IMG/VR virus record: IMGVR_UViG_3300044769_000040
Span: 1 to 62,713 of that record
Source: a virus
Lineage: Duplodnaviria; Caudoviricetes
DNA length: 62,713 nt
Reading direction: 5' to 3' (one strand)
In this document: positions 1 through 62,713 of the stretch, one piece after another
Layout: each line of letters starts with the position of its first letter
Position numbering within the stretch: position 1 is the first letter of the stretch
Program-made: the position numbers and the translations under genes
The notes under the pieces: model-generated
The model's database searches: none
Seen by the model: the letters and a program-made list of their open reading frames with translations, nothing else
What the model was told of the DNA's origin: nothing

Positions 1-145
1 AGATGTTGAAGGGAACCAAGTAGTCCAGTCTCCCCTTCGGTTCCAGCGGTCGACTGATCTCATCTTGACACGGTACTTATGACGACGGTGGACACGGCGG
101 AATGTGAACTTACCGGTAGTCGGCCCATCGTCTTCATCGCTGTCC
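1..145. repeat. Terminal direct repeat (circular assembly overlap), copy 1
   Basis: nt 1-126 identical to 62569-62694; mismatches at 127, 140 and 145. Confidence 0.95.
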
Positions 146-894
146 ACGTCCTCAATGGTTCCCTTGTCGAGCAACCGCCAGGCCCCTGTTCCTCCGATCT
201 GTATCTGAGCCTTCCAGATATAGCGAGCCATGTCATCTTCTTTGTCACCACCTGGTACATCCCAGTTCTGAACGTTGTTGAATTGGACACGAGCTTCGTA
301 CTTTGTCTCCCTGGCACCGTTGTCCTTGAAGAACGACAGGTCTGTGATGACAGGTGCTGGAGGCTTTGGCAGTGCCTCCTGGAAAGGCAAGACAGGATCT
401 GTCCAAGCGGTCCAATCAGACTTCCTGTGGTGCTTGTCTTGGATACGTGCCCTACCCTGAACATACCATTGCTTTGGCTTGGGTAGGTCCTTCCAGGCGA
501 CATGTGGCTCATCATTGTCGGAGTCGAACACTTCTTTGGCGTCTATGCGTTTTGTATGAATCACCACCTTACTAGGTGGGTGCTCCGTGTCAAAGTCGTA
601 CTCCTGAGGTACACCTGCACCGTTGACAAACCTCATCTGGAAGATGTACTTATCGATGTCAGCCTGACAGGTGTTAGGAGTGAGAGGGTCACACCTCAGG
701 ATCGCCCTGAACTCAAGACGAGTCTTGACCTCGTGCACTCGGATCATAACATGCATGTTGACGGGGGGTAGAGGCTTCTCATCAGGGTCATACGGCTTCG
801 TTCGATCGAACTTGGACGAGTCCCTGCCAATCTTTCCTAGCGTCTTCTGCAGCCCTGGGGGCTGGTATTCTGACCCTACAACGGTTGTGCTCAT
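1..894 (-). CDS. Tail fibre protein, 5' part (continues across the join into 62568..61450; ~670 aa total)
   Basis: ATG at 894 overlaps upstream stop (ATGA). Manual translation MSTTVVGSEYQPP... stays open to nt 1 and runs into the MRSVDRWNRRGDW ORF. FN3-like W/Y pattern. Confidence 0.8.
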   Translation of the reverse strand, partial: MSTTVVGSEYQPPGLQKTLGKIGRDSSKFDRTKPYDPDEKPLPPVNMHVMIRVHEVKTRLEFRAILRCDPLTPNTCQADIDKYIFQMRFVNGAGVPQEYDFDTEHPPSKVVIHTKRIDAKEVFDSDNDEPHVAWKDLPKPKQWYVQGRARIQDKHHRKSDWTAWTDPVLPFQEALPKPPAPVITDLSFFKDNGARETKYEARVQFNNVQNWDVPGGDKEDDMARYIWKAQIQIGGTGAWRLLDKGTIEDVDSDEDDGPTTGKFTFRRVHRRHKYRVKMRSVDRWNRRGDWTTWFPSTS

Positions 895-2315
895 GGTGCT
901 GTCCTTTCGTCGAAGTGAATCGTTGAGACCTCAACTCCTGTCTGGTCTAGATGCACCTCATACGCAGAGATGCGGAACGTTCCACTGATATTGAAGTATC
1001 CTGCACTTGCAAGTAGCGGGAACCTATCGCCAACACTGTATGTTCCAACTACGGGTGTGGCACCTACAACGGCAAGACTGATCTGTGGCTGTCGAGTCGA
1101 CTTCTTGTGTTGGTTCAAGAATCGTGTTGTCTTCTGTACCATAGTGTTGTAGTGTTTGATGTCACCGAACTCCTCAGCAGTCTGTCGCAGACCGTAGTCT
1201 GCTAGTGCAGTGGCATCAGAAACAACGGCAATGCAGGTAGCCTTACCTTCGCCCCCACCTATACCGTGCACTTCAGAAGCCACTTCACTTGCGTCACGCA
1301 GCTGCTGGATAGTGTTCATATTGGTATCTAGTTGAAGAGTAGTACCTGAGAGAACTCCACGTCGGGGATAGTACATATGGAACACCTTGTTAGGAGCGAT
1401 GTCGAAGTCAAAGCCGCCGTTCATCTCAGCTATCTCTCGGATAACTTCACCGATGACTCGGCGTTCCCAGTATCTGTACTTGAGTGTTCGAGTCACACCT
1501 GAGTTTGCTTCCGGTCCGCGTGTGATACCAAGATTACCTTCTGTCTTGTTCTGAGTGAAGTTGATTAGCTCCCAGGCGACGTTCATCTGCTCTTGATCGC
1601 TAAACTGCTTATCCTCATCGATCAGGCGGTGGTCCAGCATGCTAGCCCAGCCACTACACGATAGCCGAACCATCATGTCGCTAGTAGACCCCTCTGCTGA
1701 CCAGAGGTAGCCTGCCCACACTAGCACCCCGTCTCGCCTAATGTAGACTTCTCTTTCCCCCTCGGTAAAGTTGGCAACTGTAGCTTCAGGCCTCCACGCA
1801 TCGATCATTATCTCAGCCCAGTTCGGCCCGTCGATTGTGAACCCGTACTGTAGGTCGTCAAACGGTACACTTGCTATGACGGTAGCTCCTCCATTCACAG
1901 TCAGTTGTGTCAACTCTACCTCGTAGAGGGGAACGCCAACGATTGGCGGCTGTGGCTTTTGTGGAATAATGGCGAAAGCAAAGTCTGTTTCTGTAGCCAT
2001 GCTGACGAACTTGCCCTTCTTGCCAAGTATGCTGAAGGCTGTGTTTGTCTCAGTTACAAGACCGATTGCCTTTGTTCGCATAGGAACGATCGGAAATGCT
2101 GTGTCCGTTTCAGTAACAAGTTTGATGCCTGGAAATGATGTCGCTTCGTTCGTCTCAGTCGCTAGACCTAAGACGACGGTGTGGCCAGGTGCAACAGAGA
2201 AGGCCGTGTTTGTTTCTGTAGCCATTCCCAACAAGACAATAGTGGCGGTTGTTGTCTTAGGGCCAGGATGGATGAAGATTGCCTGCTTTCGTTTGGCTCG
2301 TCCTAGGCGTGCCAT
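891..2315 (-). CDS. Minor tail protein (siphovirus Gp37/Tal-like) with N-terminal TET repeats
   Basis: Downstream of Dit; VYIRRDGVLVWAGYLW and YYPRRG motifs typical of actinophage minor tail proteins. Confidence 0.75.
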   Translation of the reverse strand: MARLGRAKRKQAIFIHPGPKTTTATIVLLGMATETNTAFSVAPGHTVVLGLATETNEATSFPGIKLVTETDTAFPIVPMRTKAIGLVTETNTAFSILGKKGKFVSMATETDFAFAIIPQKPQPPIVGVPLYEVELTQLTVNGGATVIASVPFDDLQYGFTIDGPNWAEIMIDAWRPEATVANFTEGEREVYIRRDGVLVWAGYLWSAEGSTSDMMVRLSCSGWASMLDHRLIDEDKQFSDQEQMNVAWELINFTQNKTEGNLGITRGPEANSGVTRTLKYRYWERRVIGEVIREIAEMNGGFDFDIAPNKVFHMYYPRRGVLSGTTLQLDTNMNTIQQLRDASEVASEVHGIGGGEGKATCIAVVSDATALADYGLRQTAEEFGDIKHYNTMVQKTTRFLNQHKKSTRQPQISLAVVGATPVVGTYSVGDRFPLLASAGYFNISGTFRISAYEVHLDQTGVEVSTIHFDERTAP

Positions 2316-2316
2316 C

Positions 2317-5262
2317 TTACCACCTTGAAGCTCTGTGGAGAGCCTTCGGCTTTACTACGTGGATGGTGGGAGGTTTGACTTCGTAGAAAGACATGTAGGC
2401 AGAACCTACAAAGGCTCCGACCGGATTTGCACGGTTGATGATGTCGCCTGTACTTCCGATGACGGCTTCGAAGATTTTATACGCAACTGTTAGTACCAGA
2501 TCGCTTCCTGCTGTGTTTCGCCATTGTGTCACAGAACCAGGATTTATCCAACCTGCGGATTGAAGGGAAAACGTATGCAGAACGTCCCGGTGCCATTCTG
2601 TAAGAGCAACAGTTTGATATCTTCGAGTGGTCTGGGTAGGGAAGGGACAGTCACCGTTTACATCATCGTCAATGAAGGTGAAGATCTGATCTTCAGCTGC
2701 CCACTCTAGTGACTGAAATGAGGGACGGAAAACAAACATGGCACCTGTGATGGCATCTGCCGAGCCACGATTTGAATCAAGTAGAAGATCCGATGACGAA
2801 GGCATAAAGAACGTCTGAGAGCTGCCAGGGGCAAAACTGATTGCGTCAATAAAGTGCTCTTCGCTTGTAGCCGGTGCGTTTACGATAGCCCTCACAGAAG
2901 CGTATCGTGCCTCAGTGGGTGCTATAGCTGTAATGAAGGCCTTTGTGTAACTGCCCGACACATCAGTAACACTGCTGCCGAGATCAAGAGTTAGGAAGTT
3001 TCCGTTGGCATCAAACCACGCAATTGAGGCGAAACAAGTACGGCTTGTCACCGCAGTACGAAAGTGGATGATTCCAGTGTATGTACGACCCGCCTTGACT
3101 CGGAGGCCCGATAACCCCTCGGACGTAGCCGCATCCATTTCAGCTTCGACACCGCTCGTACAGGTCAGGCGAAGTACGTTCGCTCCATTCACCGCGAGGC
3201 CATCTGCGACTCTCGCAATGGTAGAGTTGAACTGTGCAATCCAACCAGTTGTGTCAGTCTCAAGGCTGGCTTGATTCGCAGTGAGCCACTGTCCACGCCA
3301 TGTCCCATCGAAGGTACATGCCCAGCGCTGCAGTGTACATCCGGAGCCTAAAACCTGACCTCCGATAGCATCCCATTCCTGACCACCTCCATTTTCAATT
3401 GCCCAGTTGACAAGGCCGGTCCCTTCTCGGAAGAGACCCATCGTCATAACGAGGTCACCAGCGAGCATCGATGCAGGAGGAGTCAGGGTAACGGTTTCTG
3501 CACTTAGTGAACCATTATCTGCAGGGTTCACTGTGAGACCGAAGAACGACGTTGCTCCAGACGGTGGGGGCGGTGGTGGTACGGTTCCTGCGACCGTCCA
3601 ATCGACATACTTGATTGTGCCGCTGCCTTCACCGCCGCCACCATCGTTGATGAAGACGGCCATGACGAGTGCACCGCCGTTAGCAACCGAGTGCTGGAAC
3701 ACATTGCTAATGATCGCATCGACCGACACTACTGCATCGAACTTCTGCACGTCAGTTCCGTATGCTGAGCCGTCCTGACTTATGTCGTACCACAAGTTGA
3801 GGTTTGTGAGGTCGGAGTAGGCGGCATGGATGTCAACATCCCAGACAGCGATGGACGCGGTCGGAGCGCCCGACCCCGCTCGGTTGTTCGGAATACTGAC
3901 GTCTGAGATCTGGCGCTCAGTCTGAAGTACCCCTCCTATGATCCGACGCTCCCACATTGCGTTGCTGCGTCGGTAGAACGCAACGATGACTTCGACGCCG
4001 TTGTCATCGAAGTAGTACGCCTGCGGGACCGCCTTCTCCGAAGGAGCCGTTCCGGTCGCATTGAATTGCGTCCTACCAGAGAGCGAGCCGCCACTCGTAA
4101 GCGTTTTGTAGTAGAGCAGGTCGTTCGTGTCGTCGTGGTAGATGATGTACGCGAGGTCGCTCGCTCCTATCACCACGATGGCCGACGACCAGTATATAGA
4201 CGCAGTCGTGTCGAGGATGGTCTCAGCGGACCACACACCGCCGGTGTCGCGCACGCGATACCCTTGTCGGCTGAAGCCACCCGACGGATCGGTCGTGTAC
4301 GTGCAGACGATCGAGCCGTCCGAGCGAACGCCGAGCGAGACGTCCTGGTCAGTCGGGCTCACCGACGCCGTGTGGATCACCTGGGCACTGACACCCCAGG
4401 TATCTGGTGACCCGTGGTCGGACGTTCTGAACGTGTGGTACCTAACGGTGCCGCTCCCGGTGAAAGTAGTGATGTGCAGCGTGTTCCCGACCTGCTCCAT
4501 GTCACCGGCCTCGAAGTCGTCAACGGGCGGTCTGTTCGCTTCGTCCATGATGGTCCACTGCTTGCCCCCGTCCGTAGACTTGAGCATCGCTATCTCATCT
4601 GCGACACCCATCGTGCCATACTCTCCGAGGTAATACAGGTTGCCGTTCGTGTCCTTGTATGGTCCCAGGCGTTTCGGGGTCTCGCACATAGACCCGCCGA
4701 TGAGCCCATCGGGCACATTCAGCGTGATGAGCGGAATCACGTACGTCCCTGCGAACACAGTTCCGCCTGATTCAACAATCCGGTACTCGAACGTGTCACC
4801 ATCCACGTTGCGGCCACGTATCGTACCGTTGTTCCACATCACGCGTATCCGGATAGTCCACTCGTATTCAGTGTGCTGGTTGTTGATTGTGACTGCTGGT
4901 GTCAAGTTGTCCTCAAGCCCTACTCCTGCGGTGAACGCCAATCCAGATCCAACGAGCAGGTTCGTGGTTGCGTCGTTGTCGACGTACAACGCCGAGGCGA
5001 CGATCTCGGTGGTGCCCATCGATGTCGGAGGTACGACCGCATTGACCGGCACGTCGGTCCAGGTCCCACCATTTCGGCGGTACTGAAGCTTGAACGTCTT
5101 CGAACCTTCATTTATTGTCGATGCAACTTCAAACCGGATACGGAAGAGTTTCTCAGCGTCAATGGTTACATTTGTATCGAGTGCTCCTGCCCAGCCAGCA
5201 TCAACGTTCAGACCTTGAGTGTCGTCTGAACGCACACGGAAATGTGGTTGGTCAAGAGCCAT
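2317..5262 (-). CDS. Large tail-tip / receptor-binding protein (Asp-box propeller-like region plus CBM-like domain)
   Basis: 981 aa; KSTDGGKQW Asp-box; poly-Pro linker; NQASLETDTTGW...FIDAISF CBM-like segment; tail module position. Confidence 0.65.
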   Translation of the reverse strand: MALDQPHFRVRSDDTQGLNVDAGWAGALDTNVTIDAEKLFRIRFEVASTINEGSKTFKLQYRRNGGTWTDVPVNAVVPPTSMGTTEIVASALYVDNDATTNLLVGSGLAFTAGVGLEDNLTPAVTINNQHTEYEWTIRIRVMWNNGTIRGRNVDGDTFEYRIVESGGTVFAGTYVIPLITLNVPDGLIGGSMCETPKRLGPYKDTNGNLYYLGEYGTMGVADEIAMLKSTDGGKQWTIMDEANRPPVDDFEAGDMEQVGNTLHITTFTGSGTVRYHTFRTSDHGSPDTWGVSAQVIHTASVSPTDQDVSLGVRSDGSIVCTYTTDPSGGFSRQGYRVRDTGGVWSAETILDTTASIYWSSAIVVIGASDLAYIIYHDDTNDLLYYKTLTSGGSLSGRTQFNATGTAPSEKAVPQAYYFDDNGVEVIVAFYRRSNAMWERRIIGGVLQTERQISDVSIPNNRAGSGAPTASIAVWDVDIHAAYSDLTNLNLWYDISQDGSAYGTDVQKFDAVVSVDAIISNVFQHSVANGGALVMAVFINDGGGGEGSGTIKYVDWTVAGTVPPPPPPSGATSFFGLTVNPADNGSLSAETVTLTPPASMLAGDLVMTMGLFREGTGLVNWAIENGGGQEWDAIGGQVLGSGCTLQRWACTFDGTWRGQWLTANQASLETDTTGWIAQFNSTIARVADGLAVNGANVLRLTCTSGVEAEMDAATSEGLSGLRVKAGRTYTGIIHFRTAVTSRTCFASIAWFDANGNFLTLDLGSSVTDVSGSYTKAFITAIAPTEARYASVRAIVNAPATSEEHFIDAISFAPGSSQTFFMPSSSDLLLDSNRGSADAITGAMFVFRPSFQSLEWAAEDQIFTFIDDDVNGDCPFPTQTTRRYQTVALTEWHRDVLHTFSLQSAGWINPGSVTQWRNTAGSDLVLTVAYKIFEAVIGSTGDIINRANPVGAFVGSAYMSFYEVKPPTIHVVKPKALHRASRW

Positions 5263-5276
5263 AGTGGTCCCTTACA

Positions 5277-5732
5277 TCATCCGTCGAACAGCTTCGTATT
5301 GGACGTATTGTAGATGGCAGGATCGCCTGCGACCAACTCAACGATCCACAGGGCCGCGCCGATGTTATAGTCCCTGTCCACGTTGATGGTTCGACGAGTC
5401 GGCTTACACTTGATCCGCCGATCAGAACCAGTTCCCAATCGGTAGTCCAAGTCTAAGTCGGTACCCTGGTTATCAAACGCTGTCCGCCAGGAGTTGATGA
5501 GTGCCTCCAGATCGTTTGGACTGCCACTGGTTGGGATGATATCACCATTGATGATGACGTGGCGCTCTGCATAGAAGGCGGCAAACGTGAAGGACCCGTC
5601 TGCCGCAACCTTCGGACGAACATCTGCTTTCGCCTCAGGAGGCTCTAGGCCCGTAATCGACAGAACTCCAATCTGAAGGTCGGCCCCGAAGACGAGACCG
5701 TTATACGACAGCTCCCAAGGGTTTAGTGGCAT
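5277..5732 (-). CDS. Distal tail (Dit-like) protein
   Basis: 151 aa directly after tape measure; ELVAGDPAIY end motif. Confidence 0.7.
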   Translation of the reverse strand: MPLNPWELSYNGLVFGADLQIGVLSITGLEPPEAKADVRPKVAADGSFTFAAFYAERHVIINGDIIPTSGSPNDLEALINSWRTAFDNQGTDLDLDYRLGTGSDRRIKCKPTRRTINVDRDYNIGAALWIVELVAGDPAIYNTSNTKLFDG

Positions 5733-5733
5733 C

Positions 5734-8340
5734 TCACATCCATTGTGCCGACCTTATGACCCAGTCAACCTCACGCATCAAGTCTTTGTTGTCTATGTTC
5801 GCCTTGTTAGGTGTGACGGTGACGTTGATGTTAGGCCTATCTGGAGACGGCCCCGGATTTCCACCACCGGTGTTACTACCACCGCCACCTCCTCCGCGTT
5901 TAGGAATGTGACGCCCGTGACCCCCACCGACAGGAGCGGCATTGACAGCTTCATTGAAGGCTCGCTGTGCTCCAGCCGCAGCAGCTAGCTTCTGAGCCAT
6001 TAGTGATGCCTGCTCTGCATATGCATTAGCAGGGGAAATCAGGTTCTTGAGAGGTCCGAGAGTTTCATTGAGAGAGCGGTTCAGAGCTTTCTGAGCCAGA
6101 ACATGAGCTCGGACCTTCTGCGCCATGTCCTCTGCTCTTTCTGCTGCTGCTTGTTCAGGTGTTGCCAGGTTCCTGAGTACGCCGAGATGCTCACCTTGTA
6201 GTCTATTCAGGATCTTTATAGCACCATTTAGATCACCCACGGCTGCTAGGTTCAGAACCTGCTTCAGGGTCAGATCACTTACGTGGCCTCTGAGGAGCTC
6301 GACTCCCCTGGCCTCTCGCATGAGCACCTCTGTCTGCTTCCTATTGAGACCAGTGTTCCATATCAGAGTCTGACCGAACGTTCGTAGTCTGTCATCCCCC
6401 TCAGCTATCCCGTCAGCCCAGTCAAATAGATTCTGTCGTTGTCGATCGAGGTGTTCTGCGTTTCGGTCGAAGGCGTCTTCGATGCCCTGCATCTCGCCCT
6501 TCCAACGAGCATATTCAGGAAACTCCCAGAACTTGAGTCGATCCCAGAAGGAGAGCTCCTGAAGTCGGTTGTTGAGTGTGTTGAACCTTTCTGTCGCTTT
6601 GGTTATCGCTTGCTCACTTCCGGTCTTTAGCATCTGGAAGAACGCCTGGCCCTTCTCCCGTCCCTCACGGAAGGCGTTCACGACTTCGAGTATGCCAAGC
6701 GCGAGTGCTACCCAACCGAGCCTCCTGAGTACCATCCCCAGACCAGACATAATACCCTTGAAGGTGAGAGCTGCAGTTCCCACTGTTTGAAAACTGACAA
6801 CAAGGTTGATAAGGCGAGCACCAACGTTGATGGCAAGCGTCCTACCCAGAGTCACAAGGGCAACCGTAAGCGCTGCAATTGCAAGAAGCGCAACATGTTT
6901 GATTGTACCCCAGTTACGAATCCACCAGTCTTTGAGCTCATCCCAGTGAGTGAAGATCAGGATGGCTGCACCAATAAGTGCAGCTGCTATGAGACCTCCA
7001 GCGAGACCGAGGCCTCCAAGGATCTTGATGAAGCCAAGTACACCGATGCCTGCGAACTTGAGTAGCGAGGCAAATAGGAGTATGCCTCCACCGATCTTGG
7101 CAATCGCTCCGAAGAACACAGCGAGTGCTCCGACAGCAAGAAGGATCTTGACTATCAATTCCTTGGTACCCTGATCCCACCCATCGATCCAGTCGAGTAC
7201 ACGCTTTCCGACCTTGACAAGGTCAAGGATCACGGGAAGGAAGAGGTTTCGTAGGTCACGACGCAATGAGTCCCACTTGTTCCGGAGTATCTCGATCTGA
7301 ACTGCGGGAGTCTTGCGCATGATGTCCCAGGCGCCCTTGAAGTAACCTACGAGGTCCTTTCGTGTCAGGGCATCGATGTTATGAGTCAGCGCCTTGAACT
7401 GAGGAACGGCTAGCCTGAAGAACCTGTTTGCCTGAATTGAACCCGCACCGAACATATCCTCGAATGCGTCAACCTGTTCCTGAGTCGTCATGTCCTTCAT
7501 TGCCAGACCCATGTCTGTAATAATGTCACCGAGTTGTCGGAAGTTGCCAGTTGCCTTGTCGAAGGTTTGTACACCAAGGACTTTTTGAACATCCTGGTAG
7601 TGCCTTGACAGTTGGTCAAGTGCCCTCGAGACAGAGATAGTTGCCTGAGCCTGAGTTCTGCCTCGCTTAGTTAGGAAGTCGACTGCACCAGCCGTAGTCT
7701 GTAAGGACTGGTCCATTGACTTAGCTGCAGAGACGACGTTGCCCCAGGCCGAGATCAGCTCTTCAAATGTACCGGTCGACTGCTGCACCTGCTTGAACAG
7801 AAGGTCCAAGATGTTCCGTGTGTCATCGGCCTCCAGACCGAAGGCGTTCATGATCTGGATGACGCCCCGGGTAGTGGTACGAACATCAGTTCCACCTGCT
7901 GTTGCCGCTTTCGAGAAGAGCTCTACCATGCTGATGGCGTCTTTGTAGTTGACCTCGACGCTCGAGAAGATGTCGAACAGACCTTCGGCTACCTCAGTCG
8001 AGGAGACTGCAACATCTCCCATGACGTCATTAGCAGCTTCTTGGAACTTCCTCAGTTGTGTCTCACCGAGTCGTGCCTGTGTTTGCACAAGACTCATGCT
8101 CTTGTCGAACTCGATGCCTAACCGAGCGGTGTCCCCTACAGCATCGAAGATGGCCATGCCGAACCTTGTGAGCATGCCGCCTGCTTTTTGCAACGCAAGG
8201 CCGAGAGCAAAGACCTGGTAACCGGCAAAGCGACTTTGGGTCCCTACGGCCCCAACCGCGTTACCAACGCCTTGGATAGCCTGAGAGGCCTGGTCACGTG
8301 CCTGAATGACCAGAAGCCACTCCCTCATGCCCATAGGCAT
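5734..8340 (-). CDS. Tape measure protein
   Basis: 868 aa, Ala/helix-rich, TP901-like core (EFDKSMSLV...AEGLF), hydrophobic central segment, follows chaperones. Confidence 0.92.
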   Translation of the reverse strand: MPMGMREWLLVIQARDQASQAIQGVGNAVGAVGTQSRFAGYQVFALGLALQKAGGMLTRFGMAIFDAVGDTARLGIEFDKSMSLVQTQARLGETQLRKFQEAANDVMGDVAVSSTEVAEGLFDIFSSVEVNYKDAISMVELFSKAATAGGTDVRTTTRGVIQIMNAFGLEADDTRNILDLLFKQVQQSTGTFEELISAWGNVVSAAKSMDQSLQTTAGAVDFLTKRGRTQAQATISVSRALDQLSRHYQDVQKVLGVQTFDKATGNFRQLGDIITDMGLAMKDMTTQEQVDAFEDMFGAGSIQANRFFRLAVPQFKALTHNIDALTRKDLVGYFKGAWDIMRKTPAVQIEILRNKWDSLRRDLRNLFLPVILDLVKVGKRVLDWIDGWDQGTKELIVKILLAVGALAVFFGAIAKIGGGILLFASLLKFAGIGVLGFIKILGGLGLAGGLIAAALIGAAILIFTHWDELKDWWIRNWGTIKHVALLAIAALTVALVTLGRTLAINVGARLINLVVSFQTVGTAALTFKGIMSGLGMVLRRLGWVALALGILEVVNAFREGREKGQAFFQMLKTGSEQAITKATERFNTLNNRLQELSFWDRLKFWEFPEYARWKGEMQGIEDAFDRNAEHLDRQRQNLFDWADGIAEGDDRLRTFGQTLIWNTGLNRKQTEVLMREARGVELLRGHVSDLTLKQVLNLAAVGDLNGAIKILNRLQGEHLGVLRNLATPEQAAAERAEDMAQKVRAHVLAQKALNRSLNETLGPLKNLISPANAYAEQASLMAQKLAAAAGAQRAFNEAVNAAPVGGGHGRHIPKRGGGGGGSNTGGGNPGPSPDRPNINVTVTPNKANIDNKDLMREVDWVIRSAQWM

Positions 8341-8357
8341 GTTACGAAGCCTCCTCG

Positions 8358-8621
8358 CTAACGCGTCGCATAGGCAGCTGCCTTCTTCTTTGCTCTAGCA
8401 GCACTTTCTTCTCGCTCCATCTGCATCTTCTGGGCCATCTGTTGAGCCTCTGCAACTATCTGCAGTCGCCTGACCCAAAGCGGGTCTTGATCGAAAAGCC
8501 CTCCAGCAGCCGGCAAGATGTTCATCGTTAGGCACATTCCTGCGACCTCGATGATTGTAGCTATGTCTGGGTCTTCGATCCGTTTTCCGTGTCCGAGGGC
8601 AAGCCAGACTTGACGGGTAAA
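8358..8621 (-). CDS. Tail assembly chaperone frameshift extension (gpT-like)
   Basis: -1 frame after slippery C CCT TTA (8624-8618) is open to TAG at 8358: FTRQVWLALG...LPAAGGLFDQDP... Confidence 0.75.
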   Translation of the reverse strand, partial: FTRQVWLALGHGKRIEDPDIATIIEVAGMCLTMNILPAAGGLFDQDPLWVRRLQIVAEAQQMAQKMQMEREESAARAKKKAAAYATR

Positions 8622-8983
8622 GGGGTCTCATCATCCGGCAGGTTCAGTTCAGTGATGTACCCTTCAATCTCCAAGGCGATCTTCGGATCGAGTTTGCTGA
8701 TGTCATTACGGTCCATCAGGTTGAGCTTACGACCCCCATCGTCTTCAAGGTTGTGCTCGATGACCATGTGAGAGAACTCGTACACGCGAACCTCTTCCTG
8801 CGACAGGTCGAGCTTCATGTCAATCGAGTCGGAGTCCCTCTTGAAAGGAGCAGTAACTCCCATCCCAAGGTTCCGACGCGCAAGCATCTCTCCATAGTTG
8901 AGCTTCCGGAGTACAACGTACCCCTCCGGAAGCTCTTTGAGGTTGAACTTCTGGCCCTGCTTACTTGCAGTTGCTTTTGGCAT
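8561..8983 (-). CDS. Tail assembly chaperone (gpG-like)
   Basis: 140 aa between tail tube and TMP, with slippery site near 3' end. Confidence 0.8.
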   Translation of the reverse strand: MPKATASKQGQKFNLKELPEGYVVLRKLNYGEMLARRNLGMGVTAPFKRDSDSIDMKLDLSQEEVRVYEFSHMVIEHNLEDDGGRKLNLMDRNDISKLDPKIALEIEGYITELNLPDDETPLPVKSGLPSDTENGSKTQT

Positions 8984-9013
8984 GCCCCTCTCCTTTCTGC
9001 ATGCCCACCAGTA

Positions 9014-9964
9014 TCACGTGATGCTGATTGCAGTCTTGACAACGATCGTGTAAGCGTCTGTTACCAAGGCAATGCTGTGCATGTTGATCGATGCACGAAG
9101 GATGTCACCGAAGCCCGACAGCGACACAGGGTACGTGTCAACGACACAGTTGTTCAGTTTGATCGACACTTCATCGCTGGATGCGTTGTTACTTCCCAAG
9201 ACCTCCAGGACCTGGATGGTCTGGTTCTTGTAGACGTTGTAGTCAGTCGCGTTGTCGAAGTCCATGTCGTACGATGCAGTAACCTCTCGCTCACCCCAAG
9301 TAATGTAGGCAGCTCCACGAGTCCCATTCAAACGGTTCGCTGCAGTTCCGTTGTCATTGATCGTGATATTGAATGTGTCAACGTCGGGGCGTGGCGTCGC
9401 ATCTGGGAACTCCAGAATGACCTTCCCAGGTGCATATGGAGTCGACGTAGGCCAAGTCGGAGTCAGCGTGGATTGCACAGCCTCATCGGACCCGACCACT
9501 GAGAACGTCCCGATCATGACGCCACTATCGACGGTGAACACCATCTGGGTGACAGAGCACCCAACGTAGCCGAATACAACACCGCTTCGCTGGCAGGAGA
9601 TCGACAGTGTCTTCCGAACCGTAGCACCTGCACCTGTCGATGTCTTCGCAACACCAACCGGAGTGAAGGTGTACGTATACGGACCTGCACCTGTCTTGAC
9701 GATTGCCACTCGAGCTGAATACAGCCAACGTAGGAGTTGGTCTGCCGTCAGCTCGAACTCAACATCGCCCTCGACGTGCTTGTAACCCTGCAGAGCACCT
9801 GTTCGGTCAGCTGTTCCTCGAATGTTCAGCCGGTAGTACTTGTCCTCCATGAGCTCCAGAGTCTCACTCCGAAGAGGAATGAAGTCGGTCGGGGCGAGAT
9901 AGGTGTTTTGGGTCGTCTCGAAGGCAACACCAACTACACCTTGACCAGCAACCTCAAGGGTCAA
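9014..9964 (-). CDS. Major tail tube protein
   Basis: 316 aa; GVAFETT start, YTYTFTP motif; synteny. Confidence 0.85.
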   Translation of the reverse strand: MTLEVAGQGVVGVAFETTQNTYLAPTDFIPLRSETLELMEDKYYRLNIRGTADRTGALQGYKHVEGDVEFELTADQLLRWLYSARVAIVKTGAGPYTYTFTPVGVAKTSTGAGATVRKTLSISCQRSGVVFGYVGCSVTQMVFTVDSGVMIGTFSVVGSDEAVQSTLTPTWPTSTPYAPGKVILEFPDATPRPDVDTFNITINDNGTAANRLNGTRGAAYITWGEREVTASYDMDFDNATDYNVYKNQTIQVLEVLGSNNASSDEVSIKLNNCVVDTYPVSLSGFGDILRASINMHSIALVTDAYTIVVKTAISIT

Positions 9965-10254
9965 CTTGTCTCACCCCCCTCCGCCACTTCGGCCGTAACA
10001 ACAACTGGTGCCACGTACGCTTCTTCGACCGGTTCAGGATAGACGTAACCGGGCATCTCGGTGTTCAGCTCTGTCTCAGGTTGACTTGACTTCTCGACGG
10101 TAATGCCGTGAGCATTCTTGAGGAACTCCGCCTGCTCGTCGCTAAGTTCAGCGACAACGTGGGTCTTGTTCTTGATCAGGCCCACAGGGGGCACCTCAAA
10201 GAGTACATCGTCCATGGCGTCTGGTCTGTCTAGGCTCACTTTGTACTTGCCCAC
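9961..10254 (-). CDS. Hypothetical virion-region protein
   Basis: 97 aa, SD upstream, overlaps next gene. Confidence 0.6.
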   Translation of the reverse strand: MGKYKVSLDRPDAMDDVLFEVPPVGLIKNKTHVVAELSDEQAEFLKNAHGITVEKSSQPETELNTEMPGYVYPEPVEEAYVAPVVVTAEVAEGGETS

Positions 10255-10270
10255 TAACCTTCACCCCCTT

Positions 10271-10717
10271 CTAGAACCCCTCACGACTGAGGCCGTCCCA
10301 CGTGAGCCTGGTTGCACGTATCATCTCACTTTCCCGGAATCTTACTCCGGGGTCGATATTACTGACGTATCCGAAGATGACAAGACCACCGAGAGTGAGG
10401 TCCTCATGAAGCTTCGCCTCTACTAGCTCGGACAACTCTTCGGACTCCTTCTTGTTGATCTCAGTCGACTGAATCTTGCCGTGTTCCAGCATCATCAGGA
10501 CTGTGAATTGGATCTCGAACCGGTGTGTTGAGTTCCCGCCTCGGGCCTTGCGACCTGACTCTACAGAGATTGCAGGGAACTCGGGGATCAACTGTTGGAA
10601 GCCGTAGAAGACACCCTTGATAGTGAGCTCGTCTGCTGACTCGGTGAGGATATCGACGATACGCTGCGTGATGACTGGCGCTCGCCATTCGAGGGTTCCT
10701 ATCTGCACTAAGACCAC
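10271..10717 (-). CDS. Tail terminator-like protein
   Basis: 148 aa; FPAISVE and DLTLGGLV motifs; synteny. Confidence 0.65.
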   Translation of the reverse strand: MVLVQIGTLEWRAPVITQRIVDILTESADELTIKGVFYGFQQLIPEFPAISVESGRKARGGNSTHRFEIQFTVLMMLEHGKIQSTEINKKESEELSELVEAKLHEDLTLGGLVIFGYVSNIDPGVRFRESEMIRATRLTWDGLSREGF

Positions 10718-11259
10718 TCCGGACCGCTGATGAAGTCAAGGAACAACTCCCCCATCTCATCCTGAGCAGCTTCGGAAATGTAGGTGTAGTCACGTTGAGG
10801 CATCTTGGAAGTTCCTTCGACGTGGTAGCCTCCGTAGCCTGTGGGGTCTTGAAGAACGGCAACGACGTCTTGTCCGCTTCCGCCGATAGCCCAGCTATTG
10901 GGATCGACAGCTCCTTTTCGAAGAGCGCCTGTCCGCTGTAGGATCTTCACAGCACTAGCGAACCCTGAGAAGATACGATCCTGGAACTCTGAAGTACCTT
11001 CTCGGAAGCTCTCTGTGCCTCCTACGCCTCCGATGTCACCCATGACACGGGTTCGAATTGTCCCCGGGGCTAGTGGAGTCCAGTGGCTTGGGCGACCCTC
11101 TACTTCAAAGTTCAGGTCGATCTCAGTCGCTGCGATCTCAGTTGCTTCTCGCATCGGCTCTTCAAGTTGCTGAGCCCTCTCTGCCGCAGAGAAGAAGGCC
11201 TGAGCAACGATTGCCGGCTGAGGAATCCAGACGACTTCGATGCCAAGCCTGATAGGCAC
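10708..11259 (-). CDS. Virion morphogenesis / tail completion protein (Mu gpG-like)
   Basis: NFEVEGRPSHWTPLAP, ILQRTGALR, GTSKMPQRDY motifs. Confidence 0.8.
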   Translation of the reverse strand: MPIRLGIEVVWIPQPAIVAQAFFSAAERAQQLEEPMREATEIAATEIDLNFEVEGRPSHWTPLAPGTIRTRVMGDIGGVGGTESFREGTSEFQDRIFSGFASAVKILQRTGALRKGAVDPNSWAIGGSGQDVVAVLQDPTGYGGYHVEGTSKMPQRDYTYISEAAQDEMGELFLDFISGPEWS

Positions 11260-11772
11260 TTAGAACACCTCGTCCATGTTGAAGAACCTCAGAGGGTCAC
11301 CTTCCTCGACACCGACTAGTAAGGAGCCTGTCTCGACAACTGTGGTGTCATTAGGCCAGAAGTCTCCTTCGCCAAAGGTCAGTTCGCTTACGAGGTCATC
11401 ACCGGTAGTAGGATCGATGAGGCTAGCATTCCCTGAGCGCAATGCATCTAGAAGACGCATTGCACGATCTTCTAGACCCTGAGCGAAGGTACTCGGAGTC
11501 ATTGTCTCCTCCGAGTACCTTCGCTGGTACCTGTACGCTGCCATCAGAAGGCTGACGATGGTTCTCACTAGGTCAGGTACAGCCTCTGCTGGAGGCACAA
11601 GTGGGTCTGTAGTTGTCCAGAGAAGGACGTGGTCTGGATAGAGATCGATCAAAGCTGCCTTGGTGATTGTTTCGGCCTCTGAGCGCTCCGGCTCCGCGTC
11701 CTCTTCATTTTCGAAGCGGATCTTGGTTCCGTCGAGCCAGCTATTGGCATCGGAGTAGAGCGCTAGAGTCAT
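11260..11772 (-). CDS. Head-tail adaptor (Mu gp36-like)
   Basis: VPDLVRTIVSLLMAAYRY...AMRLLDALRSG; position after capsid. Confidence 0.7.
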   Translation of the reverse strand: MTLALYSDANSWLDGTKIRFENEEDAEPERSEAETITKAALIDLYPDHVLLWTTTDPLVPPAEAVPDLVRTIVSLLMAAYRYQRRYSEETMTPSTFAQGLEDRAMRLLDALRSGNASLIDPTTGDDLVSELTFGEGDFWPNDTTVVETGSLLVGVEEGDPLRFFNMDEVF

Positions 11773-12014
11773 TAGGAACTACCCCCCGCTGACTTTGAAG
11801 GGCCAACCTTCGGAGCCTCTTCGACCTTCGGGGGCTCCGGTTCTGGCTCAGGAGCAGCCTCCGGCTCAGGAACAGTAACAGCTGCTCCCTCGCCTTCGAT
11901 TGCTCCAGCTGCCTTCAAGGAGGCAATCGTCTCAGCGTCCAGCCCTTCGGGGATCTCCTCCCCAGGCTGGACCGACTTGCCACCTCCCAGAAGGATCACA
12001 ATTGCTGCCTTCAT
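11772..12014 (-). CDS. Hypothetical protein
   Basis: 80 aa, Pro/Glu-rich tail, SD upstream. Confidence 0.6.
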   Translation of the reverse strand: MKAAIVILLGGGKSVQPGEEIPEGLDAETIASLKAAGAIEGEGAAVTVPEPEAAPEPEPEPPKVEEAPKVGPSKSAGGSS

Positions 12015-12025
12015 CAGCTCCCCTC

Positions 12026-12586
12026 TCAGGCTAGGACCTTAGCAGCCCTAAGAGCTGCCAGGATGGTGTTCAGCTTTGCCTTGATCTCGTTGATCAGAGT
12101 CTGTTCTGCCGCACCGTATGTAGCATCTGCATCTGCAGTAGTGATTGTAGCGATAGACAGACTGAAGGTGGCCTGCTCCCGCGGACGCAAGAGGCCGTAG
12201 TAGATGTGCCGATTCGCTCCCCCGAACCCAGCTGCATTCAAAGCTGAGAGGGCGGAGTTGAGCTTGGCCTTCAACTCGTTGATGAGATCTGCCTCAGGCT
12301 GACCGTATACTGCATCTGTGTCAGCAGTAGCAGCCGCAGTAACGTTCGCCTGCAGGAGTCTGCCTGACTTAGAACCCCAGACAGACCCCTGCTTGACGAC
12401 CGTCCCGTTGATGATGTTAGCAGAGCGAAGGGCAGTCAACATGGAGTTGATCTTACCCTTCATGCTGTTCACCAGAGTGGACTCAGCAGCAGCCCAAGCT
12501 CCTGTGGCGTCCGTGTTTGCTTCGTCAGTCACATTGGTCTGATAGAATTGGAACTTTCGGTGCCCGAAGATGACAGGAGCTGCCAT
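12026..12586 (-). CDS. Head fibre / decoration protein with 3 internal repeats
   Basis: Repeated INE(L/I)KAKLNxxLxALRAA motif. Confidence 0.65.
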   Translation of the reverse strand: MAAPVIFGHRKFQFYQTNVTDEANTDATGAWAAAESTLVNSMKGKINSMLTALRSANIINGTVVKQGSVWGSKSGRLLQANVTAAATADTDAVYGQPEADLINELKAKLNSALSALNAAGFGGANRHIYYGLLRPREQATFSLSIATITTADADATYGAAEQTLINEIKAKLNTILAALRAAKVLA

Positions 12587-12599
12587 AGGATCATCCCCC

Positions 12600-13574
12600 T
12601 TATGTCAAGAGGTCCTTGAGCAGGTATCCTGCGCCGTTCGAGTCACCAGTGCCGTCGACGACAATGAGCTTGACATCGTAGCGGCGACGCACTCGGACAA
12701 CATCCGAGGCTCGCCTCTCCTCGCGCCAACGCTCTGTGGCCATCACTGAGCCACCAGCACGCGAGTAACCCCACACGAACTCGTAACCGTACGCCGGGAC
12801 CTTGCGGCCAGGACGTGGGGGAACGTAGGCAAGGACCATGTCGTCCAGCCAGAGGTACCCGAACGTCTCAGCCTGTCCGTAGACGCTGGTCACGACTCCA
12901 GCGCCTGCGCGCCGGAACTGCGGGATGCCAAGAACCTGCGAGATGAGATCGTCGTTGGCAATGCCAAGCTGTGAGTGCTTGATCCGCTCGATGAAGTCCG
13001 GGTGATCCTCGAGTGCCACTGCGGTGCTGTAACCCACGAGGGCAGTGTTCGGATCACGGAACAGCGCGTTGTGAATCGCCGTACGTCCAGTCTTCACGTC
13101 TGCGATCGGGTCGGACGTAGTGTAGTTGTTCCACTTGTTCGCTGGAGTTGCTGTGAAGCCAGATGCGTAGTTGGCTGTAGTGGTTGCGATGTCGACCATG
13201 ATCTTCTCACGGTTCAAGAGAATCGTGTTGGTCACACGCTCGGTTGCGTCCATCGCGGGCTGAAGAGGCTGGTCTGCATTCTCGACCTCCTCATCAGGCA
13301 CGACATCTTCGAGAGCGTGCTCTTCGGCGAAGTAGCCGTCACGTGAGAGAGTCATCGGTGGGAGCTCGTTGGCCTCCGACCCCGGAGCCCGGATGTCGTC
13401 AGTCACGCGCCCCCAGAGGTCGCGGTTGTACACGTAGTACCTGTCGGACTGCTTAGCAACTCCGACCTGTGGGAAGAGCATGCTCGCCACGAACTGGTCG
13501 GGGTTGTCGAAGCCAACGGAAATGTCCGTCAGCATCGAGTCCAGGTGGAGCAGTTGAGGATCTCCGTATGCCAT
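12600..13574 (-). CDS. Major capsid protein
   Basis: 324 aa; LTDISVGF, FPQVGV, RAPG, SDPIADV, PNT motifs of gpE-like capsids. Confidence 0.9.
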   Translation of the reverse strand: MAYGDPQLLHLDSMLTDISVGFDNPDQFVASMLFPQVGVAKQSDRYYVYNRDLWGRVTDDIRAPGSEANELPPMTLSRDGYFAEEHALEDVVPDEEVENADQPLQPAMDATERVTNTILLNREKIMVDIATTTANYASGFTATPANKWNNYTTSDPIADVKTGRTAIHNALFRDPNTALVGYSTAVALEDHPDFIERIKHSQLGIANDDLISQVLGIPQFRRAGAGVVTSVYGQAETFGYLWLDDMVLAYVPPRPGRKVPAYGYEFVWGYSRAGGSVMATERWREERRASDVVRVRRRYDVKLIVVDGTGDSNGAGYLLKDLLT

Positions 13575-13589
13575 TCTACTCCACCTCCC

Positions 13590-13982
13590 TTATGCCTTAG
13601 CCAACGTGAACACGTATGGCAGAAGCAGAACCGGGATCCAGTCACCCGCGTTAGCTGCAGCCTTGAGAGCCTTGCCCATTGCGAACTGCGTTGCAACACA
13701 TGTCTGTGCGCGTCCGTTAGTCGACGGAGCAACGAAGTCGAAACGTGTGATTGCAGCAGCAGCCTCAACCCAGGCCACACCAAGCACCTGGACTGCGGTT
13801 GCCTTACCTGCAGCGAACTCGGAGGCTGAGATGTCAACCTTCGCAACCCCGATCGCCTGGTCTGTCACTGCCGTAACAGCAGCTACCGCCTGGTCACCTG
13901 ACAGCTTCACGAAGCGAAGCTTGGTGATGGCAGTGGTCGCCTGATACGGGAGTTCCAGGACTCCTGTGTCTGCACCGGCCAA
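13590..13982 (-). CDS. Capsid decoration/cement protein (DUF2190-like)
   Basis: 130 aa, Ala-rich; VQVLGVAWVEAAAAI and GKALKAAANAGDWIPVLL; just upstream of MCP. Confidence 0.8.
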   Translation of the reverse strand: MAGADTGVLELPYQATTAITKLRFVKLSGDQAVAAVTAVTDQAIGVAKVDISASEFAAGKATAVQVLGVAWVEAAAAITRFDFVAPSTNGRAQTCVATQFAMGKALKAAANAGDWIPVLLLPYVFTLAKA

Positions 13983-13987
13983 CTATC

Positions 13988-14680
13988 TCACCCCCCTGCT
14001 TCCACTTCGATCCGCTGAGTTGCCTTACGGTACCCCTCAGCAAGCTGAGGGTTCTTCTTGGCCGTCTCCCTGACTGCCTCTTCAAGAGACATGTCCGGGT
14101 TCTCCTTACGGACTGCGGCGAGAGCCACGGTGAACTCTTCTCCCTCATCCCCAAGGACAACGGCCGCGGAGCCGATTTCCTGAGACATCACGAAACCGAC
14201 CTCGAGAAGACCATCGATGAACTCGTCGAACTTCTTCCGCCCACTGGGCGGCAGAGTCCCACGGACCTCGGTGATCAGCTCGTCAAGAGCCGGAGGAATA
14301 CCTCCGAAGTCGCCGCCACGGTGCCAGTCACCCAGCCTGTGGCTAAGCTGCTCTTGGGCCAGAGCCTTCTTGGTCTCCTCGAGGATCTTGTACTCCTCGG
14401 GGAACTGCTTCTGCATCTGGCGCATCCTCTGACCCTCTGGGGGTCGGATGGACTTCGCCTTCTCAAGCAGGTCCTCCTTCGAGCTCTCCTTCGGCAGGCC
14501 AAAGGCCTCAGTCAGTTCGGAGAACGTCACGACGTCCTCCCGCTCCTTGGGAGCAGGTGGATCGCCGGGCTTCGGAGCAGGTTCCGTGAACTTCTTCGTC
14601 ATCTCGTCCAGGATCTGCTCTTCGGTCGCGTCCTCCTTCAGACCGAGCCTTTCGGCAAGCTTCTTGAGAAACTCTTCCAT
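13988..14680 (-). CDS. Capsid scaffolding protein
   Basis: 230 aa, acidic and helical; LGLKEDATEEQI; between protease and capsid genes. Confidence 0.7.
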   Translation of the reverse strand: MEEFLKKLAERLGLKEDATEEQILDEMTKKFTEPAPKPGDPPAPKEREDVVTFSELTEAFGLPKESSKEDLLEKAKSIRPPEGQRMRQMQKQFPEEYKILEETKKALAQEQLSHRLGDWHRGGDFGGIPPALDELITEVRGTLPPSGRKKFDEFIDGLLEVGFVMSQEIGSAAVVLGDEGEEFTVALAAVRKENPDMSLEEAVRETAKKNPQLAEGYRKATQRIEVEAGG

Positions 14681-14681
14681 G

Positions 14682-15812
14682 TCACCTCCTTACGATAGAC
14701 AGGATCCGCCGGGCAGTGAGTTCGTCCATGAACTCGTCCGCCTTCACTGTTGCCGGCAGACAGGATGTGAAGCCTTTGCGCTTGGCGATTGAAATGATCT
14801 TGGATCGAACGGCACCCCTGTTCTGTTTTGTCAATCCCAGAGCGTGGAAAGCAGCCTTCACGTCCTCGCACTTCTGGATCGGGAAGGATGTTCCTGCTCC
14901 GGCGAAGTCGCTGCTTGGCATCTTCTTGCGAGCGCTGACTGGAATGTCTCTGAACTCTCTGATACTGAGTTCAACTGGGTCAATGTATTCTGGATTGCTC
15001 TCTTCCATGAGGGCGTGTGCGAACATCTCCTTGTGCATTGGCTTGAAGAAGTCACTTGTCCAGTCAGCGCCGATCTTGCCATCGACGACCATGCAGCTAT
15101 TTGAGTTTGGTTGGAAGAAGGCACAGTTCGCGCATCGATACATTGAGTCCTGAGCCATTCTGTATCGAGCATCCTCAGGGTCGTATTTGCCTTCAGGTTG
15201 TTCGAATGCGCCGTCGTCGAGTTCTGCAAAGTTGATTGGAGACAAACCCTTCATGAAGGGACGGTTTGTGAGTGCAGCTCCGAAGAGGACGTCTTCGTAA
15301 CACGACCCCTGAGCATCGCACCAGTCGTCATCGTACTCGATCGACATGTACTTCCACGCGCCGTCCTTTACTTCCTTCAAGGCCTCGCCGGTCCATGATA
15401 CCTGTCCCCACATGCCATCACTGCGCTGGTCAAGACTGATTAGCCAACCAGCTGCTTTTGTTCCTTTGGCCTGATCATGCTTGTGGGCGTAATCGATGTC
15501 CAGCATGATGCCTCGAACGTTCTTCCGGAAGTTCTTCACGAAGTTGCTGATCTTGTCCTTGGTCATGTTGATCTGACCAAAGACAGGATGGTCGAAGCTG
15601 CCGTAGCGGAGAAGGTGAACCCAGGTCTTTTTGTCCTCTGCTAGTCCGATGTCAGCTAGGTCAATGACGAACCCCATATGACCATCGCTCATGACCGCAG
15701 AGTTGCAAATCGCGTAAGCAGCCGACTGCCTCTTCTTCTCGTCCGGCCACTTCGTCTTGTTGGCAGGCTTCGCCATGAAGCTCTGCACGCAGGATTCTAC
15801 CTTAGGTGGCAT
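14682..15812 (-). CDS. Prohead maturation protease (Mu gpI-like) with accessory domains
   Basis: LDIDYAH, AAGW, WT, YMSIEY, GAALTNRPFMKGL motifs. Confidence 0.88.
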   Translation of the reverse strand: MPPKVESCVQSFMAKPANKTKWPDEKKRQSAAYAICNSAVMSDGHMGFVIDLADIGLAEDKKTWVHLLRYGSFDHPVFGQINMTKDKISNFVKNFRKNVRGIMLDIDYAHKHDQAKGTKAAGWLISLDQRSDGMWGQVSWTGEALKEVKDGAWKYMSIEYDDDWCDAQGSCYEDVLFGAALTNRPFMKGLSPINFAELDDGAFEQPEGKYDPEDARYRMAQDSMYRCANCAFFQPNSNSCMVVDGKIGADWTSDFFKPMHKEMFAHALMEESNPEYIDPVELSIREFRDIPVSARKKMPSSDFAGAGTSFPIQKCEDVKAAFHALGLTKQNRGAVRSKIISIAKRKGFTSCLPATVKADEFMDELTARRILSIVRR

Positions 15813-16022
15813 CTACACCTCCTTCCGATCCCGCGTCCAACCTGCCGTTGAAGGAGTAGTTCGAGACCATACTGGGAGGTTGGTAAAGGTCTCGGCAAGA
15901 TGACCGACCCTACAGTCCACGTTGGTTCCAGCACCAACAGCTGTAATGACTGCAGGGCGAACCTTGCCCGCAGTAGTGCGGACGCTCACATGCCGATTTA
16001 CCTTTCGGGCATCTAGTGGCAT
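15813..16022 (-). CDS. Hypothetical protein
   Basis: 69 aa abutting protease start; promoter upstream. Confidence 0.6.
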   Translation of the reverse strand: MPLDARKVNRHVSVRTTAGKVRPAVITAVGAGTNVDCRVGHLAETFTNLPVWSRTTPSTAGWTRDRKEV

Positions 16023-16028
16023 CTCTGT

Positions 16029-16063
16029 CTCCTAGTATAGCTGAAACGTCCCATCGAAAGCAA
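16029..16063 (-). promoter_or_regulatory. Putative late promoter (TTGCTT-18-TATACT)
   Basis: Contains 15-bp CAGCTATACTAGGAG shared exactly with 26522-26536. Confidence 0.55.
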
Positions 16064-16073
16064 ACGGGGTCAG

Positions 16074-16439
16074 CTAGATGTCAGTAATTTCGAAGAACCC
16101 GTGCATGACCACGTCTCGCTTGTTGGCTTTGATCACGTCTAGGTGGAAGTAGTGGACTGCTGGGGCGGCGAGGTGAGTGGAGGAACATTGGATAGTGACC
16201 TCCGAGTACTTGTCCCCCACCCCCGTGCCGTCATCTATTATCACGATCGTTCCGGCTGCCTTAGTGTAGGTAAAGAGTGCGCTACCATCAGGGTCAGACA
16301 GTTTGGCCTTGACATAGAACTCGACTTCAGGGTTACCGTCCAACAAGTAAGGATTAGTTCCGCCTCCAGGGATCTTCTTCTTCAGTCGAATAGTCAACAG
16401 TGGGTCACTATCCTCCTTCACAACTATGCGGGTACTCAT
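16074..16439 (-). CDS. BppU-N-like (Ig-type) structural protein
   Basis: 121 aa beta-rich; YFHLDV...GFFEI ending resembles BppU-family N domains. Confidence 0.5.
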   Translation of the reverse strand: MSTRIVVKEDSDPLLTIRLKKKIPGGGTNPYLLDGNPEVEFYVKAKLSDPDGSALFTYTKAAGTIVIIDDGTGVGDKYSEVTIQCSSTHLAAPAVHYFHLDVIKANKRDVVMHGFFEITDI

Positions 16440-16440
16440 C

Positions 16441-19155
16441 TCACCCCCCTTCTTCCGGCTCTATGGGTTGGTAGACATCGTCGCTGGATGTGGTCTCAAG
16501 AATGTCCACGACAGCCGTATAGGTGTAGTCGTCTACAATCGCTTCGAACGGACCCCAAGGCTGTGGCGGAGTTGGAGGCCCTGAAAGCACAATGAAGGCC
16601 GATACATCGTGCGACCCTGAGGAGTGATCCTCGATGGTTGTCCGCGATGGGAACAGTGCCTCTACGCTCCCTTGGAACGTAGAGTACCCAGCAGCCACTA
16701 GACCCTCAATTGTCTCAAACTGAGTGAGGGTCGAAGTGTCATCGACAACAACGTTGATGGACTCTGTAACACTGACGTTGATTGTCGCAAAGATGTAAGC
16801 AACGTCCTGTACCGCCGCGACGCTGTAGTCCTCAATCGTCAGCACAGACGGCTGGAAGGCTTCGACGGTCCCGTAGAAGACGCTGTAGTTAGCCGCTACG
16901 AGACCAACGATGCCCTCAAACTGCTGTACCGTGGCCTGGTCATCGACCGTGACGTTGATTGCGTCACTAACGTCGACAGAAACAGGTATCCCGCTAAGGA
17001 ATGAGGTGTCAGTAACAACCTGGTTGCTGTAGTCCTCGACGGTAAGGCCTGCGTTCTCTAGAGGCTCGACTGACCCTTGGAATGTAGTGTAGTTCGCTCC
17101 CACTAGCTCTTCTACTGCAGCAGGAGGTGCCTGGCCCGCAAGGAACCATGTGACGTCAAGGGACGTTGTCGAAAGGTACTCATCCCAAGTAGGAGTGACT
17201 TCAGCTTCGACTGTACCATAGAAGGTAGAGTAGCCAGCTACTACTAGGCCCTCGATAGTCTCGAACTCGTCAACCTGTGAGGTGTCATCGACAGTGACGT
17301 TGATGGAATCGGAGACATCAACGAGCCTGTCTGCAAAGATAAAGGCAGTTTCGACGTTGCCTTCATTTTCAACGGTCAGTCCTTCAGGTAACCAGAACTC
17401 AGTAAGATCTGGAGACTGACCGTAATTTGGATCTGCTGCGACGAGCTCCTCGATAGAAGCAGACGGAGCCTGCCCTACAATGAAGCCGGAGACGTCAATC
17501 GAAGCCGTACTTTGGTACTCATCCCACGTAGGAGCGGTCTGAGCCTCTACGTCTCCCTGGAATGCAGTGTAGTTGGCGGCAACCAGACCCTCGATGCTCT
17601 CGAACTGTTCGCGGACAGAAGTGTCAGTGACAGTGACATTGATAGCATCAGTGACGTCAACATTCCGGGTAGCGAAGATAAACGCCACATCGTGAACAAC
17701 TGCGTAGTCATTATCCCACGGTGGAGCTCTTGGCATGTGGAGACTCTCGTAGTCGGAGAGTTGCACGATGTCGTGTGCAGCGATGATCTCCGGAGTAGTT
17801 GCATCCGAGGGTGGTAAGACCTGTGAGAAGACCCATGTCGCATCGAGGACAGTCACAGTCAGCGACTGTGACTGCTCGGCGGTATCGTCATACTGTGCCA
17901 TGTACATCGTCTCGCCGTCTGGCGACTGACCCATGGGCACGTGATTGGCTGCGATGAGCACTTCAATCGGGGACTCGACGCTTAGGATGCCCACGTACTC
18001 GACCATCACCGCGTTGAACGCGACATCGGGGGCTGCGTCCGTGCTGAAACCGAAGCGAATCTTGCACGCTTCGAGCGTGCTCTGGCTCCACCCGCCCGAA
18101 GGCGCGGCGGTAGCCTCGCGCTTGTAGCCGTTGTAGATCGTCGCCGAAGTCGAAGGGTCAACTAGCCCTGTGGTCGCTAGCGTGGTCCCGGCCGAGTCCA
18201 CCAGGCGCGCCTCACCGTTGCACGCGGTTGTGGCATCCTCTGCTGCGAACAGAGCACGGATGCCCGCGTTCCAGACTGTGCTCAACGTGGGGGCGAGCGT
18301 GGCGAGCAGATATTCCAGATATCCCGCAGCAGCGTTCGCAGTCTGCTGGTCATAGTCCTCGCCGGTCTGCGTGAGGTTTGGAGTGGTCCCGTCCCACGCG
18401 TCGTCGATGGCCGCGAGCAGAGCCGCGTCGGTGGAAGCCCCCGCCTGGTCGGTGAACGCGCCTGTGCTTGGGTTGTGCGTCCCAGTAGCACCGACGATTG
18501 CCATCCCGCAGAAGTGGTCGCCGAGCGGGTGATCGGCCCCAGCGCAGATGATGTAGTCCGAGTACCAGATGTCATACGCACCCTCGGCCCCCGAGCTGCC
18601 GATGCGGAGTGCTGTGATGTTCGCGACGGTCACAGTCCCGGTAGCCGTCCCAACGTCGACGCCGTCGACCTGCAGGTTCAGCGTGCCAGAGGTGGTCGAC
18701 ACGTTGTATCGCGCATCGACTCGGTGCCAGTTGCCATCAGCCACATCCGTCACATCGGTTACCGAAGTACCGCCACCAACCGAGGCTTGGATGAAGCCGC
18801 TCGACGTCATCCGGACTGTGCCGTTGTTCGTCGACGCGAACAACGCCATGATCTTGTCGGCAGCGGGGTTGGTCGTGTCGGTAGTTCGGAAGTAGAACGA
18901 GATGCAGATGTCGTTGGTGGGCGTATCGTAGTTCATGGAGTACCGAACGCCAAGGGTTGCGCTGTACGCCATCTTGAGTGACACCGCGTGGTCCGGCGTT
19001 CGCACGACAGACGGGTCAAACGTGATCTCGTTGCCGTCGTGTACCGGAGGCGCAGAGCTATCTATAATGCCGTCAACCCACGCGGGTGATACTCCAGCGT
19101 TCGCAACCTCAAGAACCCGATGCTGGAAGGACTCTATCCGCTTGACGGTCGGCAT
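16441..19155 (-). CDS. Large acidic virion-associated protein (LamG-like N-terminus, repeat-rich C-terminus)
   Basis: 904 aa; DGNWHRVD...LQVDG LamG-like motif; 4 VDVSDAINVTVDD-type repeats. Confidence 0.65.
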   Translation of the reverse strand: MPTVKRIESFQHRVLEVANAGVSPAWVDGIIDSSAPPVHDGNEITFDPSVVRTPDHAVSLKMAYSATLGVRYSMNYDTPTNDICISFYFRTTDTTNPAADKIMALFASTNNGTVRMTSSGFIQASVGGGTSVTDVTDVADGNWHRVDARYNVSTTSGTLNLQVDGVDVGTATGTVTVANITALRIGSSGAEGAYDIWYSDYIICAGADHPLGDHFCGMAIVGATGTHNPSTGAFTDQAGASTDAALLAAIDDAWDGTTPNLTQTGEDYDQQTANAAAGYLEYLLATLAPTLSTVWNAGIRALFAAEDATTACNGEARLVDSAGTTLATTGLVDPSTSATIYNGYKREATAAPSGGWSQSTLEACKIRFGFSTDAAPDVAFNAVMVEYVGILSVESPIEVLIAANHVPMGQSPDGETMYMAQYDDTAEQSQSLTVTVLDATWVFSQVLPPSDATTPEIIAAHDIVQLSDYESLHMPRAPPWDNDYAVVHDVAFIFATRNVDVTDAINVTVTDTSVREQFESIEGLVAANYTAFQGDVEAQTAPTWDEYQSTASIDVSGFIVGQAPSASIEELVAADPNYGQSPDLTEFWLPEGLTVENEGNVETAFIFADRLVDVSDSINVTVDDTSQVDEFETIEGLVVAGYSTFYGTVEAEVTPTWDEYLSTTSLDVTWFLAGQAPPAAVEELVGANYTTFQGSVEPLENAGLTVEDYSNQVVTDTSFLSGIPVSVDVSDAINVTVDDQATVQQFEGIVGLVAANYSVFYGTVEAFQPSVLTIEDYSVAAVQDVAYIFATINVSVTESINVVVDDTSTLTQFETIEGLVAAGYSTFQGSVEALFPSRTTIEDHSSGSHDVSAFIVLSGPPTPPQPWGPFEAIVDDYTYTAVVDILETTSSDDVYQPIEPEEGG

Positions 19156-19222
19156 CAGGTCTCACCGCGCACGATTGTCACGCCAAGATCAAAGCAAACA
19201 AAAGGGTAAGCTTCTTCATTAG

Positions 19223-19573
19223 CTACTCCCTGATGACCTTTGGAGGTCGTGGCAGAACGGGCGGGTTCTCTCTCCCAGGAGCCCACAGTCCTGGCTCTTG
19301 AATAACCTCTTCGGCTTTGTAAATGACTTCTTTGAGATGACCTTGGCAGAAGGGAATAATGATCCAGCTGTGCAGTGGTAGCTTAGCAAGTAGCCTAGTG
19401 TACCAGTCGAGCTGTGGAGGAGTGTCGTCGATGAAGAGCTCTGCAGTTCCGTAGACCGGATCGTCGCACTCTTCAACGGCGCACTTCTTGTACGCCTTCA
19501 CGACAACTTGAGGTGACGGCCCTGGGCGGAACCCAGGGCCGTACCTCTTCTCGTCGAGGGTCGGCCTTCTCAT
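19223..19573 (-). CDS. Hypothetical protein
   Basis: 116 aa, ATGA overlap with upstream gene. Confidence 0.55.
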   Translation of the reverse strand: MRRPTLDEKRYGPGFRPGPSPQVVVKAYKKCAVEECDDPVYGTAELFIDDTPPQLDWYTRLLAKLPLHSWIIIPFCQGHLKEVIYKAEEVIQEPGLWAPGRENPPVLPRPPKVIRE

Positions 19574-19791
19574 GCGCCCTTGCAGACTGCGCAGGTGACC
19601 GCTTCCATGTCACCGGTGGTAGTGAGTCCGACTGGATCGTTGACTATCTGTCCGCACTTTGTCCTGTAAACAAAGCCCCCACCTGGGGAGTTGTCTGTAG
19701 CCTCTATGTACTCGGGTGTCGCGTTCTGCAGATGTACCTCGACGTACTCCTCAGCCGCAGTAGCAGCCACGCCCTCTTCAGTGTCGCCCAT
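19570..19791 (-). CDS. Small Cys-containing hypothetical protein
   Basis: 73 aa; KCG...VTCAVC; SD upstream. Confidence 0.55.
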   Translation of the reverse strand: MGDTEEGVAATAAEEYVEVHLQNATPEYIEATDNSPGGGFVYRTKCGQIVNDPVGLTTTGDMEAVTCAVCKGA

Positions 19792-19794
19792 GAC

Positions 19795-20244
19795 TTACGG
19801 CTCCTCCCAGTACATGGTGCCGGCCCACGTCGTGGCATCTGCACCGATGTCCTTCTGGAGTGAAAGACGTCCTGTGGTGACTACGAAGGGTTCGGCGCCA
19901 GGTGGGAACCAGAGGATATAGGTGCCGACGATGTCGAACCCGAATGAACTGATCGTCACACCAGACGTCGGCTCGGCTGTGTAGGTCGAGGCTGCTACCG
20001 TGATTGGTACTCCCGAGCTCAGGTCGAGCTGCAACTCCGTGTTCGTGATGTTGGTCTTGGCTTCAGAACCCGTGGTTGTCCGGTTCAGAATCCACCGAAC
20101 ACCCTGAGCAGCGGTCGCCGCCGTGTTGCCGATATGAACCCCGCGCACCTTCGCACGAACCGTCGCCGCGATCAAGGTGATATGGGTCTTAGGTGCGGCT
20201 GCGCCGGCGGTCTTGTCAATCGCTGCGAATGCTGCTCCCGCCAC
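19795..20244 (-). CDS. Hypothetical structural protein
   Basis: 149 aa; SD AAGGAG; beta-rich, ends YWEEP; loosely similar to 21390..21860. Confidence 0.65.
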   Translation of the reverse strand: MAGAAFAAIDKTAGAAAPKTHITLIAATVRAKVRGVHIGNTAATAAQGVRWILNRTTTGSEAKTNITNTELQLDLSSGVPITVAASTYTAEPTSGVTISSFGFDIVGTYILWFPPGAEPFVVTTGRLSLQKDIGADATTWAGTMYWEEP

Positions 20245-20271
20245 TATTCACTCCTTTCATAGGGTACTGAC

Positions 20272-20796
20272 TTACGGACTTGCACAGAGTACAAAGATGG
20301 TAATGGAGTTAGCTACCTGTGTTCTTGCGATGACCCTGTATCGCACAGGATTTCCTTCGCTCGGGAACGGGACCAGGTGCGCCGCTACTATGCCATCAAC
20401 CTCAGGGTCAAAGTTAGCACCTGGGAACTCGAACCCACCCGAGATAGGAACCTCTCCTGGCAGACAGTCGATGAAGAGTGAAGTATACCCGCTGGGATCG
20501 GTTGGAACGGAGTAGCTTCTTACTTGTAGGTTAGCCGTTGAGAAGTAACCTGTCGGTCCCTGAGCACCCGTAGGGCCTTGTGGTCCTTCTTGATTCCATT
20601 CGATCGCAGTCTCGCTTGAACTACATGTTTGCCCAGCTTCTGTGTCGATTACTCGAAGGGCTCCTCGAATGTTTGGATTGCCTGACGTGAGATAGCAGCC
20701 GTGAATCACTCCACTGCTATCAGGGATAGACGCAACTGCTATGCCGGCAGATACTAGCATCACACCTAAGACGATTCCGACAAGCAGCTTCTTCAT
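20272..20796 (-). CDS. Secreted protein with short collagen-like segment
   Basis: Signal peptide MKKLLVGIV...AVA; IPDSSGVIHGCY; GPQGPTGAQGPTG. Confidence 0.75.
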   Translation of the reverse strand: MKKLLVGIVLGVMLVSAGIAVASIPDSSGVIHGCYLTSGNPNIRGALRVIDTEAGQTCSSSETAIEWNQEGPQGPTGAQGPTGYFSTANLQVRSYSVPTDPSGYTSLFIDCLPGEVPISGGFEFPGANFDPEVDGIVAAHLVPFPSEGNPVRYRVIARTQVANSITIFVLCASP

Positions 20797-20797
20797 C

Positions 20798-21178
20798 TTA
20801 TGCCCCTATGTTGATCGTAAGTGTTGCCGTCAGCACCCAAGTCTGCGTCGACGGCTTCGTTCCTAGCACTTCAACCTTGCGGCTGAACATCGTGCCTGCG
20901 GCCACTGCATTGAAGTAGCCCCATTCTTCCCATGCGAAGTTTGCCTCTCCAGGCGCAAAGCTCGCCTTGGCTGTAATCACATTGACTGATCGAGATGGGA
21001 ATGTGGCTTCCATAGGCCGTCGAAAGACTGATCCACCTTGAAGGTCCGTCTGACCAGCTGCGAAGGCTGCGTTCGAGTTACCGACTCCGAGGTGTGCGTT
21101 CGCTGCATTGAACTCCGTTACTGCTTCACCGTTGAAGTCAGTTGCAATGTGGTTTCGGCCTGCATCAGTTAGAGCCAT
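20798..21178 (-). CDS. Conserved phage structural protein
   Basis: MALTDAGRN...GVG...EANFAWEEWG...RKV pattern typical of phage tail-fibre N-terminal modules. Confidence 0.65.
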   Translation of the reverse strand: MALTDAGRNHIATDFNGEAVTEFNAANAHLGVGNSNAAFAAGQTDLQGGSVFRRPMEATFPSRSVNVITAKASFAPGEANFAWEEWGYFNAVAAGTMFSRKVEVLGTKPSTQTWVLTATLTINIGA

Positions 21179-21377
21179 TGTCTACCCCTAGGATCTGTGT
21201 GTTGACAGCAAGTGAGGAGTCCATAGGTGGTGGGTTTAGAATGCGTTCGATGACCTTGCCATCCTTGATCCGTAGGACTTCGATCGGCTTGTCACCTTCT
21301 TTGTACTCACCCTCGTACTTCTCTAGCAACACCTCCTCGTCGAATCCGAGTTCCGAAATGTCCCTGCGATCAGGCAC
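21165..21377 (-). CDS. Hypothetical protein
   Basis: 70 aa, strong SD. Confidence 0.55.
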   Translation of the reverse strand: MPDRRDISELGFDEEVLLEKYEGEYKEGDKPIEVLRIKDGKVIERILNPPPMDSSLAVNTQILGVDNGSN

Positions 21378-21389
21378 CCTCCACCTCCT

Positions 21390-21860
21390 TTACGCGTGCT
21401 CAAGTGCCATGAACGCTCTGATCGAAACAGCCGCAGGAGCGTTACAGCGGATGACGAACCCTTCACTGACTGCGCTGTCGTACGTCTGCCCGAGTGAGAA
21501 GTCGTAGGCGAACAGGCCCTTGTTGGGATCGAGTGCGAAAGGCCTCAACGCTGTAACAACAGTAGGCTCAGTAGTCCAGGCGAATCCTGCTGTCCAGTCG
21601 GCTGTAGTGACCCTTCCGTAGGTCTGGCGTTCCGCCCCAGCCGTTGAGGCAGTACCTGGTGAGTTAGTCGCGAAAGTGCAGTAGCAGACCTCGACGAGCA
21701 CCGGTTCAGCAGAAGCCGTGACTCCGTCGAAGTCGATCTCGAACCCCTGCAGGTCAAGACCTACGCTTGCTCCCGCCTTGGCTCCAAGAACTGTCTTAGC
21801 AACACCGGCGGAGAGTGCGACCTCACCTTCGGTTGAACATGCATACCCGAGCTTGGTCAT
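21390..21860 (-). CDS. Hypothetical structural protein
   Basis: 156 aa, SD GGAGG, beta-rich. Confidence 0.65.
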   Translation of the reverse strand: MTKLGYACSTEGEVALSAGVAKTVLGAKAGASVGLDLQGFEIDFDGVTASAEPVLVEVCYCTFATNSPGTASTAGAERQTYGRVTTADWTAGFAWTTEPTVVTALRPFALDPNKGLFAYDFSLGQTYDSAVSEGFVIRCNAPAAVSIRAFMALEHA

Positions 21861-21872
21861 ATCCCCTCCTCC

Positions 21873-22355
21873 CTATGCTGCCCTAAAGAGCCCGGCAACG
21901 TTGATCTGTGCAGTTAGATCTGTACCGTCTGTGGTGACTGAGAAGTCGTGGTACGTCCAGGGGATAATGTTCGAGTCGGTACCTGCAGTAGTATCGTCAT
22001 CATAGCAGACAATAAGCTTGCCAAGTGTGTTGTTCACACCACCGCCTGCAGATGTCCAGATTTGGTCAGGGACGTCGAGGTCTCGACGGTTGTTTGTGTC
22101 ATCGGGCGCCGGCAAGGCTGCAAGCTCGGCATCAGTCAATGTCTTCCTGACATAGTTCGTGAAGTCAGCTTGGTCGTTCGCTGCTGCTAGGAGTGCTGAC
22201 AGATCATCGTGGTTGTTGAGTGTATCATCCGCCTCAAGACCAGTCGCTTTGAGTAGGACGACGATGAAGGCGGAGTTCGCGTGGTGGTTGGATTCAATGA
22301 TGTTGTACCATTCAACACCGCGACCCTTGGCGATGTTGAAAACGCCGTCAGCCAC
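21873..22355 (-). CDS. Conserved phage structural protein
   Basis: MADGVFNIAKG...DFSVTTDGTDLT; strong SD. Confidence 0.7.
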   Translation of the reverse strand: MADGVFNIAKGRGVEWYNIIESNHHANSAFIVVLLKATGLEADDTLNNHDDLSALLAAANDQADFTNYVRKTLTDAELAALPAPDDTNNRRDLDVPDQIWTSAGGGVNNTLGKLIVCYDDDTTAGTDSNIIPWTYHDFSVTTDGTDLTAQINVAGLFRAA

Positions 22356-22512
22356 TCTTCACCTCCTTCCTACCCGAGTTCAGCTCTTCGGCTATGCCTA
22401 CCTTGACGACCTTCTCGTGAGTACCGTCTGCGTACTCAACGATATAGACGTCCGGACCGTCCTTCGGGTCGTCCGACTTACGAATGACTCCGTCGCGTTC
22501 TTCCATCTGCAT
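22348..22512 (-). CDS. Small hypothetical protein (54 aa, below ORF-track cutoff)
   Basis: MQMEERDGVIRK...; TGATG coupling to portal stop; fills the gap. Confidence 0.55.
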   Translation of the reverse strand: MQMEERDGVIRKSDDPKDGPDVYIVEYADGTHEKVVKVGIAEELNSGRKEVKSG

Positions 22513-23984
22513 CACTCCTTTGGCCCACCTGTAATGCTACCCTGTCGGGAACCGTCAGCATTCTGACCCTTCGGGACTTCTCCGTTAGGCGGAGCGGGCT
22601 GTTCTGGAGAAGCAACCACAGTTGGCCTGCCCTTCGTTATCCTCGCTTCGACATCACGTTCTGTGACGTCGTCGCCTCCAAGCGGGAGGTCCATCTGATC
22701 ACGGGTCCACTGCTCAAGGTCCGGAGTAGGCGTGAGGATTCCAGGTTCAGTAAGGTTCCTCATCGCGACGCTGAAGGCCCTCCAGTCCGCAGCCTCACCG
22801 ATACGCCTAACACGGAGCTCAGGGAAGTTGGTCACCTTCGGTCCGTAGTTGTACCTGATGAGTTCCGGGATCGCATCCTTGTTGATGTTCATCCGCACGA
22901 TGTCAGAGACATAGCGCAAGGCCTTCATGAAGATCTCCATCTGCGAACTACCAAGCGCCCGAGACCCTGAAGTGGTACTACCGAGGTTCATGAACTGCCC
23001 AAGGACGTTACGAGCAATCATGAGGTCGTGGTGCTCCGCTGACTGGAGGACGTTCACGACGCCTGTGTTCATCGCAATGAACTCAACATCCCAGCCAGGA
23101 GGCAGTGTAACATATGCCTTCTCGTTCGTCCTCAGGTTCCGTCCGAGTTCGTTAGCGAAGTTCTTGTCCTCGTTCGTGAAGCCTGGTGGAAGTTTGATCT
23201 TCGGGATACCAATGCCGTGTCGTTCTTTCTGAATTGCATCGACCTTGTACAGGTTCTCTTTGTAGTACCAGTGTTTGTATGCACTTCGAAGGATCGAGGT
23301 ACCCTGTGGGTCCCCGCCCTCCCTGTCAAGAGTGAAGATCAGCAGTTTCTGTGATGGAATGTCGACCTGTGAAGAGAAGTTCGTTAGTCCATCGACACGG
23401 TTGAAGACGATATGGTTGACAGTGCCATTGCCGTTGAACTCGAAACGGTCGATGTGTACTGGGTGTCGAGGTGCGAAAGCTTCCCACCGGACTACTTCCT
23501 TCTCACGTGGGCGCTGCTTCTGTATGTTCTTCCACGTATCCGTCGTGAACACCTTCTCAAACGTGTAGTACCCGTAGTCGAGCATGAGAAGGCATTCCCA
23601 AAGGAACTCGATGAAGGGAGTCCGCATGTGGTTCAGAGCCCACCACGTGAAGTCTGCGATCTCCATGTCCTGAGGAGATGAAGACGCAGGGTTCATGTAC
23701 CACTGTGCACTGATGATTGGAGTCTTCACCAGGCGCAGTGTAGCTCGAACCTGCGCATCAGACCTACGCATTTGGTCATAGGTCTTGATGCCACGGATGC
23801 CTCGGAGCTCTGGGTTGTACTCGATGATGCCAAAGCTACCGTACGACGTCATACCGGTAGCTCCGAGCTCCCTTAGGGACGGCGTGTCCGCTAGTTCCTT
23901 AGGCTCGTCTCGGGCATCCTCTACAGTCATCTTGGCTTCTGTAGACAGACCAAGACCTGCTCGAAGTCGATCTCCTAGTGCCAT
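22512..23984 (-). CDS. Portal protein (Mu gp29/DUF935-like)
   Basis: 490 aa; YGYYTFEKV, GTSILRSAY, ERHGIGIP, GSRALG; follows TerL. Confidence 0.92.
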   Translation of the reverse strand: MALGDRLRAGLGLSTEAKMTVEDARDEPKELADTPSLRELGATGMTSYGSFGIIEYNPELRGIRGIKTYDQMRRSDAQVRATLRLVKTPIISAQWYMNPASSSPQDMEIADFTWWALNHMRTPFIEFLWECLLMLDYGYYTFEKVFTTDTWKNIQKQRPREKEVVRWEAFAPRHPVHIDRFEFNGNGTVNHIVFNRVDGLTNFSSQVDIPSQKLLIFTLDREGGDPQGTSILRSAYKHWYYKENLYKVDAIQKERHGIGIPKIKLPPGFTNEDKNFANELGRNLRTNEKAYVTLPPGWDVEFIAMNTGVVNVLQSAEHHDLMIARNVLGQFMNLGSTTSGSRALGSSQMEIFMKALRYVSDIVRMNINKDAIPELIRYNYGPKVTNFPELRVRRIGEAADWRAFSVAMRNLTEPGILTPTPDLEQWTRDQMDLPLGGDDVTERDVEARITKGRPTVVASPEQPAPPNGEVPKGQNADGSRQGSITGGPKE

Positions 23985-23987
23985 GTA

Positions 23988-25445
23988 TCACCACCTCGGG
24001 ATGTCGTCTAGACGGAACGAGGAGTCGTCAGCCCTCGAGAAGACACTCTCACCACGGCTGAAAATGCCTACTGGATCGGGCTCACGATCCATAGGGTCAG
24101 TCGGGTCCGTGTTGAAGTTGCTTGTCTCCATCACGTCCGAGAGGTGGTAGCGGGCGCCAAGTTCGAACAGGTGCATGATGCCGTATCGAATCGCATCCAT
24201 GCAGTGGTCGTTCTTCTTCTTGGGCTCTTCCTTCTTGTTCTCGTCAGCTGTCCTAGAAAGCTGCTTGGTCCGATAGTTCTGGAACTCGAAGATGGTGTTC
24301 TCACAGTTGCGGTCAACGTACAAGTGCGTCTTCTGTTCGCCTAGGTCATTCAGTTGCACTGCCAAGAAGTCCTTCACCTTCTTGATTCCCGTCAGCCAGT
24401 CCTTCTTGGCCTCTGGGTCACTGTAGGTAGGAGCGACCAACCGACTCATTGTCGCAGTAGCCTTAGGGTCAGCCGAGTCCCCGAAGCCACAGACGATCTT
24501 GTATCCTTCAGGTTGTGGGCGTGCGTTCATGATCTCTGCATGGTCGCTGTCAATCTTACCTGAGTCGTAGTACTCCCTCCAGATGTAGACTTCGTCTGAA
24601 GGTGAGATCTGTGCGTCTATAGCCACGAACGGATTTTCGAAGCCGTAGTCAAAGAATAGGTAGTTCGGCCAATCGGGATTGTACACATAGCGGTCGACGA
24701 TGTGGACTTCATCAGCCCACTCGGTGTAAATCTGCCCCACGAAGGAGCGAAAACTAGCTCCGATCTCCTGCCAGAAGAAAGGATCGTCCGGTGTTCGTAG
24801 CTGCCTTTGGATCTCCGGGTCATCAAAACCCTCCGGGTACACGTACGGATTCTCCCAAGCTGGGAAGTTCCAGGACTCCCAATCCTGCTTCGAAGGATCC
24901 TGTCCCCACTTGTAGATGTCGTAGTACCAGTTGAAGCCTTCAGGCGTGCTTGGGAAGATCGCCCAGCCATGCTGGTCCGCGAGCGCAGGCGTAATGTACT
25001 TATCCCAGACAGTAGGCGACTGTTTTGCTGCCTCGGAAACAATGACACCAGCTAACCCCTCACCGACCAAGGTATCCGGGTGCTGCGCACTCTTGACATC
25101 TACCCGAGTACCCCATGGCATCTCGATGTACATGTCACCAGTGCGAACGTTGTACGCCTTCCTCTTGATGTTGTTCCCCATCTTCAGGTCGATGATGATG
25201 TACTCCCACAAGTACCGGAACTCCTTCTCACCTAGTTCATATGTCGGCCCGACGATCCAGTACCTATTTCCCCGTTTGGACAAATCAAGCAAGTCTGGCA
25301 ACAGTTCTGCAGCTGCCATCTTCGACTTGCCAAATCGCCTTCCGCACACAGGTACCTTGAACCGTGCAGGACTATCGTGGAACAGCTTCTGCTTCACGTG
25401 GGGCGTGTATTTGATCTTCTCCCACAGAGCCTGGGAATCAATCAT
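23988..25445 (-). CDS. terL: Terminase large subunit
   Basis: Walker A CGRRFGKS, STPEGFNW, FDYG, NDHCMDAIRY nuclease motif. Confidence 0.95.
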   Translation of the reverse strand: MIDSQALWEKIKYTPHVKQKLFHDSPARFKVPVCGRRFGKSKMAAAELLPDLLDLSKRGNRYWIVGPTYELGEKEFRYLWEYIIIDLKMGNNIKRKAYNVRTGDMYIEMPWGTRVDVKSAQHPDTLVGEGLAGVIVSEAAKQSPTVWDKYITPALADQHGWAIFPSTPEGFNWYYDIYKWGQDPSKQDWESWNFPAWENPYVYPEGFDDPEIQRQLRTPDDPFFWQEIGASFRSFVGQIYTEWADEVHIVDRYVYNPDWPNYLFFDYGFENPFVAIDAQISPSDEVYIWREYYDSGKIDSDHAEIMNARPQPEGYKIVCGFGDSADPKATATMSRLVAPTYSDPEAKKDWLTGIKKVKDFLAVQLNDLGEQKTHLYVDRNCENTIFEFQNYRTKQLSRTADENKKEEPKKKNDHCMDAIRYGIMHLFELGARYHLSDVMETSNFNTDPTDPMDREPDPVGIFSRGESVFSRADDSSFRLDDIPRW

Positions 25446-25765
25446 TGGACCACTCCGCCCAACATGTCTACTAGGTCCCTACCATCGAGTAGTCGCACGT
25501 TGCACAGAGCCCTTCCGAAACTGTCCAGCTTAGTCGACTCGACCCAGACTATCGTACCAGGTGGAATCAGGGTACCCAGGAGGACCTTGGCATCCTCGTA
25601 CCCTGGTTGCCCCCTTTCTGGTGTGTCAATACCGAGTACCCTGATCCGACTAACGGCGCCCGTTACCTCTCTCCTCCAGACGCCCCATCCAAGATCGAGG
25701 TCAGCAGCGAACGTGTCACCGTCGATGACACGAACAACCGTGGCTTGCACGGTCCAGGTTGTCAT
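25442..25765 (-). CDS. Thermonuclease (SNase-like)
   Basis: RVIDGDT, IRVLGIDTPE, DSFGRAL motifs. Confidence 0.9.
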   Translation of the reverse strand: MTTWTVQATVVRVIDGDTFAADLDLGWGVWRREVTGAVSRIRVLGIDTPERGQPGYEDAKVLLGTLIPPGTIVWVESTKLDSFGRALCNVRLLDGRDLVDMLGGVVQ

Positions 25766-26109
25766 ACGGGTTTGAAGACGCCGATTGTGAGTGCAGTGAC
25801 CCCGCTGTACGTGAACTCGATCCTACCAGTAGCAGGGTTAGTGAACCGGGTAGGATCGAGTTCAAGCATCCGCTCCTGTGCGTTTGGGATCACGAAGTCG
25901 ACATCAGGGTCGAACGACTTAGCTCCAGTTGGCGCGAGGCTCGTTGGGTCGTTGATTGTGAGCGTCCAAGACGCCGAGTGCGCGTTCTTTACGTGGATGA
26001 TGCACCTCGCACCTTCTGGGGCAAAGGAGTCTCCGCCTCCTGCAGCTGCTACATACGCAGGAGTGAGCAGCGTCTGCAGGACCAGTGGTTGAACAGTCAG
26101 TACAGCCAC
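25762..26109 (-). CDS. Conserved hypothetical phage protein
   Basis: 115 aa, SD, overlaps next gene. Confidence 0.65.
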   Translation of the reverse strand: MAVLTVQPLVLQTLLTPAYVAAAGGGDSFAPEGARCIIHVKNAHSASWTLTINDPTSLAPTGAKSFDPDVDFVIPNAQERMLELDPTRFTNPATGRIEFTYSGVTALTIGVFKPV

Positions 26110-26120
26110 TTACGCTCCCT

Positions 26121-26468
26121 TCACTCGGCCTTGTCTTTCTGGATGTCGCCGAGGAGTTCCTTCCAGGGATCGCTGAGCCCACTCTGACCCACGGGCTTGC
26201 CAAGGTTCCACTCCAGAACGTACTTGGAGGACTCCAAGCGAACACGTTCTGTGGAACCGTTCTCGGCCAGCTGGACTAGCTGCTGAGCCGCGGAAACAAG
26301 TCCATCTTTCAGGATCTGCTTGGCTGCTTCCTCAGGCGACTCGGAAGGCTTGTATCCGTGGAGGGTTGCGAACAGCTCCTCGTCAGATGGGATGTTGTTG
26401 CTGTCTGCGAAGTGTTGGTAGTCCTGTGGACCGCCGTGTGCATCATCTCCCGCGGTCTCGCTGGACAT
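26121..26468 (-). CDS. terS: Putative terminase small subunit
   Basis: Start re-called at ATG 26468 after GGAGGAGGTG; helical ERVRLESSKYVLE motif; first gene of the virion arm. Confidence 0.6.
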   Translation of the reverse strand: MSSETAGDDAHGGPQDYQHFADSNNIPSDEELFATLHGYKPSESPEEAAKQILKDGLVSAAQQLVQLAENGSTERVRLESSKYVLEWNLGKPVGQSGLSDPWKELLGDIQKDKAE

Positions 26469-26521
26469 TCCCTTCACCTCCTCCGCTTGGTGTTGCTGTC
26501 CAGTGTCTCGCTGATCCTTCC

Positions 26522-26556
26522 CTCCTAGTATAGCTGGGTCACTCCTTGCAAGGCAC
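26522..26556 (-). promoter_or_regulatory. Putative late promoter upstream of terS
   Basis: TATACT -10 within the 15-bp repeat shared with 16029-16043. Confidence 0.55.
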
Positions 26557-26568
26557 GCTATGTCTCGT

Positions 26569-26660
26569 GGGTACCCTGTATTTTCCAGGTACCCGGGTGT
26601 GTTTGGTAGGGGCAGAACCGTTCGCAAACGGGTACCCCTGATGGAATCAGTAGGGGTACC
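26569..26660. repeat. Cluster of four GGTACC palindromes forming two inverted repeats
   Basis: GGTACC at 26570, 26588, 26631 and 26655. Confidence 0.7.
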
Positions 26661-26756
26661 ATTGAGGGGCGCCGTGACTAAATCGTTACGTTCGTTTCGA
26701 TTTCATGTAATATGAAGTTGTAAGATAAAATCAAATAGGAAAGGAGGTGGAATACT

Positions 26757-26957
26757 ATGAAGACTATCAGCATCTATCGTCTGGCAAAGACTGCTGGCGT
26801 GCAGCCACAGTCGCTGTACACGCAGGCGAAGCTCGGCGCGCTTCCTGCGAGGAAGACGACGTGCGATCACTGCGGGCACACGGCATGGACTGTCACGGAA
26901 TCTGACGCCGCTGCGTACCTGAAGAAGCGGGCGGATCGACAGGCAGCTCAGGCCTAA
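26757..26957 (+). CDS. MerR/Xis-like HTH protein with CxxC
   Basis: LAKTAGVQPQSLY...CDHCG; strong SD. Confidence 0.75.
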   Translation: MKTISIYRLAKTAGVQPQSLYTQAKLGALPARKTTCDHCGHTAWTVTESDAAAYLKKRADRQAAQA

Positions 26958-26960
26958 CTG

Positions 26961-27000
26961 TCAATCTGAGAGTGAGACGAAAGTCTCACTCTCGGATTGA
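26961..27000 (+). terminator. 18-bp hairpin with GAAA loop (terminator or processing stem)
   Basis: TCAATCTGAGAGTGAGAC-GAAA-GTCTCACTCTCGGATTGA. Confidence 0.7.
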
Positions 27001-27026
27001 ACGTTAGGAAAGGAGGTGAACAACAT

Positions 27027-27242
27027 ATGAACAAGCACATGGCCCGCAAGGCCACCCTGGCCCTGGTCGCCGTTGCAACCCTTTCCGGAATCGGAATCGG
27101 ACAGGCGACAGCTGGTGGTGGGACAGTCCGCGTACGCGTGCCGGTGTGTGCCGAGGACGAGACCTTCCTCAAGGGGAAGGGGGACTTCGACGGCCGACGC
27201 TGGGACCGCTACGTGTGCATCCACCCTGACAACCTGAAGTAG
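27027..27242 (+). CDS. Small secreted protein
   Basis: Strong SD; signal peptide; two Cys. Confidence 0.7.
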   Translation: MNKHMARKATLALVAVATLSGIGIGQATAGGGTVRVRVPVCAEDETFLKGKGDFDGRRWDRYVCIHPDNLK

Positions 27243-27251
27243 GGTGGACCC

Positions 27252-27281
27252 GGGAAGCCGGTCCGAAAGGGCCGGCTTCCC
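27252..27281 (+). terminator. Intrinsic terminator-like hairpin
   Basis: GGGAAGCCGGTCC-GAAA-GGGCCGGCTTCCC followed by TTAT. Confidence 0.7.
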
Positions 27282-27303
27282 TTATGCTCTATTGACAATA
27301 CTG

Positions 27304-27600
27304 GGAACACAACTTTCGACCCTGGGAGTAATTCGGCTACTTCCTAGGAACACAACTTTTCTGCATGGGACTAATTCGGCGCGGGCGGGTTGGGCTACCC
27401 TTCGGGCACATCTTTCCACAGGGCGCGGGGGGCCTATCCATCATCATAAGCAGGGGATGTTACCTCTATACCGTATTGAGGCTCTTATAACAATTAGGGC
27501 GGGTTATACTTAGTATAATAGTCAGATACCTAGTAGTCTTATTACATTATACTACATATAACTAATCCTAAGTATATATAACTAAAGGAAAAGGTGAATA
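27304..27600. other. Putative replication origin (43-bp-period tandem repeat plus AT-rich tract)
   Basis: GGAACACAACTTT-N6-TGGGA(G/C)TAATTCGGC at 27304 and 27347; very AT-rich 27484-27600; non-coding. Confidence 0.5.
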
Positions 27601-27659
27601 GGTGGTGCCGCTGGTCCACTTGCCGCAAGTCCACTACCTAGTCATTATCCCGTTCATGA

Positions 27660-27968
27660 TCATTCAGGGGGCCCCATCTTCCCAGCCCTCTTCATTATCT
27701 CCTGAACCGACTCCGCCAACTCCTCAGAGTCTTCCCCCGAACTCGAAATCGTTCCGTGCCCGCCAGAAGAGTTAGGCCGAGGGCCACCATGAGACCTGGT
27801 GCACCAAACCCAAAAGTAGGATGCTGGAAAGAAATCATCCTCCTGATGGGAGACCTTTACTAGGAGCTGGTCGTCTCGGTACGCAACCTGGTAGTTGTCC
27901 TTCGCACCGAGCATAGCGGCTATATCCACTATGAGTTCGGCCCGCTCCTCGTCTTTCTTCCTAGACAT
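27660..27968 (-). CDS. Hypothetical protein, lone reverse-strand early gene
   Basis: ATG 27968 after AAGGAGGTG; has its own promoter. Confidence 0.7.
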   Translation of the reverse strand: MSRKKDEERAELIVDIAAMLGAKDNYQVAYRDDQLLVKVSHQEDDFFPASYFWVWCTRSHGGPRPNSSGGHGTISSSGEDSEELAESVQEIMKRAGKMGPPE

Positions 27969-27990
27969 AGACGTCACCTCCTTACCTCTT

Positions 27991-28019
27991 ATTCTATAAG
28001 GGTCCAGAGGAAGACTCAA
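27991..28019 (-). promoter_or_regulatory. SigA-like promoter TTGAGT-17-TAGAAT
   Basis: Matches the promoter family of this genome. Confidence 0.7.
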
Positions 28020-28088
28020 GGGTTCGAAATTGAGGCTAGCTCCTATGATTTCCCAGTAGTGTAACAAAGGAACCCATGGTAGTGAGGC

Positions 28089-28117
28089 TTGTCAACCGTA
28101 CTCGGGACTGCTATAAT
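28089..28117 (+). promoter_or_regulatory. SigA-like promoter TTGTCA-17-TATAAT
   Basis: Near-consensus; divergent from the 27991 promoter. Confidence 0.75.
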
Positions 28118-28172
28118 ATAAGATGATAGGGGAAAGACTACCAAGCCAAGAGCCTAGAGGGAGGTGAATGGA

Positions 28173-28463
28173 ATGGCGAAGCGGGCAGAGTATGTCCACA
28201 CAGGCTTCGGTCGATGGAAGTGGGTCGACAAGGAGTTCTGCGATCGGTGTGGCCGAGAGGTAGTTGTGCCTTGGGAAGCACACCGAGAGAACGGACACAA
28301 GCTGTTCGGTGTGTACGAATGCATCGACAGTGGGTGCTACAATGCAGTCCGCAACGGACAAGATGCGAACAGGCCAGACGGTCCGTTGTTGCACTTCGTG
28401 GGGGCGTTAGAGGAATCGATGCACCGCCCACCAGCAGCAGTCCTGAACGGAGAAACACTATGA
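28173..28463 (+). CDS. Hypothetical Zn-finger-like protein
   Basis: SD GGAGGTG; CDRC...CIDSGC. Confidence 0.65.
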   Translation: MAKRAEYVHTGFGRWKWVDKEFCDRCGREVVVPWEAHRENGHKLFGVYECIDSGCYNAVRNGQDANRPDGPLLHFVGALEESMHRPPAAVLNGETL

Positions 28464-28627
28464 GGACAGAAGACGAAGACACGTGGGAAGCAGAGTACTG
28501 GGACGAGTACCTGAAGGAGTTCGGCAGGGCCGCATATGTCGAATCTCGTTACGGAGTAGGGAAGGAGGAGTCGGAATGGACTCCGGAGGTTGGTCAACAG
28601 GAACAAGTCGTCCCCAACGCCGCGTAA
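28460..28627 (+). CDS. Small acidic hypothetical protein
   Basis: ATGA overlap; MRTEDEDTWEAEYW. Confidence 0.5.
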   Translation: MRTEDEDTWEAEYWDEYLKEFGRAAYVESRYGVGKEESEWTPEVGQQEQVVPNAA

Positions 28628-28728
28628 GGGTGACAAAGACCAAGGTCACCAAACGCGACAGGACGGACGAGATACTCCCACTCGACCCTCGAGACCCTGA
28701 CATCGTCCGGGCGAAGGGACTGAAGTGA
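28576..28728 (+). CDS. Small hypothetical protein (LPLDPRDPDIVRAK motif)
   Basis: SD AAGGAGG; 50 aa. Confidence 0.55.
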   Translation: MDSGGWSTGTSRPQRRVRVTKTKVTKRDRTDEILPLDPRDPDIVRAKGLK

Positions 28729-28731
28729 GCC

Positions 28732-28905
28732 ATGAACAACGTAGTGTACCACATGACGGTGAAGGAACCAGGACGGCACGCCTTCACCGAACACAAGTTC
28801 GTGTACGACTCGGAGACAGACGCTTGGGACGCGTACGTGAAGGCGACACAGGCGGGCTTCGAGGCGCGTGTGGAGAAGGTCGTCCGACGAAAGGTGGGTG
28901 TGTAG
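28732..28905 (+). CDS. Small hypothetical protein (57 aa)
   Basis: Manual translation MNNVVYHMTVKEPG...; fills the gap. Confidence 0.55.
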   Translation: MNNVVYHMTVKEPGRHAFTEHKFVYDSETDAWDAYVKATQAGFEARVEKVVRRKVGV

Positions 28906-29003
28906 TGAGCCTGAAGGGCAAGACACCACAACAGCGCCAGAAGGTGCTGAACAGGCGAGTCCGCAAACTGCAACGGCTGGCACGGCGCCGCAACAGGTCG
29001 TAA
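28905..29003 (+). CDS. Very basic 32-aa peptide
   Basis: MSLKGKTPQQRQKVLNRRVRKLQRLARRRNRS, coupled to previous stop. Confidence 0.4.
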   Translation: MSLKGKTPQQRQKVLNRRVRKLQRLARRRNRS

Positions 29004-29063
29004 GCGTTTGGTCATCCTCACAGAGGATGGCTATGGGTTTACGAACTAGGGAGGTGAAAACAA

Positions 29064-29387
29064 ATGCCTGAGTACAAGAAGGTCTACCCAGTAACGAACG
29101 ACCTACGGGAGCAGCTGAAGGAGCTTCTCGCGGCGGACCCGAAGTCGAGCCTAGCGTCCGATCGGAATCCCGAGTACAGTCGGGATCGTATCGTCGGCAC
29201 TGCACTAGAGTACATCGGCGAGTACGAACACGGGTCGGTCGACGTCTTGGACCTATTCAATGGTCTGTACTGGACGCCCGAGTCGAACGAGCAGGGTCTG
29301 AAGGTGATGGCCGTGGTGCTCGAGGACTTCGTCGGCTCATTGTTCATGGGCCTTGGAGGAACCAAAGAACGGGATTGGACGAACTGA
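29064..29387 (+). CDS. Hypothetical protein
   Basis: 107 aa, SD GGAGGTG. Confidence 0.75.
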   Translation: MPEYKKVYPVTNDLREQLKELLAADPKSSLASDRNPEYSRDRIVGTALEYIGEYEHGSVDVLDLFNGLYWTPESNEQGLKVMAVVLEDFVGSLFMGLGGTKERDWTN

Positions 29388-29428
29388 AGTTCCACGAAGG
29401 TCAACGAGTTGTTCCTAGAGGACAGGGG

Positions 29429-29458
29429 TTGATTCTTCCGAGTGGGCTGTGATATAAT
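29429..29458 (+). promoter_or_regulatory. SigA-like promoter TTGATT-18-TATAAT
   Basis: Promoter family match. Confidence 0.7.
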
Positions 29459-29481
29459 CAAGATAGGAGGTGAGACACCCC

Positions 29482-29763
29482 ATGGCCAATGGTGGACCTC
29501 AAGGGCACATGCACTCAGAGAACGATCCTGACGTGTGCTTCTGCGACGCAGGTGGTATGGACCCGAACGACGTGCTCGTCCAACAGTACGCCTATGAACT
29601 AGGTATCACTGACGAGGACAATTGGGACCTGATGGACGAACTACGCGAAGCCGTTGCTGGTGACGAAGACATCGTCACTGCACGTTCACAGACGTCCGCT
29701 CTCGAGGAGTTTGGTCCTAACGGACCCGACAGTGAACCTGATGACCCGAGGGCGTACGAGTAG
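29482..29763 (+). CDS. Acidic hypothetical protein
   Basis: SD GGAGGTG; Asp/Glu-rich. Confidence 0.7.
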   Translation: MANGGPQGHMHSENDPDVCFCDAGGMDPNDVLVQQYAYELGITDEDNWDLMDELREAVAGDEDIVTARSQTSALEEFGPNGPDSEPDDPRAYE

Positions 29764-29766
29764 GGA

Positions 29767-29817
29767 CTAACCTGCTGGGCTGGGTATTGGAGACAGTACC
29801 TACGCCCTGTGGGCTAG
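29767..29817 (+). other. Long intergenic hairpin with GAGA loop
   Basis: GGTATTG-GAGA-CAGTACC core with extended imperfect stem. Confidence 0.55.
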
Positions 29818-29854
29818 CAAAAGAAACACGCCCGCGGCAGATAGGGGGAAACAC

Positions 29855-30040
29855 ATGGCAAGGACCGTCATAAGGGTCGAAAGGCTTCCTGAGGTGCCCC
29901 CGAAGCTCGACGTCGCGTACCTGAAGTGGATTCGAGGGCGGGTCGCTGGGGGCAGTATCTCAGAGTCAGCAGCGATCGCAGGCATCAGGGCACGTGCACC
30001 GTACCTGTCACTGAAGCAGGCGAAGGTCAAACTGGGGTAG
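29855..30040 (+). CDS. Hypothetical protein
   Basis: 61 aa, SD. Confidence 0.6.
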   Translation: MARTVIRVERLPEVPPKLDVAYLKWIRGRVAGGSISESAAIAGIRARAPYLSLKQAKVKLG

Positions 30041-30128
30041 GTGCTTGAACGTCGTGCACAGGGAAGGACCGGTACCGGCTAGCCACCTACGGTGTAGGCA
30101 CCCGCTCCTGTGCACGGCCTTGAGGTAC
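30041..30128 (+). ncRNA. Structured RNA element, GAACGUC/GGCCUUG family copy 1
   Basis: GTGCTT-GAACGTC-GTGCACAGG...CCTGTGCAC-GGCCTTG-AGGTAC. Confidence 0.6.
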
Positions 30129-30153
30129 AAGCCTCAACCTAAGGAGGTGGATA

Positions 30154-30327
30154 ATGGCCGAGGCAGTGATTGGCAAGTTCACCAAGAGCGGTGAGACGAA
30201 GAACTTCGTCAAGTACTCGCGGGAGAACGAGCTGGGTCGCACGGAGACTCAGTACGTCTCGAACGCGAAGGCGGAGGAGCTGGGCAACCCGAACGAGGTC
30301 GAGGTTGTCATTCGGAACGTAACGTAG
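30154..30327 (+). CDS. Small hypothetical protein (57 aa)
   Basis: AAGGAGGTGG SD; MAEAVIGKFTKSGETKNFVKY. Confidence 0.7.
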   Translation: MAEAVIGKFTKSGETKNFVKYSRENELGRTETQYVSNAKAEELGNPNEVEVVIRNVT

Positions 30328-30344
30328 ACGGCAGCACCAAGAAC

Positions 30345-30484
30345 ATTGGGAGGCACGAGGCCCACCCTCCTCATCGGGGGCAACGATCATAACACTACGG
30401 CTTGGTCCGACCGTAGGGCCTCCCAATATCACCCTTCGTGGGTGACGGTCAGAGCCTAGCTCTTCAGGTCTGGGCTCCGGCCGT
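30345..30484 (+). ncRNA. Candidate structured RNA (multiloop plus two hairpins)
   Basis: ATTGGGAGGC/GCCTCCCAAT closing stem, CTACGG/CCGTAG, TCACCC/GGGTGA, ACGGTC/GGCCGT. Confidence 0.45.
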
Positions 30485-30504
30485 AGTCTACGAAAGAGGG
30501 AGAC

Positions 30505-30681
30505 ATGGGAGAACTTGTGTGGACGGAGAACTGGAAGAAGCTGAAGGAGGCTGGACTCACATTCAAACAGGCGAAGCTGGTTCACAGTTTTCTCGACCAG
30601 CAAAGCGTCTTCGGATACCAGTGGGTATCCGACTCAGCCTGGCGCCAGCTCGAAGAGGTGTACAGCGAAGTCCGAGTCTAA
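30505..30681 (+). CDS. Small hypothetical protein (58 aa)
   Basis: SD GAGGGAG; MGELVWTENWKKLKEAG. Confidence 0.65.
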   Translation: MGELVWTENWKKLKEAGLTFKQAKLVHSFLDQQSVFGYQWVSDSAWRQLEEVYSEVRV

Positions 30682-30780
30682 CGAAGGATTGAACGTCTGG
30701 CACAGACGACGCGAGCGTCTTCTTCCTCCGGCCATGGGGTGCGAGACGCTTTCCGGATGTGCCAGGCCTTGAATCCTTCG
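30682..30780 (+). ncRNA. Structured RNA element, GAACGUC/GGCCUUG family copy 2
   Basis: CGAAGGATT-GAACGTC-TGGCACA...TGTGCCA-GGCCTTG-AATCCTTCG. Confidence 0.6.
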
Positions 30781-30822
30781 ACTAGGGAGGTGGTCATGCG
30801 GGCCAATGGTAGCTAAAGGGCC

Positions 30823-30938
30823 CTGTGCCCAGCGTCGTACACGGTTAGACGTATCCATTGGGGATATAAACCAGGAGCGTCGTGGGAAAGTCGACGCAGT
30901 CAAGCTCCTGTACATACCGTGTGCGGCGCTAGGGACAG
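30823..30938 (+). ncRNA. Candidate structured RNA, divergent relative of the family
   Basis: AGCGTCGTACACGGT/ACCGTGTGCGGCGCT closing helix around internal hairpins. Confidence 0.5.
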
Positions 30939-30985
30939 CGGCTAAACGAGCTAACGCCCTATATAACAGGACTAAAGGGGGTCAG

Positions 30986-31216
30986 ATGGACAGACCAGGC
31001 ATCAACGCAGGAACAGGTAGTCCAGCAATGCGTTGCGTCTACGTTGATTGGGTCCGAGACGAAGCAAAGGCGGCTTTCGACTGGGACACAGAAGTGTGTG
31101 GACGACCTGGAGTAGGGATGTACGAACAGAAGCCGTACTGCGACGAGCACATGAGGGAGGTGGAAAAAGCATATTGGGCACGGCAACGAAACGACCAAGC
31201 CTCACAGGCCGACTAA
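30986..31216 (+). CDS. Hypothetical Cys-containing protein
   Basis: Start re-called after AAAGGGGG; C...C...YCDEH. Confidence 0.6.
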   Translation: MDRPGINAGTGSPAMRCVYVDWVRDEAKAAFDWDTEVCGRPGVGMYEQKPYCDEHMREVEKAYWARQRNDQASQAD

Positions 31217-31383
31217 CTGAACCGAGGGTGCTGGCGAACACGAAACGTCTTGCACGACTTGTTCTCCAAAACGAAGATCCACAGTCGGTCCAGTACGAGG
31301 ACTACATCTCAGGTCGACGGTACGTGATCCACCTCAGCAACAACCATCGCCTCGAGTTGTTCGTCCCGTTCGAAGTGAACTAA
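31174..31383 (+). CDS. Hypothetical protein (start uncertain)
   Basis: 3' part of ORF 31048..31383 fills the gap before a promoter. Confidence 0.45.
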   Translation: MGTATKRPSLTGRLTEPRVLANTKRLARLVLQNEDPQSVQYEDYISGRRYVIHLSNNHRLELFVPFEVN

Positions 31384-31413
31384 AGGAATTCGGAAAAGAT
31401 TCCAGGATTGGTC

Positions 31414-31443
31414 TTGCCTTTGCCCTTTGGGGTGTCATATAAT
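31414..31443 (+). promoter_or_regulatory. SigA-like promoter TTGCCT-18-TATAAT
   Basis: Promoter family match. Confidence 0.7.
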
Positions 31444-31496
31444 TGGGTAAGAGCAAGAAAGGTACCAACCGATTTGTACGAGAGGAGGTGACAACC

Positions 31497-31781
31497 ATGG
31501 CGCGCAGCAACGGCAACGGCGAGACTCAGGAGCCCGCGGTCGACAGCAACATCGTTACCCCGGTCGCCCTCGCCAAGGAGCTGGGTATCCGTCCGCAGAT
31601 CGTGTTCGGATGGACCCGCAGCGGCAAGCTGCCTGTGCACTACTGCGTCTGCAGCCACCAGTACGTCCAGCGGGACGAGGTGGCGGAGTTCCTTGCAGAG
31701 CGGGAGGCGGCCAAGCTGGCCAAGGAGGCCAAGATCGCCGAAGAGCTCGAAGCAGAGCAGGCGGAGGCGATCGCCGTCTAA
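31497..31781 (+). CDS. MerR/Xis-like HTH protein
   Basis: TPVALAKELGIRPQIVFGWTRSGKL; strong SD. Confidence 0.8.
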   Translation: MARSNGNGETQEPAVDSNIVTPVALAKELGIRPQIVFGWTRSGKLPVHYCVCSHQYVQRDEVAEFLAEREAAKLAKEAKIAEELEAEQAEAIAV

Positions 31782-31783
31782 AG

Positions 31784-31844
31784 CCAACCTCAACTGAAGG
31801 GCTCGGGACACAGAGAAGGTTCCGAGCCCTTTGGTGGACGTTGG
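31784..31844 (+). other. Long intergenic hairpin
   Basis: ACTGAAGGGCTCGGGA/TTCCGAGCCCTTTGGT stem. Confidence 0.6.
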
Positions 31845-31851
31845 AGGGAAC

Positions 31852-32322
31852 ATGACTGAAGCATATGGATTCACCGGTACCCGAAAGGGTATGACGGGCG
31901 CGCAGCGGAGACACGTGCGCGCGATGCTTCAGTCTGCTCGAGAACTACACCACGGAGACGCCATAGGTGCTGACGCTGACACGTCTATGGCTGCTCACCT
32001 CGAGAACGCTCAGAGGGCCTCTGTCGATGAAACCCCGATTGTCATCTGGGTACACCCTCCGATCGACGACAAGTACAGGGCGTATTGCAAAGGAGATGTC
32101 TGGCTTTCGCCTAAGCCGTACTTGGAACGGAACGCCGACATCGTCAACATGCTCCCACCTGGGGGTCAGGTGATTGCCACGCCGCGCCAACTTCGTAACA
32201 AGGAACCACAGGGATATCTACGCGGTGAGGGGACATGGTGGACAGTCCGTTACGCACTCAATGCAAATCGGCCTGTACACATTATCTACCCAGATGGCGT
32301 CTACGAACTGAGGACACCATGA
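31852..32322 (+). CDS. SLOG-family (DprA/YspA-like) nucleotide-binding protein
   Basis: GFTGTR, HHGDAIGAD, ERNADIV, GTWWTVRYA motifs. Confidence 0.75.
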   Translation: MTEAYGFTGTRKGMTGAQRRHVRAMLQSARELHHGDAIGADADTSMAAHLENAQRASVDETPIVIWVHPPIDDKYRAYCKGDVWLSPKPYLERNADIVNMLPPGGQVIATPRQLRNKEPQGYLRGEGTWWTVRYALNANRPVHIIYPDGVYELRTP

Positions 32323-32510
32323 AGCCAGGCGAAGAAGAATGCACGGATCCTAAGGGTCGAGAGCTGGTGTCGATTGACATCGACATCAAGCCTATTCCAA
32401 GGCACGACCTTGCCCTCATAGTCACCGGTATGTGTACACGATGCGGGGGCATCGACGAGGAACGCATACACGAGTACATGCAGAACGTTCCCAAACCGTT
32501 CAAGCGATGA
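32319..32510 (+). CDS. Hypothetical protein
   Basis: ATGA overlap; CTRC. Confidence 0.55.
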   Translation: MKPGEEECTDPKGRELVSIDIDIKPIPRHDLALIVTGMCTRCGGIDEERIHEYMQNVPKPFKR

Positions 32511-32523
32511 GGGAGGTGAGCAC

Positions 32524-32718
32524 GTGGAAGAGGTATACTACGGACTCGACCAGACCGATAACACGGTCTACAAAGTCACACTGCAGTGGGAGGTCGACGA
32601 AGCAGGAGTCAAGACAGGTCGGCCTGACGTGATCGTCGAACCGATTGCCGAGTTCGAACGACGGGACAACGCGAAGGCGTTCGTCCGAGCCTGGAACCAA
32701 GACACAGGTCCGGACTAG
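32524..32718 (+). CDS. Hypothetical protein
   Basis: 64 aa, SD GGAGGTG. Confidence 0.65.
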   Translation: MEEVYYGLDQTDNTVYKVTLQWEVDEAGVKTGRPDVIVEPIAEFERRDNAKAFVRAWNQDTGPD

Positions 32719-32762
32719 TACTGAACGCCTACACGAGTCCAAGAAGGAAGGGAGGTGATTAC

Positions 32763-33080
32763 ATGGGACAGCACGAGCACAAGTCGAAGCGGGGCGTCTG
32801 GGCGCACGATGACCATTCGTCGATGCCTAGAGGCCACGGACACGGCGGTGCCAAGTACGTTGGTCCAGTCGAAGAGGCTAACGTCGCCGCTGAGCCGGTA
32901 GACCTGACTGAGGAGAGCCTTTCGGGAGGAGGGGATATCATCCTGACACTTGCCATCAAGTGCAGGGATGACGAGGACGTGAGTGACCTCACCTATCTGC
33001 TCTTCGGGCCGTACGACGACGCGAAGAACTTCGGCGAGTTCGTATCACAGCACCAGTTCATTATCACGAGGGAGGGTTGA
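32763..33080 (+). CDS. Hypothetical protein, His-rich N-terminus
   Basis: 105 aa, SD GGAGGTG. Confidence 0.65.
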   Translation: MGQHEHKSKRGVWAHDDHSSMPRGHGHGGAKYVGPVEEANVAAEPVDLTEESLSGGGDIILTLAIKCRDDEDVSDLTYLLFGPYDDAKNFGEFVSQHQFIITREG

Positions 33081-33280
33081 TGGCACTCGGCGTCTGTGAG
33101 GTCCATGGAGGTGAGCCGACGGAAGTCGAGCACATCCAATTCTGTGGCGAGTCCGTCAAAGTCTGCCTATCCTGCTTGGAGACACAGACAGGCACGTCAA
33201 GCAAAGCCGAGTTCCAGGACATACAAGACGACAGGTACTACGAGTACAAGACTAAGCTGCTGGAGGCGGCAGGTAAGTAG
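33077..33280 (+). CDS. Hypothetical Zn-finger-like protein
   Basis: CEVH...CLSC. Confidence 0.6.
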   Translation: MMALGVCEVHGGEPTEVEHIQFCGESVKVCLSCLETQTGTSSKAEFQDIQDDRYYEYKTKLLEAAGK

Positions 33281-33423
33281 TACCTCGAACGTCCTGCACA
33301 GGTCAGGTAGACCCCCGTGGAGAATCTACGCCACTAAGTGGAGAACCGTAGCCACGTCTAAGGGGTTCAATACGGCTCGAGTGGATGGAAGGTCCACGCC
33401 TGTGCAGGGCCTTGGAGGTACTA
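33278..33423 (+). ncRNA. Structured RNA element, GAACGUC/GGCCUUG family copy 3
   Basis: TAGTACCTC-GAACGTC-CTGCACAGG...CCTGTGCAG-GGCCTTG-GAGGTACTA. Confidence 0.65.
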
Positions 33424-33439
33424 ATCAAACGGAGGACAC

Positions 33440-33574
33440 ATGAGAGACCCAGGGCCACCTGAACACGAAGACCCACTAGCACCAGCGAGGGGATGTCTCT
33501 TCGGCATTCTGTTTAGTGTCCTGATCGTCATGGCAGTCTTGTTCGTTCTCTTTGTACTAGCAGTAAGGGGGTGA
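33440..33574 (+). CDS. Small membrane protein (44 aa)
   Basis: SD GGAGG; single hydrophobic helix. Confidence 0.6.
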   Translation: MRDPGPPEHEDPLAPARGCLFGILFSVLIVMAVLFVLFVLAVRG

Positions 33575-33575
33575 C

Positions 33576-33764
33576 ATGCCGAAGAGCAGAACACATGCGA
33601 AGCGCCGAGCAAGGCAGAAGGGTGTTCCACATGATCACAGGCACTACGTCCCAGGATGTATGCGCTGCGAACTAAGCAAGGACGAAGTGCAACCGGCCAA
33701 GAGGGTTCAGGCGGAGGAGCCCAAGGAGAGTTACACGATTGACGACATCTCCGGACGAGCTTGA
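33576..33764 (+). CDS. Hypothetical protein
   Basis: 62 aa; HDH...CMRC. Confidence 0.55.
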   Translation: MPKSRTHAKRRARQKGVPHDHRHYVPGCMRCELSKDEVQPAKRVQAEEPKESYTIDDISGRA

Positions 33765-34113
33765 GGAAGAACTGGAAGAACTGATGGCAGACCTACCGAA
33801 CGAACCGGAAGAGATCGAGGCAGAGCTCAAGCTTCACATGCAACAGTACGAGGAGCTGAAGGACAGCTGGCGTAAGAAGGACCGGCTTCAAGCCCAGTAC
33901 CATCTCGGGCACGTCGCCGGTATCATAAAGACGTTGATGGCACTCGGGCACACGGACTGGATGAACCAGATCATAGACGAGTTGCAAGTCGAGTCCGATG
34001 AGCAGTGGCTCCAGACCGAAGGTGGGAAGGCGATGACCGCAGGCGATGAATGGATGGGTCGTCAGGTCTATCGCATGTCCCGCGGTCGCGAACCGTACCC
34101 AGGTAAGGGATGA
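33739..34113 (+). CDS. Hypothetical protein
   Basis: 124 aa helical; SD AAGGAG. Confidence 0.65.
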   Translation: MTTSPDELEEELEELMADLPNEPEEIEAELKLHMQQYEELKDSWRKKDRLQAQYHLGHVAGIIKTLMALGHTDWMNQIIDELQVESDEQWLQTEGGKAMTAGDEWMGRQVYRMSRGREPYPGKG

Positions 34114-34152
34114 TGACATATTGGCACACACAGGCACCCTGCGTTAGGGATC

Positions 34153-34452
34153 GTGATCGCCTGGCTAGAAACCAGGGAGGATGATGTGGATGAGCTCCTA
34201 GGCATCCACGGGACAGACAAGACAGTCGACGTCGAGGAGATGCTGGTCTCCATTCGAGACCTAGTCAACTTCTCTTCGTGGCTGGCTCTGCAGGCCTACT
34301 CGGAGAGGCATCCTGACACCATCGCACATGAAGACTTCCCAGAACATGTCGCACACGCGATCGGGGTTCTCAAGGACATGGCTCTGCAGATGCCACTAGT
34401 AGACGTCGAAGGAGATGATGATGTCCCAGGAGGAGGCAACGGCGGCAGTTGA
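34153..34452 (+). CDS. Hypothetical protein
   Basis: 99 aa; start uncertain. Confidence 0.55.
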   Translation: MIAWLETREDDVDELLGIHGTDKTVDVEEMLVSIRDLVNFSSWLALQAYSERHPDTIAHEDFPEHVAHAIGVLKDMALQMPLVDVEGDDDVPGGGNGGS

Positions 34453-34597
34453 CAAGTTCAGCCGTCACGTGCAAGCATGCTTTACCTGCCAACCTCTTTG
34501 GAACGTATACTGTGACGAGGGAGTCAGACTGAACGACGAAGCCAACGAGCAGGCAGCCCTATGGATAAAGGAACAGACCCGCCGTAGGCGAGGTTGA
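34415..34597 (+). CDS. Hypothetical protein
   Basis: 60 aa; H...CFTC...C. Confidence 0.55.
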   Translation: MMMSQEEATAAVDKFSRHVQACFTCQPLWNVYCDEGVRLNDEANEQAALWIKEQTRRRRG

Positions 34598-34622
34598 TTG
34601 TGTCTAAGGGTTGCTATAGAAT
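34594..34622 (+). promoter_or_regulatory. SigA-like promoter TTGATT-17-TAGAAT
   Basis: Promoter family match. Confidence 0.7.
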
Positions 34623-34632
34623 TGGAGATAGT

Positions 34633-34902
34633 ATGGAAGAGAAGGATGTCATCGTCACCAAACCTTTCATGGGAGTAGACTGGGGCATCTGGGGCCTCTG
34701 TCACATGCAAGTGTGTGCTCATGGTGAAGTACCCCCTGAGCGGATTGAGGAAGTTGCCAACCTAGAGAATCCGCCAGGCAGTTCTGCACCATGGTCAATC
34801 ACCAACGAGTTCGACCCTGGTGACGGTCTCGAACCTGTTGACCTATCACCAGTGCAGTGCGAGGACAATCCAGTGCGACTCCACTACATGTTGAGCTGCT
34901 GA
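34633..34902 (+). CDS. Hypothetical protein
   Basis: MQVCA...PVQC...HYMLSC; just downstream of promoter. Confidence 0.65.
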   Translation: MEEKDVIVTKPFMGVDWGIWGLCHMQVCAHGEVPPERIEEVANLENPPGSSAPWSITNEFDPGDGLEPVDLSPVQCEDNPVRLHYMLSC

Positions 34903-35045
34903 TGAAAGTCTGGGTCGAGATTGACCGAGGTGGCATCACGGAGACCCGTGCAGTTAGTGGCACTAAGGAAGAGGTAGAGGATCAACTCGCTCACTGGATA
35001 CGTCAGTACGGTCAAGAGAACGTGAAGGTGGTGAAGGATGGATGA
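34902..35045 (+). CDS. Small hypothetical protein
   Basis: TGATG coupling. Confidence 0.55.
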   Translation: MKVWVEIDRGGITETRAVSGTKEEVEDQLAHWIRQYGQENVKVVKDG

Positions 35046-35730
35046 GCCTGATGGTTGGCCTTACGGAGATGATGACGTGGAGCTAACACAGGAACAGATA
35101 GGGTACACGTCGGAGCGTGTAGGGGGAATCTGGACCCTCACGGTCCTGTGTGTAGCCGAAACACCAGATGGAGGTAAGACGACAAGTGCGTGGACCCCGT
35201 TCCAGGAGGAAAGCGAGGAAGCAGTTGTACAAGCTGCAACACGGAGATGGCCAGAGCTCAAGGTTGTTTCCCAGTTCGAGTGGGACAAAGTCTTCTTCAA
35301 GAAGTGGGGAGGAGGACGCCCCTCCAGTTTCCTTGGAGGCACGGGCAAGCGGGTGGCAGCCGAGCGAGGGTCAAGGGGTGGTTTTGGGCGCATGGCTCCA
35401 CAGGGGTCACCGGGGCTTAGTGCTGCAGGTCTACCCGAAACATGGGGAACACGTACGAGTTCTGTGTCTCGAGGACGGTCGGGAAGTAACAGTGCACGCT
35501 CGACTGTTGATGCGAGCACAGTAGTAGCCAAGGCCAAAGATGGTAGCTGGCCCCTTGATGAGTGGGTACCGATTGTACAGCTCGCCAAGAGACTTGGCTA
35601 CCCTCCGCAGTACTTGTACAACGCAGTGTACCACGGCAAGATAAAGACACAGGGCGAACGTCCTAAGAAGGCTCTGTGGAAGGATGTCTTGGCCAAGTAC
35701 CGCCCTGACATCCTAAAGGAGGTGAGGTAG
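35038..35730 (+). CDS. Protein with C-terminal MerR/Xis-like HTH
   Basis: PIVQLAKRLGYPPQYLYNAVYHGKI. Confidence 0.7.
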   Translation: MDEPDGWPYGDDDVELTQEQIGYTSERVGGIWTLTVLCVAETPDGGKTTSAWTPFQEESEEAVVQAATRRWPELKVVSQFEWDKVFFKKWGGGRPSSFLGGTGKRVAAERGSRGGFGRMAPQGSPGLSAAGLPETWGTRTSSVSRGRSGSNSARSTVDASTVVAKAKDGSWPLDEWVPIVQLAKRLGYPPQYLYNAVYHGKIKTQGERPKKALWKDVLAKYRPDILKEVR

Positions 35731-35773
35731 AGTATAGTGCTACACTGTCTCGACACCTTGAAAGGGGTGACAA

Positions 35774-36397
35774 TTGAAGAAGGTTCTGGCAGTAATGACA
35801 GCTGTTACTGCCGTTGTCGTAATCGGACTAGCGCTGCTACCAGCAGCGTCAGCCGATGCGGAGGCGAACAATTGGTTCGTTTGCAAGTACGTCGGGCCAC
35901 CGGGTACACCAGATGAGACACTGGCAGGTGGGAACAATCCGATCTTCGTGGACGAGAATGCCATCGACGTTTCCCCAGTAGTTATTGGGGCGACGTTCGG
36001 TGACGCTCAGACCCATTCGGTCGTGATTGCTGGCCCATTCAGTCCAACCGATAAGCCAGACCCAGAGCCGACGTGCCCGACGACAACGACAACGACAACG
36101 ACAGTACCACCGCCTACGACAACAGCTCCACCACCGCCAGTAACATCTTGCCCTGGCAAGGTGAAGCTCGGACCGTGGTATGGAGATCCGCAGATCAACA
36201 TCACGTTGACCGGCAAGGGGACGTTCGTAGTCAGTGGAGGGAAGCAAAGGTTCAGCGGCATCCACAAATTCACGGAGACGTTGGACTGTAATGTAACGTT
36301 CAAGATTGGCCGCTACAAGGTTAGTCGCGGACACTTCTTGACGATCACGCAAGACGGCGTAGTGGTGGTGCATCAGAAGCCGCCACGGTTCAACTAG
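35774..36397 (+). CDS. Secreted protein with Thr/Pro linker
   Basis: Signal peptide ending ASA; WFVCKYVGPPG; PTTTTTTTTVPPP. Confidence 0.75.
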   Translation: MKKVLAVMTAVTAVVVIGLALLPAASADAEANNWFVCKYVGPPGTPDETLAGGNNPIFVDENAIDVSPVVIGATFGDAQTHSVVIAGPFSPTDKPDPEPTCPTTTTTTTTVPPPTTTAPPPPVTSCPGKVKLGPWYGDPQINITLTGKGTFVVSGGKQRFSGIHKFTETLDCNVTFKIGRYKVSRGHFLTITQDGVVVVHQKPPRFN

Positions 36398-36448
36398 TCG
36401 CTTGCGTCTCAGGCTCTCGAAAGAGAGTCTGGGGCGGAGGTGATAACA

Positions 36449-36565
36449 ATGGAGCAGAAGGATTACGGCACAGCTTGGCTGTTGACAGGTCTCGTGATTG
36501 GTGCTATCCTAGGCGGCTTCCTAGTCTACCTTTGGGCACTAGCCAACCCGCAGAGTCTGACGTAG
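36449..36565 (+). CDS. Small membrane peptide (38 aa)
   Basis: SD GGAGGTG; one hydrophobic helix. Confidence 0.6.
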   Translation: MEQKDYGTAWLLTGLVIGAILGGFLVYLWALANPQSLT

Positions 36566-36775
36566 GTGATGTGGGAAATCCGGGAGGTGCTCGGCATGAA
36601 GATACGCGAGTTCAGAGTTCAAGCCTGGGACCACAGCGGTACGAAGATCGTTGACTCGAAGTTCAGAGACAGAGTACTGATGCTTCAGAACCTCGAACAC
36701 CAAACGAACCGAACCGATCTTGACGTTGCCAGCCTCAAGGTCGACATCAAGGTCGTCGATCAGAATGACACATAA
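36566..36775 (+). CDS. Hypothetical protein
   Basis: 69 aa. Confidence 0.5.
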   Translation: MMWEIREVLGMKIREFRVQAWDHSGTKIVDSKFRDRVLMLQNLEHQTNRTDLDVASLKVDIKVVDQNDT

Positions 36776-36804
36776 GAAATCCACATGAACCTTTCAAAAA
36801 TGGG

Positions 36805-36834
36805 TTGAGGTTTCCCCAAGGTCTGTGGTATAAT
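36805..36834 (+). promoter_or_regulatory. SigA-like promoter TTGAGG-18-TATAAT
   Basis: Promoter family match. Confidence 0.7.
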
Positions 36835-36866
36835 CAAAATGAGAGAGGAAGGAGGTGACAAACATC

Positions 36867-37208
36867 ATGGCACAACTGGAACTGAAGGAGCTCCCGGACG
36901 GTCTTTCCGAGGACGACTACGTGAAGCCGGTGAAGCTTGCCAAGGAGCTTACAGAGGCCGAGGGCAAGGACGTGCGTCCGCAGATCGTCTACGGTTACAT
37001 CCGCAACGGTGGACTCCAGGCCTACACGAAGGGCGGCGAGGGTCGTTTCATCATCCGCTCCGAGTTCGATGCCTGGGTTCAGGAGAAGGCCCAGAAGAAG
37101 GCTGAGCGCGAGGCCAAGGCTGCGGAGAAGGCAGCCAAGAAGGCCGAGAAGGAGGCTGCTGGCGAGGCTGCAGGTGCAGAAGAGGGCACTGAGGAGTACG
37201 CCGGCTAA
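36867..37208 (+). CDS. MerR/Xis-like HTH protein with Lys/Ala/Glu tail
   Basis: KPVKLAKEL...VRPQIVYGYIRNGGL; strong SD. Confidence 0.8.
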   Translation: MAQLELKELPDGLSEDDYVKPVKLAKELTEAEGKDVRPQIVYGYIRNGGLQAYTKGGEGRFIIRSEFDAWVQEKAQKKAEREAKAAEKAAKKAEKEAAGEAAGAEEGTEEYAG

Positions 37209-37221
37209 GACCGATCACATC

Positions 37222-37666
37222 GCGAGCAGAGGGCTTCGGCCCTCTGCCTCGCTTTGAGGACTGATGGGAAAAGCGTCGCCATGGCGAAGTATGCGAGTAC
37301 TGTCAGTCCTCAAAGGGAGGCCGGTCAAGCGGACTTCGAAAGGCAGACAATCAGCTGTCGGCTCTGGGAAGTTGTCGATAGTGGTCTAGCCGAGTAGTCG
37401 AGGGGTACCCGAGGGTGGTCGTCGGATGGCCGGTCTCCCACCAACTTCATAGTGGCAACCTCGTGTTGGATGGTCGGTTTCGAGGGTAGTAGATATCGGT
37501 CTGCAGACCGGTTGAGGCAGGCACTGTGACGGGGGATCCGTGACATAGCCATGGTGGGAGCAGAAGAGATCGACCCCGACCTCCAAGCAGTAGGATCGAC
37601 CATCCAATAGGGGGCTGCCGCCTCCAAGAGAAGGCTCCTCCTCCTCCCCGAGTGGAGCCTTCTCTT
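37222..37666 (+). ncRNA. Candidate large structured non-coding RNA (five consecutive helical domains)
   Basis: Stems 37222-37252, 37252-37315, 37315-37439, 37454-37619, 37626-37666; no credible ORF. Confidence 0.6.
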
Positions 37667-37684
37667 TAGCCCTAATGACTCTCC

Positions 37685-37713
37685 TTGATATTTCCTAGAG
37701 GATGCTATAGAAT
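37685..37713 (+). promoter_or_regulatory. SigA-like promoter TTGATA-17-TAGAAT
   Basis: Promoter family match. Confidence 0.75.
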
Positions 37714-37739
37714 AGGAATAGAGAGGAGAAGGAGGCAAA

Positions 37740-38258
37740 GTGGAAACGGCCCCTACCGATTCCAAAGCACCACCAGCTATCTGGCTTCACGTCCAGAAGG
37801 TGTACGATGCAATGGAGGCCCAGTCGGCCATGCTCGACGTAAGCCATCCTGAGGACACTCCTCGTTTGTACGAAGGGTTCACCTCGCACCTGTTCCAGGA
37901 GCTTGGCATCGCTGTTCCTAACTACGGACCGGTGCTAGACCTCTTACGTGCGATGGGGTGTATCACACAAGAGAAGAGGGGTGGAGGACCTTCACCCAGT
38001 GTGTGGAGGCTGTGGAGGAAACCCACCCTCGAAGACTTCGAACATGCCCACAAGACGTTGCCTCAGGCACAGATCAAGGTGCGTAAGGAACAGCACGAGG
38101 AGCAACGAATCCTCGACCTGATGAGGCAGCTCGGAGGTGTCGACGTACCTCAGGCGTTGGTTGACCTTCAAAACCAGATCAACGTTCTAGAGGGAGCCTT
38201 CAAGGGCCACATCAAGAGTCTCCACGGGAGTGATCATACACATGCAGACCTCGGCTGA
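37740..38258 (+). CDS. Hypothetical protein, possible winged helix plus coiled coil
   Basis: LDLLRAMGCITQEKRGGG wing-like motif; strong SD. Confidence 0.65.
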   Translation: METAPTDSKAPPAIWLHVQKVYDAMEAQSAMLDVSHPEDTPRLYEGFTSHLFQELGIAVPNYGPVLDLLRAMGCITQEKRGGGPSPSVWRLWRKPTLEDFEHAHKTLPQAQIKVRKEQHEEQRILDLMRQLGGVDVPQALVDLQNQINVLEGAFKGHIKSLHGSDHTHADLG

Positions 38259-38517
38259 CAAACCACCTACCTGGCATGAGAGCATCCTGGAGAAGATAGA
38301 CCAGGGCAACGGGGTCTATGTCCTCATCGACGATGCCTACGATGCGTTCGCCATGAGACGTATCAAGGTCTTCGCAGTCAAGTCTGACACGGACGAGATG
38401 GGATTCTACTACGTGATTGACTTCGTCAATCGAACAGGGACTCTTAGGATCTGCACATGTGACGGTTATAGGTACGCTGACCACTGCAAGCACACAGGAA
38501 GGGTTCCAGAGAAGTGA
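38230..38517 (+). CDS. SWIM zinc-finger protein
   Basis: ICTCDGY...CKH. Confidence 0.75.
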   Translation: MIIHMQTSADKPPTWHESILEKIDQGNGVYVLIDDAYDAFAMRRIKVFAVKSDTDEMGFYYVIDFVNRTGTLRICTCDGYRYADHCKHTGRVPEK

Positions 38518-39875
38518 TCCAAACTGAAACGGACATCGTCACATTGTACCCGTATCAGCAAGAGGCAGTCGAACGGATGATTGCCTCCGACTCCTTCCTG
38601 CTAGCAGACGAAATGGGACTCGGAAAGACTGTCAGCAGTCTGTGGGAGATTCGAGAACGAGGTCGCACGCAGGGTGTGAACCGAGTCCTCGTCGTCTGTC
38701 CCAAGTCAGTCATCTCAGTGTGGACAGATCACATCAAGTGGCTCCTTCCGAAGGCAGAAGTCTACTCTAGTGCCAAGGAGATGAACAGGGCTGGTCAGAG
38801 TGATCACATCCAGTTCGTGGTGACAAACTACGAACAGGTCCGAATCAACAACGGTGACTACCTCAAGATCTGGTGGGACTACGTTGTTAGTGACGAGGCA
38901 CACTACCTGAAGAACCGGAAGGCTCTGAGGACACGGGCCACGAAACGGTTGCGTGCCAAGTACAAGCGTGCCCTCTCGGGAACACCAATGGTCAACAGGC
39001 CAGACGAACTCTGGAGCATCCTGAACTGGCTGTATCCTTCTCGCTTCAAGTCCTACTGGAGGTACTTCGAATACTTTGTTCGGTATGTTCAGCTCGTTGG
39101 ACCTCATGGTTCCTACAAGAAGATTGTGGGACCGAAGAACACAGACGAGCTGAAGGAGATCCTAGAACCGTTTATGTTGAGGAGGTTGAAGCGGGATGTC
39201 CTCAAGGAGTTGCCGGAGAAGTACTACACTCACCTCAGGGTCGAAATGTCTCCGCAGCAGAGACGTGCTTACGAGGAGATGCGTAAAGAGTCACTCGCGT
39301 GGGTTGGATCCCACGAAGATGAACCAGTACCTGCGCCAATGGTCGTTGCCAGACTTACTAGACTACGTCAATTCGCAGCTGCGTATGCTTACCGAGACGA
39401 CGAAGGCAATATGCGAATGTCTGAACCAAGTTGCAAACTCGATGCGCTCATGGAACTCCTAGAGGACACGGAGGAGCCCATCGTAGTGTACAGCCAGTTC
39501 AAGCAGATGATCAAGATGGCGGAGGTGAGACTTGCAAAGGCAAAGATCCCATTCGTCTCGCTCACCGGAGACACACCTAACTCTGAACGAGGTCCTTTGG
39601 TCGAGGCCTTTCAGAGTGGGAAGGCTAAGGTTTTCTTGGGGACGACTAAAGCCGGCGGCGTGGGAATTACACTCCACAGGGCCTCGACGGTTGTCTTTTT
39701 GGATAGGTCGTGGAGTCCGGCTGATAACCTCCAAGCAGAAGACAGACTTCATCGTATTGGTCAAAAGAACGCCGTCCAAGTCATCATCATCCAAAGCGAT
39801 GCCAAGGTCGACCAAGATGTCGAGAAGAAGCTCGACCTCAAATGGAGTTGGATACGGACCATCCTAGGAGGCTAG
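38514..39875 (+). CDS. SNF2-family helicase
   Basis: LADEMGLGKT, DEAH, SGTP, QAEDRLHRIGQ. Confidence 0.95.
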   Translation: MIQTETDIVTLYPYQQEAVERMIASDSFLLADEMGLGKTVSSLWEIRERGRTQGVNRVLVVCPKSVISVWTDHIKWLLPKAEVYSSAKEMNRAGQSDHIQFVVTNYEQVRINNGDYLKIWWDYVVSDEAHYLKNRKALRTRATKRLRAKYKRALSGTPMVNRPDELWSILNWLYPSRFKSYWRYFEYFVRYVQLVGPHGSYKKIVGPKNTDELKEILEPFMLRRLKRDVLKELPEKYYTHLRVEMSPQQRRAYEEMRKESLAWVGSHEDEPVPAPMVVARLTRLRQFAAAYAYRDDEGNMRMSEPSCKLDALMELLEDTEEPIVVYSQFKQMIKMAEVRLAKAKIPFVSLTGDTPNSERGPLVEAFQSGKAKVFLGTTKAGGVGITLHRASTVVFLDRSWSPADNLQAEDRLHRIGQKNAVQVIIIQSDAKVDQDVEKKLDLKWSWIRTILGG

Positions 39876-40313
39876 ATGGACGACCTACAGAAGGCAATAC
39901 GAGATTTGCACTCACCAACGTTCGACGCGCTGTGGGATGCCCATCTGAAAGAGGTCGAGAGGCTGACGAATACGCTGCGCGAATGGCAGGAGGGCTACCC
40001 CGGCGAGTTGATAGCCGAGGTCAAGAGGCTTCGAGAAGACACACAAGCGTGGTCGGAAGAAGTCGAGAGACTGCAAAGGGAGCGGGACTTCGTGGCAGGC
40101 GAGCGCGACCGACTCATGCGGGCGGTCGAGGAGTCTCGGGTCGAGATCGAGCGGCTGCATAACACGACGATGTTCGTCACCAATCAGGTGCTATCCCGAC
40201 GCGTCGAGAGGCTCCAGAGTCATGAGAAGATTCTACTGGCCGAACTTGCTGAAGTCCAAGCTGAGAGTGCGGCTTTGAAGGAAGAGGTCGAGCGGCTACG
40301 AGAGGAGAAATAA
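39876..40313 (+). CDS. Coiled-coil protein with EVERL repeats
   Basis: Repeated E(V/I)(E/K)RL motifs. Confidence 0.65.
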   Translation: MDDLQKAIRDLHSPTFDALWDAHLKEVERLTNTLREWQEGYPGELIAEVKRLREDTQAWSEEVERLQRERDFVAGERDRLMRAVEESRVEIERLHNTTMFVTNQVLSRRVERLQSHEKILLAELAEVQAESAALKEEVERLREEK

Positions 40314-40546
40314 TGGCAGGAGTCATTGAACACATACGCCCTCCTAGGTGCCCTGCCTCGGGGCAAGAGGTGGCTCCTATGACTGTCTCAGTAACTGAGA
40401 CTCGGGGCTACTACGCAGACTGTCCAGAGTGTAGCAAGAGGCTCTGGCTGAACAAGCATCCGGCTAGTGACAACGTCTCACTTGACTTCACCTTCCCCGA
40501 ACACATTGGCAGACAGGAACTTGAGTTTGCCAATGGGATGCTATAG
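40313..40546 (+). CDS. Zn-ribbon hypothetical protein
   Basis: CPASG...CPEC. Confidence 0.6.
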   Translation: MAGVIEHIRPPRCPASGQEVAPMTVSVTETRGYYADCPECSKRLWLNKHPASDNVSLDFTFPEHIGRQELEFANGML

Positions 40547-40549
40547 AAT
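40521..40549 (+). promoter_or_regulatory. SigA-like promoter TTGAGT-17-TAGAAT
   Basis: Promoter family match. Confidence 0.7.
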
Positions 40550-40570
40550 AGGAAATAAAGGGGGAGGCAT

Positions 40571-40852
40571 TTGGAACTCTTCGCCCAAATACGTCGAGAC
40601 GAACTACTCGACAAGGCCATTGGCTTCGGTAGGTTACCGATCAGGGAAATGGCCGACTTACTCGGCATAGCGCCGCAGCTCATCTACTACAGGATTCGAA
40701 ATAAGAAGCTCACCAAGCAGGTCTGTAACTGTTGTGGGACGGAAGGGTTCATCGACCTGGAGGAGGCATGTGGAGCGTTTCCAGCCCTTGCTGAAGCAGT
40801 ACAGGAAGAGAAGGAAGCACTCGGCCTCGACATGGACCCCGAAGAGACATAA
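40571..40852 (+). CDS. MerR/Xis-like HTH protein with Cys cluster
   Basis: PIREMADLLGIAPQLIYYRIRNKKL...CNCCG. Confidence 0.75.
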   Translation: MELFAQIRRDELLDKAIGFGRLPIREMADLLGIAPQLIYYRIRNKKLTKQVCNCCGTEGFIDLEEACGAFPALAEAVQEEKEALGLDMDPEET

Positions 40853-41015
40853 TGACCAATTACTTACCGACACTGGACTACTCTGTCGGGAGTGTGGTAA
40901 GTGGAGGAGGTGGTCTGACCTTGAGATAGAGTTCGAAGTATACGGGCAAGGCTTCAAGCGCATCTGGTGGTGCGCGTTTTGCGGCAACATGCTGCGCGAA
41001 GACATGGTACCATAG
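40734..41015 (+). CDS. Zn-finger hypothetical protein (start uncertain)
   Basis: CREC...CAFC. Confidence 0.5.
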   Translation: MGRKGSSTWRRHVERFQPLLKQYRKRRKHSASTWTPKRHNDQLLTDTGLLCRECGKWRRWSDLEIEFEVYGQGFKRIWWCAFCGNMLREDMVP

Positions 41016-41026
41016 AAGGAGGAAGC

Positions 41027-42139
41027 ATGAAGAAGTTGTTCACAGTACTAGCTATCGCTGGTGCGATGGTGATTCTGTCCACACAAGTTGTCTCAGCAGC
41101 CTCGGAGGTGATCTTCGACTACATTCCGAGCCCGCTTCCGGGCAACGTCTCGAGCTACAGCTACGAGTCATGGGGTGTGGCTGAGGCAGGGGATGGGATC
41201 GAGTTCAGTACGAACGGGAACCAGCTACTTGACAACGCAAGGGTCGTTGTGAGCAGTTGGGCCTGTGAGGAAGGTACGGGGTGGGCAGCTGAGAACACAG
41301 TTCCATGTGTGACTACGCCTGGTTCGACGTTCTCGATGCCAATCACGTTGAACATCTATGACCCGAACGACGACATGTCGTTGGTCGATTCAACAACGCA
41401 GACGTTCAACATTCCGTATCGCCCAAGCAGCAGCGAGAGCTGCGAGCCGACGATCAACGGTCACGGTTACGGGCCAGACTGCTTCCTGGGTCTTGCTCAT
41501 ACTATCAAGTTCGACCTGACCGGCGTTGTAGCTCCGGATGAGATCGTGTACGGTGTTGCATACAACACGGCCTCGTTCGGATACGACCCGATTGGTAACG
41601 GGGCCGAGTGTCAGGCAGTGCAGTACGCTGGCTGCGACTCGAGCCTGCTCAACCTCGGCGTCGAGGGTACAGCACCAGCCGATGTCGGAACAGACTTCTC
41701 ACCGAACGGAGCATTTCAGTACGCCGTATTCCCTTCGTCCTACTGTGATGGTGGCGAAGGTGGAACGGCCGTCTTCCGCTTCGATGACGGATGTTGGACT
41801 GGCTTCAATCCTCTCGTCCAGTTCAGCAGGTTCGTCGCTGAAGGCGGAGGCGGCGGAGGTGGGGACGGAGGTACTCCTCCTCCAACAGTGTCTGAATGCA
41901 CCATCACTGGTACAGCTGACAACGACATTCTCATCGGTACACCCGGCAATGATGTCATCTGTGCCAAGGCTGGCGATGACCTCGTCCGCGCGAAGGCAGG
42001 TAGTGACGTTGTCAAGGGCGGTAAGGGAGAGGACCTTCTAAAGGGAGGTCCAGGTCCTGACCTGCTGAAGGGCGGTCCTGGCTTTGATACCTGCAGGGGT
42101 GGAAAGGGTACAGACACGCTCGTTGGCTGTGAAGCATAG
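41027..42139 (+). CDS. Secreted protein with C-terminal RTX-like Ca-binding repeats
   Basis: Signal peptide; CTITGT...GGKGEDLLKGGPGPDLLKGGPGFD nonapeptide repeats. Confidence 0.85.
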   Translation: MKKLFTVLAIAGAMVILSTQVVSAASEVIFDYIPSPLPGNVSSYSYESWGVAEAGDGIEFSTNGNQLLDNARVVVSSWACEEGTGWAAENTVPCVTTPGSTFSMPITLNIYDPNDDMSLVDSTTQTFNIPYRPSSSESCEPTINGHGYGPDCFLGLAHTIKFDLTGVVAPDEIVYGVAYNTASFGYDPIGNGAECQAVQYAGCDSSLLNLGVEGTAPADVGTDFSPNGAFQYAVFPSSYCDGGEGGTAVFRFDDGCWTGFNPLVQFSRFVAEGGGGGGGDGGTPPPTVSECTITGTADNDILIGTPGNDVICAKAGDDLVRAKAGSDVVKGGKGEDLLKGGPGPDLLKGGPGFDTCRGGKGTDTLVGCEA

Positions 42140-42569
42140 GGACGTTGTTGGTGGGGGAGCTTCGGCTCCCCCACTACCCCTAATCTTCGTACACGGCCGT
42201 GCAGTTTGGCATATACAGGACAACGACACGAAGATGCAATGCGGACTAACTATCAAGCCGCCGCTTCGGACAACTACCGACAAACCTAAAGAGGTGTTCC
42301 TCTGCCACAGCTGTCTAGGAACCTTCGAGAGGTCTATTGTGGGAAAGGGTCGACTCACCGATAAGGAGTTGGCAATCCTGACTGACCTCGCAACAACTGG
42401 TGCCTCCAATGAGGAACTTGCCGAGCGCCACAACATCTCTCCTACCACCGTTCGAACTCATATGCAGAACATCCAGCTACGTCTAGGTCTGCATAGTAAG
42501 GTAGAAATGGTTGTGTACTTCTGGACGCGATTGTATAGGAGGGATGATGAGCCAGGAAGAGGTAACTGA
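42129..42569 (+). CDS. LuxR-family HTH regulator with N-terminal Cys/His motif (start uncertain)
   Basis: LTDKELAIL...SNEELAE...ISPTTVRTHMQNI...LG. Confidence 0.8.
   Translation: MKHRDVVGGGASAPPLPLIFVHGRAVWHIQDNDTKMQCGLTIKPPLRTTTDKPKEVFLCHSCLGTFERSIVGKGRLTDKELAILTDLATTGASNEELAERHNISPTTVRTHMQNIQLRLGLHSKVEMVVYFWTRLYRRDDEPGRGN
42151..42174 (+). terminator. GC hairpin with UUCG loop after the RTX gene
   Basis: GTGGGGGAGC-TTCG-GCTCCCCCAC. Confidence 0.55.
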
Positions 42570-43284
42570 ACAGTATGGGCTAGGTGCGAAGCCAGACCGT
42601 TACGACCCACGTGACTACCAGTTCAATGTGACACTCGCTCCCGACTTGGCTCAAGCTGCTCGTGCAACTGACCGCAAGTTCTACTCGATGGTCAACCCAG
42701 ACTTCCGTATCAACCAGGGCGGCGAAGGCACTTGTGTCGGTCATGCTGCAACCAACGTGCTCCTTGCCGGACCTTCACCACATCCTGCCTATGAGCCTTT
42801 TCAGACCGAAGAGCAAGCACACCAGTTTGCACGCAAGCTCTACCTCGACGGCTCAGGTGACTCCACCTACCAGCAGGGGATGTTCCCTCGTGACGCCTGT
42901 GCCGAGCTTCTCAAGGATGGACTGATCGAGTCCTACTGGAAAGTCCTACAGGTCGAAGACGTCATCACAGCACTGCTAACCTTCGGCCCAGTGATGGTCG
43001 CAGTCCCTTGGTACAGCTCGATGTATGGCAAGGACAACGCCCTTTCTGCTTCTTATGGCAGCTTCTGGATCAAAGTCAACCTAGAGTCAACGCACGTCGG
43101 CTACCACGACATCGCGTTCACCGGGATTGATATGGCTCCTAACAATGGAGCTCCTGCATTCTTCCGATTCGAGAACTCGTGGGGATCGGACTGGGGTGCG
43201 AACGGTACGGCTCGCGTTTCAGTCGAGAGCTTCCGCCGACTGAACATCTGGGACAACTGGACCTTCAAAGAGAAGTCCTTCTGA
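42544..43284 (+). CDS. Papain-like (C1) cysteine peptidase
   Basis: NQGGEGTCVG (Q, C), GYHDI (H), ENSWGSDWG (N). Confidence 0.88.
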   Translation: MMSQEEVTEQYGLGAKPDRYDPRDYQFNVTLAPDLAQAARATDRKFYSMVNPDFRINQGGEGTCVGHAATNVLLAGPSPHPAYEPFQTEEQAHQFARKLYLDGSGDSTYQQGMFPRDACAELLKDGLIESYWKVLQVEDVITALLTFGPVMVAVPWYSSMYGKDNALSASYGSFWIKVNLESTHVGYHDIAFTGIDMAPNNGAPAFFRFENSWGSDWGANGTARVSVESFRRLNIWDNWTFKEKSF

Positions 43285-43307
43285 GCCGGGAAAATCTTGG
43301 AGAACAC

Positions 43308-43337
43308 TTGAGATTGTCCCTCGGGCTCCTATAGAAT
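43308..43337 (+). promoter_or_regulatory. SigA-like promoter TTGAGA-18-TAGAAT
   Basis: Promoter family match. Confidence 0.7.
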
Positions 43338-43356
43338 AGAACTAGTAGAACACGCT

Positions 43357-44493
43357 GTGTCTCTTCCCCAAGCACCACCTCCGGGCACAGCTTTGCTTGT
43401 CGATGTTCCAGGAGGCGGCTCGTTGAAGATTTCGATTCACACGTCCGATAGGACGAACTTCAAACGATGTCGCCAACGATGGGACTTCTCATCTAACATC
43501 CGTGGCAACCTCGAGCCTAAGAAACCTGTCACGCCGCTATGGTTCGGTACCGGTATCCACGAGGCTCTCGCAGCCTACTACGACCCGGAGATCGAAGTCA
43601 CCAGCACGAGTACTCAGTATCTCAAGCTGGGTGAAGGCGTCTTGCAAAGGATGCCCCGAGATCCTGACTACGGGATCTTCGTCTTCGAGAACTTCGTCGA
43701 CAGTTGGCTGACTTCTCTGGGAGAGCCTTCCGAAGACCAATACCTTTGGGCCAAAGAGAACCGCGAACTCGGTCTCGGCATGCTAAGCAACTACTTCAAG
43801 TGGTGTCGCATAAACGACGACTTCGAAGTCATCTGGGTGGAGAAAGAGTACGAAGTAGGAATCCCCGGCCTACCCGGGGTTTCTTACTCTTTCCGGTGTG
43901 ACGGTCTTATCAAGACCAAACACCACACCTGGCTACTCGAGCACAAGACAACCGCACAGTTCCCAGATCAGACAGAGTGGCTGATGATGGATGACCAGTG
44001 TGGTTCGTACCTCTGGGGTCTCTCTCAACTCGACCCACCCATCTATGCAGAAGGCGTGGTATACAATGAGTTGAAGAAGAAGACCCCTCAGCCGCTCCGT
44101 TCTCTGTTGGCTGGAGGCTACAGCATCAATCGGTCCCAAGACACGACCTTCGAGATCGCCCTCGAGACACTTATGAAGGAACATGGCAGTCGAAAGATCC
44201 CACAGAAGTACTGGGAGTTCCTTGACTACCTCAAGTACAAGCCGAACAACTTCGTCAAGCGGACTCCTGTGCGGAGGAACCGTAAGGAGATCGAACTCCT
44301 GGGCGGTATGCTTCGCTATGAAGTTCTCGACATGGTCAACAATCCGGCCATCTATCGTTCCCCCTCCCGAGTCAACTGCTCTAGCTGTCCATTTGTCTCC
44401 CCATGCATCCTTCGTTGGGAGGGCGGCGACCATCAATACCTACTTGACATCGAGTTCAAGAAACGAGAATCCTATTATGGGAAGGTATACTGA
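43357..44493 (+). CDS. Cas4/RecB-like PD-(D/E)XK exonuclease
   Basis: KRC, GTGIH, DGL...EHKT, C-terminal CSSCPF..C. Confidence 0.85.
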   Translation: MSLPQAPPPGTALLVDVPGGGSLKISIHTSDRTNFKRCRQRWDFSSNIRGNLEPKKPVTPLWFGTGIHEALAAYYDPEIEVTSTSTQYLKLGEGVLQRMPRDPDYGIFVFENFVDSWLTSLGEPSEDQYLWAKENRELGLGMLSNYFKWCRINDDFEVIWVEKEYEVGIPGLPGVSYSFRCDGLIKTKHHTWLLEHKTTAQFPDQTEWLMMDDQCGSYLWGLSQLDPPIYAEGVVYNELKKKTPQPLRSLLAGGYSINRSQDTTFEIALETLMKEHGSRKIPQKYWEFLDYLKYKPNNFVKRTPVRRNRKEIELLGGMLRYEVLDMVNNPAIYRSPSRVNCSSCPFVSPCILRWEGGDHQYLLDIEFKKRESYYGKVY

Positions 44494-44495
44494 CA

Positions 44496-45389
44496 ATGGT
44501 TGATGAGCAAGTGAACGAGCACAGCGTAGTCCCAGAACCTAGCATCACAGAGACAGGTTACGACCCTTCCGAGCTGAAGGAAGCGGTCGAGGCAGTGCGA
44601 CAAAGTTACGAAGAGAAGCGCGTCATCGCAGGTCTGCCTGTCACTGCAGTAGCACAACGTAGTGACTTTGTCAAGATGCTCATCTACGGTGTCCCAGGAG
44701 TAGGTAAGACGATGCTCTCGGGCTCAGCAGATGAGGTCGAACGGATGCGTCCGGTTCTCTTCATTGACATTGAAGGTGGAACCAAGACGATCCGTGACAA
44801 GTACTCCAATGTCGAAGTTCTTCGAGTCAAGGACGAGTTTGATGAGAAGGGAAGGTTGGTCAAGACATCTTGGGAACGTCTCCAGGATGTCTACGAGGAC
44901 ATTCGAAAGGGGGTGTTGCCTTACAAGACATACGTCATCGATAGCCTGACAGAGGGCCAGAAGATGTCGATGTACTCCGTGATGACACGCACCGTCAAGG
45001 GTGACCCAACACGAGACCTCGACATCCCAGCTCAGCGTGACTGGGGCAAGAGTGGTGAGATGGTGCGTCGAATGGTCCGTGCCTTCCGTGACCTCGATGC
45101 GAACGTCATCTTTACAGCCCTTGAGGCCTCTGACAAGGATCAGCAGACGGGGGCAGTTACGATCACGCCGTCACTGCCTGGTAAGTTGAAGTACGAGATC
45201 TCGGCATTCCTCGACGAAGTACTCTACATGTACACGAAGGTCGAGAAGGATGGAATCATCCGCCGCGTTCTCACACAACCGACAGGCAAGTTCATTGCCA
45301 AGGACCGATCAGGTAGGCTTCCTCAGACTATGGACGATCCGTCTATGGCCGAGATTGCAGACCTGGTCCTCGATCCAAAGGAGAACTGA
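44496..45389 (+). CDS. AAA ATPase, Sak4-like recombination protein
   Basis: YGVPGVGKT, IDIEGG, VIDSLT, AKDRSG. Confidence 0.85.
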   Translation: MVDEQVNEHSVVPEPSITETGYDPSELKEAVEAVRQSYEEKRVIAGLPVTAVAQRSDFVKMLIYGVPGVGKTMLSGSADEVERMRPVLFIDIEGGTKTIRDKYSNVEVLRVKDEFDEKGRLVKTSWERLQDVYEDIRKGVLPYKTYVIDSLTEGQKMSMYSVMTRTVKGDPTRDLDIPAQRDWGKSGEMVRRMVRAFRDLDANVIFTALEASDKDQQTGAVTITPSLPGKLKYEISAFLDEVLYMYTKVEKDGIIRRVLTQPTGKFIAKDRSGRLPQTMDDPSMAEIADLVLDPKEN

Positions 45390-45390
45390 C

Positions 45391-45819
45391 TTGGGCATCC
45401 CAATCCCTGGTGGCTTCGCTGATGTCGAAGATGCATTTGCTCCTCTCCCGCCTGGTACCTACGACGCTGTCGTGTTCAAGGGCGAGCTGAAGGAAGCAGG
45501 AGAGAACGCTAAGAACCCAGGCTCGCAGTACATCGCCTGGGAGTTCAACATCTTGAACGATGGCTTCGAGAAGAGGAAGGCATGGATGAACACTTCCCTC
45601 GTCCCGAACGCTCTCCCGATGTTGAAGCGTTTCCTGATCGCAGTCGGCTACGAAGAGGAGGAGCTCAACGTAGCTGACTTCGAGATTGACATCGACGAGG
45701 TTGTTAGTCGGAATGCTCGACTTGTTGTCGTCGAGAGCACCAATCCCAACACGGACGAGAAGACACACTCCGTGAAGAGGATCCTACCGGCTGGCGCAGT
45801 CGCGTCAGAACTGCCGTAG
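45391..45819 (+). CDS. ssDNA-binding protein (DUF669-like)
   Basis: FAPLPPGTY...WEF; follows the Sak4-like ATPase. Confidence 0.75.
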   Translation: MGIPIPGGFADVEDAFAPLPPGTYDAVVFKGELKEAGENAKNPGSQYIAWEFNILNDGFEKRKAWMNTSLVPNALPMLKRFLIAVGYEEEELNVADFEIDIDEVVSRNARLVVVESTNPNTDEKTHSVKRILPAGAVASELP

Positions 45820-45826
45820 GAAAGAC

Positions 45827-45900
45827 GTAAGAGCGGTATCCGGCTTCGGCCTCTCTATCGCTCTTACAGGGCGAGGGGGTTCTAACGAGCCCCCTCGCCT
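45827..45900 (+). terminator. Tandem hairpins between SSB and primase
   Basis: GTAAGAGCGGTA/TATCGCTCTTAC and GGCGAGGGGGTTC-TAAC-GAGCCCCCTCGCC. Confidence 0.55.
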
Positions 45901-45918
45901 CCATCTCGGGGAGGATAG

Positions 45919-48120
45919 TTGGAACTCGTAGTAATCAGTCCTGAAGTGAACAATGCTAGAAGTTCCTTCTTCAGGGCCTTGTTCGCCAACGAGACAGGAT
46001 ACGTCTGCTTCGCAACCCGAGTCGGTAAGAGGTTCGAGCAGACGTTCTTCAAGTACCCTGAACAACTCGGCAACATGCTCGAGTTCGTCAACAGGAACTA
46101 CCATGGCCAAGATGTCTACTTCTGCCCCCAACTTTTGCGTACGCAGAAGAGGGAGAAGTCCTCAGTCAAGGTTGCCACCTGCATCTGGGCTGACCTCGAT
46201 GAGTGTGACCCAGCGAACGTTCAGCCTCCTCCCTCCTTTTCACTTCTTACTTCTCCAGGGCGATACCAAGGTTTCTGGCTACTCGAAGAACCAGTCAGCC
46301 CTGTGGAAGGTGAGGACGCTAGCCACCGTCTAGCACACATGTACAAGGACCTCGGTGTTGATCAGAGCGGATGGGATTTGACTCAACTGCTGCGAGTGCC
46401 CGTAACGTACAATCAGAAGTACGCCACTGCAGCAGGGTCCCCCGTTATCGACTTTGACACTCGCTACATTTCAGGTACTAGGTATCCCTTCTCCGTGTTC
46501 CAAGAGATGCCTCAGGTGCCAGGGTACGAGTGGACCGATGAGCCGATGCCTAACCTGGATGGGCAGGACCCTGACGCTCTCATTGAGAAGTACAAAGACC
46601 GACTTGATATTCAAGTTCACGTCCTATACACGAAGGAACCAATCAACGACTGGTCAGGCTCACTATGGAACCTAGAGTGTCTCCTGATCGAAGCAGGGGT
46701 ACCGAAGCAAGACGTCTTCATTATCTGCAACGCCGCAGCTTGTAATAAGTTCAAGCGCGAAGGGCTCGACCCCTCATACCTGTGGAGAGATGTGTGTCGA
46801 GCCGATGCCCGCATTGGAGCTCGCCTTCAAGAGGTCACTAGGCAGCAGCCTTTGCCTGAGCTCTTGACGGATAAGGAACGGGAGATAGTCAAGAGCCTGC
46901 CTGACACCTTTGTCGAAGACTACATCAACTGGGCCAAGTCGAGAGGGGATGCAGCGTGGCAGTATCACGAAGCGGGTGCGTTTGTCATCCTGTCACAATT
47001 ACTGTCTGGCGTGGTGAAACTCCCTACTTCGTTCGGGATCATTGTGCCGAACTTGTGGTTCATGATCCTTGCGGATACCACACTGACCCGCAAGTCCACT
47101 GCTATGGACATGGCGGTCGAGATGGTGATGCAAGTAGACCCGGATGCAGTTTTAGCGACGGATGGATCTTTAGAAGGCTTGATGACAGGCTTGGCAGCAC
47201 GGCCTAATCGACCTGGCATCTTCTGGCGAGATGAGTTCAGCGGCTTGCTGGAGATGATCAAGAAGAAGGACTACTATGCTGGCATGGTCGAGTCAATGAC
47301 GAAACTATACGATGGCAAGTACCAGAAGCGGATGCTGCGTAAAGAGGTCCTGGAGATCCGAGACCCTGTTCTCATCATGTTCTGTGGTGGGATTCGTACT
47401 CGGGTTCTTTCGTTGATGGACATTGAGTACGTCTATTCCGGATTCCTTCCTCGGTTCATCTTCATCGAGGCAGCCTCGAACATCGACAACTATCGACCAA
47501 TAGGTCCGATGACAGAGAATCAAGACGATACAAGGCAGAAGCTGGTTCAGGACCTGTCCAAGCTGAGAGAGATGTACTCGGCAGAGATAACCATCAAGGT
47601 AGGCGAGCAGACTGTGACGACAAAACGACAGTGGGAAGCGGTCCTTGATCAATCTCCAGGAGGCACTTGGGACCGCTATAACGAGTTCGAACAGACTATG
47701 CTCAAGTACGGAACTGAAAGCGGCGCGCCTGAGATATACACTCCAGTAATGGACCGCCTCTCAAAGTCAACTCTCAAGGCCGCTGTGCTCCTAGCTGCTT
47801 GTCGTCAGGAGCCGGTAGGTAACGTTCAAGTCGAGATGTCCGATTTGCTTCGTGCCATCTCGTATTGTGAGCACTGGAGAGTTCATAACCTGGACGTAGC
47901 AGCGAACGTCGGGAAGACGTCGAATGAGAAGCAGTTGGATCAGATGCTGACTGCTATCACACGTGAGCCCGGTGTGCCACGTTCCAAACTGATGCAGAAC
48001 TACCACCTCACAGCCAGAGAGGCTGACTGGATCCTAGAAACACTGGACCAGAGAGGTACGATCAGAAGGACGAAAAATGGTCGAAGTGAACGGCTCTACC
48101 CGGCTCTTATCAAGGGCTAA
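45919..48120 (+). CDS. Primase-helicase (RepB'-like primase plus DUF3987-like helicase)
   Basis: WADLD, TSPGRYQGFW, LLRVP; TRKST and RDEF in C-terminal domain. Confidence 0.85.
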   Translation: MELVVISPEVNNARSSFFRALFANETGYVCFATRVGKRFEQTFFKYPEQLGNMLEFVNRNYHGQDVYFCPQLLRTQKREKSSVKVATCIWADLDECDPANVQPPPSFSLLTSPGRYQGFWLLEEPVSPVEGEDASHRLAHMYKDLGVDQSGWDLTQLLRVPVTYNQKYATAAGSPVIDFDTRYISGTRYPFSVFQEMPQVPGYEWTDEPMPNLDGQDPDALIEKYKDRLDIQVHVLYTKEPINDWSGSLWNLECLLIEAGVPKQDVFIICNAAACNKFKREGLDPSYLWRDVCRADARIGARLQEVTRQQPLPELLTDKEREIVKSLPDTFVEDYINWAKSRGDAAWQYHEAGAFVILSQLLSGVVKLPTSFGIIVPNLWFMILADTTLTRKSTAMDMAVEMVMQVDPDAVLATDGSLEGLMTGLAARPNRPGIFWRDEFSGLLEMIKKKDYYAGMVESMTKLYDGKYQKRMLRKEVLEIRDPVLIMFCGGIRTRVLSLMDIEYVYSGFLPRFIFIEAASNIDNYRPIGPMTENQDDTRQKLVQDLSKLREMYSAEITIKVGEQTVTTKRQWEAVLDQSPGGTWDRYNEFEQTMLKYGTESGAPEIYTPVMDRLSKSTLKAAVLLAACRQEPVGNVQVEMSDLLRAISYCEHWRVHNLDVAANVGKTSNEKQLDQMLTAITREPGVPRSKLMQNYHLTAREADWILETLDQRGTIRRTKNGRSERLYPALIKG

Positions 48121-48421
48121 CACGGCCTGGATGGAACTGGGTGCATGCCAGGATAGAGATGAAGACGGCAAGATCTTCTTCCCCGATCCAGGCAACAATG
48201 CCGTCATGGCAAAAAGGATGTGTGCGCGTTGTCCCGTTAGGGAGAGATGTCTTGACTGGTCGATAGAGACCCGACAGATGTACGGGATCTGGGGAGGAGT
48301 GTCAGAGAAGAAGCGTCGTCAGATGATGCACCTTCGTTACGGTAGGACTCCATACTATGCAATCATGGAGGAGGATGATGAAGACATCAGCAATAGTCCT
48401 GCTGTCGGGGGGACTCGATAG
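48077..48421 (+). CDS. whiB: WhiB-family transcription factor
   Basis: AC...FFP...CARCPVRERC...YGIWGG. Confidence 0.92.
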   Translation: MVEVNGSTRLLSRANTAWMELGACQDRDEDGKIFFPDPGNNAVMAKRMCARCPVRERCLDWSIETRQMYGIWGGVSEKKRRQMMHLRYGRTPYYAIMEEDDEDISNSPAVGGTR

Positions 48422-49085
48422 CACGACTGCGTTCTACAAGGCAATGTGGGAACGAGATGATGTCCGAGCGATCTCGTTTGACTACGGGCAACGGCATCGC
48501 AAGGAACTTGAAGCCGCTAGTTACTTCTCACGCCTACACGATGTGCCATGGCACGTTGTCAACCTTCAGACTCTTGGTGGGCTTCTGAAAGGTAGTTCGC
48601 TTAGCGATCCGGACGTCGAAGTTCCTGAAGGTCACTATGCCAAAGACACAATGAAGGCAACGATCGTTCCCAACCGCAACAGTATCATGCTAAGCTGTGC
48701 AGTCGGAGTTGCAGTTGGAAACAAGTTCCAAGAGGTCTGGGCAGCGATGCATGCAGGTGACCATGCCATCTACCCTGACTGTCGACCCGAGTTCATCGAG
48801 AAGCTGAACGAGCTTATCCCGATCGCCAACGCGTGGGAGGATCCTATCCCCAGAGTCATCACGCCCTTTATTGACTACACCAAAGACATGATTGTCAGGC
48901 TCGGATCCGACATGGGTGTCCCTTACGAACACACCTGGAGCTGCTACGAAGGTGGAAAGGTCCACTGCGGCAAGTGTGGGACCTGCGTTGAGAGGCAAGA
49001 AGCCTTCTACCTCGCAGGCGTTCAAGACCCGACCGAGTACGCTGACACCGAGTACTGGAAGGCAGAAACCGGAGTCTCTTCATGA
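48378..49085 (+). CDS. queC: 7-cyano-7-deazaguanine synthase
   Basis: LSGGLDS, VPNRN, YPDCR, SCY...HCGKCGTC. Confidence 0.95.
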   Translation: MKTSAIVLLSGGLDSTTAFYKAMWERDDVRAISFDYGQRHRKELEAASYFSRLHDVPWHVVNLQTLGGLLKGSSLSDPDVEVPEGHYAKDTMKATIVPNRNSIMLSCAVGVAVGNKFQEVWAAMHAGDHAIYPDCRPEFIEKLNELIPIANAWEDPIPRVITPFIDYTKDMIVRLGSDMGVPYEHTWSCYEGGKVHCGKCGTCVERQEAFYLAGVQDPTEYADTEYWKAETGVSS

Positions 49086-49492
49086 TGGAGATAGGCAAGA
49101 CGTTCCAGTTCTCGTCAGGTCATGTTCTGTGGCGGGACGATTGGGACGAAGAGAAGAACATCAAAGTCTTTGACAAGTGTTCTCGCTCACATGGTCACAA
49201 CTACAGCCTCACGGTTGCGATCTCCGGAGACGTAGAGATGGAAACCGGCATGATCATGAACTACTACCAACTAACGGACATCGTCAATCACCTCTTCATC
49301 GACGAATGGGATCACCGTGTCCTCAATAACATCAAGCCCTTTAGCGAGGGCATCCTACCAACAGCTGAGAACATGGTACTAGTCGCTCTTGAGGCGCTGA
49401 AAGCACAGTTCGCCTTGTCAATATGGAGACCTTCGAGAATTCACATCAAGGAGACAGACAAGACATACGCGGAATGGAGGTTCAGTGACTGA
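49082..49492 (+). CDS. queD: 6-carboxytetrahydropterin synthase
   Basis: CSRSHGHNY, DHRVLN, PTAEN, ETD. Confidence 0.92.
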   Translation: MMEIGKTFQFSSGHVLWRDDWDEEKNIKVFDKCSRSHGHNYSLTVAISGDVEMETGMIMNYYQLTDIVNHLFIDEWDHRVLNNIKPFSEGILPTAENMVLVALEALKAQFALSIWRPSRIHIKETDKTYAEWRFSD

Positions 49493-49811
49493 GTACGCCC
49501 ACTCGTTCGGTGTGTTAGACGTTGTCTCGATGCTGAACCGTCGTGACACTGCTTACGTCGTGCCTACACTAGCACACGCCCTCGAGTGGTGGCGAGTCGT
49601 GAGGACGGCTGTGAATGAAGCTCACGGCAAAGACTGTGTGACCAACACCAAGACGGCGTGTGTTCTAAGATGCAACCACAGGGCCCTTCGTTTGTGGGTC
49701 CCTTATGAAGAAGATCCAACTCAACCAATGGACTTCGATCATGCATTCAAGTACAACTGCGACTACGTTAGTCCGTACTTCTACCCAAACGAACTGAGGT
49801 CAATGGTATGA
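49485..49811 (+). CDS. Hypothetical protein in que cluster
   Basis: 108 aa, overlaps both neighbours. Confidence 0.6.
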   Translation: MTEYAHSFGVLDVVSMLNRRDTAYVVPTLAHALEWWRVVRTAVNEAHGKDCVTNTKTACVLRCNHRALRLWVPYEEDPTQPMDFDHAFKYNCDYVSPYFYPNELRSMV

Positions 49812-50086
49812 TTAGCGTCATACAGTTCCCGAACGACGTTGAACGCAAGTACGTTGTTACGGTTCGCATTGCCGATCTTATCCTAGAGAAGCTGACTAAG
49901 GAACAGTTCCGCGAGTTTACTGACTGGGACAAGCAACTACCACTTCTGGGATTTAGTCGAGTAGCCGAGGTGACCAGGTACTCTGACTTTCCGTTCTGTG
50001 ACAAGGTGTTCATCATCAAGACGGACGAAGTAGTCAAGCCAATGTTGTTCGGACATGCTCTACCATACACTGCGGAGGCTCTATGA
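49808..50086 (+). CDS. Hypothetical protein in que cluster
   Basis: 92 aa, ATGA overlaps on both sides. Confidence 0.6.
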   Translation: MISVIQFPNDVERKYVVTVRIADLILEKLTKEQFREFTDWDKQLPLLGFSRVAEVTRYSDFPFCDKVFIIKTDEVVKPMLFGHALPYTAEAL

Positions 50087-50814
50087 GGCTTCTGGAATTG
50101 TACACGACGGTTCAGGGAGAGGGGCCGAACGTTGGGAAGCCAACTACCTTCGTTCGGTTTGCAGGATGTAACATGAGGTGTCCCGGTTGGCCTTGTGATA
50201 CTCCATATGCAATCTTTCCTGAGATCTGGCGGAAGGAGGCAGAGAACGTCCCTCCTAAGGAACTGTTCCTACGAGTCAAGGAACAGACACCGATGCACAT
50301 CTGTATCACCGGAGGCGAGCCTCTCATCCAGAACCGAAGAGAGCTAACAGAGTTCCTTTGGTTCTTGCACAGCAATCGATACACGGTCGATATCTTCACT
50401 AACGGAAGTAGGCCTCTACACGGCTCTGGACCAGATCCTGATAATGAGAAGGTCAACTACCTAATGGACAACATCACCTTCATCATGGACTGGAAGCTTC
50501 CTGGAAGTGGAGAGCACCAGAACTATCTGGCTGAGCGTCATTACAACCTTGGGCAGCTTCGACCAAAGGATGCAGTCAAGCTTGTCATCAAAGACAACAA
50601 GGACCTCAAGTACGCCGAGGAGTACATCGAACGTTGGCACCATAGCTGGAAGCCTGAAGAACGGATCGATGCACAAGTGTACGTCGGTGTTGCTTGGGGT
50701 GAGATGTCAGAAGCTGACCTCGTACACTGGCTCAACGAGAAGGGCTACACCTGGGTCAAGCTCAACGTCCAAGTACACAAGTTCATTTTCGACCCGAATG
50801 AGAGAAGAATATGA
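50083..50814 (+). CDS. queE: 7-carboxy-7-deazaguanine synthase (radical SAM)
   Basis: VQGEG, FVRFAGCNMRCPGWPCDT, ITGGEP, QVHK. Confidence 0.92.
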   Translation: MRLLELYTTVQGEGPNVGKPTTFVRFAGCNMRCPGWPCDTPYAIFPEIWRKEAENVPPKELFLRVKEQTPMHICITGGEPLIQNRRELTEFLWFLHSNRYTVDIFTNGSRPLHGSGPDPDNEKVNYLMDNITFIMDWKLPGSGEHQNYLAERHYNLGQLRPKDAVKLVIKDNKDLKYAEEYIERWHHSWKPEERIDAQVYVGVAWGEMSEADLVHWLNEKGYTWVKLNVQVHKFIFDPNERRI

Positions 50815-50828
50815 ACTGGGAGGGTTAT

Positions 50829-51590
50829 ATGAGGAGAACTATCCTAGTAGGACTGTTGACTATGGGCCTGGTTGCGGTACTCGCGACCCCCGCCTCCGCA
50901 TCGAGCTTCGATATCAACTGCAAGTACACACGCACCCTATCGGACGACCCTATCGTGCTTCCGGGCCAGCCTGGGGCCTCGCATTCACATGACTTCTTCG
51001 GGAACAGGACGACGGATGCCTTCAGCACTTACGACACGCTGATCGGGCAGACCACGTCCTGTAGCTCTGACCCAGGTGACACTGCCTCGTACTGGATGCC
51101 AACGCTCTACAACAATGGGGTTGCGGTCCACGGCTCCCTGAAGGCGTACTACTACAACAAATACACGAGCGTCGGGTCTGTCATCGCTCCCCCTCAGGGG
51201 CTTCAGACGGTGGCAGGGGACTCACACGCAACCGCCCCCCAGTCAACGAAGGTTGTATACTTCGGCTGTGGCAACGGCACGGGAATCTCGAAGGTGACTT
51301 ACCTTCCGAACTGCACCGGTCTGTCTGGCGGCAAGCTACAAATCCATGTCATCTTCCCTGATTGCTGGGACCAGCTTGGCCTCACCCGAGACCACGTCGT
51401 CTATTCGTACAAGGGCGTCTGTCCTGTCGGATATGTGCGGATGGCGCAGCTGATCGAGCGGTTCTCATTCGCCACCATCATCGACGCCCGAGGCGTGACG
51501 TTGGCAAGTGGCCCGTTCTATACGATGCACGCTGACTTCTTCAACAGTTGGAATGAAGCAGCCCTCGCTGCTGAGGTAGCAACCCTGTGA
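50829..51590 (+). CDS. Secreted DUF1996-like protein
   Basis: Signal peptide; DDPIVLPG, SHSHDFFGN, SYWMPTL, FPDCWD, HADFFNSW. Confidence 0.85.
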   Translation: MRRTILVGLLTMGLVAVLATPASASSFDINCKYTRTLSDDPIVLPGQPGASHSHDFFGNRTTDAFSTYDTLIGQTTSCSSDPGDTASYWMPTLYNNGVAVHGSLKAYYYNKYTSVGSVIAPPQGLQTVAGDSHATAPQSTKVVYFGCGNGTGISKVTYLPNCTGLSGGKLQIHVIFPDCWDQLGLTRDHVVYSYKGVCPVGYVRMAQLIERFSFATIIDARGVTLASGPFYTMHADFFNSWNEAALAAEVATL

Positions 51591-51609
51591 GAAACTGGAG
51601 GCGCATCTG

Positions 51610-51870
51610 ATGGGTTGGCAGGACGTTGCGCCGTTGTTGAAAGACTCCAGTGCACGTCCCTTCATTCCGTACAACTTCCTTCGAGACCTCGACCCTAAAG
51701 CCCTCGAGCGTTTGGACGGGATACTTGAGCATCACCTTGAGATGGATGCAAACAATGTGAATGGTGCAAAACACGGTGCACCCGTTACATGTAGGATCTG
51801 TGGTAAGGCATGTGAGAACGGGCATTACCGAGGACAGCACGAGCGTGCGCACCGAGAGGGGAGGATCTGA
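51610..51870 (+). CDS. C2H2-like zinc-finger protein
   Basis: CRICGK...HERAH. Confidence 0.65.
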   Translation: MGWQDVAPLLKDSSARPFIPYNFLRDLDPKALERLDGILEHHLEMDANNVNGAKHGAPVTCRICGKACENGHYRGQHERAHREGRI

Positions 51871-52022
51871 TGGACTGTGTAAACTGTGGTCATGATCAAG
51901 ATGACCATAAATGGTCGGATGAGCAGAGCGCTACCATCTGTACAGGCGATGGTCTTTTCGATGACGGAACTCCCCAATGTGACTGTGACCTGTTCGAAGA
52001 GGATGAGGAGGATGAGGAGTGA
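51870..52022 (+). CDS. Small Cys/acidic protein (50 aa)
   Basis: MDCVNCGH...H...C...CDCDLF; coupled on both sides. Confidence 0.6.
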   Translation: MDCVNCGHDQDDHKWSDEQSATICTGDGLFDDGTPQCDCDLFEEDEEDEE

Positions 52023-52588
52023 CCGACGCAGCAGTTGAGGCGGCAGTGGAGCAACTCTTGAAGTCACTTGGCTACGACGTTGAGGATGAGCAACACCTTC
52101 GAGACACGCCACGTCGTGTAGCCGAGTCGCTAACGGAGCTGACAACTCCAAAGGAATTTCAGTTCACGACCTTCGAGAATAACGACATCGATCAGATGAT
52201 TATCGTCAAGGACATTCCGTTCTACAGTCTATGCGCACATCACCTTCTACCGTTCTATGGCTCAGCACACATCGGGTACCTGCCGAACTCTACTCTTGCA
52301 GGACTATCTAAGATCGCCCGAACAGTGAAGTACTTCATGCGAGGTCTCAATCTCCAAGAGGAGATGACCAATGACATCAAGAACTTCCTGGTGGAGCATC
52401 TCGAGCCAAAGGGGGTCATCGTTGTCCTTGAAGGTCATCATCTATGTATGGCGGTTAGAGGAGCCCAGACGCCTGACCACCTTACTACGACTTCTGCGTT
52501 GGCAGGGGTTTTCTTCGACCCCGAAAAGGGACCAGCCGCGCGAAACGAATTCTTCAGCCTAGTCAGGGGGATGAATGGTAGAAGGTAA
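52019..52588 (+). CDS. folE: GTP cyclohydrolase I
   Basis: DTPRRVA, SLCAHHLLPF, GLSK, HLCMAVRG. Confidence 0.95.
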   Translation: MTDAAVEAAVEQLLKSLGYDVEDEQHLRDTPRRVAESLTELTTPKEFQFTTFENNDIDQMIIVKDIPFYSLCAHHLLPFYGSAHIGYLPNSTLAGLSKIARTVKYFMRGLNLQEEMTNDIKNFLVEHLEPKGVIVVLEGHHLCMAVRGAQTPDHLTTTSALAGVFFDPEKGPAARNEFFSLVRGMNGRR

Positions 52589-52823
52589 CGTACTAGACCA
52601 GCCGTTCCAAGAAGGTGATAACGTCAATCACCCTGCACACTACAATCGGCACCCAAGTGGAGTTGAGACCATCCAGATCACGGAGCACTTCAACTTCTGT
52701 GTAGGGAACGCCATCAAGTACTTGTGGCGATCCGGACTCAAGGAAGGAACGGACGCAGTTCTAGACCTGCAGAAAGCACGTTGGTACGTAGACAGAGAAC
52801 TCAAGAGATTGGGGGCTGAATGA
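52575..52823 (+). CDS. DUF3310-like protein
   Basis: DNVNHPAHY, GNAIKYLWR, DLQKARWY. Confidence 0.85.
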   Translation: MVEGNVLDQPFQEGDNVNHPAHYNRHPSGVETIQITEHFNFCVGNAIKYLWRSGLKEGTDAVLDLQKARWYVDRELKRLGAE

Positions 52824-53659
52824 AGACGGCTGTCATTGCACCAACTGGCCTCTTGAAGAGGTACGCAGCCAGAAGCAAGTACCATCTGTGTCTTGCTCAT
52901 CTATGCCAAGATGAGAATCCTTACTCCACATTCTATCGTGAAGCGTCCGATCGTGGTGAGTACGTCATCTTAGACAACTCCATCATCGAACTTGGTGAGC
53001 CAATGAACGAGCTTCAGCTCTATCGCGCCATCGACATTGTTCGTCCTACAGAGTTTGTCTGTCAAGACTTTCCTCGCGATCCTCCTACGACACACTTCTG
53101 GGCAATGGAGAAGGGTGCACAACTGAAGAAGCTCTACCCTGACATGAAGCTGATGGTTGTTCCCCAGTGGGGACAAGGTAGAGTCTTTGAAGACTGGTGG
53201 GCGAGCTTCCTGTGGCTCAGGAACCTTCCGTTCGCTGACACAATCGGGTTGCCTAAGTTCATCCGTGGTGGACGGTTCGTTGCAGCACAACGACTAGAGC
53301 AGGAGCCAATGCTCCGCCTCGATAAGGAATTCCATCTCCTAGGCACATGGGGCAATCCTCTCGAAGTCAAGGATATGACTCGCTACAAGTGGATCCGTGG
53401 AGTCGATAGCAAGGCACCTGTTCGCTTCGGCCAGTACGGAGTAGCTCTTCATCCAGAACGCGGTCTACTATCTGACTTCCGTGATGCAATCCCAGCACTC
53501 GAGTTCAACAACGCAGACGACCCAATGCCAGTAATCACGGACCATAATGTTAGAACCTATCTCACGTGGGCTCGAGGCGAACAAGATGCAAAGGTTCTTC
53601 AGTTCCCTTTACCTGAAGAAGGCTTTGAGACAAAGAGTAGGATCTTCAAGGGGCCGTAA
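52820..53659 (+). CDS. Divergent TGT/DpdA-like transglycosylase (putative 7-deazaguanine insertion enzyme)
   Basis: ILDNS, HLLG, GVDS echo TGT-fold DSG/HxxG/DS motifs; lies in the que cluster. Confidence 0.65.
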   Translation: MKTAVIAPTGLLKRYAARSKYHLCLAHLCQDENPYSTFYREASDRGEYVILDNSIIELGEPMNELQLYRAIDIVRPTEFVCQDFPRDPPTTHFWAMEKGAQLKKLYPDMKLMVVPQWGQGRVFEDWWASFLWLRNLPFADTIGLPKFIRGGRFVAAQRLEQEPMLRLDKEFHLLGTWGNPLEVKDMTRYKWIRGVDSKAPVRFGQYGVALHPERGLLSDFRDAIPALEFNNADDPMPVITDHNVRTYLTWARGEQDAKVLQFPLPEEGFETKSRIFKGP

Positions 53660-56026
53660 ATGGAGAAGGCACCAGGTGCCAAGTGTGACGAATGTCCACT
53701 CAAGGAGATGAAGCATGTTCCCGGAAGCGGACCGAACAGCGCGGCTCTTGCGGTCGTCGGAGAAGCCCCCGGTGCAGGAGAAATCGCAACAGGAGTTCCC
53801 TTCTCCGGAGTCTCCGGACAACTCCTCAACAACATCCTCAAGTACCACGGAATCAAACGAGAGGAGACCTATGTCACAAACGTCGTCCTATGTCGCCCCC
53901 CAGACAATCGGACACCAACGACAAAAGAGATTGGGGCCTGTCACAATCGCCTCATCCAGGAGCTTCGGGGTACAGGAGCCAAGAGTGTTCTCGCGTTGGG
54001 AGCTACAGCTGCGCAGTCACTTCTGGCCTCACGGACTGCTATTAGTAAACTTCGGACTGAACCAGACTTGGCGTCGCCGTACTTGGGATCTGGAGTTCAT
54101 GTCATCCCTACATTCCACCCAGCGGCGGCACTCCGGACACCTGACTATTTCCCGTCCATCCTCAAAGATGTCGCAAAGATCAATGCTGTACAGGTTGTAT
54201 GGGAACACACTAAATACCAGGTGGTCGACAACGAAGTCAAAGCAAGGGACCTCCTCAGCAAGCAAGTAGAACAGGCAGCTGGTAACGGAGGCATCATAAC
54301 CTTCGACGCAGAGCTTGACATCGAAGCAATCAAAGGTGCAGTCGATCTAAAGAACCCAGTGTGGCTATGTGCAGGTATCTCATCGAGACCAGGAGCTGCC
54401 GTTGTTTACACCCCAGAGGTATTGACTCCAAACTTTTGGGCACAATTGAACGATACCTTCCTTGACAACCGTCTTCGTTGGACATACCAGAACGGTAAGT
54501 TCGATATTCAGCCCCTGTGGGGGTCTGGTGTCACGAACGCCCGCGTTGACGAAGACACGATGCTAATGCACTACAGCACAGATGAGAGGAAAGGTACACA
54601 TGACCTTGAACAACTGGCGGTTGAGATACTGGGAGCACCGGCTTACAAAACGGATACCCGTCGTTTTCTTCCTCGTACTGGGGCGTCTCTTCGTTATCTG
54701 CCTCCTGATATTCTTCATCAGTATAATGCTGCTGATGCCGATGTTACTCATAGGCTGGTGGATCCTCTCCAATCTGAGATGAAGTCAGACGGTGTCGAGC
54801 GGCCTTACTACGAGCTTCTGATTCCGGGTAGTGATGTACTTGGTAGGGCTGAGTACTTGGGTACTAAGGTCGACCGAGACCGTCTAGATGAACTGGCAGA
54901 CGAGTTGTGGGAGGAGTTGATACCTAAGCGGAAGGAACTAGAACAGTGGGTAGCGAACCCGAACTCTCCGAAGCAGATCAAAGCAATGCTTGATGACGTC
55001 TATGACATCGACACGGAGAGTACAGACAAGGAACACCTACAAGCCATAAAGGAGAAGCATGGAGGAGAAATCGGAGAGTTCGTTAGCAAGCTTCTGGACT
55101 ATCGTCAGCAAGCCAAGCTACGTTCCACATACGTTGTCGGACTTGCTAAGCGCCTGGTTCGAAGTCGAGTCCATACTACATTCCTCCTTCATGGCACGGA
55201 CACCGGCCGTCTTTCCAGCAGGAATCCAAATCTTCAAAACATTCCGTCTGGATCCAAAATTCGTGACCTCTACGTCGCTGGTCCGGAAAACGTATTACTC
55301 AGTGCTGACTATAGCCAAATTGAATTTCGTCTCGCCGCCATCCTATCTGGAGATGAATGGCTTCTTGACCAGTTTAGGCAAAACCGGTCGTTTCACACGG
55401 AAGTGGCCCACCGGTTCTTCGGAGAAGATTATACGGAACTACAGTATCTCCGGGCAAAGGCAGTCAACTTTGGCATCCTATACCTTAGAGGAGCTAAGTC
55501 CCTCGCAGATGAACACAAGTTTCCAGTTGCAGAGGGCTATCGAATGATCCGAGAGTTCTACCAACAGATGCCCAAAGTGAAGGAGTACCAGGATGACATC
55601 CACCGCCAGATCCGTCACAACGGCTACCTTGAATCCTACTTCGGACGTAAGCGACGCTTCTGGCTCGTTACAAGAGAGAATTGGCATATGGTATCTAAGG
55701 AGGGAGTTGCGTTCCCTACACAATCTGCTGCTTCTGATCTCAATCTACAAAGTGCAATCCGCCTTGAACCTCTACTACGCGGAAAGGCTGCTGTGCTTAT
55801 CCCAGTACATGACTCTCTTGTCTTTGAATGCCGCCGACAGTACCTCGAAGAGGTAGCATACACAGTTCGCGAAGTGATGGAAGATACACCCGTCAGAGAC
55901 ATCTGTCCAACACCAATCGAAATCAAGGTCGGTCTCAAGTGGGGATCACACCGTGGGAGGTGCCCTGATAGAGTGTGCTACCACCTGAAGGAGTACAAGG
56001 GAGGTCCGTATGTCGCAGCAGCCTGA
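53660..56026 (+). CDS. polA: Family A DNA polymerase with N-terminal family-4 uracil-DNA glycosylase domain
   Basis: UDG4: CDEC, GEAPG, CRPP, HPAA. Exo: DAE, NGKFD, YNAAD. Pol: DYSQIE, KAVNFG..Y, VHDS. Confidence 0.93.
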   Translation: MEKAPGAKCDECPLKEMKHVPGSGPNSAALAVVGEAPGAGEIATGVPFSGVSGQLLNNILKYHGIKREETYVTNVVLCRPPDNRTPTTKEIGACHNRLIQELRGTGAKSVLALGATAAQSLLASRTAISKLRTEPDLASPYLGSGVHVIPTFHPAAALRTPDYFPSILKDVAKINAVQVVWEHTKYQVVDNEVKARDLLSKQVEQAAGNGGIITFDAELDIEAIKGAVDLKNPVWLCAGISSRPGAAVVYTPEVLTPNFWAQLNDTFLDNRLRWTYQNGKFDIQPLWGSGVTNARVDEDTMLMHYSTDERKGTHDLEQLAVEILGAPAYKTDTRRFLPRTGASLRYLPPDILHQYNAADADVTHRLVDPLQSEMKSDGVERPYYELLIPGSDVLGRAEYLGTKVDRDRLDELADELWEELIPKRKELEQWVANPNSPKQIKAMLDDVYDIDTESTDKEHLQAIKEKHGGEIGEFVSKLLDYRQQAKLRSTYVVGLAKRLVRSRVHTTFLLHGTDTGRLSSRNPNLQNIPSGSKIRDLYVAGPENVLLSADYSQIEFRLAAILSGDEWLLDQFRQNRSFHTEVAHRFFGEDYTELQYLRAKAVNFGILYLRGAKSLADEHKFPVAEGYRMIREFYQQMPKVKEYQDDIHRQIRHNGYLESYFGRKRRFWLVTRENWHMVSKEGVAFPTQSAASDLNLQSAIRLEPLLRGKAAVLIPVHDSLVFECRRQYLEEVAYTVREVMEDTPVRDICPTPIEIKVGLKWGSHRGRCPDRVCYHLKEYKGGPYVAAA

Positions 56027-56381
56027 GAGGGGCGGGATGCCTACACCTCACCCACAGGGCGTTCCATTGGTGAACCCGGCACCTCTTGATCACAAGACTA
56101 CAGTCACTGGAGCACAGTTCCCAGTGATGGATCCTGGAGACGGAAGTGGCGAACCAAAGCTGGTCCTGAAGGAACACGTTGTCGTCTTCCACTCGACTCC
56201 TGCAGGAACTGCAACGATGGTTTGGGAACTAGACGTCGCAGAGAAGATCGCTCTTGACGTCTACGGCGCAGTTAGGAGGATGCGGAGCAACATCGTCCTA
56301 CCCGGTGACGGAAGTAACCTTCGAGAGATCTCCCGAGACATGATGAACAAGGCACTCGATGAAAAGGAAAAAGATGCCTAG
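56010..56381 (+). CDS. Hypothetical protein
   Basis: 123 aa, SD GGAGG. Confidence 0.65.
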   Translation: MSQQPERGGMPTPHPQGVPLVNPAPLDHKTTVTGAQFPVMDPGDGSGEPKLVLKEHVVVFHSTPAGTATMVWELDVAEKIALDVYGAVRRMRSNIVLPGDGSNLREISRDMMNKALDEKEKDA

Positions 56382-56610
56382 AGGTAGTAAGGTGCCTATT
56401 GGGACAGAGACCATAAACAAGAACGGCTACACAATGGTGAAGACCTCGAACGGATGGGCATTCAAGCATTGGATCGTTGCAGAGAAGAAGCTTGGCAGAC
56501 CCTTACACTCCGACGAGAGAGTCTATTTCAAGAACCGAAACAACCGAGACTTCCGTCCATCCAACATCGAGGTGCGAGAGAGGAAGAGTCATGCCGATGG
56601 TCTGTCCTAG
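56374..56610 (+). CDS. HNH-like endonuclease (possibly degenerate)
   Basis: NGY...HWIVAEKKLGRPL...VYFKNRN..DFRPSNI; usual catalytic HH replaced by YF. Confidence 0.7.
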   Translation: MPRGSKVPIGTETINKNGYTMVKTSNGWAFKHWIVAEKKLGRPLHSDERVYFKNRNNRDFRPSNIEVRERKSHADGLS

Positions 56611-56986
56611 ATGTGGGAAGATCTACCCGGTAGCGAAGGATGCAACAAGAGCCTGGTGCGGACAAGATATGGCATTGCTCTTGCCTACTGACGAACCTTA
56701 TGTCCCTCTACCTCAAGGCCCAGGAGGAAAGAAGAGGATGGTTCCTTCTCCTGGAGAACAGGCTCGGATACTAGAACAACAGGCGCGATGTTGCATCTAC
56801 TGTGACAGACCTTTCGGAGGTGACGTTCGCGTTACTTGGGACCACTTTGTCCCTTGGAGTTACTCCCAACGAAACGAGAAATTCGTGGCAGCGTGCCAGA
56901 GATGTAACAGCAAGAAGTCCGACAAGATGTTCCAAACCCTCGAGGAGGCACGTGCGTACCTTGAGTCAGTTCTTCACAAAGTTTAG
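56591..56986 (+). CDS. HNH endonuclease
   Basis: CIYC, DHFVP, ACQRCNSKK. Confidence 0.85.
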   Translation: MPMVCPRCGKIYPVAKDATRAWCGQDMALLLPTDEPYVPLPQGPGGKKRMVPSPGEQARILEQQARCCIYCDRPFGGDVRVTWDHFVPWSYSQRNEKFVAACQRCNSKKSDKMFQTLEEARAYLESVLHKV

Positions 56987-57125
56987 ACTTGCTCAACGAG
57001 CTATGAATCTCTATGGAGTTCCATACTTAGATTCTTCTCTAACCTATGGAGTATACCTATCGAGCTTACTAGGGTTGAGGTTGCGAGTAGTCACCGTTAG
57101 AGAAAAGTCTATAAGGAGGTGAAAC

Positions 57126-57305
57126 ATGAACGTCTTTCTGATAGCGGCACTCGTAAGTGCCATCTTTGCCTTCATCACAGAGGTGTCTGACGAGAAGGAA
57201 ATCCTCCTGTCAGTAGCAGGATGGCTGATCCTCACACTGGCCTTCTATCTCGCCTCACTTCTGTTTGGATTTGCCGTCGGGGCGAAGCGACAGAACACTC
57301 CTTGA
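57126..57305 (+). CDS. Two-TM membrane protein (59 aa)
   Basis: AAGGAGGTG SD; two hydrophobic helices. Confidence 0.7.
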   Translation: MNVFLIAALVSAIFAFITEVSDEKEILLSVAGWLILTLAFYLASLLFGFAVGAKRQNTP

Positions 57306-57330
57306 TTTTGACAAGTGGTTGCTATAGAAT
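57302..57330 (+). promoter_or_regulatory. SigA-like promoter TTGATT-17-TAGAAT
   Basis: Promoter family match. Confidence 0.75.
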
Positions 57331-57350
57331 AGATAGAGGAGGTGAACTCC

Positions 57351-57410
57351 ATGGCCAAACCGAAGGGTCCAAAGAAGCCAAAACCTGTCAAGCAGCCGAA
57401 GGGATACTGA
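57351..57410 (+). CDS. 19-aa Lys/Pro micropeptide
   Basis: MAKPKGPKKPKPVKQPKGY; GAGGAGGTG SD; first ORF after promoter. Confidence 0.6.
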   Translation: MAKPKGPKKPKPVKQPKGY

Positions 57411-57411
57411 T

Positions 57412-57600
57412 ATGCCAGCACTAGCCACACCTTCGATCTATGCCAAGTTGGAGCGTATGGAGATCCAGGGACCAAAGGGTGTTGCTCGCATCTACTGGGT
57501 CTGTGGTAACTGCAGTGAGCACATCTACCGTACAGCCGAGGGAACTAAGACACCGGATGACTATAGGTACTGTCCGAACTGTGGTGCGAGGTTCGAGTGA
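57412..57600 (+). CDS. Zn-ribbon protein
   Basis: CGNC...YCPNCG. Confidence 0.7.
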   Translation: MPALATPSIYAKLERMEIQGPKGVARIYWVCGNCSEHIYRTAEGTKTPDDYRYCPNCGARFE

Positions 57601-57974
57601 AGACGAACGCCGAGATGGTTGCAGAGTTCCATCGAGCCTTTGGCGTCCCTAGTCTTGACAGGCCAGGCTTCCCCGACGGACGAGTATCTCTCCGAATCAA
57701 CCTCATCACGGAGGAGTTCGTTGAGTTGCTTCTTGCTATCGGCCAACGTGATATCGTCGAGGTAGCAGATGCACTTGCTGACCTCCTCGTTGTCACGTAC
57801 GGTACGGCACTCGAGTTTGGCATCCCAATCGATGAAGTGTTCGAAGAGGTGCATGACTCGAATATGTCAAAGCTTGACGAGAATGGCAAGCCCATCTACC
57901 GTGAGGACGGCAAAGTCCTCAAAGGACCCAATTGGCGCCCGCCAGACATTCGTCACATTCTGGAGGAAGAATGA
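57597..57974 (+). CDS. All-alpha NTP pyrophosphohydrolase (MazG-like)
   Basis: EFHRAF, EEFVE, DALADLLVVTYG, VHDSNMSK, GKVLKG. Confidence 0.88.
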   Translation: MKTNAEMVAEFHRAFGVPSLDRPGFPDGRVSLRINLITEEFVELLLAIGQRDIVEVADALADLLVVTYGTALEFGIPIDEVFEEVHDSNMSKLDENGKPIYREDGKVLKGPNWRPPDIRHILEEE

Positions 57975-58207
57975 ACGGTTACGGCATTCCTGACTACGAA
58001 CCAGCACCAGAGTGGGGACACTCTAGCTGGTTCCAGAGGTGGCGGTGTAAGCGTAAGGGTGGACACTTCGGTCCTATTGAGAGATTTGTCCTCATGGGCA
58101 ACATGGACGTAAACTCTCTCGTGTGCTCGAATCCGAAGTGCCGTGCATACTTGGGTGACATTCCTATTCGACGAGTGGAGAAGCCTCTTGCGCCTCCTAG
58201 CCCTTGA
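57971..58207 (+). CDS. Hypothetical protein
   Basis: ATGA overlap; Cys/His-containing. Confidence 0.55.
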   Translation: MNGYGIPDYEPAPEWGHSSWFQRWRCKRKGGHFGPIERFVLMGNMDVNSLVCSNPKCRAYLGDIPIRRVEKPLAPPSP

Positions 58208-58652
58208 TCCTGGAGCTACCACTGGGTGGGCAATATTCACCAAGGGTGCAGTAGGTGAACGATATACTTCAGGACAAGTCGCACAAGACAAAGTCTGGGA
58301 CCTCCTTCAAACGGCTAGGTGGGGACAGAACGGCCCTATCGACTTGACTATCATCTGCGAGTCGTTCCAACATCGTCAACTTCCGAAGGTCGATCTGTCT
58401 CCAGTCGAGGTGATCGGTGTCGTCAAGGAGTGGGCTAGGCAGAACAAAGTCGAGATCGTCTGGCAGACACCGGCTCAGGGGAAGGCATTCTGGGACGACA
58501 ACCGACTCGCCAAACTTGACTTACTGAGGAAGCCCAAGACGAACTGGCGACACGCGAACGATGCAATGAGACACATACTCTGGTACCTTGGCTTCGGCAA
58601 GGGAGTACGCATCGGCGAAGCCGGAAACCTACTTCCAAAGAAGGGAGCGTGA
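58188..58652 (+). CDS. RuvC-like Holliday junction resolvase
   Basis: LALDPGATTGWA, ICESF, HANDAMRH. Confidence 0.8.
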   Translation: MRLLALDPGATTGWAIFTKGAVGERYTSGQVAQDKVWDLLQTARWGQNGPIDLTIICESFQHRQLPKVDLSPVEVIGVVKEWARQNKVEIVWQTPAQGKAFWDDNRLAKLDLLRKPKTNWRHANDAMRHILWYLGFGKGVRIGEAGNLLPKKGA

Positions 58653-58721
58653 TAGAACACAGACCAAACCGCAGTTGCCGTGGCCTCAAGTCGAGGCCCA
58701 ACGACGAAGCGGAGGTGCAGA

Positions 58722-59141
58722 ATGCAACCGATTTTGCCACGGTGGTTGCTTGTGGTGTTAGCGTTCCTGTTGTTGGGGTTCGCATTCATAGCAGCAGCGA
58801 GCAACGCAAGTGCAGGAGGGTGGAACAAAGAGTGTCGGGGTTACTCACCAGCCAAGACGGTTCGTTGCATAGCAGCGAAGCAAGACCCGCCTGGCGGAGT
58901 CGCAGAGGCTCTCAGCGTTTGGCATTGCGAGAGCAACTTCGGTGTCGAGCCCTCGCATTCCGATTCATATCACGGTCCCTTCCAGTATCTCAGGACTACA
59001 TACGCGAACCAGAGAACATCGATGCCGGACATCGATCGCTGGTACGGACTATCGGTGTTTGTTCACAACTGGAGGTCGAACATCATCACGGCTGTCTCTT
59101 GGGCAGCTCGTCATGGATGGGGACCTTGGGGATGTGCATAG
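58722..59141 (+). CDS. Secreted/membrane-anchored lytic transglycosylase (SLT/Rpf-like)
   Basis: N-terminal hydrophobic signal; CESNF, GPFQY, WGPWGC. Confidence 0.75.
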   Translation: MQPILPRWLLVVLAFLLLGFAFIAAASNASAGGWNKECRGYSPAKTVRCIAAKQDPPGGVAEALSVWHCESNFGVEPSHSDSYHGPFQYLRTTYANQRTSMPDIDRWYGLSVFVHNWRSNIITAVSWAARHGWGPWGCA

Positions 59142-59151
59142 GAGGTGAAGA

Positions 59152-59832
59152 GTGAAAGTTTACCGCGCAGGACGCAAGGGAACTAAGTTCTCTGAGTTTG
59201 GTCCTCTGAAGGAAGCCCGTGTCGACTTTGTCGATCGTATCAAGGGCAAGGGACCGTACAAGTGGAAGAAGAAGAACGCTCCGATCACCGACTGGTCTCG
59301 AGAGATGGGCCAGCCAGCCTTGATGAAGAACTTTGACCGTGAAGTTCCTCTAATGGGTGAGGACAACGCCTTCTGGTGTAAAGTGGTCTCCACAGGGGCC
59401 ATCTTCGTCCTCGACATTGGTGAGGCACACATCGTTGTACCCCCACCTCCATCTGGCATCTCTAAGTCGATCGCCAAAGCGCACAGGCTGACCTTCAAGG
59501 AAGCTGAACTTATCCAACTCGAGGACGGTATCTCACGGCGTATCATTACGATGGGGTACACCGTTTGCAAGCTTATCTCCGGGACACGAGTTCCTTCTCA
59601 ACACTGTCCCGGTCCACCTTCACCAACTGGTGGCAATGCTATGGACTGGGTGGTCCAGAAGCAGGTCAGCGGCACGTGGGGCGTTGACATCGCCGGGACA
59701 GATCGAGTTGTCAAGAAGCTGAACAATAGCGGCTTCCCGGAAGTGCTCTGGCGAGGAGTTGCAAGCCACTATCCCAACCACGCACACACGTCAGGCAACC
59801 CAAAGAGGAGTGGGTGGCCAGCCTGCCTGTGA
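59152..59832 (+). CDS. Putative endolysin (M15-like Zn peptidase)
   Basis: SQH...NAMD...HYPNHAH metal-binding pattern. Confidence 0.55.
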   Translation: MKVYRAGRKGTKFSEFGPLKEARVDFVDRIKGKGPYKWKKKNAPITDWSREMGQPALMKNFDREVPLMGEDNAFWCKVVSTGAIFVLDIGEAHIVVPPPPSGISKSIAKAHRLTFKEAELIQLEDGISRRIITMGYTVCKLISGTRVPSQHCPGPPSPTGGNAMDWVVQKQVSGTWGVDIAGTDRVVKKLNNSGFPEVLWRGVASHYPNHAHTSGNPKRSGWPACL

Positions 59833-59840
59833 GCTGATAA

Positions 59841-59896
59841 GTATAGGGACCGGGCAAGCCCCTGAGAGGGAAGGAGGTAACACCCGGTCCCTATAC
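59841..59896. terminator. Bidirectional terminator-like hairpin at convergence of the two arms
   Basis: GTATAGGGACCGGG/CCCGGTCCCTATAC 14-bp stem. Confidence 0.7.
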
Positions 59897-59905
59897 ACCT
59901 TGAAG

Positions 59906-60280
59906 CTATTCGGCTACCTTGCCGTTCTCCAGCGCCTTCGCCTTCTCATGCTTCATAGACGCTCCTGCACTGAGATTGTCGAACAGCTCATGGGCGAACC
60001 CAGCTGCTCCTCCGGCAAGCACACCAGTGAGCACCTGTCCTGCAACGCCCGTCAAACGGGACGACTCACCAGCTAATGCAGGTACCAGTGCGAGGATCGC
60101 TGCACTGAGGTCGATCCCCCAGCCGACGCAGTAGATGATACCGATCAGGAACGCTGCAACGTTCCAGGTCGCAGGCGGCAACGAGTCATCCCTGTCAATC
60201 ACGTTCCTAACCAGATCAACTGACTTCGTGACGACTGCACCTAGTGCTAGAACTGCTGCAAGCACTGCTGCAAAGTCCAT
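59906..60280 (-). CDS. Putative holin
   Basis: 124 aa, 2-3 TM segments, last gene of the virion arm. Confidence 0.7.
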   Translation of the reverse strand: MDFAAVLAAVLALGAVVTKSVDLVRNVIDRDDSLPPATWNVAAFLIGIIYCVGWGIDLSAAILALVPALAGESSRLTGVAGQVLTGVLAGGAAGFAHELFDNLSAGASMKHEKAKALENGKVAE

Positions 60281-60293
60281 GTTTCACCTCCCT

Positions 60294-60878
60294 TCAGTTC
60301 CCGGTTGAGCCCAAAACCTGGACTCCAAGTAAGACCAAACTAATTGCAAAGCTTAGTCCTGCTGCAATGAGGACATACTTGATCTGCTTCCGTTGAGACT
60401 CAATCTTCTCAGAGTTCTGCTGACGCAACGTGTCAAGTGCAGTTTGACGAACTGCTTCTGTCTTCAGTGAGTCTACGTCAGATACTAGGCTCTTGAAGGT
60501 CTCAGAGGTAATCCCATCCGACTTCAAAGTTTCAACATCCGACTTGAGAGTCTTCAGGCTCTCGTCCAACCGAGAGGCGAACGGTGCACCACCACTCTCC
60601 AGTCTATCGAGTCGATCCGCAATGACCTTATTACGCTCGTCGACGTTGTTTGCCGCTTCAGCCACTCTGCTTTCAAGCGTCTCACGAGCGAACGTCAGCA
60701 GTTGCTGTTCGGATATATGCTGCTCGTCATGACTCTCGTGTTCAGCATCGTGAGCACGTCGGCGTTCACGGAGCACGGTAAGGAAGAAGTCCTTGTCAGT
60801 AGTGTACCCTAGCGGAGCCCTCCGATCTCCGCCGGGGGATTGATCATGCTCGTGCCCGTTTCCGTCCTCGTGCGTCAC
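60294..60878 (-). CDS. Coiled-coil protein with C-terminal TM helix
   Basis: 194 aa; hydrophobic C-terminus; next to holin. Confidence 0.65.
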   Translation of the reverse strand: MTHEDGNGHEHDQSPGGDRRAPLGYTTDKDFFLTVLRERRRAHDAEHESHDEQHISEQQLLTFARETLESRVAEAANNVDERNKVIADRLDRLESGGAPFASRLDESLKTLKSDVETLKSDGITSETFKSLVSDVDSLKTEAVRQTALDTLRQQNSEKIESQRKQIKYVLIAAGLSFAISLVLLGVQVLGSTGN

Positions 60879-60883
60879 CTTCC

Positions 60884-61249
60884 CTACTCCTCCTTCTTCA
60901 ACTTCAGCTTGTCTGCTATCTTCAACTTCAGTAGCTCTTTGTTCTGATTGATCTTTTCTTGCTTCTCCTTCTCTTCCTTCTCCCGTTTCACCTTCTCTTT
61001 GGCCATCTCAGCGGGGTCGTCAGGACGATGACCAACCTTCTTCAGGTGCTCCTTGAACAGTGCCTCTTGTGAACCTATTGGGTCGATAGCCACGACAGTT
61101 CCTCGATTGTCCGTTTCGATATCGAGATCGTGTTCAAGAAGGAGGTTCTCTAGCTGGTCTCTCGCCTCATCCGGGATGGTCATATCCTCAGGGATGTAGG
61201 CGATGCCAAAGTACCTCAGTGCTTCTCGCGCTGACATGAAGTCTGTCAT
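60884..61249 (-). CDS. Hypothetical protein
   Basis: 121 aa, charged C-terminus. Confidence 0.65.
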   Translation of the reverse strand: MTDFMSAREALRYFGIAYIPEDMTIPDEARDQLENLLLEHDLDIETDNRGTVVAIDPIGSQEALFKEHLKKVGHRPDDPAEMAKEKVKREKEEKEKQEKINQNKELLKLKIADKLKLKKEE

Positions 61250-61440
61250 TCCCTGAACGCCTCTTGGAGCTTCGCCTCAGTTTGGTTCAGTGCGTTCGTA
61301 CGAGTTGCAGGAGTTATCGTGTCTAGCCATGCCCGATAGAAATCCCGAGCCGCAGTCTCTATTGCAAGAAGTCGGGGCTCGGCCCTCTCAGCCCGATCCC
61401 TCCAGTACTGCATCTCTAACCTCAATTCGTCTGCACTCAT
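61246..61440 (-). CDS. Hypothetical protein
   Basis: 64 aa, SD, ATGA overlap. Confidence 0.6.
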   Translation of the reverse strand: MSADELRLEMQYWRDRAERAEPRLLAIETAARDFYRAWLDTITPATRTNALNQTEAKLQEAFRE

Positions 61441-61449
61441 CTCCCTCTC

Positions 61450-62713
61450 CTAGGTCTTGATGATGAAGTGCACTCGAAGGTGCCCGTGCTGCTTGTGCCC
61501 ACTCGGTGCCCCAGATTCGTCGATGGTAATAGGACTGCCTCCGGTATCCGTAGGTCCAGCATCCCACGATGTACCATCGAACCTCGAGCCACCTGTAAGC
61601 GAGTCCTGGTAGATAGATGCAAAGTCTGCGTGTTCGACAAAGGTGTCCTCGTGGTTGACATGAGCTGTCTGTCCGAACCCTCCAGTGAACGGTGATCCAG
61701 GGCTCCTACGTGAACCCTGAGTAATGCCATGCGAGTGATCACCTCCATTGTTAGTGAAGCCGTTGACAAAGTGATTATGGCCAGGGCCAGCAGCATTGTT
61801 GGCTCCTGTGGCTCGTGTGACGGTATCGCTAGCCGGGTTGGTATTTACGCTGAAAAAGTGATCATGAGGCGTCGCGTTGCCTTCACTGCCTCCACCACCG
61901 TCGTCAGAATGGTCTTTGCGCCTTCTCTTGTGATGGTGCTTGTGTCTATGACCCTGATGCGAACCATGACCATCCTGACGCTCACCTTCGACCTGGTTCT
62001 CGTTCTCCCCAAGGCTCTGACCAGCCCCTACTCCTCGGGGGTGCCGACGTCTAAAGTCTGGGACGGCGAAGTTCACTCCGCTCCCACCGTACGTATAACC
62101 AATCTCAGCGAACAGAGCAGGATACAATGACGTTGCATAGAGTGTTCCATTAGCTCGAAGCCATCCTGTAGGAGTGTTCGGGCCGGCGTGCTTCTTGATC
62201 GTGCCTGGAGTATCCGCATCGAACTCATCGCCCTCAACACCATTCAGAAGCTGACCAGAAGCACTTGGCTGCCACGGGCCCCTGTCGCCCTCACCATCCA
62301 CAGTCCTGAGGCGAATGAAATGGTTCACATCCCAGTCAGTCCTCGGAACCAGGTATCTGTAGACTCCATGACCGGCAGACTTCATATGCTTCTCGGTGAT
62401 GGTGCTGAACGCGCTGCTCTTGGCGATCTGAAGCTCGATCTTCTTGATGTCATTATTGATGTCGGTAGCATCCTCAGGTGCCTCCCAGACAACACCACGA
62501 CGCTTCTTGAGGTCGATATACCTCATGATGGTCACTTGCGGAGGAGTGTCTGAGGCGATGCTCACGCCAGATGTTGAAGGGAACCAAGTAGTCCAGTCTC
62601 CCCTTCGGTTCCAGCGGTCGACTGATCTCATCTTGACACGGTACTTATGACGACGGTGGACACGGCGGAATGTGAACTTACCGGTAGTCGGCCCGTCGTC
62701 TTCATCGTTGTCT
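61450..62713 (-). CDS. Tail fibre protein, 3' part, with tail-collar domain
   Basis: PTGWLRANG...YPALFAEIGYTYGG...FAVPDFR collar; HxH repeats; ends FIIKT. Confidence 0.85.
   Translation of the reverse strand, partial: DNDEDDGPTTGKFTFRRVHRRHKYRVKMRSVDRWNRRGDWTTWFPSTSGVSIASDTPPQVTIMRYIDLKKRRGVVWEAPEDATDINNDIKKIELQIAKSSAFSTITEKHMKSAGHGVYRYLVPRTDWDVNHFIRLRTVDGEGDRGPWQPSASGQLLNGVEGDEFDADTPGTIKKHAGPNTPTGWLRANGTLYATSLYPALFAEIGYTYGGSGVNFAVPDFRRRHPRGVGAGQSLGENENQVEGERQDGHGSHQGHRHKHHHKRRRKDHSDDGGGGSEGNATPHDHFFSVNTNPASDTVTRATGANNAAGPGHNHFVNGFTNNGGDHSHGITQGSRRSPGSPFTGGFGQTAHVNHEDTFVEHADFASIYQDSLTGGSRFDGTSWDAGPTDTGGSPITIDESGAPSGHKQHGHLRVHFIIKT
62569..62713. repeat. Terminal direct repeat, copy 2
   Basis: Matches nt 1-145 with 3 mismatches in the last 19 nt. 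Confidence 0.95.

What the first reader, a model, noticed from the sequence alone, without database searches (positions are those of the whole stretch)
30041..33423. Repeated RNA cassette: conserved covarying closing helix around different structured inserts
Seen: three intergenic elements (30041-30128, 30682-30780, 33278-33423), each starting at a stop codon, share outer stem-GAACGUC-NNGCACA-[insert]-UGUGCNN-GGCCUUG-outer stem. Outer stems differ in sequence yet always pair (GUGCUU/AGGUAC, CGAAGGAUU/AAUCCUUCG, UAGUACCUC/GAGGUACUA). The NN positions covary (GU/AC, UG/CA, CU/AG). The G.G and C.C mismatches are invariant. The ~45-100 nt inserts are unrelated but each folds. Inference: selection at RNA level for a protein-recognised helix, such as an RNase III-type site that excises a set of small RNAs from the early transcript, or a sponge for a host RNA-binding protein. 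From memory (unverified), GCACAG..GACGCGAGC in copy 2 resembles actinobacterial pre-23S processing stems. This is the best candidate for an undescribed system.
Basis: partly seen in the sequence, partly recalled or inferred. Interest (0 to 1): 0.85.

Follow-up and report, generated by a model that had tools for sequence, protein, structure and literature searches.

The report
Conserved phage RNA helix, variable loops
An uncultured sediment phage carries three (perhaps four) copies of a long RNA hairpin between its early genes, all built on the same conserved stem with two fixed mismatches but holding different loops; it is a real RNA element with no match in Rfam, its function is unproven, and it most likely marks sites where the early messenger RNA is cut or bound by a protein.

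Summary
All three elements are at the stated coordinates. Both 14-nt half-motifs occur exactly three times, only on the + strand. Each element runs from a stop codon to 16-26 nt before the next start codon.

A related metagenomic phage supplies orthologues of two copies. Third-codon identity between the phages is only 58%. The c1 arms are still 22/22 and 22/23 identical, while the c1 loop has diverged to near random. In c2 the core and loop are kept, and the outer stem changed through two double compensatory substitutions. Over five sequences 90/90 pair cells are standard pairs and 8/18 pairs covary.

There is no Rfam match. No copy turned up in IMG/VR, in 45 relatives or in GTDB genomes. The loops alone fold no better than shuffles. 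A sample of Actinomycetota genomes gave no support for the recalled pre-23S resemblance.

Best reading (0.35): an RNase III-type intercistronic processing site, about 22 bp long with central mismatches, as in T7 or SP82 early mRNA. Rivals are an RNA-binding-protein operator, a passive stabiliser and a DNA-level element. It is a new RNA motif, so far confined to one phage lineage.

The parts
30041..30128 (+). Cassette c1. Outer stem 30041-30046 / 30123-30128; conserved core 5' half 30047-30060 and 3' half 30109-30122; loop 30061-30108. It follows the TAG stop at 30038-30040 of a 61-aa gene. The next ATG is at 30154.
   Evidence: 81.3 bits. The orthologue L086:4996-5086 has 22/22 and 22/23 identical arms and an unrelated loop.
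30682..30780 (+). Cassette c2. Outer stem 30682-30690 / 30772-30780; core 30691-30704 and 30758-30771; loop 30705-30757 with a CCUCC-containing apical part. It follows the TAA stop at 30679-30681 of a 58-aa gene. An SD and the 6-codon mini-ORF 30796-30816 follow.
   Evidence: 91.4 bits. In the orthologue L087:243-334 the outer stem changed by two double compensatory substitutions, and the loop is 48/53 identical with one compensatory pair. Mini-ORF.
33278..33423 (+). Cassette c3. Outer stem 33278-33286 (includes the TAG stop of a 66-aa gene) / 33415-33423; core 33287-33300 and 33401-33414; 100-nt loop 33301-33400. The next ATG is at 33440.
   Evidence: 81.4 bits. No orthologue was found.
30823..30938 (+). 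Possible fourth, diverged copy (c4). It has 4 bp, G.G, 2 bp, C.A, then 15 bp that include the same GUC/GGC step with its U.G wobble, and a 70-nt loop. It starts 6 nt after the mini-ORF stop.
   Evidence: My hairpin scan and pairing print-out. Model R1 gives it only 15.6 bits, E 0.1. It is conserved in L087:403-515, but there the C.A is a C-G pair and the outer stem has an extra mismatch. Membership is uncertain.
29429..29458 (+). Sigma-70-like promoter (10/12 match, TG-extended) that would drive the transcript carrying c1. Similar sites lie at 28089 and 31414.
   Evidence: Consensus scan: 12 promoter-like sites in 27000-38000 against 3.6 expected. This is pattern evidence only.

Best explanation
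The cassettes are cis-acting RNA elements in the phage's early polycistronic transcripts. Each is a helix of 20-26 stacked positions, about two A-form turns. Its middle carries an invariant, sequence-specific module: G.G, two A-U pairs, C.C, G-C, U.G, C-G, a free 2-bp step, then GCACA/UGUGC.

I think this module is the recognition and cleavage site of a double-strand-specific endoribonuclease, most likely the host RNase III. Cutting there would separate the upstream cistron, the loop and the downstream cistron. If the mismatches restrict cutting to one strand, the upstream mRNA would be left with a protective 3' hairpin. This would set the relative stability and translation of the early genes, as in T7 and SP82 early mRNA. 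The loop is a variable passenger: unconstrained in c1, and constrained, so probably functional, in c2.

Shown: the structure, its strand, its conservation and its position.
Inferred: the enzyme, the cut and the consequences.
For: (1) The helix is real and on the sense strand. 90/90 pair cells are standard pairs, 8/18 pairs have changes on both sides, and 0/500 shuffles reach the covariation score. Slid controls give 21-44% paired. 8 of the 90 cells are G.U, which would be A.C on the other strand. Model R1 scores 81-91 bits on + and 22-26 on -, though R1 was built from the + strand.

(2) The constraint is on sequence, not only on structure. The c1 arms are 22/22 and 22/23 identical in a phage whose flanking genes are 100/171 (58%) identical at third codon positions. 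24 core nucleotides are invariant in 5/5 sequences.

(3) The geometry fits. The stacked helix has 23, 23 and 26 positions in the window and 21-24 in the orthologues, with the mismatch module near the middle. The RNase III review PMC3867540 (passages read) describes an idealised 22-bp, two-turn substrate with central cleavage sites. It says mismatches or loops at the target site give single-strand cuts that leave stabilising 3' hairpins. It also says T7 early mRNA has five such signals.

(4) The position fits. Each cassette lies between a stop codon and the next SD/ATG inside operons. No U-tract follows, and no promoter-like or terminator-like site is called at the cassettes.

(5) B. subtilis RNase III is called a narrow-specificity enzyme with phage SP82 targets (PMC4838370, passages read). 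That would explain sequence-conserved sites.

(6) Weak hint: contigs of two RNA libraries (X21, X22) both begin at 30132, 4 nt after the c1 helix, with no loose end listed. A contig of a third (X19) runs through c1.
Against: No cleavage or RNA-end data exist. The runs were contigs, which cannot show ends or strand, and RNA libraries can hold DNA. The shared contig start at 30132 lies outside the helix, not in it, and no DNA run was laid beside it.

The host, and so its RNase III specificity, is unknown; the best cultured-phage capsid matches are only about 31% identical. RNase III sites normally need no 48-100-nt loop, so this reading does not explain the loops or the conserved c2 loop.

The family is tiny: 3-4 paralogues plus 2 orthologues. 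Part of the covariation comes from sequences that were used to define the structure. Nothing like it was found in 45 related phage records. Invariant non-Watson-Crick positions fit a dedicated RNA-binding protein just as well.
Confidence: 0.35

Rival explanations
1. The helix is an operator for a sequence-specific RNA-binding protein that binds without cutting. The protein could be an orphan early phage protein or a host protein. The mismatch-widened helix would be its binding site, and binding would control translation of the gene that starts 16-26 nt downstream, or modify the transcribing polymerase as nut/put-type sites do.
For: The non-Watson-Crick positions are invariant, 24 nt are invariant, and there is a free 2-bp step. 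The arms are conserved far beyond what structure needs. The helix ends 16-26 nt before the next start codon, at the edge of a ribosome-binding region by general knowledge. The first early operon can encode a 32-residue arginine-rich peptide at 28905-29003. I scanned 43 distinct + strand products against Pfam and/or PHROGs, 44 counting the two overlapping starts tried for one ORF. None matched an RNA-cutting enzyme family. Most of the roughly 22 early products (28.2-38.3 kb) matched no family at all, so orphan binders are available.
Against: No candidate protein is identified by any test, and the arginine-rich ORF may simply be the end of a longer 92-aa ORF in the same frame. The SD sequences lie outside the helix. 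The three downstream genes are unrelated, so a common regulator has no obvious logic.
Confidence: 0.2
2. The hairpins are passive mRNA stabilisers or insulators. They would block 3' exonucleases and bring the stop codon close to the next ribosome-binding site. Their shared sequence would then reflect recent duplication or gene conversion, not recognition.
For: The helices are very stable. Each begins at a stop codon and ends just before the next SD. The loops alone are thermodynamically unremarkable, and the c1 loop is free to diverge.
Against: A passive hairpin does not need invariant mismatches that weaken it, nor 24 invariant nucleotides around a covarying 2-bp step. Recent duplication would have copied the NN step and the outer stems too. 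The arms stay identical across phages that are 58% identical at third codon positions.
Confidence: 0.15
3. The element acts at the DNA level. The arms would be recombination or mobility sites, giving cassette exchange as with T4 PeSLs, integron attC-like folded single strands, or a MITE-like element. The hairpin would be incidental or would form in single-stranded DNA.
For: The c1 loop is replaced between relatives while both arms are identical. The gene upstream of c2 differs in the relative, with the break at the cassette edge. The elements sit at gene boundaries directly after stop codons. [quoted passage not shown]
Against: The flanks are complementary and differ between copies, whereas target-site duplications would be direct repeats. 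G.U pairs, including an invariant one, make the fold strand-specific on the transcribed strand. No promoter-like site lies in the cassettes. No integrase or transposase family matched among the 43 + strand products scanned; not every ORF was scanned, and two HNH endonuclease matches lie 23 kb away. No copies exist elsewhere in the genome or in any other record searched.
Confidence: 0.1

Closest known systems
RNase III processing signals in the bacteriophage T7 early polycistronic mRNA
   Same: Both are repeated hairpins between cistrons of an early phage transcript made by the host polymerase. Both have about two helical turns with a conserved non-Watson-Crick interruption in the middle, and neither has a terminator U-tract. 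The five T7 signals, the single-strand cuts at mismatches or loops, and the stabilising 3' hairpins are described in PMC3867540 (passages read).
   Different: There is no sequence relation. This interruption is two 1x1 mismatches around two A-U pairs, whereas I recall the T7 sites as having a larger asymmetric internal loop. This helix closes a 42-100-nt variable loop, whereas I recall the T7 hairpins as short-capped. Cleavage is not shown here.
[quoted passage not shown]
   Same: Both are sequence-conserved intercistronic hairpins in phage early mRNA, in a host whose RNase III is called narrow-specificity (PMC4838370, introduction passages read, citing Panganiban and Whiteley 1983).
   Different: I did not see the 1983 paper or the SP82 sites; their strong mutual sequence similarity is recalled. 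The host here is unknown and no similarity was tested.
PeSLs (promoter-early stem-loops) of T4-like phages
   Same: Both are short conserved motifs repeated at boundaries of small early genes, and both are associated with swapping of unrelated sequence between close relatives (PMC4122927, abstract read).
   Different: PeSLs are composite terminator/promoter DNA motifs that flank ORFs. These cassettes hold no promoter-like site. They flank non-coding loops and show RNA-type covariation and G.U pairs.
Integron attC sites
   Same: Both are imperfect hairpins of roughly 60-150 nt that follow the stop codon of a small gene, with two paired boxes, fixed unpaired positions and a variable terminal part (recalled general knowledge).
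   Different: The outermost pairs, which are the conserved crossover core in attC (recalled), are the variable part here. No integron integrase was found among the products scanned. The fold is favoured on the transcribed strand.
Bacterial Y RNAs (Ro/Rsr-binding)
   Same: In both, a conserved closing helix with fixed irregularities is bound by a protein and encloses a variable module (recalled general knowledge).
   Different: There is no Rfam match even at E up to 5 over 27500-37500. No Ro-like family matched among the products scanned. The element is embedded in mRNA between cistrons rather than being a separate gene.

Membership tests
Any Rfam 15 family | Covariance-model match at or near the gathering score | tested here: not met
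   0 matches at gathering score over the whole window. At E up to 5 over 27500-37500 there were only two chance-level snoRNA hits elsewhere.
Bacterial RNase III processing site | Double helix of about 20-22 bp (two A-form turns) | tested here: met
   The helix has 23, 23 and 26 stacked positions in c1-c3 and 21-24 in the orthologues. The 22-bp idealised substrate is described in PMC3867540.
Bacterial RNase III processing site | Site-specific cleavage by RNase III, giving defined ends in the helix | not testable with these tools
   Only assembled contigs of RNA libraries were available. They cannot show ends.
Bacterial RNase III processing site | Proximal/distal box sequence rules of the host enzyme | not tested
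   The host is unknown. The rules are known mainly for E. coli and are described as degenerate (PMC3867540).
Intrinsic (Rho-independent) terminator | G+C-rich hairpin followed directly by a U-tract | tested here: not met
   No T-run follows any copy. The terminator scan lists no site at the cassettes. An RNA-library contig bridges c1 and another bridges c3.
MITE / transposon with terminal inverted repeats | Terminal inverted repeats flanked by direct target-site duplications, with copies dispersed in the genome | tested here: not met
   The flanks are mutually complementary, not direct repeats, and differ between copies. All copies lie within 3.4 kb on one strand.
T4-type PeSL | Early promoter joined to a stem-loop | tested here: not met
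   None of the 12 promoter-like sites in 27000-38000 lies in a cassette.
Integron attC | Conserved outer core sites and a partner integron integrase | tested here: not met
   The outer stems are the variable part. No tyrosine-recombinase family matched among the 43 + strand products scanned. The scan was not exhaustive.
   The 15-nt 5' half is present in 40 of 301 sampled Actinomycetota genomes, at most 4 per genome and with varied NN, comparable to a reversed control. There are 7 scattered hits in one Streptomyces genome. The host is unknown and rRNA flanks were not examined directly.

The most novel reading that the evidence does not exclude
The conserved helix is a universal processing-and-presentation scaffold, a bacterial-virus counterpart of a pri-miRNA stem. 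It would let the phage cut interchangeable small RNAs out of its early mRNA. The loops would then be the payload: decoys, antisense RNAs or protein sponges aimed at the host. The conserved c2 loop, with its CCUCC stretch, would be a fixed payload. The c1 loop, which is less structured than shuffled sequence, would be a fast-evolving or swappable one, exchanged by recombination between the identical arms.
Probability: 0.12. Interest if true: 0.85.

Novelty: new variant of a known kind. Interest (0 to 1): 0.55.

Why it matters
If the helix is a processing or binding signal, it is a compact and portable rule for how a phage of an uncultured sediment host divides and tunes its early mRNA. The rule is about 22 bp with two fixed mismatches. 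Its specificity could help identify the host enzyme or a new phage RNA-binding protein.

The arms are conserved at the sequence level while one loop is free to change and another is conserved with covariation. That combination makes this a natural test case for modular RNA scaffolds in viruses. It also adds a well-supported motif that current RNA family libraries lack. The evidence so far comes from one lineage only, which limits the weight it can carry.

Tried and rejected
Known RNA families. Rfam at gathering score gave 0 matches over the window. A permissive scan of 27500-37500 gave only two chance-level hits elsewhere.

More copies in the window. Model R1 run with filters off found only c1-c3. 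The next + strand hits scored 16.7 bits or less.

Relatives.
- I searched 45 of the 80 capsid-related IMG/VR records, chosen for contig length. 0 of 45 matched R1 at E up to 1, including 0 of the 7 that are at least 90% complete.
- Two close relatives found through the helicase (92% identity) also gave 0 of 2, but their contigs stop before the early region.
- Early proteins of 156 aa and 94 aa found no relatives in IMG/VR.
- My hairpin scan of four complete distant relatives found no family of hairpins with shared arms. One unrelated pair appeared in G029 on the - strand.

Pattern scans.
- The full two-half pattern gave 0 hits in IMG/VR with gaps of 40-70 and 71-101.
- A relaxed 18-base pattern gave 66 loci. 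0 of 66 resemble the cassette. Only 2 had a complementary NN step, and these had 5 and 3 of 12 pairable flank positions and lacked the flanking trinucleotides.
- An 18-nt anchor taken from c4 gave 0 hits.
- In GTDB genomes the pattern hit two Streptomyces contigs, in what reads as an unbroken, very G+C-rich coding stretch; I ran no ORF or family call there. The NN step is not complementary, so I take these as chance.

Pre-23S or host mimicry. See: scattered single hits only.

Antisense targets of the loops inside the phage. The longest complements were 10-12 nt. The 12-nt match of the c2 loop to 29476-29487 is equalled or beaten in 21/200 shuffles, so I rejected it.

Loop folding beyond chance was not found.

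RNA libraries. In X20, X21 and X22 no listed contig covers any cassette. Standard libraries and assembly also lose small structured RNAs. Adapter-like loose ends at 29078, 31231, 33081 and 33892 rest on single low-depth contigs and were not used. No sequence variants fell inside the cassettes.

Host inference. Capsid tblastn gave only about 31% matches, to Arthrobacter, Ralstonia and Roseobacter phages.

Literature. A full-text search for the two heptamers found one unrelated paper. Searches were for comparators. No search found this motif described.

Supplementary files were not consulted.

Full report
WHAT THE WINDOW IS. The window is a complete 62,713-bp IMG/VR virus record with a CheckV completeness of 100%. 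Structural genes lie on the - strand from 1 to about 27 kb: terminase, portal, protease and major head protein. Early and replication genes lie on the + strand from about 28 to 60 kb: helicase, primase, DNA polymerase and exonuclease, plus a QueC/QueD/QueE/FolE set. The base-composition skew switches sign at about 28 kb. The early region has 12 sigma-70-like promoter matches against 3.6 expected, among them + strand sites at 28089, 29429 and 31414. The phage therefore appears to use the host polymerase. The nearest cultured phages share only about 31% capsid identity and infect diverse hosts, so the host is unknown. The region is held by 24 listed sediment, soil or freshwater-sediment runs, five of which may be the source. 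These include six runs on record as RNA.

The two 14-nt half-motifs each occur exactly three times, all on the + strand and at the stated places. Each element folds into the architecture described: outer stem, G.G, two A-U pairs, C.C, then 10-13 further pairs. Energies are -42.6, -54.8 and -70.9 kcal/mol, and 0/200 shuffles are as stable. Each begins at or in a stop codon and ends 16-26 nt before the next start codon, which has a strong Shine-Dalgarno sequence. A covariance model built from the three copies with only the closing helix as structure scores them at 81-91 bits. Nothing else on the + strand scores above 16.7 bits. One sub-claim fails a chance test: the loops alone fold no better than shuffles, with z +1.45, -0.77 and -1.18. 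The stability signal is in the stem.

A RELATED PHAGE GIVES THE KEY EVIDENCE. A single exact-pattern scan of JGI metagenome contigs returned two contigs from one metagenome.

L086 carries the orthologue of c1 between orthologues of the same two small genes. These genes are 50/62 and 34/58 identical in protein. Over three genes they are 100/171 (58%) identical at third codon positions. Against that background the 5' arm is identical at 22/22 positions and the 3' arm at 22/23. The single change turns a G.U into a G-C. The loop has no credible alignment: 31 matches against 26.6 +/- 2.3 for shuffled loops.

L087 carries the orthologue of c2 behind a different upstream gene. The core is identical. 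The outer stem differs by two double compensatory substitutions. The loop is 48/53 identical. Within its own helix there is one U-A to C-G double change and one G.U to G-C change, and the 21-nt apical part is untouched.

Over the five sequences all 90 pair cells are standard pairs, and 8 of 18 pairs show changes on both sides. No shuffle in 500 reaches the observed covariation score, and slid registers give 21-44% pairing. The caveat is that the alignment was fitted to a structure derived from three of these sequences, and the set is small.

STRAND AND LEVEL. Eight of the 90 cells are G.U, including an invariant U.G inside the core. These would be A.C mismatches on the other strand. My hairpin scan recovers the three-copy family on the + strand only. 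The flanks are complementary rather than directly repeated. This points to a sense-strand RNA. A top-strand single-stranded DNA fold cannot be excluded from sequence alone.

Contigs of RNA libraries cover much of the early region. One contig bridges c1 and another bridges c3 in run X19. In X21 and X22 a contig starts at 30132, 4 nt after c1, with no loose end listed. This is consistent with expression and is at most a weak hint of an end near the helix. Contigs cannot show ends, RNA libraries may hold DNA, and no DNA run was laid.

HOW FAR IT SPREADS. I found no other copies:
- 0 of 45 capsid-related records.
- 0 of 2 close relatives, whose contigs miss this region.
- No IMG/VR match to the exact pattern with either gap range.
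- 0 convincing among 66 relaxed-pattern loci.
- Only two chance matches in GTDB genomes, in what reads as Streptomyces coding sequence.
- Four complete distant relatives have no analogous shared-arm hairpin family.

A possible fourth, diverged copy lies at 30823-30938, right after a conserved 6-codon mini-ORF that follows c2. It has the same layout (4 bp, G.G, 2 bp, C.A, 15 bp) and the same GUC/GGC wobble step. Its mismatches are not kept in the relative, and the model gives it only 15.6 bits.

WHAT IT MOST LIKELY DOES. The facts to explain are four. First, about two turns of helix. Second, a sequence-invariant, mismatch-bearing module near its middle, next to a free 2-bp step. Third, conservation of arm sequence far beyond what pairing needs. 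Fourth, a fixed place between cistrons, with loops that range from unconstrained (c1) to conserved (c2).

The closest working model is an RNase III-type processing signal. The review PMC3867540 (passages read) describes an idealised 22-bp, two-turn substrate with central cleavage sites. It says mismatches or loops at the target restrict cutting to one strand and leave stabilising 3' hairpins, and it notes five such signals in the T7 early precursor. PMC4838370 (passages read) calls the B. subtilis enzyme narrow-specificity and cites phage SP82 targets. I put this reading at 0.35. The enzyme, the cut and its effects are all inferred.

The rivals are as follows:
- A non-cleaving RNA-binding-protein operator (0.2). 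Most early products scanned are orphans, and an arginine-rich 32-residue product is possible.
- A passive stabiliser or insulator (0.15). This is hard to square with the invariant destabilising mismatches.
- A DNA-level exchange or mobility site (0.1). The c1 loop swap and the changed gene upstream of c2 favour it. The G.U asymmetry, the complementary flanks and the lack of a recombinase hit argue against it.

I scanned 43 distinct + strand products against Pfam and/or PHROGs. None matched an RNase III, dsRNA-binding, RNA ligase, Ro or recombinase family. The scan was not exhaustive.

The recalled likeness to actinobacterial pre-23S stems found no support. The 15-nt 5' half occurs at scattered single sites in 40 of 301 sampled Actinomycetota genomes, at most four per genome, much like the reversed control. 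With the host unknown, this test is inconclusive rather than negative.

The sponge or small-RNA idea remains open. The c2 loop is conserved with covariation and carries a CCUCC stretch, the complement of the GGAGG-type ribosome-binding sites of this phage. The c1 loop is less structured than shuffled sequence. No significant antisense target exists inside the phage.

VERDICT. This is a real, strongly constrained, sense-strand RNA element with a modular build. It is absent from Rfam 15, and none of my literature searches found it described. So far it is confined to one uncultured phage lineage. It works most like phage intercistronic RNase III signals but is not shown to be one. The large variable loops and the fixed pair of 1x1 mismatches set it apart.

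Scores: interest 0.55; novelty, a new variant of a known kind. The boldest reading still allowed is a processing scaffold that releases interchangeable small RNAs, at a probability of about 0.12.

Noticed in passing
window 30435-30494: A 28-position hairpin lies in the 5' leader of the 58-aa gene (z -3.7; 1/200 shuffles as stable). By my count from the alignment it is about 55/57 identical in L086, although the two phages are only 58% identical at third codon positions. It looks like a second, unrelated constrained RNA element.
   Followed up: partly
window 30345-30432: A large hairpin is closed by a 10-bp helix whose arms are GGGAGG-like and CCUCCC-like. It lies between the 57-aa gene and the leader above. 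The closing helix is kept in L086 while the interior partly differs.
   Followed up: partly
window 30796-30816: A six-codon mini-ORF (MRANGS) with a strong Shine-Dalgarno sequence sits between c2 and the possible c4. Its first four codons and the sequence just after it are conserved in L087. It could be a leader-peptide-type device.
   Followed up: no
window 28905-29003: The end of an ORF encodes a 32-residue arginine-rich peptide, either as a separate GTG-started product or as the tail of a 92-aa ORF. It is a candidate arginine-rich RNA binder. This was not tested.
   Followed up: no
window 30119-30138: The 10 nt after c1 are identical in L086. With the 3' outer arm they can form an alternative small hairpin of 5-6 bp, which the centroid fold of 30100-30160 shows. 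It may be an alternative structure once the main helix is opened or cut.
   Followed up: partly
window 48357-52588: Matches to QueC, a 6-pyruvoyl-tetrahydropterin-synthase family protein (QueD-like), a radical-SAM protein (QueE-like, weak match) and GTP cyclohydrolase I lie together, with a DUF1996 protein among them. From general knowledge this suggests 7-deazaguanine modification of the phage DNA.
   Followed up: no
window 31414-31443 and 31784-31844: A sigma-70-like promoter and a 26-position hairpin followed by a short T-run bracket a single 94-aa gene. That gene matches an excisionase/transcriptional-regulator PHROG, and contigs of all four RNA libraries laid cover it.
   Followed up: no
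window 81-144 and 62649-62712: A near-identical hairpin-forming stretch occurs at both ends of the record, inside the open-ended tail-fibre-like ORFs. It may reflect a repeat within that gene or the permuted ends of the assembly.
   Followed up: no
L087 335-362: In the relative, a 23-nt insertion after c2 can pair with the 3' outer arm and is followed by a run of four U. I saw this by eye only. It could form an alternative terminator-like hairpin.
   Followed up: no

Follow-up and report, generated by a model that had tools for sequence, protein, structure and literature searches.

A previously undescribed structured RNA region lies 3' of a small HTH regulator gene in an uncultured phage genome; it is most probably a modular 3'UTR or precursor rather than a single conserved large RNA. 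The window, i.e. the whole stretch of DNA that was analysed, was a complete 62.7-kb virus record (62,713 nt; IMG/VR record IMGVR_UViG_3300044769_000040). The structured region most likely makes up the untranslated 3' part of an early, monocistronic transcription unit composed of a promoter, the HTH_17 gene, H1, H2, D3, a linker, D4 and T (Table 1), in which H2, D3 and D4 are independent domains, each shut by a long stem. Whether it serves as a long modular regulatory or processing 3'UTR of the plus strand, ending at T and perhaps releasing a D4-T RNA with a C-rich seed, is to our mind about an even call; a precursor that yields smaller RNAs is plausible. The decoy role (RNA polymerase or defence protein) suggested in the first-pass annotation is a conjecture that the results neither favour nor disfavour.

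Table 1. Features of the HTH unit and its 3' flank (coordinates refer to the window)
Feature	Coordinates	Strand	Basis or remarks
Sigma-70-like promoter of the HTH unit: TTGAGG, 18 nt, TG-TATAAT	36805..36834	+	predicted; consensus scan, 10/12 matches
HTH_17 / excisionase-like small regulator gene, 113 aa, Lys/Ala/Glu-rich tail	36867..37208	+	Pfam, PHROG
H1: GC-rich hairpin, arms GCAGAGGGC/GCCCTCTGC, TTCG (UUCG) loop, directly after the HTH stop codon	37222..37252	+	
H2: perfect 13-bp stem, 37252-37264/37303-37315	37246..37321	+	variable interior of ~38 nt
D3: 12-bp closing stem, 37315-37326/37428-37439	37315..37439	+	multibranch interior, 101 nt
Single-stranded linker ACCAACUUCAUAGU with conserved CAACU motif, between D3 and D4	37440..37453	+	
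D4: 16-bp core stem, 37464-37479/37594-37609	37454..37619	+	multibranch interior, 114 nt
T: perfect 13-bp hairpin, 37626-37638/37654-37666, 15-nt loop UCCUCCUCCCCGAGU	37626..37666	+	anti-Shine-Dalgarno-like loop
Sigma-70-like promoter of the downstream gene: TTGATA, 17 nt, TAGAAT	37685..37713	+	predicted; 10/12 matches
172-aa gene	37740..38258	+	position 3' of the RNA slot kept across the phage clade

Genome context, flanking genes and promoters

Genes of the window were on the minus strand up to ~28 kb and then on the plus strand to ~60 kb, and the structured region was placed in the early and replication part of the genome. The order was as follows: promoter, 113-aa HTH_17 gene, 531 nt without a gene, second promoter, 172-aa gene, 95-aa gene and SNF2 helicase gene. 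Farther 3' were the genes for a PD-(D/E)XK nuclease, AAA_24, DUF669, a primase-like protein, WhiB, QueC, a radical-SAM protein and a family A polymerase. The HTH gene matched Pfam HTH_17 (E 1.3e-4, 22.6 bits, under the cut-off of 27) and PHROG 66 'excisionase and transcriptional regulator' (E 7e-4), and a PDB sequence search with the HTH alignment gave no match. The 172-aa protein reached Atlas scores of at most 0.84 toward IclR/HTH_5-like clusters and is possibly a winged-helix regulator, which is given here as a lead only.

WhiB is known only from actinobacteria and their phages. As a WhiB gene was present in the window (75.4 bits), and was the one indication of the host, the phage probably infects actinobacteria. 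Cultured relatives were searched for at the DNA level among GenBank phages, with no match; the 172-aa protein had no match among GenBank phage proteins, and the polymerase was at most 32% identical to those of cultured phages in the GenBank phage protein search. A search for prophages, made with the alignments of the HTH and 172-aa proteins against a single genome of each species, returned none. Two other stretches of the window were considered as non-coding and rejected: a second large region (45390-45918), where the DUF669 protein is encoded, and the gap 48121-48356, which encodes WhiB.

Promoters were predicted before the HTH gene and after T, with none inside the structured region. An internal promoter at the linker was also considered and rejected: its TTGACA-like part had no consistently spaced -10 element, and the scan listed none there either. 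The promoter between T and the 172-aa gene (37685-37713) was also found in L005, one of the related loci, and similar copies were located near 40521 and 57295; most of the relatives, like the window, had a separate promoter for the downstream gene. When the phage genome was searched for repeats of the region, the promoter segment alone was repeated, and the region did not behave as a MITE or mobile repeat.

Coding potential and known RNA families

The region is non-coding, in agreement with the first-pass annotation, which had described ~450 nt of non-coding sequence here. Between the structured blocks of L005 and L006 (viral contigs), mismatches were spread flatly over the codon phases (9, 6, 7 and 18, 15, 24) and indels (1, 2, 3 and 19 nt) did not keep to multiples of three, whereas mismatches in the flanking genes of the same two loci were periodic (6, 5, 18; 17, 3, 2; 65, 20, 23). 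ORFs of 37-146 aa in the region were unconserved in the relatives on both strands.

No covariance model of Rfam 15 matched the window at the gathering threshold; the set included large ornate RNAs, 6S, 6C, RNase P, SRP and ribozymes. Matches obtained in permissive mode were at chance level, the best being MIR815 (21.1 bits, threshold 63) and ar14 (17.6 bits, threshold 58.8), and 6C was absent among the Rfam matches to the region with E<=10. The regions of the relatives were likewise negative with Rfam, apart from a tRNA in L130, and ARAGORN detected 0 tRNA or tmRNA genes in the window and 0 in 29 related loci. The earlier failure to match the region to tRNA, tmRNA, SRP, RNase P or a small ribozyme was upheld by the Rfam, tRNA and tmRNA tests.

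Helices, folding strength and strand

The five helices on which the first-pass annotation had built its description were all located by sequence inspection and repeat search (Table 1). H2 can be extended to 19-nt arms (37246-37264/37303-37321, 95% complementary), and the stem of D4 to 23-nt arms (37454-37476/37597-37619); H1 and H2 are spaced by 0-1 nt. The GGGAGG at 37315-37320 has alternative partners, either upstream, where it lengthens H2, or downstream, where it closes D3.

The plus strand of 37205-37680 folded with -228.6 kcal/mol, compared with -183.1 +/- 6.8 kcal/mol in 100 shuffles (z -6.74; 0/100 as good), and the minus strand with -193.2 kcal/mol (z -3.99). For the single modules H1+H2, D3, D4 and T, z was -5.40, -4.66, -5.60 and -4.47 on the plus strand and -4.86, -1.26, -4.16 and -2.90 on the minus strand, respectively, so that D3 is almost exclusively a plus-strand structure. 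The plus-strand fold contained 18 G-U pairs and the minus-strand fold 9, and the overall advantage of the plus strand was 37 kcal/mol. The earlier argument for a plus-strand RNA, drawn from frequent G-U pairs, is in line with these values: the energetics favour a plus-strand RNA, short of proof. Folds with DNA parameters were significant too (z -5.12 plus, -3.50 minus), and energetics alone therefore leave a DNA hairpin possible. In a sliding scan of the whole genome (150 nt), other spots folded locally just as strongly; what is unusual about the region is its length (531 nt without a gene) and its long-range stems, not its local stability.

The T loop of the window holds CCUCC three times. 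Among the 61 hairpins of the genome with a stem of at least 10 bp, only 2 had CCUCC in the loop, namely T and one inside a minus-strand ORF. T is a probable terminator with a weak U tract: it is followed by UUAGCCC in the window, and by UUUUU in L005 and UUUU in L006. A terminator scan that allowed loops of up to 8 nt missed T in the window, because its loop is longer than 8 nt and its U tract weak, and called none in L005 or L006.

Conservation in HTH-linked relatives

Homologues of the HTH protein were collected from metagenomes (22 proteins; 18 loci; 5 viral loci), and about 10 of the proteins were near-identical. The sequence 3' of these homologues nearly always carried a GC-rich hairpin, a long stem with variable interior and a terminal hairpin, and a further stem-closed domain was sometimes inserted. 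H1-H2 and T recurred in this position in 9 related uncultured phage loci, and the more distant relatives retained H1, H2 and T only.

Compensatory changes affected 18 of the 27 pairs of H1-H2 over 7 loci (H1 5/9, H2 13/18) and 7 of the 12 pairs of the T stem over 8 loci. Paired cells in H1-H2 amounted to 91.5%, compared with 75.9 +/- 2.0 in shuffles (0/500 reached the observed value) and 35-61% in slid controls. A covariance model of H1-H2 (R2), built from 7 loci, found two unused loci at the expected place (L020, 39.5 bits; L023, 29 bits) and nothing convincing outside the expected places. The T loop contained CCUCC(C) in 8/8 aligned relatives and GCCUCCC(U/A)G in distant ones. Purifying selection acts on the stems of H1, H2 and T and on the closing stems of D3 and D4.

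The homologue and covariation check therefore held for part of the region: H1-H2, T and the closing stems carry compensatory changes, whereas the interiors of D3 and D4, compared as single-sequence folds, stayed at the level of slid controls: in either set, roughly half of the pairs with a change were still paired. One conserved large fold is not borne out by relatives that keep H1, H2 and T only and by covariation that is found in closing stems and not in interiors.

Tetraloop hairpins that resemble H1 were present after other genes of the window (36405, 42149 and 45869), and R2 also gave a weak match at 42145-42210. Since similar hairpins follow several genes, H1 is regarded as a generic gene-end hairpin of this phage.

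Modular layout in the nearest relatives

L005 and L006 matched the window in separate blocks: H1, H2 and D3 at 75-76% identity, the linker and the start of D4 (28-31 nt) at 93-96% identity despite a different upstream context, and T with the downstream promoter at 76-89% identity. Between D3 and the linker, both loci carry a 68-aa ORF, a 31-aa hydrophobic ORF, the mRNA of which forms a ~30-bp hairpin, and a further hairpin. The closing stem of D4 is kept in both through compensatory changes around an interior of ~280 nt that differs from that of the window. The D3 closing stem was conserved in 4 loci (window, L005, L006 and L019); L019 shares H1, H2 and the 68-aa ORF with L005 and L006, and its D3 is a different one. 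In L005, the stretch that leads from D3 to the small ORFs had no predicted promoter, so that transcription of these ORFs has to pass through H1-H2-D3.

A single conserved large fold is not supported by this layout, in which D3 and D4 are split by two small genes in the nearest relatives and the interior of D4 differs. The contiguous 450 nt of the window therefore consists of two structured intercistronic or 3' blocks that became adjacent when these small genes were lost.

Viral contigs were also scanned with sequence patterns. The pattern GGTACCCGAGGGTGGT gave 8 stretches, of which only 2, both already-known relatives, were real; the pattern TGGGGTGTCAGCCSC gave 81 stretches, 0 of them with the expected hairpin context. 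The k-mers in common were short ones only.

RNA-library contigs

Part of the stretch was found in 6 metatranscriptome RNA runs, and contigs were compared for 4 of these (X8, X20, X21 and X23). Contigs of this kind cannot give RNA ends, strand or abundance, and RNA libraries may contain DNA. The HTH gene was covered in 4/4 runs and parts of 37266-37600 in 3/4 (X8, X20 and X21). X8 covered the whole stretch, with a contig of depth 27 that ended at 37600 and another of depth 6.5 that went on; X20 had contigs at 37266-37470 and 37448-37598 in addition to the HTH gene, X21 a contig at 37283-37455 in addition to the HTH gene, and X23 the HTH gene only. Stretches without contig cover, e.g. 37212-37265 in X20, X21 and X23, carry no evidential weight.

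Contig ends clustered in the linker and the 5' arm of D4 (37448, 37455 and 37470) and in the 3' arm of D4 (37598 in X20 and 37600 in X8). Contigs that extend past H1 accord with the transcription beyond the first hairpin that the original annotation implied; together with the clustered ends, they are a weak hint of transcription past H1 and of processing at these sites.

The same slot in a wider phage clade

With an alignment of the 172-aa protein, 21 more viral loci were found. In these, the HTH-like gene is weakly homologous (E 1e-3 to 9e-7); after it come a gap, in most cases a small acidic ORF, and then the homologue of the 172-aa gene. The 16 gaps examined were 140-940 nt long and highly structured, without a conserved ORF. 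A sequence-conserved three-way-junction domain (group 2) was common to 7 of these loci; its covariance model (R1) scored its 7 source loci with 65-99 bits and the window with 10 bits at best (E 5.6), at another place and on the minus strand. L130 holds a tRNA (Rfam, 30.8 bits) immediately 5' of the linker, and L125 a T-arm-like hairpin.

A linker motif, (U)GA-CAACU-nAAnA (CCACCAACUUCAUAGU in the window), was present between helices in 12 loci. It had no conserved pairing partner and, in the wider clade, no consistently spaced promoter elements. GGUAG followed the linker within 45 nt in 7/13 loci, with 0.05 expected per locus, and forms part of the 5' strand in the closing stem that comes next. 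The terminal hairpins of the wider clade had mostly C-rich loops.

The slot looks like a store of exchangeable structured RNAs, because its gaps hold varied structured RNAs together with a common linker and C-rich terminal loops. A tentative and doubtful extension, which covers ~30 distinct loci, is that, across a broad clade of uncultured phages with probably actinobacterial hosts, the slot is an island of RNA genes, with exchangeable large structured RNAs of 0.15-0.95 kb that share a CAACU processing or recognition motif and a C-rich terminal loop and serve host takeover. Members would be the H2-D3-D4-T array of the window, the three-way-junction domain (7 loci) and the tRNA (1 locus). Such RNAs might, for example, titrate or block Shine-Dalgarno sequences or ribosomes, or might be decoys for host RNA-binding defence proteins.

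Proposed function and alternative explanations

If the region is a regulatory or processing 3'UTR, as we prefer, its long stems and AU-rich linker would be processing or stability signals, the stems being open to RNase III and the linker to a cut of the RNase E/J/Y type. Cleavage would leave the HTH mRNA capped or protected by H1-H2-D3 and would set free a stable D4-T fragment of ~220 nt. The C-rich T loop could base-pair at GGAGG ribosome-binding sites, either in the 5' leader of its own transcript, as with icaR (cis action), or in other transcripts, as with 6C and further sRNAs whose loops are rich in C (trans action). Between the 3' region and the 5' leader of the HTH gene, the best duplex had -26.6 kcal/mol, which is not above chance (-22.9 +/- 3.0 kcal/mol in shuffles), and was outside the T loop. 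The complementarity of CCUCC is itself little informative, because any CCUCC complements nearly every ribosome-binding site of the phage.

A dedicated large ncRNA or RNA-gene island that acts as RNA (scaffold, sponge or decoy, ribosome-directed, or GOLLD/ROOL-like), with the HTH gene only lending its promoter, is unlikely. Such an RNA would account for the multibranched and strongly stable D3 and D4, for the structured sequence of 140-940 nt that the same HTH-like/172-aa slot holds in 16 further gaps, and for the slots with the three-way-junction domain (7 loci) or the tRNA (30.8 bits); GOLLD and ROOL occur in phages, frequently close to tRNAs (PMC12286853). It would leave unexplained that no Rfam family matched, large ornate ones included, that module content varies even between close relatives, with ORFs breaking the region in L005, L006 and L019, that the interiors have no covariation support, and that the group-2 domain is missing from the window. 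The same read-through in L005, L006 and L019, where H1-H2-D3 must be passed for the downstream ORFs to be expressed, speaks against termination and insulation only, i.e. a stack of terminator or stabiliser hairpins, plus remnants of a deleted small-gene cassette, that would separate the HTH unit from the replication genes. Terminators do not need the conserved sequence of the T loop and linker, and D3 and D4 are large multibranch domains rather than hairpins; we consider this explanation decidedly unlikely, with due weight to the H1-type hairpins after several other genes, to the place of T immediately before the next promoter, to the origin of the contiguous block by gene loss that the relatives indicate, and to the fact that covariation in simple stems is expected of terminators too. 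Were the region a set of tandem stabiliser or terminator hairpins only, it would be chiefly an annotation point.

A cis antitermination or attenuation element, at the position of lambda nutR or HK022 putR, would modify RNA polymerase or switch structure and so control read-through of T into the replication genes. The layout, with an early promoter, a small HTH gene, structured RNA, a terminator-like hairpin and then regulator and replication genes, parallels PR-cro-nutR-tR1 of lambda; H1 and H2 abut at 0-1 nt, and the GGGAGG at 37315-37320 can pair either way, with H2 or in the closure of D3. However, read-through of T is not needed where a good promoter serves the downstream gene directly, as in the window and most of the relatives; nothing that resembles boxA/boxB or put was found, and the module content is variable, all of which makes such an element quite improbable. 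Still less probable, indeed very improbable, is a DNA-level element (an origin, a cruciform or a protein-binding array) beside the replication module. The region does adjoin the SNF2 helicase, nuclease, AAA_24, primase-like and polymerase genes, and both strands fold significantly with DNA parameters, but the bias of 37 kcal/mol toward the plus strand, the strand preference of D3 (z -4.66 against -1.26), the G-U pairs (18 against 9) and the RNA-library contigs over the region point to RNA. Iterons, direct repeats, tandem repeats and an AT-rich tract were searched for in the region and none was found, and the GC skew changes sign near 28 kb, not at the structured region.

Comparison with known systems

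For a few model bacteria, there is a good record of long regulatory 3'UTRs and of sRNAs that originate from them; for phages, to our knowledge, there is hardly any. If the reading as a regulatory or processing 3'UTR is true, the region would be a phage example, backed comparatively by the covariation of its stems and by the conservation of its loop motif and linker. Its evolution is modular, as domains have been acquired, lost or exchanged around small genes, and the slot of the wider clade is a defined candidate set for asking what role large phage RNAs have.

The RNase III sites of the T7 early region and the lambda sib retroregulator are long stems at intercistronic or 3' positions of early phage transcripts. 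The stems described here could likewise be cut and could leave protective 3' hairpins, for which the contig ends at the D4 arms are a weak hint; they differ in enclosing large interiors, and their cleavage is only proposed. Like lambda nutR and HK022 putR, the region comes after a small early HTH gene and before a terminator-like hairpin, with the replication genes farther downstream; unlike them, it is followed by a gene with its own promoter, and no boxA/boxB or put features were found in it.

The 3'UTR of the Staphylococcus aureus icaR mRNA carries an anti-Shine-Dalgarno motif, UCCCCUG (PMC3868564). The likeness consists of a small HTH regulator gene followed by a 3'UTR of several hundred nt with a C-rich anti-Shine-Dalgarno motif, and of double-stranded segments suited to RNase III. 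The phage motif differs in being placed in a terminal hairpin loop, in a UTR that is far more structured and modular and whose pairing with its own leader is not above chance; the two are unrelated in sequence.

sRNAs with C-rich loops are known in actinobacteria (PMC6486639). Compared with the actinobacterial 6C/B11 sRNA, the phage region gave no 6C match with E<=10, has one C-rich loop rather than two, is located at the end of an mRNA rather than in a free-standing gene, and is phage-encoded; what the two have in common is a C-rich hairpin loop that could pair with G-rich ribosome-binding sites, in a host that is probably actinobacterial in the case of the phage.

In GOLLD, the 3' part is conserved and the 5' part varies (PMC12286853). 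Set against GOLLD and ROOL, the phage region had no covariance-model match and no conserved global fold or pseudoknots in the present comparison, and it consists of exchangeable modules that are interrupted by ORFs in relatives. It shares with them that it is phage-borne, several hundred nt long and heavily structured, with a variable 5' and a better conserved 3' part and, in the slot of one relative, a tRNA.

Candidate RNA elements and small genes in the related phages

In seven contigs of the wider phage clade, the slot between the HTH-like gene and the 172-aa gene contains a common domain of ~100 nt, GGGACAACGCUGCUGAGUG ... AGGCAAACCAGGCACUGGUGUCCC, which is conserved in sequence and variable in its middle hairpin. 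The domain had no Rfam match in these contigs and is a candidate new RNA motif.

In L130, another contig of this clade, a tRNA (Rfam, 30.8 bits vs a threshold of 29) lies directly 5' of the CAACU linker, a single-stranded motif between helices; ARAGORN did not call this tRNA. A T-arm-like GGAGGUUCGAAUCCUCC occupies the same slot in L125. Outside the slot, L124 carries a hammerhead type II match below threshold (28.9 bits, E 0.073; the gathering score is 37).

The nearest related viral contigs, L005 and L006, carry two small genes that the window lacks. One is an ORF of 68 aa; the other encodes a hydrophobic peptide of 31 aa, MW(W)IPFAVVG..., and its coding sequence forms a ~30-bp hairpin, a feature reminiscent of type I toxin mRNAs.

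Other elements and genes of the window

The strand-switch region, in which GC drops to 0.37, contains very long hairpins and an AT-rich palindrome; a divergent promoter or an origin may lie here. In the early region, three long-range inverted repeats have the arm motifs TTGAACGTCnnGCACAGG ... CCTGTGCAnGGCCTTGA in common, and each is followed immediately 3' by a GGAGG that resembles a Shine-Dalgarno site. The three have the look of a repeated family of stem-closed elements.

Coordinates of the elements and genes (window unless a contig is named)
Feature	Position
Strand-switch region	26950-27580
Very long hairpins, GAAA loop	26953-27008; 27252-27281
AT-rich palindrome (26-nt arms, TATAAT-like words)	27494-27571
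Long-range inverted repeats	30041-30128; 30682-30780; 33278-33423
390-aa protein, RTX calcium-binding nonapeptide repeats, among replication genes	40967-42139
UUCG hairpin, 3' of the RTX-repeat gene	42149-42176
WhiB-like, QueC, radical-SAM (QueE-like), DUF1996, family A polymerase genes (ranges given jointly)	48131-48421, 48357-49085, 50083-50814, 53660-56026
68-aa ORF and 31-aa peptide gene	L005 2219-2521; L006 about 547-880
~100-nt domain	L124 1845-1951; L125 1912-2077; L127 2112-2222; L132 2121-2229; L134 2101-2207; L136 2129-2230; L138 2126-2226
tRNA	L130 1438-1514
T-arm-like sequence	L125 about 1645-1665
Hammerhead type II match, sub-threshold	L124 511-555

A WhiB-like gene (75.4 bits) was located inside an apparent gap of the window. 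The phage also encodes QueC, a radical-SAM (QueE-like) protein, a DUF1996 protein and a family A polymerase, the N-terminal part of which is a uracil-DNA-glycosylase-superfamily domain. Taken together, these genes are a hint that the phage DNA carries 7-deazaguanine modifications and that the host is an actinobacterium.
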